NCBI GenBank assembly: GCA_031316235.1
Contig: JALDRA010000001.1
Location: 300,001 to 332,000, forward strand
Source of the DNA: Candidatus Scalindua sp.
GTDB taxonomy: Bacteria; Planctomycetota; Brocadiia; Brocadiales; Scalinduaceae
Reading direction: 5' to 3'
Length of the DNA stretch: 32,000 bases
A model generated the notes under the pieces. That model searched no databases and had not been told where the DNA came from. It was given only the letters and a program-made list of their open reading frames with translations. Position numbers and translations under genes: made by a program. Shown piece after piece: positions 1 through 32,000 of the stretch. Each line of letters opens with the position of its first letter. Within the stretch, counting starts at the first letter, position 1.

Positions 1-1
1 C

Positions 2-1438
2 ATGAATAAAGACAACATATTGCGCTATATAGGGATAATCTGTATTTCTCTGGTATTCAAAGGCTGTGCACCTGCGTTGTTACAGAAAACAGAAAACAAC
101 AGCGTTCCTGAAAGTTATCATGATGTGCAGGAGACAACCAATACGGCACAGATCAGTTTGGAGGAATTTTTCACCGATACCAATCTTATAACTCTGGTTG
201 ATATCGCGCTGCAAAACAACCAGGAACTGAATATCACACTGCAGGAAATTATCATTGCTGGAAATGAAGTTCGAGCCAGAAGAGGGGAGTATCTGCCTTT
301 TGTAAATCTTAAGGCAGGAGCCGGAACTGAAAAGGTGGGCGAGTTTACCAGGAGTGGGGCTGTTGAAAAAAATCTTGACATTAAACCCGGTGAGGAGTTC
401 CCTGAAACACTGCAGGATTATCTGATATCCGCCAATGTTTCATGGGAAGTTGATATATGGAAAAAGTTGCGGAATGCCAAAAAAGCAGCGGCATTGAAGT
501 ATCTGTCCACAATTGAAGGGAAAAATTTCATGGTAACTAAGCTGGTTGCCGAAATAGCCAGTTCTTATTACGAACTGATGTCGTTCGATAACCTGCTGGA
601 AGCAATAAAAAAGTATATTGAAATCCAAAAAAATGCCCTGGAAATCGTAAAGTTACAGAAACAAGCAGCTAAAGCCACCGAACTGGCAGTGCGTAAGTTT
701 GAAGCAGAGGTGCTCAAAAACCAAAGTTATCAGTACACTATTGAACAAAAGATCACGATAACGGAAAACAGGATCAACTTCCTGGTCGGTAGATTTCCTC
801 AGCATGTTCAGCGAAACTCTCAGGGATATAATGATTTGGTGCCTGACACGATCCATGCCGGTCTACCATCACAATTATTGACCAACCGTCCTGACATTAA
901 ACAAGCCGAACTGGAGCTGGCAGCAGCAAAGCTGGATGTGAAGGTCGCGAGAGCAAGGTTTTATCCTTCGTTAGGCATAACTGCAGGCGTAGGTTATCAG
1001 GCATTTGAGCCGAAGTATTTAATAAGACCAGAATCCATGCTGTATAATTTGGCCGGAGATTTGGCGGTACCCCTGATCAACAGAAACGCACTAAAGGCAG
1101 CCTACTGCAATGCAAACGCAAAGCAGATACAAGCTGTTTACAATTACGAACGTACCATTCTGAACGCTTACATTGAAGTTGTCAATAAACTGTCAAATAT
1201 CAGTAACCTGAAAAAGACTTATGACCTGAAGGCAAAGGAGGTGGAGGCGCTTACCCAGTCGATTACTCTTGCAGATAAGCTGTTCAAATCGGCCAGGGCC
1301 GATTATCTGGAAGTGTTAATGACCCAACGTGATGCGCTGCAAGCGAAAATGGAATTGATTGAAACGAAAGTACTGCAAATGAACGCAATGATTAGTATTT
1401 ACCAGGCGCTGGGTGGGGGATGGAAGTCAATTATGTGA
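2..1438 (+). CDS. RND-type efflux outer-membrane factor lipoprotein, NodT/TolC family
   Basis: Complete 478-aa ORF. N-terminal signal peptide ends in lipobox LVFKGC. Long two-repeat alpha-helical OEP-like layout, and a C-terminal ...SIYQALGGGW typical of NodT-family outer membrane factors. Confidence 0.85.
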   Translation: MNKDNILRYIGIICISLVFKGCAPALLQKTENNSVPESYHDVQETTNTAQISLEEFFTDTNLITLVDIALQNNQELNITLQEIIIAGNEVRARRGEYLPFVNLKAGAGTEKVGEFTRSGAVEKNLDIKPGEEFPETLQDYLISANVSWEVDIWKKLRNAKKAAALKYLSTIEGKNFMVTKLVAEIASSYYELMSFDNLLEAIKKYIEIQKNALEIVKLQKQAAKATELAVRKFEAEVLKNQSYQYTIEQKITITENRINFLVGRFPQHVQRNSQGYNDLVPDTIHAGLPSQLLTNRPDIKQAELELAAAKLDVKVARARFYPSLGITAGVGYQAFEPKYLIRPESMLYNLAGDLAVPLINRNALKAAYCNANAKQIQAVYNYERTILNAYIEVVNKLSNISNLKKTYDLKAKEVEALTQSITLADKLFKSARADYLEVLMTQRDALQAKMELIETKVLQMNAMISIYQALGGGWKSIM

Positions 1439-1544
1439 AATACTAACTACACTATCTCAAGGATACTATCTTTGGATAAAAGTGTACAATTACAATATTT
1501 TTTTGCCGTACAAATTTAAAAATCGCTTAATTGGGGTTTTGGTA

Positions 1545-2663
1545 TCAAGCTGAATCCGTGAGATCAGGAAGTCTGAACCTGGTATTCTCTCCCGCTCCAA
1601 CCTCACGCCACACCTCATGAGACTCCATACATAATGATATCTTGTCATCGTTGAGCTTCTGCCGAATAAGATTCCATAGCTTCCGGTATATTTCGACCCT
1701 AAGAGGTCTAAAATAGCGATATTTGCCGTCAACGCATGGCACAAATTCCCCTAACAGGATATCTGTGTCTGGATTTCTCTCCCTTATTACGTTAGAAAGA
1801 GACGGGAGAAACCTGAAACCTCCGAGACTGACAAACTTGATCCTTTTATGGTCGAGTCTGCTGAAGAGCCTGGTAATCATTATATCATATTTCTTAAACC
1901 ATCCATCGCATCGTATTATGGGGTCCAGGCAGAGACCAATGAAATATCCAGCTTCCTGCACCTTTGCCGCTGCATCTATTCGTTCCTCTATCGAGGGTGT
2001 TTTGTGTTCATACAAATCTATCGAAGCCTGCGGGGTAAAGGTCCATGAGACAACAACATTAGCCGTCCCAATTTTTTTTTTAATTGACACATCTAAAAGA
2101 TTTTCAATAATTGTGGTCTTTGTCCTTAGTTCCAACCTCGCCTGAGAAAATTCTGAGAAGAGTAATACGAGCCTGCGGGAAAGACCTGTAAGGTCATCAA
2201 AGCCTAATGCATCACACAATTCGCCAGCATGAAACAGTGTCTTCTTATTTCCCGATGCAAGGATAACGTCTCTGATTTCACGAAGCATCTCATCATGATT
2301 TACAAACACGGTGGGAACAGCATTACCCAGATAACTCTGAAGAAAACAATATTCACAATCAAAGCTGCAATTATTCCCATGTATTATATTGTACTCGGTA
2401 CACCCTCTTATTCCGTCCCTGCACCGGAACTGCTTAACCATCCTGCCTCTCTTCTCAGCAATTGCGAGACACTCCTTACTTTCCCGGAAAATCCCATTAA
2501 CCGTATCACCTATAATGTCTATATTCCGATAGTCGTCTATATATTCAATGGGAACTTCCGGTAATTTGTCCACTATCTGACGGGTTATCGGTAAATCGAC
2601 AACGCATTTTTCAATAAACAGTTTTTTGGGAGATGGAGACTTCATTTTTCTCTCTTTTTTCAT
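1545..2663 (-). CDS. radical SAM protein, spore-photoproduct-lyase (SplB)-like
   Basis: 372-aa ORF with the radical-SAM cluster motif C99-x3-C103-x2-C106 (CSFDCEYC). Size and layout resemble SP-lyase-family radical SAM enzymes. Start at M1 versus M7 is unresolved. Confidence 0.6.
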   Translation of the reverse strand: MKKERKMKSPSPKKLFIEKCVVDLPITRQIVDKLPEVPIEYIDDYRNIDIIGDTVNGIFRESKECLAIAEKRGRMVKQFRCRDGIRGCTEYNIIHGNNCSFDCEYCFLQSYLGNAVPTVFVNHDEMLREIRDVILASGNKKTLFHAGELCDALGFDDLTGLSRRLVLLFSEFSQARLELRTKTTIIENLLDVSIKKKIGTANVVVSWTFTPQASIDLYEHKTPSIEERIDAAAKVQEAGYFIGLCLDPIIRCDGWFKKYDIMITRLFSRLDHKRIKFVSLGGFRFLPSLSNVIRERNPDTDILLGEFVPCVDGKYRYFRPLRVEIYRKLWNLIRQKLNDDKISLCMESHEVWREVGAGENTRFRLPDLTDSA

Positions 2664-2680
2664 GATGAAGTAACAGTATT

Positions 2681-2846
2681 CAGCGTTGTCAGGTTAGGTT
2701 TTTGTGTAGGTGGCTTTTGTCATACCCGAACGTCTTTATCGGGTATCCAGAGACTCGTTTCATCATAGATTCCCGCTAAAAATATGCGGGAATGACAGTT
2801 TTGGGGCAATAAATTAAATACGCAAAAACCTAACCTGACACTACTG
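2681..2846. repeat. nested palindromic element (repeat family 3)
   Basis: Outer inverted repeats cagcgttgtcaggttaggtttttg (2681-2704) and caaaaacctaacctgacactactg (2823-2846), matching at 21 of 24 positions. They enclose two short hairpin units: atacccga-N9-tcgggtat and attcccgc-N9-gcgggaat. Confidence 0.6.
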
Positions 2847-3056
2847 ATTTTTACTGACAGTGACATTTTCAATTCTATGGGTTCTTAAATTGAAAACAGA
2901 AATTCAGAGTATAATTATACTACAAGTTATTTTAAAGAGAAATACCGTATTTTTTTTAAGCGGAAACTTCATACCTGAAGAGATACCGAGAACGGTGTGC
3001 CTGCAACTCTTACAACGGGAGCATTCCCGATTTTTTGTAAAATATAATAAAAGATC

Positions 3057-3085
3057 TTGACTTCCTCGTTGTTTTCAACGATAAT
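3057..3085 (+). promoter_or_regulatory. sigma70-like promoter inside the IS left end
   Basis: TTGACT (3057-3062), a 17-nt spacer, then GATAAT (3080-3085). The -10 box ends 6 nt before the methyltransferase ATG at 3092, which implies a leaderless or near-leaderless mRNA. Confidence 0.45.
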
Positions 3086-3091
3086 TCTTCC

Positions 3092-3757
3092 ATGAATTAT
3101 CCAGGCGGCAAAGGAGGTGTATTCCAAAAGTTAATCAATCTTATGCCACCCCATGATGTCTACATAGAGACTCATTTGGGTGGTGGCGCTGTTATACGGA
3201 ACAAACGACCTGCCAGGAGTAATTTTGGGATAGAAATTGACTCGGAAGTTGTTGAGATGTGGACAAATATGCATCCAATAGGTTTTGAACTGGTCCATGA
3301 TGACGCAATTAATTATCTGAATAATTATCATTTCACAGGAAAAGAACTGGTATATTGTGACCCACCATATCTTCGCGAGACAAGGAAAAAGTATGGACGG
3401 CTATATAAATATGACTATAGCCGTGCGCAGCACATCGAACTTTTGGAAGTTTTGAAAACTCTTCCCTGCATGGTGATGATATCCGGTTACGAGTCAACCT
3501 TATACAAAGAATCATTGCGTAGCTGGCAGACACATTCTTTTCAGGCCGTCTGTCATCATGGCGTAGCAACGGAGTGGTTATGGATGAACTATAGTGTTCC
3601 GGTAGGACTGCACGACTATCGTTATCTTGGCAATAACTTTCGTGAGCGGGAACGGATAAAGAGGAAGACCAAAAGGTGGACAGCGAAACTTAAATCCATG
3701 CCTGTATTAGAACGTCAGGCGTTACTATTCGCCATAGATGTATTCAGGGAGCGATAG
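3092..3757 (+). CDS. Dam-like (D12-class) N6-adenine DNA methyltransferase, orphan
   Basis: 221 aa. Motifs YPGGK (aa 3-7), ETHLGGGAV (FxGxG-like AdoMet loop) and catalytic DPPY (aa 90-93). No adjacent restriction endonuclease ORF. Confidence 0.8.
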   Translation: MNYPGGKGGVFQKLINLMPPHDVYIETHLGGGAVIRNKRPARSNFGIEIDSEVVEMWTNMHPIGFELVHDDAINYLNNYHFTGKELVYCDPPYLRETRKKYGRLYKYDYSRAQHIELLEVLKTLPCMVMISGYESTLYKESLRSWQTHSFQAVCHHGVATEWLWMNYSVPVGLHDYRYLGNNFRERERIKRKTKRWTAKLKSMPVLERQALLFAIDVFRER

Positions 3758-3780
3758 AAGTCTTTTGAAAGGGGGTATTT

Positions 3781-5199
3781 TTGACTTGTGTGGTGAAAAG
3801 AAAGATAGAGTCATCCGATAACTGGAGAGCTTTATTTTATGGTTTTTTAGACACCCGATTGGATAAGATTGAGGAAGAGTACTCAATGGAAGATTTAGGA
3901 GAAATCTCAAAAGCTGTTTTCGAAGAGAGAGCGGAGATATTAGGACAACTGATTCTTGGGTTCATAGAGAGGAAATTTGGACATTTATTGAATCAGCAAA
4001 GCTGCGATTGCCCCGAATGCGGCAAGGGTATGCAAAGACAAGGAAAACAATCCAAGACTATCCAAACCCTTGCCGGACAATTTGAATTAACCAGGCCTTA
4101 TTTTTATTGCAGAGCGTGTCGTTTAGGATACTATCCTTTAGACGAAGCCCTTGGATTGTCTGAATCATCGAAGCAATATGATGTGCAAGATGTGGAAGCC
4201 TGGTTGTCAAGCGAAACGGCCTATGAGACGGCCAGCGAAACCTACGAGAGAATAACCGGAGTAAAGCTGAGTGAACATCATATGCATGAGACCACGAATG
4301 CCATTGGTCAAGAAGTGGGAATTTTGGATGTCTGCCCGCCCAGGGAAGAGATTGATAAGCAGATAGAAAACCTCTCAGTGGATAAGTTTCGTCGTCCCAT
4401 TATGATGCTTGCCCTGGATGGAGCCCACGGGCCGATGCGTCCCGAGCCAAGTCCTCACCCCCGTAAAGGGAAAAGAGGCAAGGGAGAATACAAAGAGATT
4501 AAAGGTTTTAGACTGTATCTCATCGATGGTCAAACTATTATTCATTTAATTAGCTGGCACCAGGTTTGTGCAGATCACGAATTAGCAGAATACTTGGTTA
4601 AGATCAAAGAAGCCGGGCTTATTCCCCACGAGAAGATACGCCTGGGAATTATAGGAGACGGTGCTCCCTGGATCTGGAACCGATGTAAAGAAATATTTCC
4701 CTCGGCAAAAGAGATTCTCGACTATTACCATTGCTCGGAGTATGTCCATGGTGTAGCCAATGCCCATTACGGAAAAGAGACAAGAGAGTCTCTACAGTGG
4801 TGTGAGGCGACTCTGACAAGAATATATTATGGTTACCATGAAGAGGTGCTTGGCGGTCTTGGAAAGATGAAAGCCCGAACTCAAGATATTCAAGATAAAA
4901 TTGACAAGTTTTATACCTATCTCACAAATCATTGTGAAAAGATGGATTACAGTTCCGCCAAGCGTGGAGGATATCACATTGGCAGCGGTGCTATTGAAAG
5001 CGCCAATAAATTCATTAGCCATACAAGGCTTAAACGATCAGGAGCTTGGTGGTATATCCAAAACGCTAATAACATACTCAAGATCAGATGCGCGAAATAT
5101 AACGGTACTTACGATAAAGTTATCGAAAAATACAAAAGGGACGACCAGGAAAGAATTAAAAATAAAAAATTTAAGAGAAGTCTTCGAATTGTTAAATAA
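3781..5199 (+). CDS. DDE transposase, ISKra4-like family
   Basis: 472-aa ORF with a zinc ribbon (CDCPECG...YFYCRACRLGYYPLDEALGL) and candidate DDE contexts MLALDGAHG, IIGDGAPWIW and DYYHCSEYVH. The ORF opens with TTG at 3781. ATG at 3886, preceded by gaggaagag, is an alternative start. Confidence 0.75.
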   Translation: MTCVVKRKIESSDNWRALFYGFLDTRLDKIEEEYSMEDLGEISKAVFEERAEILGQLILGFIERKFGHLLNQQSCDCPECGKGMQRQGKQSKTIQTLAGQFELTRPYFYCRACRLGYYPLDEALGLSESSKQYDVQDVEAWLSSETAYETASETYERITGVKLSEHHMHETTNAIGQEVGILDVCPPREEIDKQIENLSVDKFRRPIMMLALDGAHGPMRPEPSPHPRKGKRGKGEYKEIKGFRLYLIDGQTIIHLISWHQVCADHELAEYLVKIKEAGLIPHEKIRLGIIGDGAPWIWNRCKEIFPSAKEILDYYHCSEYVHGVANAHYGKETRESLQWCEATLTRIYYGYHEEVLGGLGKMKARTQDIQDKIDKFYTYLTNHCEKMDYSSAKRGGYHIGSGAIESANKFISHTRLKRSGAWWYIQNANNILKIRCAKYNGTYDKVIEKYKRDDQERIKNKKFKRSLRIVK

Positions 5200-5473
5200 A
5201 TTTTACAATAAATTGGGAATGCACCCCTTACAACTTACAACCTTTATCTAAAGAAAACCAATCCATACAAAAAAATAAACACTATTTATCTTTAAAAATT
5301 TCTCAATTTAGGTAATAATGTTCGAAAGAGATAACCATCAGGTTTCCGGAATGTGGGAGAAGGCCCTCTCATAATCATCTCCCCGGTAAAGAGGGAAAAT
5401 AGAGTGGTGAAAATTAGAAGTTATCAACCACTTACCGGGGAATTTTGATAACCTTCTCAAGGTATGAACGAAT

Positions 5474-6124
5474 ATGAACCGATTATATCTCGTTGTAAAC
5501 GAAATCTTCAAGAGTATACAGGGTGAATCTTCTTATGCCGGGATCCCGTGCACATTTATTAGATTGACTGGCTGTAACCTCAGGTGCACATATTGTGATA
5601 CCACATACGCTTATGATAAAGGTATCGAAATGTCCCTGGAGACCATAGAAAAAAAAATAGAAGGTTATTGTTGCAAAAATGTGTGTATCACGGGTGGAGA
5701 ACCATTATTGCAGGAAGCTGTTCATGAACTTATCAGGGGACTGCTTCAATTGAAATATAAGGTATTTGTTGAGACAAATGGAAGTGTGAACATCAGTGTA
5801 CTGCCCGGAAACGTCATCAGGGTTATGGATATTAAATGCCCGGACAGCCGTATGCACGGAGAAATGGACTGGAGTAATATAAAAGGACTCAGACCTGATG
5901 ATGACATTAAGTTTGTCATATCATCAAGGGAAGATTATGAATGGGCAAAACAGATCACCCTGGCACATGATTTAACACGGAAATCTAACGTGCTGTTTGG
6001 TGTTGTGTATGGTAGATTGGAGCCAGGAATACTAGCGGAATTAATTTTAAGGGACAAGCTTAATGTACGGTTTCAGCTGCAGCTCCATAAGTATATTTGG
6101 CCAAACAGAGTAAGAGGTGTTTGA
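5474..6124 (+). CDS. queE: 7-carboxy-7-deazaguanine synthase (radical SAM)
   Basis: 216 aa. Motifs CNLRCTYCDT and ITGGEPLL. Immediately followed by queC. Confidence 0.85.
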   Translation: MNRLYLVVNEIFKSIQGESSYAGIPCTFIRLTGCNLRCTYCDTTYAYDKGIEMSLETIEKKIEGYCCKNVCITGGEPLLQEAVHELIRGLLQLKYKVFVETNGSVNISVLPGNVIRVMDIKCPDSRMHGEMDWSNIKGLRPDDDIKFVISSREDYEWAKQITLAHDLTRKSNVLFGVVYGRLEPGILAELILRDKLNVRFQLQLHKYIWPNRVRGV

Positions 6125-6127
6125 TAC

Positions 6128-6844
6128 ATGAAGACAAAAACCCGGTCAACCGGAAAACAACTGGCGATTGTTCTCCTGAGCGGAGGGCTTGACAGCTGTG
6201 TCACCTTAGCAATAGCTGCCAAAGAATATAAAGTCGCCCTGCTTCATATACAATATTCTCAACGAACCCAATCACGGGAATCGCTGGCGTTTCATGAAAT
6301 AGCCGATTATTATCATGTTCCAGAGGATAAGATACTGGTTACAAGATTAGATCATTTAAAAAAAATAGGAGGTTCGAGCCTTACCGACATACACCTCCCA
6401 ATAGATAATGACACGGCTGAATCTGTCGTACCCAATACGTATGTACCTTTCCGGAACACTCTTATGCTCTCAATTGCTGTTTCATGGGCAGAGGTTATTA
6501 AGGCAGAGAAAATATTTATTGGTGCCGTTGAACAAGACAGCCCGAATTATCCCGATTGCAGGAAGGAATACTATGATACCTTTAACAAACTTGTAGAAGT
6601 CGGCACAATGCCTTCAACTCATATCAAAGTTGTCACTCCCCTGATCGGGATGAAAAAATCTGAAATAGTGAAGATGGGTATCGAGCTCAGTGCACCCCTC
6701 CCTCTTACGTGGTCTTGTTACAAAAATAACGATCTGGCATGTGGTAAATGTCAAAGCTGCACACTACGCTTAAGAGCATTTGAGGATGCAGGATATAGAG
6801 ACAAAATCCCTTACCTCGAAGAGAAAAACAGCTGTAATTTCTAA
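6128..6844 (+). CDS. queC: 7-cyano-7-deazaguanine synthase
   Basis: 238 aa. PP-loop LLSGGLDS and a C-terminal zinc cysteine cluster (WSCY...CGKCQSC). Confidence 0.9.
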   Translation: MKTKTRSTGKQLAIVLLSGGLDSCVTLAIAAKEYKVALLHIQYSQRTQSRESLAFHEIADYYHVPEDKILVTRLDHLKKIGGSSLTDIHLPIDNDTAESVVPNTYVPFRNTLMLSIAVSWAEVIKAEKIFIGAVEQDSPNYPDCRKEYYDTFNKLVEVGTMPSTHIKVVTPLIGMKKSEIVKMGIELSAPLPLTWSCYKNNDLACGKCQSCTLRLRAFEDAGYRDKIPYLEEKNSCNF

Positions 6845-7058
6845 TATACGCATCATATAATGGGTACAACAAAATCATTTATAAAAAGTTCAAGGATCAC
6901 TATGCGCTTACAGAAACGCAACTATCGACATGTTGCCCATAATTTGAAAAGCGCTGCTGTCCATCAGCCTCTCTCCGGCTGTAAGTGGGATATTTCCCCG
7001 GCACAGCTGTGAAAAAGAGTTGAAATTCCTACTCACACTCTTCACATTTCTTGTGATT

Positions 7059-7170
7059 TATACTCATCTCATACTGGATTTCGGATAAAATCCGAGATTA
7101 AATTGAGCGAGTATACCTTCACCAAGATTTGGTTTCCGGTAAAACCGGAAACCAAATCGGTTTTAGTATA
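7059..7170 (+). repeat. MITE-like dispersed repeat family 1, full length (112 bp)
   Basis: TATACTCATCTCATACTGGATTTCGGATAAAATCCGAGAT...GGTTTCCGGTAAAACCGGAAACCAAATCGGTTTTAGTATA. Ends 13 nt before the ATG of the small ORF at 7184. Confidence 0.9.
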
Positions 7171-7183
7171 AAAGGAGGTTTTC

Positions 7184-7396
7184 ATGACAAGCGTATCTAT
7201 CTTCAGACCATATCCCTTTCAACTTGGGCAAAAGATCAGGATCGAGGGAACCAGACGCGAAGGTGACTGGGAGGTTGTCAATATAGGGGAAAACAAGGTT
7301 ACCCTTCGCTGTCCAATTTCAAAAAAAGAGTTTATCTGGGATTTGTTCTGTTATTACGTTGAAGAAAAACAGGGTTACCCCTGGCCAGTAACATAA
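7184..7396 (+). CDS. hypothetical small protein (70 aa)
   Basis: Strong SD aaaggagg lies 6 nt upstream of the ATG. No recognisable motif. Confidence 0.45.
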   Translation: MTSVSIFRPYPFQLGQKIRIEGTRREGDWEVVNIGENKVTLRCPISKKEFIWDLFCYYVEEKQGYPWPVT

Positions 7397-7444
7397 AGAA
7401 GCTCACGGAACACTTCAATCTGGTTAGCAGCAGCTGCACAATTT

Positions 7445-8101
7445 TTAAAACCCTTTTGACTCTGTATAATCACCCTTAGACATAATCTTCGATTCCGTCC
7501 CTGAGATGATTCTCTGGATATTTACCCAATGCCTCATAATTATCAACATGGCAACGGCTGCGGATAGAACGGTAAGATATATACCCGTACCAAATGGATC
7601 GTTTTCCAATACAATTATACTACCGGTGATAGCTAAAGAAGCTATCATTGATCCAAGAGAAACATAACGAAAGATTAATACAATCACAATCCAGATACTA
7701 AATGATATAATTGCTGACACCGGTACTAGCCAGATGAAGACCCCAAAACTTGTTGCAACACCCTTTCCTCCTTTAAAACGGAGATACACAGGAAACACAT
7801 GACCAAGTATCGCACATAAGCCACAAAGAATTACTAAAAGGTCTCCGGAGTTGGTCGGAAATTGTAATTTACTGACCCATATCGGAATTACAGAGACTGA
7901 TACAAATCCCTTCAGTAAATCGAGGATAAAAATTATTATCCCATACTTGCGACCAAGTATTCTCCCTACATTTGAAGCCCCTATATTACCGCTCCCATGC
8001 TGACGGATATCAATCCCCTTAGTAATAGCTATGAAATATCCGAATGGAATTCCTCCGATTAAGTAGGATATGGTGAGACCAGAGATATAAGATAAAAGCA
8101 T
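7445..8101 (-). CDS. plsY: glycerol-3-phosphate acyltransferase PlsY
   Basis: 218 aa, polytopic. N-terminal YLIGGIPFGY...DIRQHGSGNIGASNV signature and the HVFPVYLRFKGGKGVAT motif. Confidence 0.9.
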   Translation of the reverse strand: MLLSYISGLTISYLIGGIPFGYFIAITKGIDIRQHGSGNIGASNVGRILGRKYGIIIFILDLLKGFVSVSVIPIWVSKLQFPTNSGDLLVILCGLCAILGHVFPVYLRFKGGKGVATSFGVFIWLVPVSAIISFSIWIVIVLIFRYVSLGSMIASLAITGSIIVLENDPFGTGIYLTVLSAAVAMLIIMRHWVNIQRIISGTESKIMSKGDYTESKGF

Positions 8102-8181
8102 AAGTTTCAGAGTTCCTGCTCTGTGTAAAGAGTATTATTGTATTCGGCCTCTCTCTTGACCACTCAGGACCGATACGTTTA

Positions 8182-8323
8182 TATACTAAAACCGATTTTG
8201 TTTCCGGTTTTACCGGAAACAAAATCCTGGTGAAGGTATCCCCGGACAAAAGGCGCAGCCGAGGACTTAACTCGCTCAATTTTATCTCGGATTTTATCCG
8301 AAATCCAGTATGAGACGAGTATA
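8182..8323 (-). repeat. MITE-like repeat family 1, long subfamily (142 bp, 30-nt internal insertion)
   Basis: Same termini as the other copies, plus the insert ccccggacaaaaggcgcagccgaggactta. Lies between the LPS-kinase stop and the plsY start. Confidence 0.9.
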
Positions 8324-8339
8324 TCATGTATCCAAAGTC

Positions 8340-9455
8340 TTACTTTTTACCATATAAATCCGCCAACCACCACAAAAATCTATGTGTTTTGTAAGATGAT
8401 ACATAATATTTGAGAAAGGTTTTTAACCATTCTTCCTGGTTACGAAAAGAACCAGTGCCAACTTCGTGCCTCACCGATTTCTCCTCATTCGAACGGGCAG
8501 CAACAGCGGGCATAAACCTCCGTCCGGAACTGAGATATTCTCTCATGAACCGTATCTTGTCGCCATTCGTTATGTACCCTGTGCACGACACATGAGAACG
8601 GTTTTTCTTAGAGCTGTTTCTCCTGAATTTTTCCCATGATCTGTCAAGCCGCATGAGATTCTTCATTCTGCTCCGGGGTTTCAACTCATTAAACTGTTTA
8701 GATTTGTCAAGATCTATGATATAGGCTACAGATTTGTCTCTCCCCGCTGTTTGTAAAAGAATATTCTTCAAGTTCAGGTCTGCATGATAAATCCCGGCGT
8801 CGTGCATCTCCTTTATGGCATGTGCGACTCTGGAAATAATATCTCTCTTCTGTGCATAAAAAGTATTCTTATCATATCTCAAAAGCAGTTCCATGAGATC
8901 AGTAGAATTTCTGATTTCCCTTGAAATGAGCTTACTCTTATAAAACGGACCCAGAAACCTGTTTTTTATAATGGCAATTATTTCTATCGTCTGTATTCCT
9001 TTTTTAGATGCACTCTCACAAATTACAAGCTCCTGAATTGGACGCAGTCCGTGCCAGAATACGTCTCTTAATATCTTTCCAAACAGGCCGCCGTGCCAGT
9101 AATCTCTCACCACAAAACTTCCGTTATTGAGACTTTTCAGAAAAATACTTCTGCAAGGTGTTCTTCCATGGTAAGATACGCCGGCTTCGGCTCTTCCGGC
9201 ATATTGATCGTGCAGGACTCCTTTTGATGTTGCCTCCGGCTGGATGCTTGAAGATCCGGCCTTGACGTCTCTATATAAATCAAACAAAATATCAAGGTCC
9301 TGTTCCGTTAACTGTACCTCGTATTTTTTGTGAATATATAACGATATCCTCCCTTTTTTTAAAATAGTAAAATAGTCAGGCAGCCTTACCTTACTCATAA
9401 CAGGTGCAATTATAACAGATTCATAGTGCGAAGTCAAAAATGAGACAAAATTCAA
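8340..9455 (-). CDS. lipopolysaccharide kinase (Kdo/WaaP) family protein
   Basis: 371 aa. Catalytic loop HADLNLKNILL followed by IIDLDKS. Divergent from a heptosyltransferase gene. Start may be M21 (MSKVRLP). Confidence 0.7.
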   Translation of the reverse strand: MNFVSFLTSHYESVIIAPVMSKVRLPDYFTILKKGRISLYIHKKYEVQLTEQDLDILFDLYRDVKAGSSSIQPEATSKGVLHDQYAGRAEAGVSYHGRTPCRSIFLKSLNNGSFVVRDYWHGGLFGKILRDVFWHGLRPIQELVICESASKKGIQTIEIIAIIKNRFLGPFYKSKLISREIRNSTDLMELLLRYDKNTFYAQKRDIISRVAHAIKEMHDAGIYHADLNLKNILLQTAGRDKSVAYIIDLDKSKQFNELKPRSRMKNLMRLDRSWEKFRRNSSKKNRSHVSCTGYITNGDKIRFMREYLSSGRRFMPAVAARSNEEKSVRHEVGTGSFRNQEEWLKTFLKYYVSSYKTHRFLWWLADLYGKK

Positions 9456-9498
9456 TTGAAAAACTCAATCATTATACGATAAAATGTTTTCATAGATT

Positions 9499-10608
9499 AT
9501 GGAACCTCACGTGAAAGCAAAACCTGGAAAAATTTTAATAGTCCGTCTCAGTGCACTGGGTGACGTGGTAGATGTTCTCCCGGCATTGCGATCACTTCGG
9601 TCTCATTTCCCCAATTCAGAAATTGCATGGTTAGTTGAAGACAGAGCATGCAACATCCTTTCCGGTCATCCGGATATCGATAAGATTATAGTATTTCCGC
9701 GAAAAAGATGGCAACGGAATATATTACATTTACATACGTTCTTTGAGACCGTAAGCGACATGGTATCATTTTATCGTAACCTTCGCAATGAGAGGTATGA
9801 TTTCGTGTTAGATTTTCATGGTAATCTTAAAAGTGGTATCATGACTATTTTAACGGGTGCAGAAAATAGAATTGGGTTCGGGAAAGGACATTGTAAAGAA
9901 TTTAACTATCTGTTCACAAAATACCATATCACTCCTCCCAGAAAAAGAATACATAGAATTGAAAGAAACCTTACCCTGCTCAGCAGTTTAAACATTGACA
10001 CGGGATTCTTGAAACCAGAACTTCCCATATCAATACAGTGCCATGAATATGTTTCTGCTTTTTTAGAGACAAAACAGGTCTCTTCGAAACCCATAATTTT
10101 AGTACACCCTTGTACGAGTGCGTATGGTGCTTACAAGCGGTGGTCTACGTCAAATTATGCCCTCTTGGCCGACATGATCTTAACTAACTTTGATGCTCAC
10201 GTAATTTTCACTTGGGGACCGAATGAACTTGACATCATCGACGAGATAGTAGGTAAAATGAAAAATACGGCAATCGTTGCCTGCGAGACAACGATAAAAC
10301 AGCTCGTTGAACTCATACGCCAGGCCGATCTCTTTATTGGCGGAGATACTGGACCATTGCATATAGCGTCTACTCTCTGCATACCGACGGTCGCAATTTT
10401 CGGCCCCAAGGATCCCGCAATTTATGGCCCTTACAACGGTAATTCCATAATCGTAAGCAAGGAATTACCCTGTAGTCCGTGCAGACAGAGGACATGTTCT
10501 GACACTAAATGCATAACGACAATCTTACCGGAAGAAGTTTTTGATTCGGTCTCGAAGTTGATGACCGGATCTGTTCTTAAAAAAGTAACGGTCAAAACAC
10601 ACATCTAA
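9499..10608 (+). CDS. glycosyltransferase family 9 (LPS heptosyltransferase-like)
   Basis: 369 aa. N-terminal ILIVRLSALGDVV and C-terminal LFIGGDTGPLHIA motifs typical of GT9. Confidence 0.85.
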   Translation: MEPHVKAKPGKILIVRLSALGDVVDVLPALRSLRSHFPNSEIAWLVEDRACNILSGHPDIDKIIVFPRKRWQRNILHLHTFFETVSDMVSFYRNLRNERYDFVLDFHGNLKSGIMTILTGAENRIGFGKGHCKEFNYLFTKYHITPPRKRIHRIERNLTLLSSLNIDTGFLKPELPISIQCHEYVSAFLETKQVSSKPIILVHPCTSAYGAYKRWSTSNYALLADMILTNFDAHVIFTWGPNELDIIDEIVGKMKNTAIVACETTIKQLVELIRQADLFIGGDTGPLHIASTLCIPTVAIFGPKDPAIYGPYNGNSIIVSKELPCSPCRQRTCSDTKCITTILPEEVFDSVSKLMTGSVLKKVTVKTHI

Positions 10609-10692
10609 GAAATTCTTATCTTTTGTAACGCCACACTTTCTAAATTTCCAACCTGAACTTTCACAACAGAAACAACTCAACCAATTTTCATG

Positions 10693-10800
10693 TATACCAA
10701 ATCCTGGTGAAGATATCCCCGGACAAAAGGCGCAGCCGAGGACTTTACCCGCTCAATTTTATCTCGGATTTTGTCCGAAATCCAGTATGAGATGAGTATA
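10693..10800 (-). repeat. MITE-like repeat family 1, long subfamily with the second hairpin module deleted
   Basis: Keeps the terminal tatac, lacks the ccggtaaaaccg hairpin module, and carries the same 30-nt insertion as the copy at 8182-8323. Confidence 0.8.
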
Positions 10801-10939
10801 ACCCGATATTTTTACCTCTTCACAACACTGCGGGTTCAGACCTGCTGATCTTGTATTTCAACATTCAATGAAAAATGAGAGTTTTGCAGCTTGAGCACAG
10901 AGAGAAGAGACCCGATAGACTGCTAAACAGAGGTGACTG

Positions 10940-11623
10940 CTAATTCGAACCTGATTCAAGACCTGTGAGTATCCGTATACCCACTTTTGCAACCCCACTC
11001 TCTATTAAGTCTAATTCTTCGGCCGCTCTGTGAGAGACATTCAGAATTCTGTCGGTTGAAGGATAAAAACGATCAATGATAATTACTTCCACACTTCTTT
11101 TATTTCTTAAGTTCGTTACTGCTATTTTCGTATCAAATGGCAGGGATGGATGAGCTGCTGTCATTTTGTTTCTATCGTACCTCACTCCACTTGCAGTCAT
11201 TACCCCTTGATATTCATCTGATATAAATGCGGCAAAGCCTGTTTCATCGTATCTATCAGGTTGTTTTTCACTCTTTTTTCTGCTATCTTCACTACCATTA
11301 AAGGTTTCTAAAGGCTGAGTTCCGCCAGTCCCTGGTTCATTCATATCAATTTCCCCGCGGTAAATCATCTCACTTTCAGCCTTCCCCTTGTCAGCTGCGT
11401 TTAAATAGTACTCTTTCCTGTCTGCCTCTTCCTTCGGAGCTTGCCCCCGGCTTCCGCCTCTCTTTTCAACTACTCTCCTTGCGGTTTCATCACTATTTAC
11501 CTCTCTAAAAGCTGCAACATTTGTGTCCGCTTCTCTTCCATGAGATCCCCTGGTGTTCATACTCCCGCAGCCAATTATACAGGCAATACTCACCAATAGT
11601 GAAAAGACTTTCTTGTGCCTCAT
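10940..11623 (-). CDS. rlpA: RlpA-like (septal ring lytic transglycosylase family) lipoprotein
   Basis: Lipobox ACIIGCGS follows M14 of the ORF, so I place the start at 11623. C-terminal double-psi beta-barrel segment GVMTASGVRYDRNKMTAAHPSLPFDTKIAVTNLRNKRSVEVIIIDR. Confidence 0.75.
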   Translation of the reverse strand: MRHKKVFSLLVSIACIIGCGSMNTRGSHGREADTNVAAFREVNSDETARRVVEKRGGSRGQAPKEEADRKEYYLNAADKGKAESEMIYRGEIDMNEPGTGGTQPLETFNGSEDSRKKSEKQPDRYDETGFAAFISDEYQGVMTASGVRYDRNKMTAAHPSLPFDTKIAVTNLRNKRSVEVIIIDRFYPSTDRILNVSHRAAEELDLIESGVAKVGIRILTGLESGSN

Positions 11624-11726
11624 GCTTCGATATTTGACCACATTCCCCCCCCCCTTTAACAATTCCAGGAATTAATGCATAGAATTTATTCGCCGTACCA
11701 GGAAGCAGGTCAGTCCGGTACTGATA

Positions 11727-11838
11727 TATACTAAAACCGATTTGGTTTTCGGTTTTACCGGAAACTAAATCTTGGTGAAGGTATACTCGCTCCGTTTTTT
11801 CTCGGATTTTATCCGAAAACCATTATGAGATGAGTACA
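11727..11838 (-). repeat. MITE-like repeat family 1, full length
   Basis: 112-bp copy, 104 bp upstream of the rlpA-like start. One terminus has diverged (gagtaca). Confidence 0.9.
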
Positions 11839-12039
11839 ATTAAATCAAACAATTACAATAAATGAACCATTATGTCAAGAAAGTTTACTAAAAAGATTTA
11901 TAAACAAACTAACAGCTCTTAATTGGATGCTTCGGAATTCTAAAATAGGGCAGGATCTCTGGAAATAGAGGTTACAGAATTTTCATACTTCGCTTGACGT
12001 AAGCCGTGAAATGTCGTGAAAAAAAGAGGCAGAGGCGGA

Positions 12040-12172
12040 AAAAGAGCATTATACCGATTGTGCTGTACGTCGAGTAAATCTAGCCCCCCCTCATTGAGAA
12101 ACGAGGGGGGACAAACCAACCCAGTGGGCGGGGAGGTACAGAGTAACCCAAAGGGTTGAATAATGCTCTTTT
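12040..12172. other. 133-nt multi-hairpin structured element (complex terminator or ncRNA candidate)
   Basis: Perfect 13-bp closing stem aaaagagcattat (12040-12052) / ataatgctctttt (12160-12172). It encloses an 8-bp G/C hairpin cccccctc-N10-gagggggg (12085-12110) and aaccc-aaa-gggtt (12145-12157). Flanks are T-rich on both strands. Confidence 0.4.
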
Positions 12173-12257
12173 CTTCTTCGTAAATAATGGTTACTCTTTG
12201 AAGTAATAACCTTAATATCGACACTTTCCCAATTGTCTTTACGAAAAAAATTTTTCT

Positions 12258-14006
12258 TTATAACTGTTTATCCTGTTCCAGTAATTTTTCAAATTCATCG
12301 GCAGTAACCGGCTCACTGAACAGAAAGCCCTGTATCTCATCGCAATCCTGCTGTTTGAGAAAGTTTAACTGCTCTTGTGTTTCAACTCCTTCTGCAACAA
12401 TCTTAAGGTTCAGGTTTTTCGCCATGGCGATAAATGCCATGATGATTACTGAATCGTTGACGTCGAAGATTACTTCATTCACAAAAGAACGGTCAATCTT
12501 GAGTGTACTAAGCGGGAATTTTTTAAGATAGCTTAAGGAACACAATCCAGTACCCAAGTCGTCAATACTTATATGAACTCCGACATCAACCAATTCCCTC
12601 ATTTTGTAGGAGGAGGCATCCGCATTCTTCATGGACGTGTTTTCAGTAACTTCCAGTTCCAGCAGATTTGGTTCCATGCCTGTCTCATTTAATGCCTGCA
12701 CAACCATTTCAATAAGGTTTTGCTGGTTGAACTGCAGCGTGGAAAGGTTAACAGCCACACGCAGAGGAGTAAATCCTGCATCCCTCCATACCTTGTTTTG
12801 TGCACAAGCTGCCTTGAGGATCATTTCCCCCAGAGGCACTATCATTCTCGTTCGCTCTGCAGTATTCAAAAATTCTGCGGGATAGATTATACCTTTATCG
12901 GGGTGTCTCCATCTTGCAAGAGCTTCCATTCCAACAATCCTGCCACTCTTAATGTCCATCTGTGGTTGATAATAGACCATGAATTCTTTCCGCTTTAAGG
13001 CCTGGCGTAAATCGTTAACCATTGCCATCCTCGCATAAGCATTCGTCTGCAAGGGCGGTTTGTAAAACTGAAAGTTGTCTCTGCCCTGATCCCTGGCATG
13101 ATACATCGCGATATCGGCACTCTTTAACAAGGTATCAGCATCTTTACTGTCAACGGGATAAAGGGCTATCCCTATGCTGGTAGTAATATGCAGTTCGTGA
13201 GACTCCAGCGTTATTGGATGCCTCACGGTTTCGTTGATCTTGTTGGCCATTTCAGCGGCATCTTCTGCGTGAGTAATTCCCGGCAGTAACAACGTAAATT
13301 CGTCATCTCCATGACGTGTTACGGTATCATTCTTCCGCACAGTGTTTACAAATCTTTTTGCAACCTCTATCAGCAGCTTGTTTCCTATACAATTTCCAAG
13401 GGTATCATTTATTTTTTCAAATCCATCAAGGTCGAGAAACATAACCGCAATTATGGTATTATCACGCTGTGCATGAGCAATTTCCAGCGTAAGGCGATCC
13501 TTAAAAAGAAACCGGTTTGGCAAACCTGTCAAGGAATCATAGTACGTCAATTTTGTGTCTTCCCCCTCACCCTTTTTATGTTTGCAGATATAACGCCACT
13601 CGCGCAGCGCCCTTTCACATATGTACGGCATGTTTACTAAAGTCGCTTCAGATTTTAAGAGAGAATCCAAAGCCCCCAACTTTACAATTTTCTCCGTCAG
13701 CTGTTCATCGTCATAATTAGTTAAAACCAATACAGGTATTCCCTCCTTGGCATTACCTGCTCCAGAAAGTGTGGTATCTTTTCCATCCAACAGATCATAA
13801 TCGATAACCACCAGATCAGGAGAATACTTTGTCAGGCAGGTACGAGCCTCAATGAGATTGTGAACAGTTGTCTGTTTCATCTGCGGAAACCGGTTTTCAA
13901 AGGCCTGCTCCAGCAATTCAATAGGTAAGGCATCATTTACAACAAGTAAAATATGAATAGAATTCATTTTCATGGCAAAAAGAATAGTACTCCCGCACCT
14001 GTTCAA
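12258..14006 (-). CDS. response-regulator receiver + degenerate GGDEF + EAL domain protein (c-di-GMP phosphodiesterase-like)
   Basis: REC (ILLVVND...DLVVIDYDL...VLVLTN...KLGALDSLLK). GGDEF domain reads GDDEF and is preceded by RKND (RxxD I-site) at the canonical spacing. EAL domain has EALARW, DDLGTG, KIDRSF, EGVETQEQ. The likely start is M12 or M14 (13973 or 13967) rather than the ORF start. Confidence 0.9.
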   Translation of the reverse strand: MNRCGSTILFAMKMNSIHILLVVNDALPIELLEQAFENRFPQMKQTTVHNLIEARTCLTKYSPDLVVIDYDLLDGKDTTLSGAGNAKEGIPVLVLTNYDDEQLTEKIVKLGALDSLLKSEATLVNMPYICERALREWRYICKHKKGEGEDTKLTYYDSLTGLPNRFLFKDRLTLEIAHAQRDNTIIAVMFLDLDGFEKINDTLGNCIGNKLLIEVAKRFVNTVRKNDTVTRHGDDEFTLLLPGITHAEDAAEMANKINETVRHPITLESHELHITTSIGIALYPVDSKDADTLLKSADIAMYHARDQGRDNFQFYKPPLQTNAYARMAMVNDLRQALKRKEFMVYYQPQMDIKSGRIVGMEALARWRHPDKGIIYPAEFLNTAERTRMIVPLGEMILKAACAQNKVWRDAGFTPLRVAVNLSTLQFNQQNLIEMVVQALNETGMEPNLLELEVTENTSMKNADASSYKMRELVDVGVHISIDDLGTGLCSLSYLKKFPLSTLKIDRSFVNEVIFDVNDSVIIMAFIAMAKNLNLKIVAEGVETQEQLNFLKQQDCDEIQGFLFSEPVTADEFEKLLEQDKQL

Positions 14007-14044
14007 TGCTCCCCATGTCGAAGAGTTCGGGTACTTTCAGGACT

Positions 14045-14116
14045 GACAAAGGGCAAAAAGAAAGCCTTACTACCAAATATGCACCGGCACGTCATATTCG
14101 GTAGTAAGGCTTTCTT
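14045..14116 (-). terminator. intrinsic terminator candidate on the minus strand
   Basis: 24-bp stem, 14058-14081 paired with 14093-14116. The single non-Watson-Crick position is G-U on the minus-strand RNA but A-C on the plus strand. On the minus strand it is followed by TTTTTGCCCTTTG. Confidence 0.55.
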
Positions 14117-14732
14117 CAGATAAACATCACTGTAATCTGTTTAAGATCCGTTACTTTGCGTCCCTGGATTACTCCAGGTTTGCCATTTTCGAAAATGTGC
14201 TATAAAAACACCTTACTCATGTGGATAATTTTTTGAACGCATGACCTTTGAGACATCGAAATTACGCAAAATATTTATTTGACTATACTATAACTCTATC
14301 AGCTTGTCAATACGACAAAAATACGCCTGTTAAGCAGAATATTCAGCCTGGAGAGTGAGATCATGGATTTTACTGATCAGGTTTGGTTAAGTTACAGATT
14401 TTCATAGTATGCTATTTTTTAAAACTTGTTTCTTTCACTGGTAATGAAAATACATGCCATTGAGACACACATACATTCACTGTCAGAGACGCAGGTTTCA
14501 GAAAAAAGTCATTCTCACAATCCAGCTTTTGATTTTCTTCATTCCCGTAAAGTACACATGCCCTGTAAACGTTGTAAAATTACCTTGTTACAGGCAAAAT
14601 GATTTGATTACTTTCTACTATGGTATTGAAAACATAGAACTTGACACCATGGTTACATTTGTTACCATAATGAGGTCTGTTGCGTTGACTCAATTACATA
14701 ACGAGAGATACTGGTGATCTGTAACGAGACAT

Positions 14733-14760
14733 TTGACAATTTCAACGAGCCATAGATTAT
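14733..14760 (+). promoter_or_regulatory. candidate sigma70-like promoter of the three-gene operon
   Basis: TTGACA (14733-14738), a 16-nt spacer, then GATTAT (14755-14760), about 65 nt upstream of the ATG at 14827. Confidence 0.3.
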
Positions 14761-14826
14761 GGTTTTCCCCTGATTTCTTTCCCCGTGTCTCCTCACTATA
14801 AACACTTTTGGCACTAAGGACCCGTA

Positions 14827-15681
14827 ATGAACGAGCAATTAAACAATTGCAAAAGGATTGAACTACTCTTATCTGAAGCAAAATCTCCATTAACACTGCA
14901 GGAGATCTGCAGAAAAGTATTCCAATTGAAAAGTAACCTTGAACACTGCACACAAACCATACAGATTCTTCTGGACGCAGAAAAGATTTTCCATTATCCT
15001 TCTCTTCGGAAAAATTCAAAAGAAAGATACTGGCATATCTCACCCCAGCAATTTGTAAAAAATAAAATTTACCGATTGTTCGAAAAAAATTGTAAGGACC
15101 GTACATTCAAAAGCGTCAAAGGTATATTGCATAAATGGGAACTTGAATATTTTGATGAAGCCCTTGGTCTCTTATTCAGAGAAAGAAACGTTTTTGAGAT
15201 AAAATATGGCCGGACACGGTACTTAAAGGGGATACAAAAATTAACCACTGAATTGTCAGAATGGTTTAATCCCGTTCGAAACATAAAACTGACTCCTGCA
15301 CAGTGGGAAGCTTTTCTTAAAGGAGAAAAGCTTCCAGAGATGCAAACAGCACCGAAAAAATCAAAGGCTTCTTTACCGGAAGAACTGATCAGAGAATGGT
15401 ACCAGGAGGACCGGCACAAAAGATACGGACTAGAGACCATTCCAATAACGTGGACTGGTAACCGTTACCTCTCCTGGTGTGAAGAAAACGGACATGAAGC
15501 AGACATACAAGTATTTAACAACCGCCTGAAACTACTTTCCCAGGAGGGTAAGGTTGAATTGACGCATCATTCCATGCCTGATCAGATACCGGAAAGTGAA
15601 AGAAAAGACCTTTTTGAAATCCGTCATGGTACTATTGCATATTACTGGAGATATGTCATGGAGACTGAACAATGTCGATAG
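14827..15681 (+). CDS. hypothetical protein with predicted winged-helix (wHTH)-like segments; gene 1 of the candidate system
   Basis: 284 aa. N-terminal RIELLLSEAKSPLTLQEICRKV... looks HTH-like, with further wHTH-like stretches (FDEALGLLFRERNVFEIKYGRTRYL; NRLKLLSQEGKVELT). The stop overlaps the next start by 10 nt. Confidence 0.6.
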   Translation: MNEQLNNCKRIELLLSEAKSPLTLQEICRKVFQLKSNLEHCTQTIQILLDAEKIFHYPSLRKNSKERYWHISPQQFVKNKIYRLFEKNCKDRTFKSVKGILHKWELEYFDEALGLLFRERNVFEIKYGRTRYLKGIQKLTTELSEWFNPVRNIKLTPAQWEAFLKGEKLPEMQTAPKKSKASLPEELIREWYQEDRHKRYGLETIPITWTGNRYLSWCEENGHEADIQVFNNRLKLLSQEGKVELTHHSMPDQIPESERKDLFEIRHGTIAYYWRYVMETEQCR

Positions 15682-17780
15682 AAAAATACCTACACCTCAA
15701 CCCATTTATTAAATCATATATTAATGAAGTTGACATCTGGGGTAATGACGATGATTTCCAGACGGTAAATTCAATTAATAAAGAAGTTTTAGATGTCCTT
15801 TGTAAAGACATAGAAGAAGTGAGAAATCAACTGCATACAAGGGTGAGATTTCTTGTTGGAAGTTCCGGTTCAGGCAAATCACATATAATCTCATGTCTCA
15901 GGCGGTATCATAGTCAGCATGCATATTTTACTTATGTTTCAAACCCCCCTCTTCAGCATTGGGAGATCAGCAGGCATATGCTTCAGAAAATCATATGGGC
16001 GCTGGGACAACCTGTAAGAGAAAATGACAGGGTGCTGGAGTATTCCCAAATGCGTCAAATCGTGTATGGGCTTTTGATGAAAACAAAGAAGTTTGCAAGG
16101 AAATCATTCGATAAGGTACATAAAAAATGGACGAAGATTAAGAAGAAACATTATCCGAAATTTTTTAATGAATTAATGAAGGTTGCCGGTCAAGGCAGTG
16201 ATCTTAAATTAACAAACCAGATTACCAAAGTCTTACTGAGCGTACTCGATCACGAAAAAGAGAACCTCGCCCTTGAATGGTTGTCAGGTTCAAGCTCTAT
16301 GAGCAACAAAGATCTTGAAATAATTGATGCCGGTGAACCAATGAGTAATTCTGAAATAAAACTTCTTCTCACAGCGCTGGGACACCTCACAAAAGATATC
16401 GGTCCGATCCTGATAGTCTTAGATCAGCTTGACAGAATGAAAAATGAACATATAGAGATATTTGAGACAATCCTCTTTGATCTGTTCGATAGTACGAATT
16501 TTTATGTCGTAATCAGCTTACTTGAAGATGTGTTTGATACATGGTCAAGGCATCTCACCGTACCATTAAAGCAGCGGATTGGCACACCGTCTTCGGAGGG
16601 TTCACTAACATTGCCAATTGTCCACGTACGGGCAATCCATAACCGGAGAAACAAAAGAGCGCTTATCTTCCAGCGCCTCTCCTCTGAAGAGCTCATTGAG
16701 ATGCGCCAAAAAGATAAGATAGAAGATCCCCTCTTCCCCTTTAATGAAGAAATTTTAGAAAACGTACTGGGAGAGGATCCTCTTTTCCCGAGAATCTTAT
16801 TAAACGAATCCCAATTCCAGTATCGAAGTATCATTACCGGTGCCAAACCTGAAAAGGAAGAGCTCTCTGCAACGATAGCGGAAAATTTTGCAGAAATCAG
16901 AGAATCAATCAATACAGAAGAGCTCATCACGAATACAACGTTTATTGCCGACAGAATTTCCGAACTATTTGAAATAATTTTAAAACGAGATGGTGAAACA
17001 ACGGTCACATACGAGGATGGTCCCTTCGTAACTGATGCTATTGTGAATAATTTTATCGGTTCAGACAGGGTATTCTCCCTCGGTGATACCAGGATCCGTG
17101 TGATTGGATATGATGTCCAGCAAGGAAGCAAATTCCCGAGTGTTCTCAGGAAAATAGTAGATGCCCCCCCCAATACAATCTTATTTAGAGACGCCAAAAT
17201 ACCAACAACCGGGAAAGTTACTCAGGATCTTCTGGAGAAATTCCAAAAGGACAAAACCTTTATCCTGTTAGACAATAAGGACATTCGCGATCTTTATGCC
17301 CTGGGTAGATTGCTGGCAAAGATGCGGCAGGGTGATTTTCATGACTGTAAAACCGATCCGGATCCTACATCTTCAAATATCATGGATTGCCTTTCAAAAA
17401 TGTCAATCCTGACAGATAAAGAGATTGTACATGAATTCAAGCGAATGGCAGAAAACAGGACGAAAAGTAATAAGAATGATATCATGTCTCCAAGCAAACC
17501 GTATCCCGAACAGGATTGGCCTGCTGAAGAAGCCGCAGAAGTGGCAAATACACTTGCACATAACATTAAGACAATAATGAGCAGAGAGAGATGGATCTGC
17601 TTTGAACGCCTGCTCTATCTCATGTATCAAAGCGGCGTAAATGATATTGATCAGGGCAAACTTATCAGCTGGCTGCACTCAGAAGAGTTGAGAGAACTTT
17701 TAGAAATTTACCCAACTGATCCCGAGTTCCCGAAACAGAAAAAAATCATTGTCTGGAAAGAAGAGAGTCTGAATGCTTAA
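15672..17780 (+). CDS. P-loop NTPase (STAND/AAA_16/ORC-like), gene 2 of the candidate system
   Basis: 702 aa. Walker A VGSSGSGKSH (K69), Walker B-like ILIVLDQLD, and a long helical C-terminal region. GGAG lies 9 nt upstream of the ATG. The stop overlaps the next start by 8 nt. Confidence 0.7.
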   Translation: MSIEKYLHLNPFIKSYINEVDIWGNDDDFQTVNSINKEVLDVLCKDIEEVRNQLHTRVRFLVGSSGSGKSHIISCLRRYHSQHAYFTYVSNPPLQHWEISRHMLQKIIWALGQPVRENDRVLEYSQMRQIVYGLLMKTKKFARKSFDKVHKKWTKIKKKHYPKFFNELMKVAGQGSDLKLTNQITKVLLSVLDHEKENLALEWLSGSSSMSNKDLEIIDAGEPMSNSEIKLLLTALGHLTKDIGPILIVLDQLDRMKNEHIEIFETILFDLFDSTNFYVVISLLEDVFDTWSRHLTVPLKQRIGTPSSEGSLTLPIVHVRAIHNRRNKRALIFQRLSSEELIEMRQKDKIEDPLFPFNEEILENVLGEDPLFPRILLNESQFQYRSIITGAKPEKEELSATIAENFAEIRESINTEELITNTTFIADRISELFEIILKRDGETTVTYEDGPFVTDAIVNNFIGSDRVFSLGDTRIRVIGYDVQQGSKFPSVLRKIVDAPPNTILFRDAKIPTTGKVTQDLLEKFQKDKTFILLDNKDIRDLYALGRLLAKMRQGDFHDCKTDPDPTSSNIMDCLSKMSILTDKEIVHEFKRMAENRTKSNKNDIMSPSKPYPEQDWPAEEAAEVANTLAHNIKTIMSRERWICFERLLYLMYQSGVNDIDQGKLISWLHSEELRELLEIYPTDPEFPKQKKIIVWKEESLNA

Positions 17781-19620
17781 ACCTGAAATTTTTAAACTTG
17801 AAATAACTACCGAGTTAAGAAACAAATTACAACAGAAATTATTTGAGACTCTTTTTGACAACATTGATGAACTCCCGCCACTTCACAGGACGAAGGAGGG
17901 TATCCCCTCATTTACGGTAACAGAAATTAAAGAGAGACTGAAGGCCCTCCTTCCCACTTATGCAAAAGACATCAGTCAACATTTAAAAATTACCCCGAAA
18001 GATAAAAGAACGGATGCCCTTAATATTGGAAACCAACTTCATGAGTGGTTGAAAGAAGCAATCCTGTTTTTCCGAAGAGAAGGTGCAGAGTGTCTACGGG
18101 AAGGATTAAGCCGGCCTGGTCCGGATGAAGCATACCCGTTTGTATGGAGTACTCTTTTCCATAGAAAGCTTATCTCATTAGCTCAATCATCAGGGCTGTT
18201 AAAGAACGATAGTGATATTGAGAAGTGCGATATACTCATGGAGTGTATTAAATTGTGGGTAAAAGAGATTTGCCAGAATCTGAAAAAATTGAACATGAAA
18301 AAATTTTCACCGTCTGCATATTTTCTGGACATGGAAACACAGCTTGATGCCATAATACGTTTTGGTGACAAAAAGATCCATGTCCGCAGCAGACCAGATG
18401 CCGTTACCTTAAATCAGGCCAATGGGGAAATCTGTCTGTGGGAGTACAAGTATGGAAACCAGGGCCAGTATGAACTGCAGATTGCACAGGTATTGTTTTA
18501 CATGTCATTGATTGAAGCCGTAAAAGGAGTAAAGTGTAAACGGGCGATCTTGTGGTCATTCAGCCCCCGTGAAGAAATACTGCCACAGAAAGTACGAGAA
18601 GATATCAAGATTGAAGAACCTGCGCCTCCCTTCCCTGAAGAAGTGGAAGAAGCCTTTTCAGGATATATTGGAAATGAATTATCTGTCAGAAAGCTAAAAG
18701 TAAAGCTTACGCTGGCAACCAAAAAACAACCAAGGAAAATGCCAGATAATATTATGTTCTGCGGACCAGCCGGTCTGGGGAAGACGGAACTGGCAAAAAG
18801 AGTTGCTTCGTGCCTGGAATTGCCTTTTATTAATATACCCGCTATCTCATTCAGTAATCTGGAACAGCTGGTTTCAGAAATCGACCGAACTCTCAGGGCA
18901 CACAACTTGGAAACAGAAGAGAGCGGCATTGATTCAGGAAAGCCCAGGCGTAAATATCCCCCGCTCGTTCTCTTTATAGACGAAGCACACAGACTTTCAA
19001 GAAGGGCTGATGAATTTCTGAATTTTTTTGAGCCAAAAGAACGAAGGGCAGTTGTAAAAGAGTTTGTGGGAGATTTCGTTGATGCTACAATTTTATTAGC
19101 AACAACCGACAAGGGTGCCCTGCCTTCAGCATTTCTCACCCGCTTCAGAATGCTAGACCTTGTACCTTACTCTATCGAAGAAGTGGGCATGATAATTTAT
19201 GAGGAATTCAAGAATAAGGATATGGTAATAACCGCTGATGTATGCCGGGGAATTGCAAAGGTGGGGAGGCTGGTACCTCGTCTCGCCTTAAGCCGGATGG
19301 GCGATTTTCTTGAACACAATGAATTTAAAGCAGAATCATATCCTTTTTCAATGAAAGGTCTGCAAAACATGCTGAAAGAAGTTTGGCTCGTTGACGAAAA
19401 CGGGCTTACGCCCAGCGACTTCCTGTACCTTGACTGCGTAAAGGAGCAGCCCAGGGGCGTTCTCATATTGAACAATTTGCTGCCATGCAAAATAGAAGAG
19501 ATCAGAAACATCATTGAACCATATCTGATGCAGATAAATGCCGTAAAATCGACAAAGCGGGGACGCTCGATAACTGAATATGGGAGAATGATACTGAAAA
19601 ACAGACCGGAATGGCTGTAA
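17773..19620 (+). CDS. fusion protein: N-terminal RecB/Cas4-like PD-(D/E)xK nuclease + C-terminal RuvB-like AAA+ ATPase with winged-helix tail; gene 3 of the candidate system
   Basis: 615 aa. Nuclease motifs SRPD209AV, LWE224YK226 and Q239VLFY243. AAA+ motifs FCGPAGLGKT (K337), LVLFIDEAH (D403/E404), LLATTDKGALPSAFLTRF. C-terminal EPYLMQINAVKSTKRGRSIT parallels the RuvB EPYLIQ...RTPRGR segment. Confidence 0.75.
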   Translation: MLKPEIFKLEITTELRNKLQQKLFETLFDNIDELPPLHRTKEGIPSFTVTEIKERLKALLPTYAKDISQHLKITPKDKRTDALNIGNQLHEWLKEAILFFRREGAECLREGLSRPGPDEAYPFVWSTLFHRKLISLAQSSGLLKNDSDIEKCDILMECIKLWVKEICQNLKKLNMKKFSPSAYFLDMETQLDAIIRFGDKKIHVRSRPDAVTLNQANGEICLWEYKYGNQGQYELQIAQVLFYMSLIEAVKGVKCKRAILWSFSPREEILPQKVREDIKIEEPAPPFPEEVEEAFSGYIGNELSVRKLKVKLTLATKKQPRKMPDNIMFCGPAGLGKTELAKRVASCLELPFINIPAISFSNLEQLVSEIDRTLRAHNLETEESGIDSGKPRRKYPPLVLFIDEAHRLSRRADEFLNFFEPKERRAVVKEFVGDFVDATILLATTDKGALPSAFLTRFRMLDLVPYSIEEVGMIIYEEFKNKDMVITADVCRGIAKVGRLVPRLALSRMGDFLEHNEFKAESYPFSMKGLQNMLKEVWLVDENGLTPSDFLYLDCVKEQPRGVLILNNLLPCKIEEIRNIIEPYLMQINAVKSTKRGRSITEYGRMILKNRPEWL

Positions 19621-19739
19621 AAGGAACATGGATTCCAACTCCTCCCACCACCCCGGCAGATTCGGAACCAGGGAGGAAAGAATAAATTACCTCTCTGCGT
19701 GTGGTGCACAGACAGTCAAATCACAGATAATACCTATTC

Positions 19740-19851
19740 TATACTAAAACCGATTTGGTTTTCGGCTTTTCTGAAAACCAAATCTTGGTGAAGGTATACC
19801 CGCTCCGTTTTTTCTCGGATTTTATCCGAAATCCAGTATGAAATGAGTATA
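19740..19851 (-). repeat. MITE-like repeat family 1, full length
   Basis: 112-bp copy between the convergent stops of the nuclease-AAA+ gene and the DUF442 gene. Confidence 0.9.
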
Positions 19852-19865
19852 AAACAGGTCTTCTT

Positions 19866-20438
19866 CTAACGTTTCAGTAGTTTCTGAACAACGGGCTCAA
19901 GAGAAGTCAATCCCGCTCTCTTCCCAATCTCCAGAGCTTCTCTAGCACTCTTTCCTTCAATGGAAAAGGCTTTAAGCGCAAAAAGAGCACCGACCCTGTT
20001 TCCACTCTGACAATGAACAATGAGGGGATAGTTTTCCTGTTTTGATAAAATTTCTGCCAAAAGTTTTGCATTCTCCACACTGATACCGGTTGCACCGTTA
20101 ACTGGAACAGGGAAATATCTCATCCCCAATTCTTCAACCCACAAAGACTCACGGGCAGGGCTGGGACGCTCTTTATCAGTTCGAAGGTTAACGACCGCCT
20201 TAAACCCCGCATCATGTGCCATCTTTAGCTGGTCATAGGCAGGTTGGCCGCCAGTCACAATATCATCAAACGGCACACGTTCATTGATGAGTTTAAAAGG
20301 TGATCTCCCACCTTCCTTGACTAACGTCTCCTTCTGCACAGTTTCATTATCTGCGAAGAGAGGAAAAGCAACCAATATGATGAGCACTGTCTGAAAAACA
20401 GCTTTATTATAATATTTCATTAATAATCCCCTTATCAC
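19866..20438 (-). CDS. DUF442/TIGR01244-type phosphatase-like protein (secreted)
   Basis: 190 aa. N-terminal signal peptide and a CX5R P-loop HCQSGNRVG. The GGQP...GFKAVVNLR...YFPVPV layout is typical of the beta-lactamase-hydrolase-like phosphatase domain. Confidence 0.7.
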   Translation of the reverse strand: MIRGLLMKYYNKAVFQTVLIILVAFPLFADNETVQKETLVKEGGRSPFKLINERVPFDDIVTGGQPAYDQLKMAHDAGFKAVVNLRTDKERPSPARESLWVEELGMRYFPVPVNGATGISVENAKLLAEILSKQENYPLIVHCQSGNRVGALFALKAFSIEGKSAREALEIGKRAGLTSLEPVVQKLLKR

Positions 20439-20495
20439 TTTTTAAATTTTTCTGATTTGAAAGGTACAGTCTCTGCTTATAACCTTTCGTGTATT

Positions 20496-20609
20496 TATAC
20501 TCATCTCATACTGGATTTCGGATAAAATCCGAGATAAATTTGAGCGAGTATACCTTCACCAAGATTTGGTTTCCGGTAAATCCGAAAACCAAATCTTGGT
20601 GAAGGTATA
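20496..20609 (+). repeat. MITE-like repeat family 1, rearranged variant
   Basis: The left two thirds are canonical. The normal right terminus is replaced by an inverted copy of the internal tataccttcaccaagatttgg module, giving a near-perfect 61-nt palindrome at 20549-20609. Confidence 0.85.
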
Positions 20610-20878
20610 TTTCGATAATAACTCTTTTCCGTCTGTTCGGTTGCATTATCGAAATGTGAAAATTCGCTACTGTGAGAATATCAGGAGAGGTATCTGTCCT
20701 TTCTGCCAAATATCTACGATGGTACCGATGTTTATGCTCAAATTCTCAAATCTACCGTTTCTCTTTCACTTCTCCCATTCTTTTACTGAAACAGATCCAT
20801 TGAGGAGCGCCAGACCTTAGAGCCCAAAGCGAAAACCACTGGCAAAAGACTTTTTTCCATGATCAGACTCCAGCAGTG

Positions 20879-20906
20879 CACTTCCCGGTTGCGCAACCGG
20901 GAAGTG
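20879..20906. other. perfect 28-nt palindrome (hairpin) just downstream of rpiB
   Basis: cacttcccggttgc/gcaaccgggaagtg lies 16 nt beyond the rpiB stop. Neither strand has a U-tract, so it may be a U-tract-less terminator or a protein-binding palindrome. Confidence 0.4.
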
Positions 20907-20921
20907 GTGAACGGTCATCAT

Positions 20922-21386
20922 CTAGAAGTTATTGTTTTCTATTGCCTTTATTTTCTCAATCCTCCTCTTGTGTCTCGCTTCATTACTGAAAGGAGTCTCC
21001 AGCCAGATTTTTACCAGTTTTTTTGCCTTGCCAGTGTCTAATGTCCGATTTCCCAGCGATATAATATTGGCATCATTGTGCTCTCGCGACATTCTGGCAC
21101 TGTACTCATCATACACCACCGCTGCACGGATACCCCTTACTTTATTCGCCACAATCGCTTCTCCCTGGCCGGAACCGCCAATAACGATACCTTTTGAATC
21201 TTCACCTTTCAGGATCGCTTCGGCCACTTTCTTCACAACCGGAAATATAAAATCAGGATAATCATCTTCTTCATTAAACTCATACGCACCCATGTCCTGA
21301 ACTTCACATCCCAAATCAAGAAGATGTCTTTTGAGTTCCTCCTTCAACTCAAAGCCTGCGTGATCGGTCCCTATATATATCTTCAT
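20922..21386 (-). CDS. rpiB: ribose-5-phosphate isomerase B
   Basis: 154 aa. MKIYIGTDHAGFELKE N-terminus, and GIVIGGSGQGEAIVANKVRGIRAA typical of the RpiB/LacAB family. Confidence 0.9.
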   Translation of the reverse strand: MKIYIGTDHAGFELKEELKRHLLDLGCEVQDMGAYEFNEEDDYPDFIFPVVKKVAEAILKGEDSKGIVIGGSGQGEAIVANKVRGIRAAVVYDEYSARMSREHNDANIISLGNRTLDTGKAKKLVKIWLETPFSNEARHKRRIEKIKAIENNNF

Positions 21387-21398
21387 ACTCTCTCCATA

Positions 21399-21525
21399 GT
21401 GGTTGAGCTGAAACTATCCCCTCTTCCTGCATTACGGTAATAATTCCGTAATCCTCACGTTAATTGTACGTTCCGATTGCGAAATTATTACGTACCTTGT
21501 ATCTGGAGAGTTTTAGCTCAACCAC
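21399..21525. repeat. repeat family 2, 127-bp self-complementary element
   Basis: Termini gtggttgagctgaaact / agttttagctcaaccac are inverted repeats with 1 mismatch. The interior is also roughly palindromic. Homologous to 23377-23497 in the opposite orientation. Confidence 0.75.
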
Positions 21526-21614
21526 GGGGGTTTCCATTTAAGCACTATTTACGCTCATGAATTATCATTTTGAAATTATTCATTAAAACAATGCATGAGA
21601 CGACAATCCGTTTG

Positions 21615-22670
21615 TCATGCAACTAAGGTATTTAAAAACTTTGCCATTTCATGAAACTTACCAAAATCTCTTCGGTTAAAATCCATGACAAGCCTCGGCA
21701 TAGTACTGTCGCCCACACCTTCCTCACCTGTAGAATGAGGTGGTGATAGTCGTATAGTTCCTGATCGAAGAATACTCTTGTATTTCTCATTCAGGAGCTG
21801 TATATCTTCACTCTTCAACAAGCGATTGAGATTGATGACTGTCTTCTCTTCAAAATATCGCATCGAGTGATAGACCCTGAAAAATTTTAAAATTTCATCC
21901 AGCGCTTCCTCAACATCATGTGTATGAAAAAACAGATTCAAATCCTCGGGCGAAATAAAGCCTCCTTTTGCGAGGGTTTCCCGCAAGAATGTCATCCATT
22001 TCCCCCAGTAGTTCGACTCAGGTGGTTCTATCAGAATAAGAGGGAGGGGTTTACTTTTTCCCGTCTGGATTAATGTCAGGTTTTCAAAACATTCATCCAT
22101 TGTACCAAAACCACCGGGAAATAAAACGGTTGCATCGGATTCTTTGAGAAAAAACAGTTTTCTGTTAAAAAAGTACTTAAAGGTAATAGCTTTTTTGTCA
22201 CCTTCGATGTATGGATTATGACGTTGTTCAAAAGGGAGTCTGATATTCAAGCTGAAACTGTTTTCACGCTTTGCACCCTTGTTCCCGGCTTCCATTATCC
22301 CGGGTCCCCCACCGGTAATTACCTTAAAACCATGATTAACCATCAACGCTGACAACTTTTCCGCCATCTTATATTCCGCAGAGTCGTTCCGAGTCCGTGC
22401 TGACCCGAAGAAGACAACCTTTCTTGTGTTTCGGTAGGGCACAAATGTCTTCGCTGCATATCGTAGCTCCTTCAACGCCTTATTGATCAGCTTGAGATCT
22501 CCCCTGTCGCTATTTTCTCTTCCCAATTTTAAAATGGTCGTAACCATCTCCTTCAGGAGATCGGCATTCTCATGAGTAGAACAGAGCTCCGCAAGGTCAG
22601 CTATGGTCCTGAAGAAATTATCTCTCACTCCATCGCACTTTCCCATTTTGCGCTTTTCCATATAAATCAT
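21615..22670 (-). CDS. LOG family (TIGR00730) protein, PpnN/YgdH-like nucleotide 5'-monophosphate nucleosidase
   Basis: 351 aa. Motifs GGGPGIMEAGNKGA and PGGFGTMDE, with N- and C-terminal extensions as in the long LOG forms. The SD AAGGAG overlaps the atpK stop. Start at M1 versus M4 is unresolved. Confidence 0.75.
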   Translation of the reverse strand: MIYMEKRKMGKCDGVRDNFFRTIADLAELCSTHENADLLKEMVTTILKLGRENSDRGDLKLINKALKELRYAAKTFVPYRNTRKVVFFGSARTRNDSAEYKMAEKLSALMVNHGFKVITGGGPGIMEAGNKGAKRENSFSLNIRLPFEQRHNPYIEGDKKAITFKYFFNRKLFFLKESDATVLFPGGFGTMDECFENLTLIQTGKSKPLPLILIEPPESNYWGKWMTFLRETLAKGGFISPEDLNLFFHTHDVEEALDEILKFFRVYHSMRYFEEKTVINLNRLLKSEDIQLLNEKYKSILRSGTIRLSPPHSTGEEGVGDSTMPRLVMDFNRRDFGKFHEMAKFLNTLVA

Positions 22671-22677
22671 TATCTCC

Positions 22678-23121
22678 TTATCTCAACGCCGTCATCAGAA
22701 ATACCATTACAAAAAGGGCTACCGTCTCTATAATACCAAGAACCATTATGTAGTTGCCAAAACCCTTTTCCGTCTCTGAAAGGGCATCAGACGCCAGCGC
22801 CGCTGCCTTGCCTTGAGACCAGGCACATGCCCCAATCACCAGTCCGCCCAGCAAACCGGCAAAAAACCTGGAAAGAGGAGAAACAGTATCAGGCGCATCC
22901 TTAATCGCATTCATGAGGATCATTCCGTAGATAGTCTGAGATAGCGGTGTACCCACAAATGCAACAAGGATAAAGGGGACATTTTTATTTTTAAGAAAAC
23001 ACTTTTTCCATGCTCCAAGTGCTGCCATGCCAGCAGCACCGGTTCCCAGCACTGAACCAAGGGCAGAAAAACACAAGGCAAAAATAAAACCGATGTTCCC
23101 TAACCCCTCCATTATATCCAT
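22678..23121 (-). CDS. atpK: V/A-type ATPase proteolipid subunit K (c)
   Basis: 147 aa, four TM helices. GTPLSQTIYG, AWSQGKAAA and IIETVALF align with the NtpK segments PGTQGLYG, IAQGKVAA and VETYAILG. Strong SD aggagggg upstream. Confidence 0.85.
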   Translation of the reverse strand: MDIMEGLGNIGFIFALCFSALGSVLGTGAAGMAALGAWKKCFLKNKNVPFILVAFVGTPLSQTIYGMILMNAIKDAPDTVSPLSRFFAGLLGGLVIGACAWSQGKAAALASDALSETEKGFGNYIMVLGIIETVALFVMVFLMTALR

Positions 23122-23145
23122 TCAACCCCTCCTGTAAAATTTGAT

Positions 23146-23257
23146 TATACTCATCTCATACTGGATTTCGGATAAAATCCGAGATAAAATTGAGCGAGTA
23201 TACCTTCACCAAGATTTGGTTTCCGGTAAAACCGAAAACCAAATCGGTTTTAGTATA
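23146..23257 (+). repeat. MITE-like repeat family 1, full length
   Basis: 112-bp copy in the atpI-atpK spacer, 24 nt upstream of the atpK ATG. Confidence 0.9.
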
Positions 23258-23376
23258 TCACGCTTTGTCATTACACTCTATGATAGAGGAATTCCCAGGA
23301 ATATCAGGATGAAATAATGTCTATCCTGATATTCTTTTACAATTAAATACTTTAATTTCTTTGCGGAAACCCACAA

Positions 23377-23497
23377 GTTGAACTAAAACTGCCCGGATAC
23401 AAGACGCGTAATCATTTCGGAACCGGATCGTGCTCAAACACATGATGATTACGAAATTATTACAGAAACGCAGTAGGCGGGTAGTATCTGTTTAACC
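23377..23497. repeat. repeat family 2, second copy (opposite orientation)
   Basis: Hand alignment to the reverse complement of 21399-21525 gives long identical runs (gttga.ctaaaact, ggatacaag, cgtaat.atttcg, gattacg.aattattac) with a few single-base indels. The right end covers the atpI stop codon (23492-23494). Confidence 0.65.
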
Positions 23498-25291
23498 TCT
23501 ATCAATTTTAAATGGTTTATATTTTATTCCGGACCACTGCACACTCAGGTGCTTGGAAAATTCAAGGAGATTGAGTCTGATACCATGGACAAGAACTGAC
23601 ATCGCTCCGAGTAAAATGTTCAAGGTATGGCCAAAGACAAGGATAATGACGACAAACATAACCGGAAAAATACCACTGGTGCCAATATCTCCTGCCATAT
23701 TATTAAATGCTAAAGATATCTCCTTTGTGGCAAGCCCTACTGCAAACAATCTAATATACGAAATAAGGTCAGAAAAACTTCCGATACCTGCCACAATGGT
23801 AATAAGCAGGTTTGCACCCCCCCTCAAAACTCCCTTCACAAACCCATCATTTTTCTGCTCTCCAAACAGTATCATCATGGCAAACCAAAAACCTGCCAGG
23901 ATAAATACAATCGTATTCAAATTCTCACTGAGCAAGAGATATCTTGCAATAAAATAGATCCCCCAGATTAAGGCCGCCCATCCCGCTTCTGCAAACAGTG
24001 TTAATGATGGATATTGCTTTCTCGCAGCATACACTCTGGCAACGGTAAGTTGAATTGCCCCGATAAAGATGCAGAGATGCATTACTGTCTGTCCACTCTC
24101 CCGGGAGAAGCTGTAAAGGGAAGGAATGATCATCTCTTTTAAAACTGGCAGATGACTGAGGGCTTCCAGGCCAAACCAGAAACCTGTGATAGCTCCCCAG
24201 ATGATGGTTGTAACAGAAATGAGATAGAAGAGGAGAATCATCTCGTGGGATACATGCTTATACCGGTTTTGAACCATAAAAGTCCCCATTAACAGTACCA
24301 CTCCGTATCCTCCATCACCCATAATCATTGCAAAAAATATACTGAAGAAGATCAGAAATATTCCATTGGTATCAAACTCCCGGTAACCGGGGATGACACC
24401 AACAAAATCCATAACAGGTTGAAAGATCCCTGACCACTTTGAATGCCTGAGCAGTGTCGGTACCTGTTCATCACGTGAGGGTTCTTCTATAAGAATAGCC
24501 CAGGCGTTTTTCCCTGCCACCTTCTTGAGACCCTCTATGGAGGGGACCGGACAGAATCCCACCAGGTAGGAGAGATCTTCATCCCTTCCCAATCCAGCCC
24601 TTGCCTCTTCATAGTGCAATCTTTCCTTGAAACTTTTTAACAAAGCCTTCATATCCGGGGTATTTTCATAGAGGTGACATAACTGATTGTCTATGTTGTG
24701 GAGAAGCTTCCTCTTTTCTCCTGTCATATTCCCTATCGAATCTAAGCCATGAAGAGGCAGAGGTGTCTCTTCAAGAGGTATATCCAGATATTTCTCTGTT
24801 GAAACAAGAGCAAAGTAGACGGCAGAGCCATCACGTGCGATGATAATGATGCTGTATTTTTTTGTAATTGCCGACAACTCTCTTTTGTTACACCTGAACA
24901 GCTTTATGAAAATTCCGGCATCTCTTAATCTGTCAACTTCTTCAGGGTTAAATTTCCCCCATACTTTCGCTCTTTTGTATTCAGTCTCAAGCTCACCAAT
25001 CTCTTCTTTAAGATGTTTGGCCTCTTCCAGCAGACCGAGAACTTTCTCTGCATATCCGAAACCTTCATCTTTGTGGGGAAATACGGGTAACCTGTTCTTA
25101 AAACGATCCGGAATAATCGGAATGACCTGCTCCAGTAATCGTATCTTCGCTTTCAGCTTGGAAAGAGTACTATTTTCCACCGGTTTAACTGGTTTCAGGT
25201 GAACAGCACCCAATTCACGCAGTGTAGATAAGACCTCATCCATCCATGATGTTTTCATGACAATCGAAACTTTTTTCATGCCTACAATCAT
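23492..25291 (-). CDS. atpI: V/A-type ATPase subunit I (a)
   Basis: 599 aa. Soluble N-terminal half (MKKVSIV...) and a polytopic C-terminal half with the conserved ...SYIRLFAVGLA... arginine segment. Starts 1 nt after the atpD stop. Confidence 0.85.
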   Translation of the reverse strand: MIVGMKKVSIVMKTSWMDEVLSTLRELGAVHLKPVKPVENSTLSKLKAKIRLLEQVIPIIPDRFKNRLPVFPHKDEGFGYAEKVLGLLEEAKHLKEEIGELETEYKRAKVWGKFNPEEVDRLRDAGIFIKLFRCNKRELSAITKKYSIIIIARDGSAVYFALVSTEKYLDIPLEETPLPLHGLDSIGNMTGEKRKLLHNIDNQLCHLYENTPDMKALLKSFKERLHYEEARAGLGRDEDLSYLVGFCPVPSIEGLKKVAGKNAWAILIEEPSRDEQVPTLLRHSKWSGIFQPVMDFVGVIPGYREFDTNGIFLIFFSIFFAMIMGDGGYGVVLLMGTFMVQNRYKHVSHEMILLFYLISVTTIIWGAITGFWFGLEALSHLPVLKEMIIPSLYSFSRESGQTVMHLCIFIGAIQLTVARVYAARKQYPSLTLFAEAGWAALIWGIYFIARYLLLSENLNTIVFILAGFWFAMMILFGEQKNDGFVKGVLRGGANLLITIVAGIGSFSDLISYIRLFAVGLATKEISLAFNNMAGDIGTSGIFPVMFVVIILVFGHTLNILLGAMSVLVHGIRLNLLEFSKHLSVQWSGIKYKPFKIDRG

Positions 25292-25292
25292 C

Positions 25293-25889
25293 TTATCCTG
25301 CTTCCTTTATCTTGTTTTTGGCAATCCTTGCCCATCCCATGGCTGCGGCCTGCTGATCTCCGAGAAATATCAATATTTTTCTCACCGCCTCTTTTGCCTC
25401 GGGAATCTTCACCTTTTCGAAAAGATTCACTCTCTGAGATGTGATACACAGTTCTCTTTGAAGAGAGCAGAGCCTTTCTGAAAGAATAAATTCTTCCGCC
25501 CGAAGTGTGAGCATTGCCGCAATCATGGTGACCGCGCGATCAACCCATAAGGGTGTGAGCAACAAATCATACTCTTTTCTCTCCATCTGAGCAGCAACGA
25601 AGACAGGGATATCTACACCGGCAATATTTTCAACACGGGTTTCTATCTTTTTTATACTCAGTAATTGGGAGAGACCGACATCCTCACCCAGAAGACCAAG
25701 CCATGGAGTCATCTCCTCGATCAGTTTATCATAATCGGCAGTTACTCTTTTTTGTTCAATCCTTACCATCTCGATCACTTTCTGAAGCTGCTGTTTCTTT
25801 ATGTGTAAAATCGGTAGATAACGGTTAAAACGCTTGAGATTATTTTTTTGCTTCCTCAGCTCTGTCTTTGTAAGCTTTATTTTTTGCAT
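25293..25889 (-). CDS. atpD: V/A-type ATPase subunit D
   Basis: 198 aa, coiled-coil. The MQKIKLTKTELRKQKNNLKRF N-terminus is typical of D subunits. Position in the operon fits. Confidence 0.8.
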   Translation of the reverse strand: MQKIKLTKTELRKQKNNLKRFNRYLPILHIKKQQLQKVIEMVRIEQKRVTADYDKLIEEMTPWLGLLGEDVGLSQLLSIKKIETRVENIAGVDIPVFVAAQMERKEYDLLLTPLWVDRAVTMIAAMLTLRAEEFILSERLCSLQRELCITSQRVNLFEKVKIPEAKEAVRKILIFLGDQQAAAMGWARIAKNKIKEAG

Positions 25890-26000
25890 ATACTAAAACC
25901 GATCTGGTTTTCGGTTTTACCGGAAACCAGATCCTGGTGAAGGTATACTCGCTCAAATTTATCTCGGATTTTATCCGAAATCCAGTATGAGATGAGTATA
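25889..26000 (-). repeat. MITE-like repeat family 1, full length
   Basis: 112-bp copy in the atpB-atpD spacer. Its terminal base (25889) is the first base of the atpD ATG. Confidence 0.9.
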
Positions 26001-26137
26001 ACAAGTTATAATCCTTTACTCCGCTCTCGATGAAGTGACACTGAGATGAGTATCCATTGAAAAATGCAGGGGTAATTTTCCAGCAACCTTTACTATAAAG
26101 CTCGTTGGAAAACAGGCCCAGCAATTCATTCTTCAGA

Positions 26138-27451
26138 CTACGAAAGCTGAAGAGATCTGCTTTTCCACCAATACTTCACTACCAGTTCATTCCTGATTCC
26201 TGTCTCTTCAGGGACAAAACATTCAGAAAGAATCCTCCATCCAGTATCGAGAGCCTTTTGAAGTGATATATTTACCGATAAATCCATCAGTTTCAGTTCA
26301 AAAAGGGTTCCAAATTTCAGGAGTTTATCGTCCCATTCAGTCATCCTGAACCCCATTGCTTTTTTCTCCAGTGCTTCCTGGTAAAATGCATAGAGTTGGA
26401 CCATAGCGTCCATCAAGGGTCTATGGTCATCCCTTGTCTTCTTATTCACAAATTGCTTCAGTCTGCTTAATGATCCAAACGGTTCGATCCTGCCATTGTT
26501 AAGATAGTACTGCCCCTCGGTAATGTAGCCGGTATTGTCAGGCACGGGGTGGGTTACATCGTTGCCGGGCATTGTTGTAACAGAAAGAATCGTTACCGAA
26601 CCGGAATCTTCGAAATCAACAGCCTTTTCATATTTTGATGCAAGCTGGCTGTATAAATCTCCCGGATACCCCCTGTTTGATGGTACCTGTTCCATGATGA
26701 TGGCAATCTCCTTGAGCGCATCACAATAATTTTTCATGTCTGTCATGAGTACGAGAACCTTTTTCCCATGAAGAGCAAAATTCTCAGCAACAGTAAGAGA
26801 AATATCCGGTACCATAATACACTCAACAACTGGATCTGCAGCGGTATGTATAAAGAGGAGAGAACGGCTCAGGGCACCCTCCTTTTCGAGTGTACTCTTC
26901 AAAAACAGAAAATCATCATACCGCATACCCATCCCGCCAAGAATAATAATATCTACCTCTGCCTGAAGGGCTATACGAGCCAGTAGCTGATTATAGGGTT
27001 CTCCAGACGTCGTAAAAATAGATATCTTTTGAGATTCAACGAGCGAGTTAAAAAGATCAATCATGGGGATACCGGTATGTATCATGTTGGAAGGAATTAT
27101 GCGTTTTGCTGGATTCACGGCAGGCCCCCCTATCTCGATAAGATCCTCGGTCAGCATTGGTCCTCCATCACGTGGACTTCCCGACCCATCAAACACCCTC
27201 CCAAGAAGATTTTCCGAGAAAGAGACCTCCATCTGTTTCCCCAGAAAGCGGACTTCATCTCCGGTGGAAATCCCGCTGCTTCCCGAAAAAACCTGAAGAT
27301 AAACAAGCTCGTCTTCAATTCGAATGACCTCGGCAAGAGAGTCCCTGGTCCGAGATTTAATAAGAGCTAACTCACCATATCGTATACCGCTGGCAGGAAG
27401 TACTATTACGTTACCCGATATCTGAAGAATTTTGTTGTATATCTTTTTCAT
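26138..27451 (-). CDS. atpB: V/A-type ATPase subunit B
   Basis: 437 aa, with the conserved non-catalytic beta-like fold ([57 protein letters not shown]). Confidence 0.9.
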
Positions 27452-29303
27452 TCTCTTCTTTTACCATTGGAAATCCTTCACCTTTTTTTGGCTTAACTAT
27501 CCTGGTCCTGCTGAACTGTGAATCCATATCCGTTTCAACAAGGGCATTTCGAAAAGGAGAAGTTTTCAAGACTGCGCCCCCTTTTCTCTGCTTACGGAAT
27601 AGTTCACTGATAAGATTTTCATTTTCAAGGAACTCACGAGAGTCCCACTCAGAACTATTGTATTCCAGAAACAACTGTCGTGTCTTATTAAAAAAATTCC
27701 TGGCCTCCTCTTTGGATGATATATGGAATTGTGTTTCCATAATTTCCTTCACCATTGCAAAGACCTTTCTCTGTCTTTTTTCAGAAGTTGCCCCATCCAC
27801 TTCATCAAAGGCGTTCTGCTGAAGATAAACATTATCAAAAAATGCCCCTTTTAAATAAAGAATATAGTCCTCCAGCAGAATACCCTCTTCACCTACAACC
27901 TTCATCATCTGGTCTATCTCGTGAGCTCTTGAGAGAAGACTTATTGCCCGATCTCTTTCTCTCCTGTCAATAAAACCATGATATTTTGACCAGCTGTCAA
28001 AAGGATCTATGGCAGGATAGCATCTGGCATCCGAACGTTCCCGTGATAACCCGTGAAAGGCCCCCACGACCTTAAGGGTCGCCTGTGTTACCGGTTCCTC
28101 AAAATTACCCCCTGCAGGACTTACCGTCCCTCCTATCGTAATAGAGCCAATATCTCCGTTCTTAAGCCTGATGCTTCCAGCCCTTTCATAAAAGCCGGCA
28201 ATTGTCGATTCCAGATAGGCGGGAAAAGCCTCCTCTCCAGGTATCTCCTCTAATCTGCTCGACCTCTCCCTCATGGCCTGCGCCCAGCGTGAAGTGGAAT
28301 CTGCAAGCAGAAGCACGTCCAGTCCCATCTGGCGATAATATTCAGCCATGGTGATAGCCGTATACACAGATGCTTCACGGGCTGCAACAGGCATGGAACT
28401 CGTATTACAGACAATAATCGTTCTCTCCATAAGAGAACTTCCGGTAGAAGGGTCGATAATTTCGGGAAATTCCTTAATCGTCTCAACTACCTCTCCGGCC
28501 CTCTCTCCGCAAGCTGCAAGGATTACTATATCAACCTGTGCATTACGGCTGATAATCTGCTGGAGAACCGTTTTGCCGGCACCAAATGGACCGGGAATAC
28601 AAAAGGTTCCACCTTTTGCTACAGGAAACAATGTATCGACAATCCGTACCCTCGTAAGAAGAGGCTCTGTTGGATCTAATCTCTCTCTATATAAGGTTAA
28701 GGGTCTTTTTATAGGCCATTCAAACTTCATGCATAACGGTATGACCTTCCCTTTCGTATCTTTTATAAGTGCTATCTGCTCCTTTACACCGCAATTCCTC
28801 GGTCCACTGATTTCAATTACCTCGAATTTCCCTGGTAGAGAAAACGGGACCAGTATCTTATGGGTAAAAATGCCCTCTTTCACTGAACCTACAGCATCAG
28901 ATGCCTCTACGTTATCACCAGGATTGACACAGGGGATAAATTCCCATTTAATGTCATCTGGTAAAGCGTTAAGGTGTTTACCCCTCTGGAGGAAAAATCC
29001 AAAATCGCTTGCCAATGCATGAAGTGGATTCTGAAGTCCATCATAAAGCTGACCGAGAAGACCCGGACCTAATTTGACTGAAAGTAATTCACCCGTAAAC
29101 TCTACAGGGTCTCCCTTTTTAAGTCCTCGAGTATCTTCAAAAACCTGCAGGTCTGCCCTGTTTCCTTTTATGCGGATTACCTCCGTTTTAAGGCGGCTCT
29201 CCCCTAATACCGCATAGGCAACCTCATTTTGCATGACGTCACCTTCAAACTCAACCGTGAGCATATTTTTATTGACACCAACGATACTACCTCTATTTTT
29301 CAT
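27411..29303 (-). CDS. atpA: V/A-type ATPase catalytic subunit A
   Basis: Walker [10 protein letters not shown] and Walker B-like [14 protein letters not shown] place the start at ATG 29303 ([10 protein letters not shown]...) rather than the TTG at 29369. The C-terminal tail overlaps the atpB start by 41 nt. Confidence 0.9.
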
Positions 29304-29430
29304 TGTATTGAAAAGCTTCGGGCTAAACACCCATTCCACCCCGCGGGAACGTACGTCGGCCTGGTGCAATTTCGGGCATCTTCCCGAATCACTCCTTCAG
29401 GTGGGGTATGCTGACACACATACCATATGA

Positions 29431-29467
29431 TCATACTCACCTTATACTGGATTTCGATTTTAGTATA
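29431..29467 (+). repeat. MITE-like repeat family 1, internally deleted remnant (about 37 bp)
   Basis: tcatactcaccttatactggatttcg joined directly to attttagtata. Both termini are kept and the core is lost. Lies in the DUF2764-atpA spacer. Confidence 0.6.
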
Positions 29468-29476
29468 TACTATATT

Positions 29477-30031
29477 CTATGCATTAAAATAGTGCGCCTT
29501 TACCGGATCGAGATCGAGAATTGACTGAAGTGTTCTCAGGCCCCGTTCAGCATCAAAAAGAGCGATCCTCTCAAGAATCTGGAGTTTGATAAAGAAGACG
29601 ACGAGCCTGTCCCTGTCAAAATAATGACCAAACTCAAGCTCATCAAGGTATCTCCACCTTGCTTTATTAAGAATCTCTTCCGCTTTAAGTGGTGAAGGCG
29701 CATGAAGTGCTTCTTCAGCAATAAGCATCTGTTCATGATCAGATATATCATTGCCTGCACAATTTTCAACCGCAAAACCTAACCTCTGAGACCGCAATTC
29801 TGCCAGTGCGTTTCTGAGCCTTGACTCAAAATTGAAAAAATCTCCTAAAACACCTGATGAAATGTCTTTTTGTTTCAGGTCTAACATGTTGATTGACTCC
29901 AACAGTGCAAAATCATTTTTCTTAACATACCTCTTGCACATGGCAAGAAATTCATCTCTCCTGACAGGTGGAGGAACTTCCAGGTAGAGACTTGGTAACG
30001 ATGCCACGAGATAATAATAGCGGTGCTTCAA
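29477..30031 (-). CDS. DUF2764-like V-ATPase accessory protein (occupies the C/d-subunit slot in Bacteroidota-type operons)
   Basis: 184 aa, helical. Sits between the E and A genes as in E-DUF2764-A-B-D-I-K operons. The TTG start overlaps the atpE TGA (TTGA). Confidence 0.55.
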   Translation of the reverse strand: MKHRYYYLVASLPSLYLEVPPPVRRDEFLAMCKRYVKKNDFALLESINMLDLKQKDISSGVLGDFFNFESRLRNALAELRSQRLGFAVENCAGNDISDHEQMLIAEEALHAPSPLKAEEILNKARWRYLDELEFGHYFDRDRLVVFFIKLQILERIALFDAERGLRTLQSILDLDPVKAHYFNA

Positions 30032-30672
30032 TCCAGTTTACCTTTCCTCAGCGAGTCGATAAAAGCGTAAAATCTCGGGTTTAGATATTCTGACAGTACG
30101 TCGGCAATGCCCTCATCAGTGAAATCATACGTGACATGGCTCCCCTTCACTCCAACACGAAAACCTCTTTCAATATTTGGATGAACTTTAAGCTCTATAC
30201 CGCTCTTTATTTCATCTTGAAGTCTTGACAGAAACCCTTCAAGGAGCATATCTCTATCAGATTCGCGTAAAAAGAACTCCAGGTTTAAGTCTCCACTTTT
30301 ATCTCTGTTCCACCCCTCGATAATTTTTATCAACACCGCTTCCAGGGTTTTACCCGTCATAACGCTTTGAAATTCTCTTTTCATGAGAGAATCAAAAACC
30401 ACGGCAAGAGATCTCCGGATGCTTAAGATTATGTCCCTTGCAGCCTGTTCAAGCGCCGTTTTACTCATACGCTCCTTCCGTTTTGTCTCTTCCTCAGCCT
30501 TCTCAGATATTTCAGTAGCTTTGTGCCAGGCTTCATTTAAAATGTTGGAAGCTGTAATTTTTGCCTCCTTAATGATATCTTCAGACTCTTTTTCTGCTTC
30601 CTGTATCCCCTCAGATTTAATTTTCTGGATGATATCATGAAGATTTGTGTCTGAATTTTCCGGAACTTTCAT
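30028..30672 (-). CDS. atpE: V/A-type ATPase subunit E
   Basis: 214 aa. N-terminal long charged helix (IIQKIKSEGIQEAEKESEDIIKEAK...) and a C-terminal globular domain. First gene of the operon. Confidence 0.75.
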   Translation of the reverse strand: MKVPENSDTNLHDIIQKIKSEGIQEAEKESEDIIKEAKITASNILNEAWHKATEISEKAEEETKRKERMSKTALEQAARDIILSIRRSLAVVFDSLMKREFQSVMTGKTLEAVLIKIIEGWNRDKSGDLNLEFFLRESDRDMLLEGFLSRLQDEIKSGIELKVHPNIERGFRVGVKGSHVTYDFTDEGIADVLSEYLNPRFYAFIDSLRKGKLD

Positions 30673-31029
30673 AATCGGTACCTAAATTTTTTCTCAGACA
30701 AGGCATCCCACCTTGGAGTTACAAAGTGTAACTGCAGTGATAATACCAGAATTCAAAGATATTTAAAGTTAAAATAGTGCTACTTATTTTTACTCCATTG
30801 CATCTGAACGGGAAATTGGTAACTGTTTATATCGTCTCCTAGAAAAAATCCGCTGACCACAGAACAGTTATCCTTTTACAAGCTTTCTCCGAGATTGCCC
30901 GATTAACAATAGATTGCTCCTCCAGTTAACCTCTCAACATATCCGAAATACTGATGAATTTCATCATAATGTAGTGGACAGGTCTGGAAAATCCATTGTA
31001 CCCATTAGTCACTTACTTGTCATTACATT

Positions 31030-31141
31030 TATACTCATCTCATAATGGTTTTCGGATTAAATCCGAGATAAATTTGAGCGAGTATACCTTCACCAGGATT
31101 TTGTTTCCGGTAAAACCGAAAACCAAGTCGGTTTTAGTATA
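31030..31141 (+). repeat. MITE-like repeat family 1, full length (diverged)
   Basis: 112-bp copy upstream of the ATPase operon. Confidence 0.9.
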
Positions 31142-31171
31142 TCAACGCACCTGCAGGGTCGGCACATATCC

Positions 31172-31411
31172 ATGATTTTCATTGCCGTTGTAACATTCAT
31201 TTCAGTAATGAGTGTAATAGGGAATAAACTTTTTTGTGGTTTGGCCTGCCCTGCTGGTGCTATACTGAAACTGATTTGGTTTTAGATTTTTCTGAAAACT
31301 AAAGCCTGGGAACTTTTTTGCTCAGAAAAATCTCACATTGGCATACCTGCTTCAGCGGCAATCTGTCCCCTGGGAATTCTTAAACGATACTTCGGTGCCC
31401 AAACACTATGA
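31172..31411 (+). pseudogene. remnant of a CxxxCP-motif (NapH/polyferredoxin-like) membrane protein gene interrupted by a repeat fragment
   Basis: Reading frame MIFIAVVTFISVMSVIGNKLFCGLACPAGAIL runs into the repeat fragment and hits TAG at 31283. The same frame continues ...AAICPLGILKRYFGAQTL to a stop at 31409-31411. Confidence 0.3.
31261..31309 (-). repeat. MITE-like repeat family 1, half-element fragment
   Basis: tatactgaaactgatttggttttagatttttctgaaaactaaagcctgg corresponds to the hairpin-2 half of the family consensus. Confidence 0.6.
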
Positions 31412-31413
31412 TG

Positions 31414-31441
31414 TTGACAATGCACTGTGATGTGAGATAAT
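31414..31441 (+). promoter_or_regulatory. sigma70-like promoter candidate
   Basis: TTGACA (31414-31419), a 16-nt spacer, then GATAAT (31436-31441). The predicted TSS, about 31448, coincides with the first base of the hairpin below. Confidence 0.4.
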
Positions 31442-31447
31442 TTACAG

Positions 31448-31523
31448 AAAAGACTCATTTGTTACTCCTTTGTTGATGTTGTGGGGACGACTCAACTCAG
31501 GGGGCAACAATGGGTCTTTTTTT
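31448..31523 (+). terminator. long imperfect hairpin + U7: intrinsic terminator, or a roughly 76-nt small RNA/attenuator
   Basis: aaaagac(t)catt..gtt..ctcc pairs with gggg..aacaatg(g)gtctttt. An apical gttga/tcaac stem sits at the tip, and TTTTTTT follows at 31517-31523. Confidence 0.5.
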
Positions 31524-31589
31524 ATGGTAAATCCTTGCTATCATTCCACTCCCGGAGGTGGTTATTCAATTCACCGATTAATTAAGACA

Positions 31590-31617
31590 TTGATTAACTT
31601 GTGTTTTAAAGTATAAT
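31590..31617 (+). promoter_or_regulatory. sigma70-like promoter candidate for the C_GCAxxG_C_C gene
   Basis: TTGATT (31590-31595), a 16-nt spacer, then TATAAT (31612-31617), about 70 nt upstream of the ATG at 31688. Confidence 0.4.
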
Positions 31618-31687
31618 GAGTAGTAAAACTTACAGTTTTCGCAGAGATAAGGTACGACAGACAAAACAAAATTTCTGATATCAGATT

Positions 31688-32000
31688 ATGGAAAACAAAG
31701 ATGTTGGTGAGTTGGCAAGAGATTATTACCTGAAAGGATTCGGGTGTGCTGAGAGTATTCTCCACGCCTTCAATGATCTGAGAGTAATAAAGGTATCTGA
31801 TCCCCTGCTAAAAGCATCTACCGGCTTTGGAACAGGATTCGGAGGTAAGGGTTCAACCTGTGGGGCGATAACCGGCCCGATAATGGCAATAGGGCTGGAA
31901 TATGGCAGGCTGAAACCAGAGGAAAGTGCGGAAGACACATACAGACGGACGAAGAAGGTTGTTGAAGCGTATGAGCTGAAGTACAAAACCACCATCTGTA
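31688..32000 (+). CDS. C_GCAxxG_C_C family protein (partial, runs off the window)
   Basis: Absent from the ORF track because it has no stop in the window. My own translation: MENKDVGELARDYYLKGFGCAESILHAFNDL...ASTGFGTGFGGKGSTCGAITGPIMAIGLEYGRL, which carries the family signature motifs. The listed minus-strand ORF 31726-31995 is its shadow. Confidence 0.75.
   Translation, partial: MENKDVGELARDYYLKGFGCAESILHAFNDLRVIKVSDPLLKASTGFGTGFGGKGSTCGAITGPIMAIGLEYGRLKPEESAEDTYRRTKKVVEAYELKYKTTIC

What the first reader, a model, noticed from the sequence alone, without database searches (positions are those of the whole stretch)
14827..19620. Translationally coupled three-gene operon (wHTH protein + P-loop NTPase + nuclease-RuvB-like fusion): candidate undescribed defence/DNA-surveillance system
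Three plus-strand ORFs of 284, 702 and 615 aa overlap stop-to-start by 10 nt (15672-15681) and 8 nt (17773-17780), so they form one expression unit. Gene 1 has several winged-helix-like segments and no catalytic motif. Gene 2 is a large P-loop NTPase (GSSGSGKSH, ILIVLDQLD) with a long helical tail, resembling STAND/ORC-type sensor ATPases. Gene 3 joins a RecB/Cas4-type PD-(D/E)xK nuclease to a full RuvB-like AAA+ motor. A DNA binder, an NTPase switch and an ATP-driven nuclease effector together follow the logic of many anti-phage systems, such as McrBC-like, Lamassu-like or Septu-like systems. I cannot match this domain combination to any named system I know. The unit sits between an 820-bp non-coding gap and a MITE copy, and is unrelated to its flanking housekeeping genes. 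A caveat is that no integrase, tRNA or other defence gene lies nearby, so there is no classic defence-island context.
Basis: partly seen in the sequence, partly recalled or inferred. Interest (0 to 1): 0.85.

Follow-up and report, generated by a model that had tools for sequence, protein, structure and literature searches.

The report
Orc/Cdc6-loader plus nuclease-RuvB motor cassette
A rare, horizontally spread three-gene cassette in an anammox bacterium pairs an Orc/Cdc6-like ATP switch and a fast-evolving DNA-binding protein with a nuclease fused to a RuvB-type DNA motor; it is most likely an undescribed, still untested, anti-phage/anti-plasmid system.

Summary
Three + strand genes (14827-15681, 15672-17780, 17773-19620) overlap by 10 and 8 nt. 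In Candidatus Scalindua they are under purifying selection (dN/dS 0.08-0.15). The same cassette recurs in at least six phyla.

- g1 is a tandem winged-helix protein and evolves fastest.
- g2 has an Orc1/Cdc6-type AAA+ fold. Its Walker B is LDQLD, with an invariant Gln in place of the catalytic Glu.
- g3 joins an intact PD-(D/E)xK nuclease to a complete RuvB-like AAA+ module.

g2 precedes g3 in 25 of 25 testable loci, and g1 precedes g2 in 23 of 25. Natural g2-g3 fusion proteins exist. The same RuvB-like clade also occurs fused to DndE in phosphorothioation operons, and as the C-terminus of about 1,700-aa nuclease giants next to C5 methylases.

No PADLOC, phage, plasmid or literature match was found. 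The closest precedent is a computationally predicted class: Orc/Cdc6 + REase + HerA/FtsK + multi-wHTH operons (NAR 2024). Here a RuvB-like motor replaces HerA/FtsK.

The defence role is inferred and was not shown. Genomic context is mixed, and in Scalindua the cassette is vertically inherited among housekeeping genes.

Verdict: new variant of a predicted kind; interest about 0.6.

The parts
14641..14760 (+). Candidate promoter region for the operon, with two sigma-70-like sites (14641-14668, which has a TG extension, and 14733-14760)
   Evidence: Consensus scan only. The number of sites is not above the shuffled expectation, so this is tentative.
14827..15681 (+). g1: 284-aa tandem winged-helix (multi-wHTH) protein with no catalytic motif; the fastest-evolving component and the presumed DNA-recognition/specificity subunit
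   Evidence: ORF. The AF2 model has pLDDT 59, with only residues 1-120 confident. Its Foldseek hits are tandem-WH proteins: Pol III C34, TFIIE-beta, ScpB, MukE, SelB and MarR. A weak Pox_D5 wHTH-like hit appears in 6 of 12 homologues. Identity to distant homologues is 23-32 %, against 33-53 % for g3. g1 lies upstream of g2 in 23 of 25 loci.
15672..17780 (+). g2: 702-aa Orc1/Cdc6-type AAA+ ATPase with C-terminal domains; the presumed ATP-bound sensor or loader
   Evidence: Pfam AAA_16 and KAP_NTPase, plus weak BrxC_BrxD. AF2 pLDDT is 84. The top Foldseek hits are Cdc6 1fnn (4e-5), Orc1/Cdc6 2qby, ORC4 and Cdc6, with RdrA also listed. g2 is directly upstream of g3 in 25 of 25 loci and is fused to g3 in about 9 protein clusters.
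15858..15881 (+). g2 Walker A (residues 63-70, GSSGSGKS; K69)
   Evidence: G63, G66, G68, K69, S70 and H71 are invariant in the g2 alignment.
16410..16433 (+). g2 Walker B (residues 247-254, IVLDQLDR): invariant D251-Q252-L253-D254, with Gln where Orc1/Cdc6 has the catalytic Glu
   Evidence: Invariant columns. The DQ is also kept in the g2-g3 fusion proteins. That a Walker B Glu-to-Gln change traps AAA+ ATPases in the ATP-bound state is established knowledge; its effect here is inferred.
16935..17270 (+). g2 middle alpha/beta domain (residues ~422-533), a candidate inactive restriction-endonuclease-fold insert
   Evidence: The AF2 secondary structure reads alpha-beta-beta-beta-alpha-beta. A degenerate motif G[ST]D...x12...[HY][DH][VI][QH] is present but lacks the Lys. 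Sequence tests were negative: Pfam, PDB sequences, and hhalign against the g3 nuclease. The assignment is inconclusive.
17532..17756 (+). g2 C-terminal winged-helix-like domain (residues ~621-695)
   Evidence: AF2 secondary structure H-E-H-H-H-E-E. This fits the C-terminal WH of Orc1/Cdc6 proteins, which are the top Foldseek hits.
17773..19620 (+). g3: 615-aa fusion of a PD-(D/E)xK nuclease and a RuvB-like AAA+ translocase; the presumed effector
   Evidence: Pfam PDDEXK_1 + AAA + RuvB_N + RuvB_C. NCBIfam RuvB scores 104 bits, below the 282-bit cut-off. The best solved relative is bacterial RuvB, E 1.6e-34. There are about 61 clusters at 90 % identity and about 20 at 50 %.
17977..18570 (+). g3 nuclease domain (residues 69-266) with catalytic D209, E224 and K226
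   Evidence: PDDEXK_1 scores 24.1 bits against a cut-off of 22. The motif [RK]PD...x12-14...[ED]YK is kept in 25 of 26 trio homologues. No Cys is invariant, so a Cas4-type Fe-S cluster is not indicated.
18652..19332 (+). g3 RuvB-like AAA+ core (residues ~294-520): Walker A K337, Walker B D403/E404, sensor-1 T444/T445, Arg-finger region R457/R459, sensor-2 R499/R503; carries a clade-specific ~18-residue insert that ends in YPPLVLFIDEAH
   Evidence: Invariant or near-invariant columns and motif scan. The insert is shared with the fusions, DndE fusions, giants and standalone forms, and is absent from canonical RuvB.
19396..19596 (+). g3 RuvB C-terminal winged-helix domain (residues 542-608)
   Evidence: Pfam RuvB_C, E 1.1e-11, 44.9 bits against a cut-off of 24.7.

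Best explanation
The trio is a self-contained, horizontally mobile anti-invader (phage/plasmid) system built around an ATP-driven nuclease.

Proposed mechanism:
- g3 assembles, like RuvB, into a ring that pumps double-stranded DNA. Each subunit carries an active PD-(D/E)xK nuclease, so translocation is coupled to DNA cleavage. This is functionally comparable to McrBC or to Type I/ISP restriction enzymes.
- g2 is an Orc1/Cdc6-type AAA+ protein whose Walker B (DQ) predicts stable ATP binding with slow hydrolysis. It acts as the DNA-bound switch that recruits or loads g3.
- g1, the fast-evolving tandem winged-helix protein, supplies or tunes target recognition.

How self is told from non-self is unknown. 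The operon has no methylase. Plausible triggers are modified DNA, DNA ends, or branched replication intermediates.

Shown: gene organisation, domain identities, conserved catalytic residues, strict co-occurrence, g2-g3 fusions, and membership of the motor in a clade used by DNA-modification/restriction operons.

Inferred: ring formation, loading by g2, the specificity role of g1, and the defence function itself.
For: 1. Conserved cassette. The order g1-g2-g3 holds in at least six phyla. g2 is directly upstream of g3 in 25 of 25 loci, and g1 is upstream of g2 in 23 of 25. Junctions are overlapping or separated by 1 nt.
2. Rosetta-stone fusions. About 9 clusters of 1130-1190-aa proteins have N-terminal halves that match the g2 profile (hhalign 98.7 %, E 1.8e-16, 471 columns). 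They keep the DQ Walker B, followed by the nuclease motif and the RuvB-like module.
3. Intact catalytic residues in both g3 domains across the family, with purifying selection on all three genes.
4. The motor belongs to a distinct RuvB-like clade of about 400 clusters that share an insert. The same clade is fused to DndE inside a DndA-DndD-DndE-DndC operon (L013). It also forms the C-terminus of ~1,700-aa PD-ExK-containing giants downstream of a C5 DNA methylase (L014/L015). These are DNA-modification/restriction contexts.
5. g2 has an Orc1/Cdc6 fold. The published analysis PMC10853773 predicts counter-invader operons with the same parts list but with HerA/FtsK as the motor, and describes DndE::HerA/FtsK fusions and DndH giants that mirror L013 and L014.
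6. Distribution is patchy and the family is rare. The closest non-Scalindua relatives of the Scalindua proteins come from Desulfobacterota, at 52-53 % identity.
7. Several loci sit beside integrases, IS elements, TIR, CHAT or caspase-like genes, or TA modules: L001, L021, L002, L023, L024, L037, L038.
8. The evolutionary rate gradient g1 > g2 > g3 fits the order recognition subunit > switch > effector.
Against: - There is no experimental evidence of protection.
- There is no enrichment of recognised defence systems next to the trio. PADLOC hits among 210 flanking ORFs were sporadic, and several were false positives such as ABC transporters, RecQ and sigma-54 regulators.
- About 5 of 13 annotated neighbourhoods are purely housekeeping or hypothetical genes.
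- In Scalindua the cassette has been retained at one syntenic position across species with dS of 0.8-2. That is unusually stable for a defence system.
- The operon contains no self-protection (modification) gene.
- The g1 model is of low confidence (pLDDT 59).
- The inactive-REase reading of g2's middle domain failed every sequence-level test.
- Ring formation and loading are extrapolated from RuvB and Orc/Cdc6 biology.
Confidence: 0.58

Rival explanations
1. The trio is an accessory DNA repair/recombination machine. In this reading it is an alternative branch-migration-plus-cleavage complex that processes Holliday junctions, stalled forks or DNA ends for the host. g3 would combine RuvB-like and resolvase/RecB-like functions, and g1/g2 would play a RuvA-like targeting role.
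For: - The closest solved relative of g3 is genuine RuvB, at 1.6e-34.
- PD-(D/E)xK is also the fold of the Hjc/RecU resolvases and of the RecB/AddB nucleases (established knowledge).
- The cassette shows long vertical retention with strong purifying selection at a syntenic, housekeeping-flanked site in Scalindua.
- Several other loci have housekeeping neighbours.
Against: - The family is extremely rare: about 20 clusters at 50 % identity among 1.84 billion representatives.
- It is scattered over unrelated phyla.
- Other members of the same motor clade sit in Dnd and methylase operons, not in repair loci.
- No ruvA, ruvC or rec genes are linked in any locus.
- Some loci lie inside IS/integrase islands.
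- The g1 component evolves fast.
Confidence: 0.15
2. The trio is a selfish or mobile-element module that serves the element and not the host. Orc/Cdc6-clade ATPases are used by transposons (TnsC, MuB), so this could be a target-selection/transposition, replication-initiation, segregation or addiction cassette.
For: - The Orc/Cdc6 family includes transposition ATPases and replication initiators (PMC10853773).
- g2 gives a weak TniB Pfam hit, E 0.075.
- Integrases or transposases flank the trio in L001, L021 and L038.
- Copies of a MITE flank the trio in the window.
Against: - No recombinase, transposase, primase or polymerase is conserved with the trio. The adjacent IS/integrase genes differ from locus to locus.
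- No family member occurs in 72,556 plasmid records, 50,697 phage records or IMG/VR contigs.
- PHROGs gives nothing beyond generic AAA+ hits.
- No terminal repeats bound the cassette.
- The site is stable and syntenic in Scalindua.
Confidence: 0.08
3. The genes form a defence system, but of the abortive-infection type. On sensing infection, g1/g2 release or activate g3 to degrade the host's own chromosome. Growth arrest or death follows, instead of selective restriction of foreign DNA.
For: - The operon has no modification gene or other self-marking function.
- Orc/Cdc6- and STAND-type ATPases commonly act as infection sensors that unleash indiscriminate effectors (PMC10853773). RdrA appears among the g2 fold hits.
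- TA-rich neighbourhoods occur in several loci.
Against: - Related members of the motor clade are linked to methylases or to Dnd modification, which suggests discrimination based on DNA marking, at least in those relatives.
- The fast-evolving multi-wHTH subunit points to direct recognition of DNA and not of a phage protein.
- No direct evidence exists either way.
Confidence: 0.15

Closest known systems
Predicted Orc/Cdc6-coupled 'HerA/FtsK capture' counter-invader operons (PMC10853773, NAR 2024; computational prediction, not validated experimentally)
   Same: The parts list and logic are the same:
[quoted passage not shown]
- an active REase-fold nuclease;
- a ring-forming dsDNA translocase;
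[quoted passage not shown]

Domains are variably fused or split, and the operons are mobile and patchily distributed. That paper's other two capture contexts (DndE::translocase fusions, and DndH-type giants with a C-terminal translocase) are mirrored here by L013 and L014/L015.
   Different: The translocase here is a RuvB-like AAA+ module with the RuvB C-terminal winged helix, not a HerA/FtsK (RecA-like/ASCE) P-loop pump. The paper does not mention RuvB at all. The inactive-REase insert could not be confirmed here. Homology between g2 and the Orc/Cdc6 proteins of those operons was not tested, because no sequences were available.
RuvB (Holliday-junction branch-migration motor of RuvAB)
   Same: The C-terminal ~320 residues of g3 contain all three RuvB domains: the AAA+ core, the lid and the C-terminal WH. 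They also contain the Walker A/B, sensor-1, Arg-finger and sensor-2 residues. Bacterial RuvB is the best solved relative.
   Different: - Identity is only 26-30 %, and the score is 104 bits against the 282-bit NCBIfam cut-off.
- g3 has an extra ~18-residue insert before Walker B.
- It carries an N-terminal ~290-residue nuclease extension.
- It has no ruvA or ruvC partner, and is instead coupled to an Orc/Cdc6-like ATPase and a wHTH protein.
McrBC and Type I/ISP restriction enzymes (NTP-driven translocation coupled to a PD-(D/E)xK nuclease)
   Same: The functional logic is the same: a ring or motor ATPase that moves on dsDNA is coupled to a PD-(D/E)xK endonuclease, with a separate DNA-recognition module.
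   Different: There is no sequence relationship. No McrB, McrC or HsdR models hit. The motor clade differs (RuvB-like AAA+, versus the McrB GTPase or SF2). There is an extra Orc/Cdc6-type ATPase and no cognate methylase.
BREX BrxC/BrxD ATPases
   Same: g2 and several of its homologues give weak to moderate hits to PF10923 BrxC_BrxD. BrxD is an Orc/Cdc6-clade AAA+ that has been proposed to load or activate the BrxHI helicase (PMC12839542). That is the same loader-plus-motor idea.
   Different: The hit is below the Pfam cut-off for the window protein (17.2 versus 22.2 bits). No PglX, PglZ, BrxA, BrxB or BrxL is present. The partner motor is a nuclease-RuvB fusion, not an SF2 helicase.
ORC/Cdc6 + Cdt1 loading of the MCM ring (eukaryotic/archaeal replication licensing)
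   Same: This is a conceptual analogy only. An Orc/Cdc6 AAA+ protein plus a tandem winged-helix cofactor acts on a hexameric AAA+ DNA motor. Cdc6 and ORC subunits are the top structural matches of g2, and tandem-WH proteins are the top matches of g1.
   Different: The motor is of the RuvB clade, not the MCM clade. No origin or replication genes are present. The motor carries a nuclease. The loading reaction is entirely hypothetical here.

Membership tests
Orc/Cdc6 - REase - ring-translocase counter-invader operons (PMC10853773) | Orc/Cdc6-clade AAA+ ATPase component | tested here: met
   Top Foldseek hits of the g2 model (pLDDT 84) are Cdc6 1fnn (4e-5), Orc1/Cdc6 2qby, ORC4 and Cdc6. Pfam gives AAA_16.
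Orc/Cdc6 - REase - ring-translocase counter-invader operons (PMC10853773) | Inactive REase domain inserted between the AAA+ core and the C-terminal wHTH of the Orc/Cdc6 protein | tested here: inconclusive
   An alpha-beta-beta-beta-alpha-beta element lies in the right position (residues 422-507), and a degenerate D...[DH]x[QH] motif is present. Pfam, PDB-sequence and hhalign tests were all negative. A fold search restricted to this domain was not possible.
Orc/Cdc6 - REase - ring-translocase counter-invader operons (PMC10853773) | Active REase-fold nuclease | tested here: met
   PDDEXK_1 scores above the cut-off. D209, E224 and K226 are conserved in 25 of 26 homologues.
Orc/Cdc6 - REase - ring-translocase counter-invader operons (PMC10853773) | HerA/FtsK-type translocase domain | tested here: not met
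   The motor is RuvB-like AAA+ (RuvB_N, AAA, RuvB_C). There is no HerA, FtsK or DUF87 hit in any of the three proteins.
Orc/Cdc6 - REase - ring-translocase counter-invader operons (PMC10853773) | wHTH domain(s), in a subset a separate fast-evolving 2-4 wHTH protein | tested here: met
   Foldseek hits of g1 are tandem-WH proteins (low-confidence model). g1 is the fastest-evolving gene. Relatedness to DndG, SspB or FokI specifically was not shown.
Canonical RuvB (NCBIfam NF000868/TIGR00635) | Scores above the equivalog cut-off over the full length | tested here: not met
   104.1 bits against a 282-bit cut-off, and 92.4 against 299.
Canonical RuvB (NCBIfam NF000868/TIGR00635) | AAA+ catalytic motifs and the RuvB C-terminal winged helix | tested here: met
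Canonical RuvB (NCBIfam NF000868/TIGR00635) | Works with RuvA (and RuvC), usually in a ruvAB operon | tested here: not met
   No ruvA or ruvC lies next to any of more than 25 loci. The invariant partners are g2 and g1.
McrBC (Type IV restriction) | McrB-type GTP-specific AAA+ subunit plus a McrC nuclease subunit | tested here: not met
   No McrB or McrC model hits in PADLOC, Pfam or NCBIfam. AAA_5 gives only weak generic hits.
BREX | BrxC/PglY ATPase together with the PglX methyltransferase and the PglZ phosphatase | tested here: not met
   BrxC_BrxD scores 17.2 bits, below the 22.2-bit cut-off. There is no methyltransferase or PglZ in the operon or in the +-6 kb scanned.
DndFGH / SspFGH restriction modules | Full-length matches to the DndF/G/H or SspF/G/H models | tested here: not met
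   The only hit is a P-loop-only match to DndF (E 0.005, residues 52-86).
   PtuA hits have E ~1e-3 over about 40 residues of the P-loop only. There are no Lmu hits. The g2 fold is Orc/Cdc6 AAA+, not ABC/SMC.
Cas4/RecB-type nucleases (PF12705 PDDEXK_1) | PD-(D/E)xK core matching PF12705 | tested here: met
   24.1 bits against a cut-off of 22. Many homologues carry the precomputed PF12705 annotation.
Cas4/RecB-type nucleases (PF12705 PDDEXK_1) | Four-cysteine Fe-S cluster typical of Cas4/AddB | tested here: not met
   No cysteine is invariant or nearly invariant in the 22-sequence alignment.

The most novel reading that the evidence does not exclude
Bacteria have repeatedly captured a dedicated RuvB-type dsDNA pump for immunity, in parallel with the HerA/FtsK captures. 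In this trio an Orc/Cdc6-type ATP switch and a Cdt1-like tandem winged-helix cofactor load a hexameric nuclease-RuvB ring onto invader DNA or onto its branched replication intermediates. That would be a licensing-style ring-loading reaction reused as an immune effector mechanism. The same motor clade would power at least three further uncharacterised modification/restriction systems: DndE fusions, methylase-linked ~1,700-aa giants, and standalone forms.
Probability: 0.3. Interest if true: 0.8.

Novelty: new variant of a known kind. Interest (0 to 1): 0.6.

Why it matters
If the trio is a defence system, it adds a motor class, RuvB-like AAA+, that is not found in any characterised anti-phage system.

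It would also support the idea that ring translocases are interchangeable modules "captured" by Orc/Cdc6-anchored, Dnd-type and methylase-linked systems.

The natural Glu-to-Gln Walker B in the Orc/Cdc6-like partner, together with the g2-g3 fusions, gives a concrete and testable model of ATP-gated loading of a nuclease ring.

Practical points:
- The family includes a cultured organism with a closed genome, Nitrosococcus halophilus Nc4 (Nhal_1462-1464), which makes experiments feasible.
- The much larger sister family of methylase-linked ~1,700-aa giants (at least 50 clusters at 50 % identity) looks like an uncharacterised restriction-modification type.

For anammox biology, this is a stably inherited candidate immunity locus in Scalindua.

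Tried and rejected
- PADLOC, NCBIfam and PHROGs scans of the three proteins gave only P-loop or generic AAA+ hits: DolB, IetA, PtuA, mad3, SngB, DndF and clamp loaders. I rejected these as evidence of membership.
- I tested whether the partner proteins of the L014 methylase operon are homologous to g1 and g2. They are not; only the P-loop aligns.
- I submitted a deeper g1 alignment for structure prediction. The Scalindua-only alignment gave a poor model with pLDDT 59.
- Apparent MADS components (mad3, mad6, mad8) and AriA next to the trio proved to be ABC-transporter ATPases. PD-T4-6 hits are ordinary Ser/Thr kinases and RtcR hits are sigma-54 regulators. The PsyrT hit was not traced to a locus and may be a host RecQ. 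I do not count any of these as defence context.
- No neighbour gene family recurs across loci.
- Searches of IMG/VR viral contigs, PLSDB plasmids and GenBank phages found only canonical ruvB.
- The inactive-REase hypothesis for g2's middle domain was tested with Pfam on 22 homologues, a PDB profile search, and hhalign against the g3 nuclease. All were negative.
- No g1-like ORF lies upstream of the fusion (L011) or of the dyad (L012).
- Literature searches used locus tags (Nhal_1462-1464), RuvB/DndE, BrxD/DUF2791, Cdc6/anti-phage and RuvB-like ATPase, and I checked two modularity-based discovery preprints. None describes the trio.
- MANTIS (Gao_RL) was considered from its abstract only. It needs a methyltransferase and a helicase-nuclease, so it is not comparable.

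Full report
**1. Observation**

The window encodes three + strand ORFs at exactly the stated coordinates:
- g1, 14827-15681, 284 aa
- g2, 15672-17780, 702 aa
- g3, 17773-19620, 615 aa

The stop/start overlaps are 10 nt and 8 nt. A purine-rich stretch precedes the g3 start, and an AAGGA lies 9 nt before the g1 ATG. Proteins 100 % identical to all three are on record from a 4.15-Mb contig of Candidatus Scalindua sp., an anammox planctomycete.

Against two other Scalindua genomes (L004 and L005, 75-81 % nucleotide identity), dN/dS is 0.11-0.15 for g1, 0.08-0.12 for g2 and 0.08-0.11 for g3. These are therefore expressed, constrained genes and not chance ORFs.

**2. What the proteins are**

g3:
- Pfam gives PDDEXK_1 (residues 69-266, above cut-off), AAA (327-461), RuvB_N and RuvB_C (542-608).
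- The NCBIfam RuvB equivalog scores 104 bits, well below its 282-bit cut-off.
- The best solved relative by profile search is bacterial RuvB, E 1.6e-34. No closer solved structure exists.
- Nuclease residues D209, E224 and K226 are invariant or nearly so. So are Walker A K337, Walker B D403/E404, sensor-1 T444/T445, R457/R459 and sensor-2 R499/R503.
- No cysteine is conserved, so a Cas4-type Fe-S cluster is not indicated.

g2:
- Pfam gives AAA_16 and KAP_NTPase, plus a sub-threshold BrxC_BrxD hit.
- A good AlphaFold model (pLDDT 84) best matches archaeal Cdc6, Orc1/Cdc6 and eukaryotic ORC4/Cdc6.
- Its Walker B is LDQLD, with invariant D251-Q252-L253-D254. Gln sits where Orc1/Cdc6 proteins have the catalytic Glu. 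In AAA+ proteins this change normally allows ATP binding but slows hydrolysis. That is established knowledge; its effect here is inferred.
- After the AAA+ core and lid come an alpha/beta domain (~422-533) and a C-terminal winged-helix-like domain (~621-695).

g1:
- It has no significant family hit.
- The model is mediocre (pLDDT 59, with only residues 1-120 confident). It matches tandem winged-helix proteins.
- A weak Pox_D5-type wHTH signal recurs in 6 of 12 homologues.

**3. The trio is a conserved cassette**

Homologues of g3 are rare. There are about 61 clusters at 90 % identity in 5.8 billion proteins. In the exhaustive search of 1.84 billion representatives, about 20 clusters at 50 % identity have the g3 architecture.

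They come from several phyla:
- Planctomycetota (Scalindua)
- Desulfobacterota (Desulfomonile, Syntrophales)
- Nitrospirota
- Acidobacteriota (Vicinamibacteria)
- Gammaproteobacteria, including the cultured Nitrosococcus halophilus Nc4 (Nhal_1462-1464)
- Verrucomicrobiota

Across 40 fetched loci, g2 lies directly upstream of g3 in 25 of the 25 cases where upstream sequence exists, and g1 lies upstream of g2 in 23 of those 25. Spacing is overlapping or 1 nt.

The two exceptions, L012 and L025, are the most divergent. Their active sites are degenerate: in L025 the nuclease motif reads RPQ...QYS and no Walker B was found, and in L012 the Walker B DE has become RH.

Divergence is graded. Identity to distant homologues is 23-32 % for g1, 27-38 % for g2 and 33-53 % for g3.

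**4. Fusions**

About 9 clusters of 1130-1190-aa proteins end in the nuclease plus RuvB-like module. A profile of their N-terminal halves matches the g2 profile at 98.7 % probability (E 1.8e-16, 471 columns) and retains the FDQ[IV][DE] Walker B. The L011-type members also keep the nuclease motif GR[IV]D...VDYK. This Rosetta-stone evidence indicates that g2 and g3 act together physically. No g1-like ORF accompanies the fusions.

**5. The motor belongs to a distinct RuvB-like clade found in DNA-modification/restriction operons**

About 400 clusters score E <= 1e-30 against the g3 profile. The sampled members share an insert of about 18 residues ending in YPP.V.F.DE.H before Walker B. Canonical RuvB lacks it, 0 of 7.

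Besides g3 and the fusions, the clade includes:
- (a) ~475-aa proteins in which the motor is fused to DndE, sitting in a DndA-DndD-[DndE::motor]-DndC operon (L013);
- (b) at least 50 clusters of 1650-1970-aa giants. In L014 and L015 these carry a PD...ExK-like motif before the motor and follow a C5 cytosine methylase, a ~700-aa AAA_16 ATPase and a ~530-aa unknown protein;
- (c) other N-terminal fusions and standalone forms of ~330-370 aa.

The L014 partner proteins are not homologous to g1 or g2.

**6. Context**

In Scalindua the cassette is syntenic. The same GGDEF/EAL gene lies upstream in L004 and L005, and the same downstream genes are present in L004. Elsewhere the surroundings all differ, and no neighbour family recurs.

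Among the 13 annotated neighbourhoods, roughly 8 contain mobile, TA or conflict-type genes within a few kb:
- L001: TIR, DruA-like, integrase, resolvase and IS elements
- L021: IS elements, integrase and CHAT
- L038: IS66 and two caspase-like peptidases
- L002: PIN-DUF433
- L023: MNT and PIN
- L024: TA genes and a transposase fragment
- L037: MNT-HEPN and DUF2283
- L040: PIN

The remainder are housekeeping genes.

A PADLOC scan of 210 flanking ORFs gave only scattered single hits, several of them false positives. No family member lies on any viral contig, phage record or plasmid record.

**7. Comparison with what is known**

No PADLOC 2.0 system matches, and no paper I could find describes the trio.

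The closest precedent is the comparative-genomic study PMC10853773. It describes "HerA/FtsK capture" in three contexts:
- DndE::HerA/FtsK fusions in Dnd operons;
- DndH giants with a C-terminal HerA/FtsK;

Each context has a counterpart here built on the RuvB-like clade (L013, L014/L015 and the trio), and that paper never mentions RuvB. The trio is therefore best filed as a new, RuvB-motor variant of a predicted but experimentally untested kind. It fails that class's HerA/FtsK criterion.

The inactive-REase criterion is unresolved. The topology and a degenerate motif fit, but the sequence-level tests were negative.

The BREX literature offers a parallel idea: the Orc/Cdc6-type BrxD may load the BrxHI helicase (PMC12839542).

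**8. Mechanism**

The most likely reading (confidence about 0.58) is an anti-invader system. In it, g1 (specificity) and ATP-bound g2 (switch/loader) mark the target DNA and recruit g3. g3 forms a RuvB-like ring that pumps dsDNA and cuts it with its PD-(D/E)xK domains.

The organisation, domains, conserved residues, co-occurrence, fusions and clade contexts are shown. Ring formation, loading, the role of g1 and the defence function itself are inferred.

[quoted passage not shown] Candidates are modified DNA (Type IV-like), DNA ends, or branched replication intermediates.

Rivals:
- an abortive-infection variant (0.15);
- a host repair/recombination accessory (0.15), favoured by the stable vertical inheritance in Scalindua;
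- a selfish mobile-element module (0.08).

**9. Verdict**

The feature is real and was accurately described. The interpretation as a candidate undescribed defence system is reasonable, but the function is unproven and the architecture has a published conceptual precedent. Novelty: new variant of a known (predicted) kind. Interest: about 0.6.

Noticed in passing
window 14096-14193 (- strand), with a promoter-like site at 14310-14282 and an inverted repeat at 14058-14081/14093-14116: A full-length c-di-GMP-I riboswitch (GGC variant, RF03167) scores 56.8 bits against a gathering score of 59, E 9.4e-12. It lies in the 5' leader of the minus-strand REC-GGDEF-EAL gene (12258-14006). A near-consensus sigma-70 promoter precedes it. 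A 24-nt hairpin overlaps the 3' end of the aptamer and is a likely expression platform. In short, a c-di-GMP sensor controls a c-di-GMP-metabolising enzyme, and this explains much of the '820-bp non-coding gap'.
   Followed up: partly
window ~7058-7170, 8178-8323, 10696-10803, 11727-11841, 19740-19852, 20495-20595, 23144-23257, 25889-26001, 31029-31141: A ~113-bp MITE-like intergenic repeat occurs at least 9 times in the 32-kb window, in both orientations. It also occurs repeatedly in other Scalindua genomes (L004, L005). One copy lies 120 bp downstream of g3 and contains a 12-nt perfect hairpin (19752-19784).
   Followed up: partly
L014 769-10993 and L015 779-11026 (Gemmatimonadota and Dehalococcoidia MAGs): This four-gene operon encodes a C5 cytosine DNA methylase, a ~700-aa AAA_16 ATPase (weak SspF hit), a ~520-530-aa unknown protein, and a 1728-1736-aa giant. 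The giant carries a PD...ExK-like motif and the same RuvB-like C-terminal module. It has no PADLOC hit and no Pfam hit in its first ~1,400 residues. At least 50 clusters at 50 % identity share this size class. The operon looks like an uncharacterised restriction-modification type.
   Followed up: partly
L013 547-6495 (Planctomycetota MAG): A Dnd phosphorothioation operon, DndA - DndD - DndE - DndC, in which DndE is fused to the RuvB-like AAA+ module (477 aa). Several ~475-aa clusters share this architecture. It parallels the published DndE::HerA/FtsK fusions.
   Followed up: partly
L025 10001-13943 and L012 4365-8559: These are divergent two-gene variants (g2 + g3, no g1) with degenerate active sites. 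In L025 the g3 nuclease motif reads RPQ...QYS and no Walker B was found. In L012 the g3 Walker B DE has become RH. They may be decaying or repurposed copies.
   Followed up: partly
L024 21342-22067 (- strand; Nitrosococcus halophilus Nc4, CP001798): About 7.5 kb downstream of the N. halophilus trio lies a 1107-aa protein with AAA_22 and DUF87 (HerA-like) hits. TA genes (HTH_3/HI1420, PhdYeFM, DUF2283) and a transposase fragment lie in between. This may be one of the published Orc/Cdc6-HerA/FtsK systems sitting in the same island.
   Followed up: no
L021 7926-9999: In this locus g2 is split into two ORFs (123-130 aa and 552 aa). This indicates a frameshift, pseudogenisation or an assembly error. 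The locus is crowded with IS elements and an integrase.
   Followed up: no
L023 5457-5675, L024 17604-17831, L037 12231-12428: Small DUF2283 genes lie within a few kb of the trio in three unrelated loci. MNT, HEPN or PIN toxin-antitoxin genes flank the trio in L023 and L037, and a PIN-DUF433 pair in L002. This suggests that the cassette tends to land in TA-rich variable regions.
   Followed up: no
window 8340-9455 (- strand): This 371-aa ORF gives a weak PADLOC MkoA (Mokosh helicase-like) hit, E 7.5e-7 over residues 111-261. It is the only defence-library hit shown for a window protein in the scan of ORFs flanking the trio, and is probably a generic ATPase/helicase similarity.
   Followed up: no

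Follow-up and report, generated by a model that had tools for sequence, protein, structure and literature searches.

A RecB/Cas4-type nuclease fused to a RuvB-like motor in a conserved three-gene cassette, a candidate system against invading DNA

What use does a bacterium make of a RuvB-like motor that is joined to a nuclease in one polypeptide? The question is raised by an open reading frame (gene C; Table 1) of Candidatus Scalindua sp., which lies in the window, the whole 32,000-nucleotide stretch of DNA that was analysed, and which a sequence-only reading had described as such a fusion. Here we confirm that gene C encodes a PD-(D/E)xK nuclease half fused to a complete three-domain RuvB-like AAA+ half. 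The gene does not stand alone, being the last of a conserved, translationally coupled operon, A-B-C.

Results

Four Pfam families matched gene C above their gathering scores, namely AAA (46 bits), RuvB_C (44.9), RuvB_N (39.6) and PDDEXK_1 (24.1), and the AlphaFold model of the protein had a pLDDT of 88.4. All motif strings and residue numbers quoted in the sequence-only reading were present, and they were conserved across 29 family members with 33-87% identity.

Profile and structure searches both supported the proposed PD-(D/E)xK fold of the N-terminal half and placed it with the RecB/Cas4 type. The PDDEXK_1 match was barely over threshold (cut-off 22, E 4e-5), and the same family was matched by 11 of the 22 isolated N-domains of the family, with a best E of 3.4e-12. 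When the N-domain was modelled alone (pLDDT 86), the top Foldseek matches were ACE1 (Cas4-family), AdnA, the AddA/AddB nuclease domains and Cas4 SSO0001, the top 12 having probabilities of 0.97-1.0 and modest TM values of only 0.3-0.42. Alignment of the 29 members showed conservation of G86xxLH, D153/E157, G206-x-P208-D209-A210, (E/D)224-Y225-K226, E234 and Q239xxxY243, with motifs II-IV invariant or at least 90% conserved. The same alignment contained no conserved cysteine cluster, which agrees with a nuclease that lacks Fe-S cysteines. Conflict systems have repeatedly turned PD-(D/E)xK domains into sensors (PMC12839542), and the ExK lysine is missing in one family member (P0055), as would suit a domain that does not cut DNA in vivo and instead senses DNA ends or nucleotides or acts as a tether, while the RuvB-like ring remodels DNA or protein-DNA complexes without degradation. 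We regard this as highly improbable, since ~30 sequences with identities as low as 33% keep D209, E224, K226, Q239 and Y243, together with D153/E157, either unchanged or at 90% conservation or more, and such conservation of the full catalytic set would be unexpected for an inactive domain.

Profile, sequence and structure searches all grouped the AAA+ half with RuvB, and not with clamp loaders or IstB. The closest relative by sequence among solved structures was Thermotoga maritima RuvB, which aligned over aa 297-609 (E 2e-15). The 44 best matches of the AlphaFold model in the PDB were all RuvB (TM 0.69-0.82 on target, E down to 4.5e-17), followed by spastin and HslU at ~0.58. Together with the Pfam matches, these results bear out the three-domain architecture. 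The lid domain is seen in the structure model only; it was covered by the RuvB Foldseek alignments (315-339 columns), and the Pfam lid model PF17864 was unmatched. Conserved among the 29 members were Walker A, D403E404, sensor-1 T444, the arginine finger R457 and sensor-2 R503, the last of which was invariant, and in the head domain E582-P583-Y584 and G597-R598, with E582-P583 and G597-R598 invariant. In the two members that diverge most, the acidic pair of Walker B has been lost.

Table 1 Features of the A-B-C cassette, in positions of the window.
Feature	Position	Strand	Description
Gene A	14827..15681	+	284 aa, first gene of the cassette; stop overlaps gene B start; orthologues upstream of B-C
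Gene B	15672..17780	+	702 aa, AAA_16/KAP/BrxC-BrxD/'Orc1-like' P-loop NTPase (Pfam; UniRef name)
Walker A of gene B	15858..15881	+	G63-S-S-G-S-G-K69-S70; invariant in 8 orthologues
Walker B of gene B	16410..16433	+	hhhhD251-Q-L-D254; D251, Q252, L253 and D254 invariant
Gene C	17773..19620	+	Nuclease and RuvB-like motor fusion; 615 aa, ATG start, end coordinate includes stop
RecB/Cas4-family PD-(D/E)xK nuclease domain	17773..18582	+	aa 1-270; PDDEXK_1 aa 69-266; Foldseek; no conserved cysteines
Catalytic core motifs II-IV	18385..18501	+	aa 205-243; R205-G-x-P-D209-A, E224-Y-K226, E234, Q239xxxY243
Variable linker	18583..18651	+	aa 271-293; pLDDT 57-67, <50 at aa 280-283; length-variable in alignment
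RuvB-like large AAA+ domain	18652..19167	+	aa 294-465; RuvB_N and AAA (Pfam), T. maritima RuvB alignment, conservation
Walker A of gene C	18763-18786	+	G331PxGxGKTE, within large AAA+ domain
Clade-specific insertion	18892..18963	+	aa ~374-397, ends Y395-P396-P397; modelled beta-hairpin just before Walker B strand
Walker B of gene C	18967-18984	+	D403E404, within large AAA+ domain
Pre-sensor-1 beta-hairpin region	19030..19086	+	aa ~420-438; shortened by 6 residues relative to canonical RuvB (alignment)
Lid (small AAA+) domain	19168..19392	+	aa 466-540; sensor-2 R503; four modelled helices
RuvB-type C-terminal winged-helix (head) domain	19393..19617	+	aa 541-615; RuvB_C aa 542-608, E 1.1e-11

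The motor of gene C belongs to a distinct, non-canonical RuvB-like clade. Although it shares with the RuvB of RuvABC the large AAA+, lid and winged-helix head domains, as well as Walker A/B, sensor 1, the arginine finger, sensor 2 and the EPYLxQ...RGR head motif, identity is only 25-30%, and gene C carries an extra N-terminal nuclease domain of 290 aa. It also has a 21-residue insertion before Walker B (modelled strands at aa 382-387 and 390-394) that is present in all non-canonical RuvB-like modules and missing in canonical RuvB; whatever the length class within the clade, a median of 64 residues separates Walker A from Walker B, versus 43 in seven canonical RuvB proteins. In canonical RuvB, the pre-sensor-1 hairpin and helix alpha3 form the docking site of RuvA domain III, and the C-terminal winged-helix domain binds DNA (PMC9477746). 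Because this RuvA-docking hairpin is shortened in the non-canonical clade by a 6-residue deletion, the earlier description of a branch-migration-type motor should not be read as literal branch migration. Neither ruvA nor ruvC was found in the window, as had been noted before, and in the loci examined gene C was always linked to gene B and not to ruvA. This linkage, the NCBIfam RuvB equivalog scores (104 and 92 bits, far under the cut-offs of 282 and 299) and the rarity of the family, which forms only ~20 clusters at 50% identity in a set of 1.84 billion representatives, argue indirectly that gene C is not the housekeeping RuvB. The clade also occurs at the end of ~1750-aa proteins and, inside a DndD/DndC locus, fused to DndE, which parallels the published DndE-HerA/FtsK fusions (PMC10853773).

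Reading frames overlap in the window at both the A/B and the B/C junction, the latter by 8 nt. Gene B matched AAA_16 (33.3 bits, cut-off 32.6), KAP_NTPase (26 bits, cut-off 20) and, weakly, BrxC_BrxD, the last of which was matched by an orthologue without being flagged as weak; the orthologue Nhal_1463 bears the UniRef name 'Orc1-like AAA ATPase domain'. Its invariant residues include N10-P11-F12, W23, G63..G66xGKSH71 and D251-Q-L-D254. No relative of gene B was found among solved structures, and the fold assignment of its C-terminal ~400 aa is weak. Gene A had no significant family match, PADLOC, PHROGs and NCBIfam all being empty. A weak match to the RPA32 winged helix (E 0.16) and sub-threshold Pox_D5 matches at the same C-terminal position in four orthologues suggest, as a weak assignment, that it probably consists of tandem winged-helix, DNA-binding repeats. 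Its orthologues are co-linear upstream of B-C in nine loci from several phyla.

At least seven phyla contain the cassette. Genes A, B and C are co-linear in Scalindua, Desulfomonilaceae, Syntrophales, Vicinamibacteria, Pseudomonadota/Gammaproteobacteria and the cultured Nitrosococcus halophilus Nc 4, whose cassette is Nhal_1462-1464, and B-C is present without A in Verrucomicrobia and others. In some lineages, B and C form one protein of ~1130-1190 aa, in which a B-like NTPase is followed by PDDEXK_1 and then the RuvB-like module; in one such fusion (P0098), aa 2-281 aligned to the gene B profile (hhalign probability 95.6%, E 1e-8), including the Walker B motif. In a distant variant (L039), a B-like gene (E 1.3e-27 to the gene B profile) precedes a fusion of PDDEXK_1/Cas4 (E 2e-17) with FtsK_SpoIIIE (E 3e-32). 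Its nuclease is homologous to that of gene C but, unlike the gene C family, has Fe-S cysteines, and an FtsK-type pump replaces the RuvB-like motor. The pairing of the same nuclease, in the same operon, with two different hexameric dsDNA pumps argues that the job of the motor is dsDNA translocation, and it strengthens the earlier proposal that gene C may couple ATP-driven translocation to cleavage.

About half of the neighbourhoods examined contained transposases, integrases, toxin-antitoxin pairs or TIR genes, and in about half, the window among them, every gene was of a housekeeping type or lacked annotation. At locus L024 the cassette has TIR, DruA-like, transposase, integrase and resolvase genes as neighbours, and at L001 transposases and an integrase; PIN, antitoxin or nucleotidyltransferase pairs lie nearby at L002, L026 and L028, the last also with a transposase fragment. 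The repeat adjoining the cassette in the window is a dispersed genomic element. Within Scalindua, the cassettes occupy a fixed site and diverge as their flanks do, which indicates vertical inheritance. No DNA methyltransferase or other self/non-self discriminator was found linked to the cassette.

The recombination genes at L001, L024 and L028, a very weak TniB match of gene B (E 0.075) and the FtsK-type motor of the sister variant, a type typical of conjugative transfer, could instead mean that the cassette serves a mobile element and not host defence, for instance by transferring, segregating or processing DNA, or as a regulator and nuclease pair for transposition like TnsC/TnsA of Tn7. This appears quite improbable, as no recombinase or transposase is kept with the cassette across the loci examined, in the window it is not enclosed by terminal repeats, the adjoining repeat being of the dispersed kind, and no copies were found on sequenced plasmids or phages or among confirmed IMG/VR matches; the chromosomal position in Scalindua is fixed.

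That position, flanked by housekeeping genes and vertically inherited, would also suit an accessory DNA repair or recombination machine that processes Holliday junctions or stalled forks by itself: branch points would be moved by the RuvB-like ring and cut by the fused nuclease, gene A would recognise DNA in a RuvA-like role and gene B would act as loader. RuvB is indeed the closest homologue across all three motor domains, the RecB/AddB/AdnA-type nucleases that best match the N-domain structure are repair enzymes, and recA lies ~5 kb off at L002/L003. We nevertheless consider this reading unlikely: with ~20 clusters at 50% identity, the distribution is very sparse and patchy for a gene that serves repair, the RuvA-docking hairpin is shortened, gene B is an Orc1/BrxC-D-like NTPase of a sort often met in conflict systems, an FtsK-type pump, which does not carry out branch migration, can take the place of the motor, and several loci hold mobile-element, toxin-antitoxin or TIR genes.

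Discussion

From the domain architecture, the intact motifs in both halves, the operon linkage, the B-C fusions, the motor swap and the patchy distribution over phyla, we think it fairly likely that A-B-C is an accessory cassette against invading or selfish DNA, with gene C as its candidate effector. The cassette is best read as a RuvB-motor variant of systems predicted by comparative genomics to act against selfish elements, whose parts are an Orc/CDC6 ATPase, a catalytically active REase, a translocase of the HerA/FtsK type and, often as a separate protein, 2-4 winged helices (PMC10853773, NAR 2024). The parts list of these mobile 'HerA/FtsK capture' gene neighbourhoods is that of A-B-C apart from the motor, the counterpart of gene A being only tentative, and in both the number of polypeptides that carry the domains varies from one to three; the variant with a B-like gene and a Cas4-like-FtsK fusion fits the published systems directly. 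They differ in that the translocase in the window is a RuvB-like AAA+ module and not HerA/FtsK, and RuvB is unmentioned in that paper by term counts. The inactive REase that is reported to be inserted in their Orc/CDC6 protein was not detectable in gene B, and gene A matched neither the DptG nor the SspB models of PADLOC.

The logic of an AAA+ motor with a PD-(D/E)xK nuclease is shared with McrBC and related type IV restriction enzymes, in which a ring-forming AAA+ NTPase and a PD-(D/E)xK endonuclease couple NTP hydrolysis to DNA cleavage. McrB, however, is a GTP-specific AAA+ protein from another clade, and its partner nuclease, McrC, forms a separate subunit; McrB and McrC models in Pfam and PADLOC had no match in the cassette, and no modified-DNA reader domain was found. 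In the HerA-DUF4297 type of anti-phage effector, a hexameric DNA-translocating ATPase works with a PD-(D/E)xK-type nuclease, and its sequential ATP cycle has been likened to those of FtsK and RuvB (PMC11291478). HerA has a RecA-like fold, whereas the motor of gene C is AAA+ RuvB-like, and that system has two genes, a separate nuclease protein and neither an Orc1-like NTPase nor a winged-helix partner. RecB/AddB/AdnA, Cas4, ACE1 and the UvrD-Cas4-like fusions (PMC5704561) belong to the same nuclease family (PF12705; GxxxH, GxxD, ExK, QxxxY), and here too such a nuclease is joined with a DNA motor in one protein. The motors of RecB/AddB/AdnA and of the UvrD-Cas4-like proteins are SF1 or SF2 helicases, in contrast to the AAA+ ring of gene C, and Cas4 and AddB carry the Fe-S cysteines that the gene C family lacks.

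In such a cassette, gene C would form a hexameric ring around dsDNA, as RuvB does, and pump DNA by ATP hydrolysis, and its six tethered RecB/Cas4-type nuclease domains would cut the incoming DNA as it is reeled in. Gene B, an Orc1/BrxC-D/AAA_16-like P-loop NTPase, may be the sensor, switch or loader that sets where or when gene C engages, and gene A, the probable multi-winged-helix protein, may supply DNA recognition. The cassette had no match in PADLOC 2023 beyond the P-loop level, and no description of the RuvB lineage in a DNA-destroying nuclease cassette was found in the searchable literature. If our reading is true, a motor of the RuvB lineage would have been put to use in destroying invading DNA.

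The nuclease and motor halves of protein C

Protein C of Candidatus Scalindua, an anammox planctomycete, starts with ATG, comprises 615 aa and is identical to a Candidatus Scalindua sp. protein annotated merely as 'AAA family ATPase'. The Pfam models matched above threshold were PDDEXK_1 (PF12705, aa 69-266), RuvB_N (294-351), AAA (327-461) and RuvB_C (542-608). The best NCBIfam models were two RuvB equivalogs, NF000868 and TIGR00635, whose cut-offs were missed (104.1 bits vs 282, and 92.4 vs 299), and the best sequence match in the PDB was T. maritima RuvB (aa 297-609, E 2e-15). An AlphaFold2 model was built on an alignment of 29 family members that were 33-87% identical to the window protein (mean pLDDT 88.4, pTM 0.79). 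Its first 44 Foldseek matches in the PDB were all RuvB chains (over 315-339 aligned columns, with TM 0.69-0.82 on target and a best E of 4.5e-17), followed by spastin and HslU at TM about 0.58, which places all three domains of the motor half, as modelled, with RuvB. The large AAA+ domain, the lid and the C-terminal winged helix were all present, together with Walker A and B, sensor 1, the arginine finger and sensor 2.

The PDDEXK_1 match of C was marginal (24.1 bits vs a cut-off of 22), and the same model matched 11 of 22 isolated N-domains of the family, with a best E of 3.4e-12. Because AAA+ matches dominated the Foldseek list of the full-length protein, aa 1-290 were modelled apart (pLDDT 86). 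The top 13 matches of this model were ACE1, an Argonaute-associated Cas4-family protein, AdnA and the nuclease domains of AddA/AddB, with Cas4 SSO0001 matched more weakly; the probability was 0.97-1.0 for the first 12 and E started from 3e-4, with a TM of only 0.3-0.42 because of long helical inserts. The sequence profile of the N-domain gave nothing meaningful against PDB chains. The ordered GxxxH, GxxD, (D/E)xK and QxxxY motifs were all found. Across the 29 sequences, G86xxLH, D153/E157, GxPD209A, E224-Y-K226, E234 and Q239xxxY243 of the nuclease were invariant or at least 90% conserved, as were Walker A, Walker B D403E404, sensor-1 T444, the arginine finger R457, sensor-2 R503 and the winged-helix EPY...GR of the motor. 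These results bear out the sequence-only reading, which had described a RuvB-like module fused to a Cas4/RecB-family nuclease and had named the motif residues of both halves. The conserved catalytic residues are hard to square with a nuclease domain that serves as a non-catalytic sensor, an explanation that we regard as very improbable.

No cysteine was conserved in the 29-sequence alignment, and a Fe-S cluster in C was therefore dismissed, as had been supposed from the single sequence. Cas4 proper (TIGR00372/PF01930), in contrast, has a four-cysteine Fe-S cluster; since C is without it and scored 14.9 bits against the TIGR00372 cut-off of 65, C is not a Cas4 proper. It does belong to the wider nuclease family PF12705. 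In the two most divergent family members, P0060 and P0061 (also at loci L004/L005), which were found as B-C pairs without A, the Walker B 'DE' is replaced by 'RH' or 'SN' (LLLRHAH, LLLSNVQ), with Walker A and the nuclease motifs retained, and these may be variants that bind ATP and are deficient in hydrolysis.

A separate clade of RuvB-like motors

RuvB is usually seen as a housekeeping motor, present in one copy and working solely with RuvA and RuvC. Canonical RuvB has the three domains and the ATPase motifs in common with C. We aligned seven canonical RuvB proteins with four kinds of RuvB-like module: the C family, a DndE fusion, the C-termini of proteins of about 1730 aa (L018, L019) and an archaeal 709-aa protein (L020). 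Two features were common to all four kinds: an insertion of about 21 residues, ending in YPP, that directly precedes the Walker B strand, and a pre-sensor-1 beta-hairpin 6 residues shorter than the full-length hairpin of the seven canonical proteins. Among the 150 best representatives, taken at 50% identity, the spacing from Walker A to Walker B had a median of 64 residues in every length class, vs 43 in seven of seven canonical RuvB. C is thus not a canonical RuvB, since it lies below the equivalog cut-offs and has the shortened hairpin. In RuvB, the pre-sensor-1 hairpin and helix alpha3 form the docking place of RuvA domain III, which stimulates the ATPase (PMC9477746). The alignment shows a separate RuvB-like clade in which part of this putative docking element appears to be lost, and the remodelled hairpin would fit a motor independent of RuvA.

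An exhaustive phmmer search against 1.84 billion representatives gave 2163 matches at E <=1e-3, 581 at <=1e-10 and 92 at <=1e-30. The 150 best representatives included nuclease fusions of about 600 aa (n=17), B-C fusions (n at least 5), proteins of about 475 aa (n=7), stand-alone forms of about 350 aa (n=40) and proteins of at least 1300 aa (n=52), the last with no recognisable domain besides the RuvB-like module. These giants, which end in the RuvB-like module, measure about 1300-1970 aa, mostly about 1700-1850 aa (P0101-P0225 and the proteins of L018 and L019), and occur in Gemmatimonadetes, Dehalococcoidia and others; at the two loci examined, an overlapping gene of 514-532 aa without a family match lies directly upstream. 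A neighbour-joining tree, which carries no support values, serves only as an illustration.

In a Dnd-type locus of a Planctomycetota MAG (L017), a 477-aa protein joins DndE to a non-canonical RuvB-like module; its gene has DndD (PADLOC E 3e-76) on one side and, on the other, a PAPS reductase resembling DndC. This arrangement parallels the published DndE-HerA/FtsK fusions (PMC10853773), with a RuvB-like motor instead. No description of DndE fused to a RuvB-like module was found in open-access papers and preprints.

Genes A and B, natural fusions and a motor swap

C is the last gene of a three-gene cassette, A-B-C, in which stops and starts overlap between neighbours. A scan for promoters and terminators gave counts not above shuffled expectation. 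From its sequence B is a P-loop NTPase, with Walker A GSSGSGKS, Walker B hhhhDQLD, an AAA_16 match just above the cut-off, KAP_NTPase and a weak BrxC_BrxD match in Pfam; the UniRef name of one orthologue is 'Orc1-like AAA ATPase domain' protein. No relative was found for the B sequence profile in the PDB, and a search with the profile added one protein only. Compared by hhalign in search of an inactive REase within B, the B and nuclease profiles gave a probability of 0.5%, and B and C profiles likewise gave nothing; the domain assignment of the C-terminal part of B is weak. A had no significant family match and nothing meaningful by sequence profile against the PDB, with weak winged-helix-type signals at one recurring place in several orthologues.

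Coordinates of the cassette, related loci and neighbouring features (window features are numbered within the window)
Feature	Locus or source	Position	Strand	Description
A	window	14827-15681	+	284 aa, first gene
B	window	15672-17780	+	702 aa, second gene
C	window	17773-19620	+	ORF including stop
Response-regulator gene	window	12258-14006	-	response-regulator-GGDEF-EAL protein
c-di-GMP-I riboswitch	window	14097-14194	-	Rfam RF01051
Phosphatase-like gene	window	19866-20438		190 aa, directly after cassette
SLOG/LOG-family gene	window	21615-22670	-	Lysine_decarbox + LDcluster4
Repeat copies	window	7057-7158, 8194-8323, 10746-10801, 11739-11836, 19752-19853		about 100-nt repeat
Further repeat copies	window	20494-20609, 23145-23245, 25901-26001, 31028-31126, 31273-31312		about 100-nt repeat
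SLOG/LOG gene	L029	9075-9884	+	269 aa, directly upstream of B
Cassette	L028, Nitrosococcus halophilus Nc 4	9105-13871 (CP001798.1 about 1,486,644-1,491,410)		Nhal_1462-1464; A 294 aa, B 688 aa (Nhal_1463), C 603 aa
B-C fusion P0098	L037; L038	7168-11393; 118-4343		1130 aa, AAA_16/NACHT-like NTPase + PDDEXK_1 + RuvB-like
Sister cassette	L039, Logan SRR22388151 contig	118-4849		277, 690 and 611 aa, third gene truncated by contig end
Dnd-type locus	L017, JACQRL010000056.1	2594-6495		DndE-RuvB-like gene and neighbours
Giant RuvB-ended genes	L018; L019	4228-10993; 4318-11026		
Split B	L001	5947-7999		123 + 552 aa
B with in-frame stop	L011	3490-5598		
Frameshifted C	L013	4097-5921		

In proteins of about 1130-1190 aa, an N-terminal B-like NTPase is followed by PDDEXK_1 and, after that, by the RuvB-like module. 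In one of them, P0098, aa 2-281 matched the B profile with a probability of 95.6% over the NPF motif, Walker A, WLxG and the DQhD Walker B. Such fusion of B and C into one protein in some lineages is strong evidence that the two act together. Upstream of the P0098 gene, and overlapping it, lies a gene for 278 aa that has a weak match to EAP30/Vps36 (tandem winged-helix, E 0.004) and no detectable homology to A.

In the sister cassette L039, the second gene encodes P0229, which was the most distant of the B-like proteins found. The third encodes a nuclease homologous to that of C (PDDEXK_1 E 2e-17, BLASTP to C 3e-5), which carries a CxxCxxxxxC motif and is fused to FtsK_SpoIIIE (E 3e-32), with no RuvB-like module. 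That one nuclease, in one kind of operon, is joined to two unrelated hexameric dsDNA pumps suggests translocation of dsDNA as the contribution of the motor, and this natural swap of RuvB for FtsK is a built-in comparison for what the motor contributes.

Distribution and gene neighbourhoods

By tblastn of the A, B and C proteins across all fetched loci, adjacent and co-linear A-B-C cassettes were found in Scalindua, Desulfomonilaceae, Syntrophales, Vicinamibacteria, unclassified Pseudomonadota and Gammaproteobacteria, and Nitrosococcus halophilus Nc 4; B-C without A was found in a Verrucomicrobia MAG and on other contigs. As N. halophilus Nc 4 is cultured and completely sequenced, it is a practical experimental source of the cassette. 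Neither ruvA nor ruvC was present in the 32-kb window, in agreement with what had been read from the sequence, or in any fetched locus. For canonical ruvB in Scalindua or other anammox genomes, open-access papers and preprints held nothing usable.

Mobile, toxin-antitoxin or defence-type genes lay within 10 kb of the cassette in five or six of 11 independent annotated neighbourhoods, a small sample. These were TIR, DruA-like, transposase, integrase and resolvase genes in L024, transposases and an integrase in L001, and PIN, antitoxin or nucleotidyltransferase pairs in L002, L026 and L028, the last of which (N. halophilus) also has antitoxin-like genes, part of a transposase and a DUF87/HerA-like gene of 1107 aa. 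The remaining neighbourhoods, the window included, had housekeeping or unannotated flanks. In Scalindua the site is constant (GGDEF/EAL - A-B-C - phosphatase - RpiB) and the cassette is 79-87% identical, like its flanks, which indicates vertical inheritance within the genus.

This vertical inheritance, together with the RuvB and RecB/AddB affinities of C, would suit an accessory repair or recombination machine, the main rival to a defence function. The sparse and patchy distribution, the Orc1/BrxC-D-like partner B, the FtsK swap in L039 and the mobile or toxin-antitoxin neighbourhoods all speak against such a machine, and we consider it unlikely. That the cassette serves a mobile element itself is less probable still, since no recombinase is conserved with it; a Tn7-like TnsA/TnsC reading was rejected because the cassette has no conserved transposase beside it. 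No full-length relative was present in PLSDB plasmids, in INPHARED phages or among the IMG/VR matches listed, and these collections gave only canonical ruvB, matching aa 325-601 of C at about 29% identity (for IMG/VR, among the matches listed).

Further features of the window and of related loci

The c-di-GMP-I riboswitch in the window (64 bits; gathering score 35) lies upstream of the response-regulator gene; since this gene encodes GGDEF and EAL domains, a riboswitch for c-di-GMP appears to control an enzyme of c-di-GMP turnover. An intergenic repeat of about 100 nt with an internal hairpin is dispersed in about ten copies over the 32 kb in both orientations, the seven full-length copies being 84-91% identical. 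It also occurs in other Scalindua species (L008, L009) and resembles REP or MITE elements. An inverted pair of copies flanks the phosphatase-like gene, and the 102-nt inverted repeat beside the cassette was rejected as an element end, because it belongs to this repeat family, which is dispersed across the window.

In some conflict systems, SLOG domains serve to sense nucleotides. The SLOG/LOG-family gene of the window is found 2 kb downstream from the cassette, and in L029 a related gene stands where A would be; this proximity may be coincidence. The split B of L001, the in-frame stop in B of L011 and the frameshift in C of L013 could be gene decay or MAG assembly errors and were set aside as evidence.

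A probable conflict system and its relation to known systems

The most economical reading, and in our judgement the probable one, is that A-B-C is a three-gene conflict (defence) system. In such a system, the RuvB-like part of C would assemble as a ring on duplex DNA and translocate it using ATP, and the tethered RecB/Cas4-type nucleases would cut the translocated DNA; B would be the sensor, switch or loader and A the DNA-recognition subunit. What the sequences show directly is the architecture, the conserved motifs, the linkage of the genes, the fusions and the motor swap.

The closest described kind, themselves only predicted, are mobile neighbourhoods that combine an Orc/CDC6 ATPase, an active REase and a HerA/FtsK translocase in one or several polypeptides (PMC10853773). 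They often add a protein with 2-4 winged-helix domains (DptG/SspB/FokI-like), their Orc/CDC6 protein is described as having an inactive REase inserted after its ATPase core and before a wHTH at the C-terminus, and the authors propose that they act against selfish elements. The window cassette has the same layout, with a RuvB-like pump replacing HerA/FtsK. The active PD-(D/E)xK REase effector is matched by the nuclease of C; the HerA/FtsK translocase, in contrast, is missing from the window protein and present in L039, which fits the published description. As a possible counterpart of the Orc/CDC6 ATPase, B rests on the near-threshold AAA_16, the KAP_NTPase and weak BrxC_BrxD matches and the UniRef name, and A may correspond to the winged-helix accessory protein by its weak signals, with no match to DptG/SspB in PADLOC. 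RuvB is unmentioned in PMC10853773, a fusion of RuvB or AAA+ to a PDDEXK_1-type nuclease is undescribed in the BREX and Cas4 phylogenomics papers examined, and no description of a RuvB-nuclease fusion was found in open-access papers and preprints. PADLOC-DB 2.0.0 (2023) gave no significant full-length system-protein model for A, B or C, local matches being to the P-loop (DolB, IetA, PtuA, SngB, mad3) and weakly to part of Cas4, with none for A. PHROGs gave only P-loop-level or generic AAA+ matches.

The motors known in ATP-dependent DNA destruction are SF1/SF2 helicases, McrB and HerA/FtsK. If A-B-C is a defence system, an AAA+ pump of the RuvB type would join this small set, and the cassette would give experimental access to the predicted systems of Orc/CDC6 ATPase, nuclease and translocase. 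The RuvB-like clade is wired to a nuclease, to DndE or to very large proteins, and stands in operons with an Orc1/BrxC-D-like NTPase. A wider and more tentative reading, which we hold to be a serious possibility short of the probable case, is that conflict systems of prokaryotes have repeatedly taken their DNA pump from a hitherto unrecognised clade of RuvB paralogues, which would give the lineage of the Holliday-junction motor an immune branch. Such an immune branch would be marked by the 21-residue insertion before Walker B and the shortened RuvA-docking hairpin, and its fusion partners would be a Cas4-like nuclease, DndE in phosphorothioation loci, B-like NTPases and the proteins of about 1750 aa. 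It may retain a preference for branched or replicating DNA and, if this is true, invaders would be recognised through the structure of their DNA, not through its sequence or modification.
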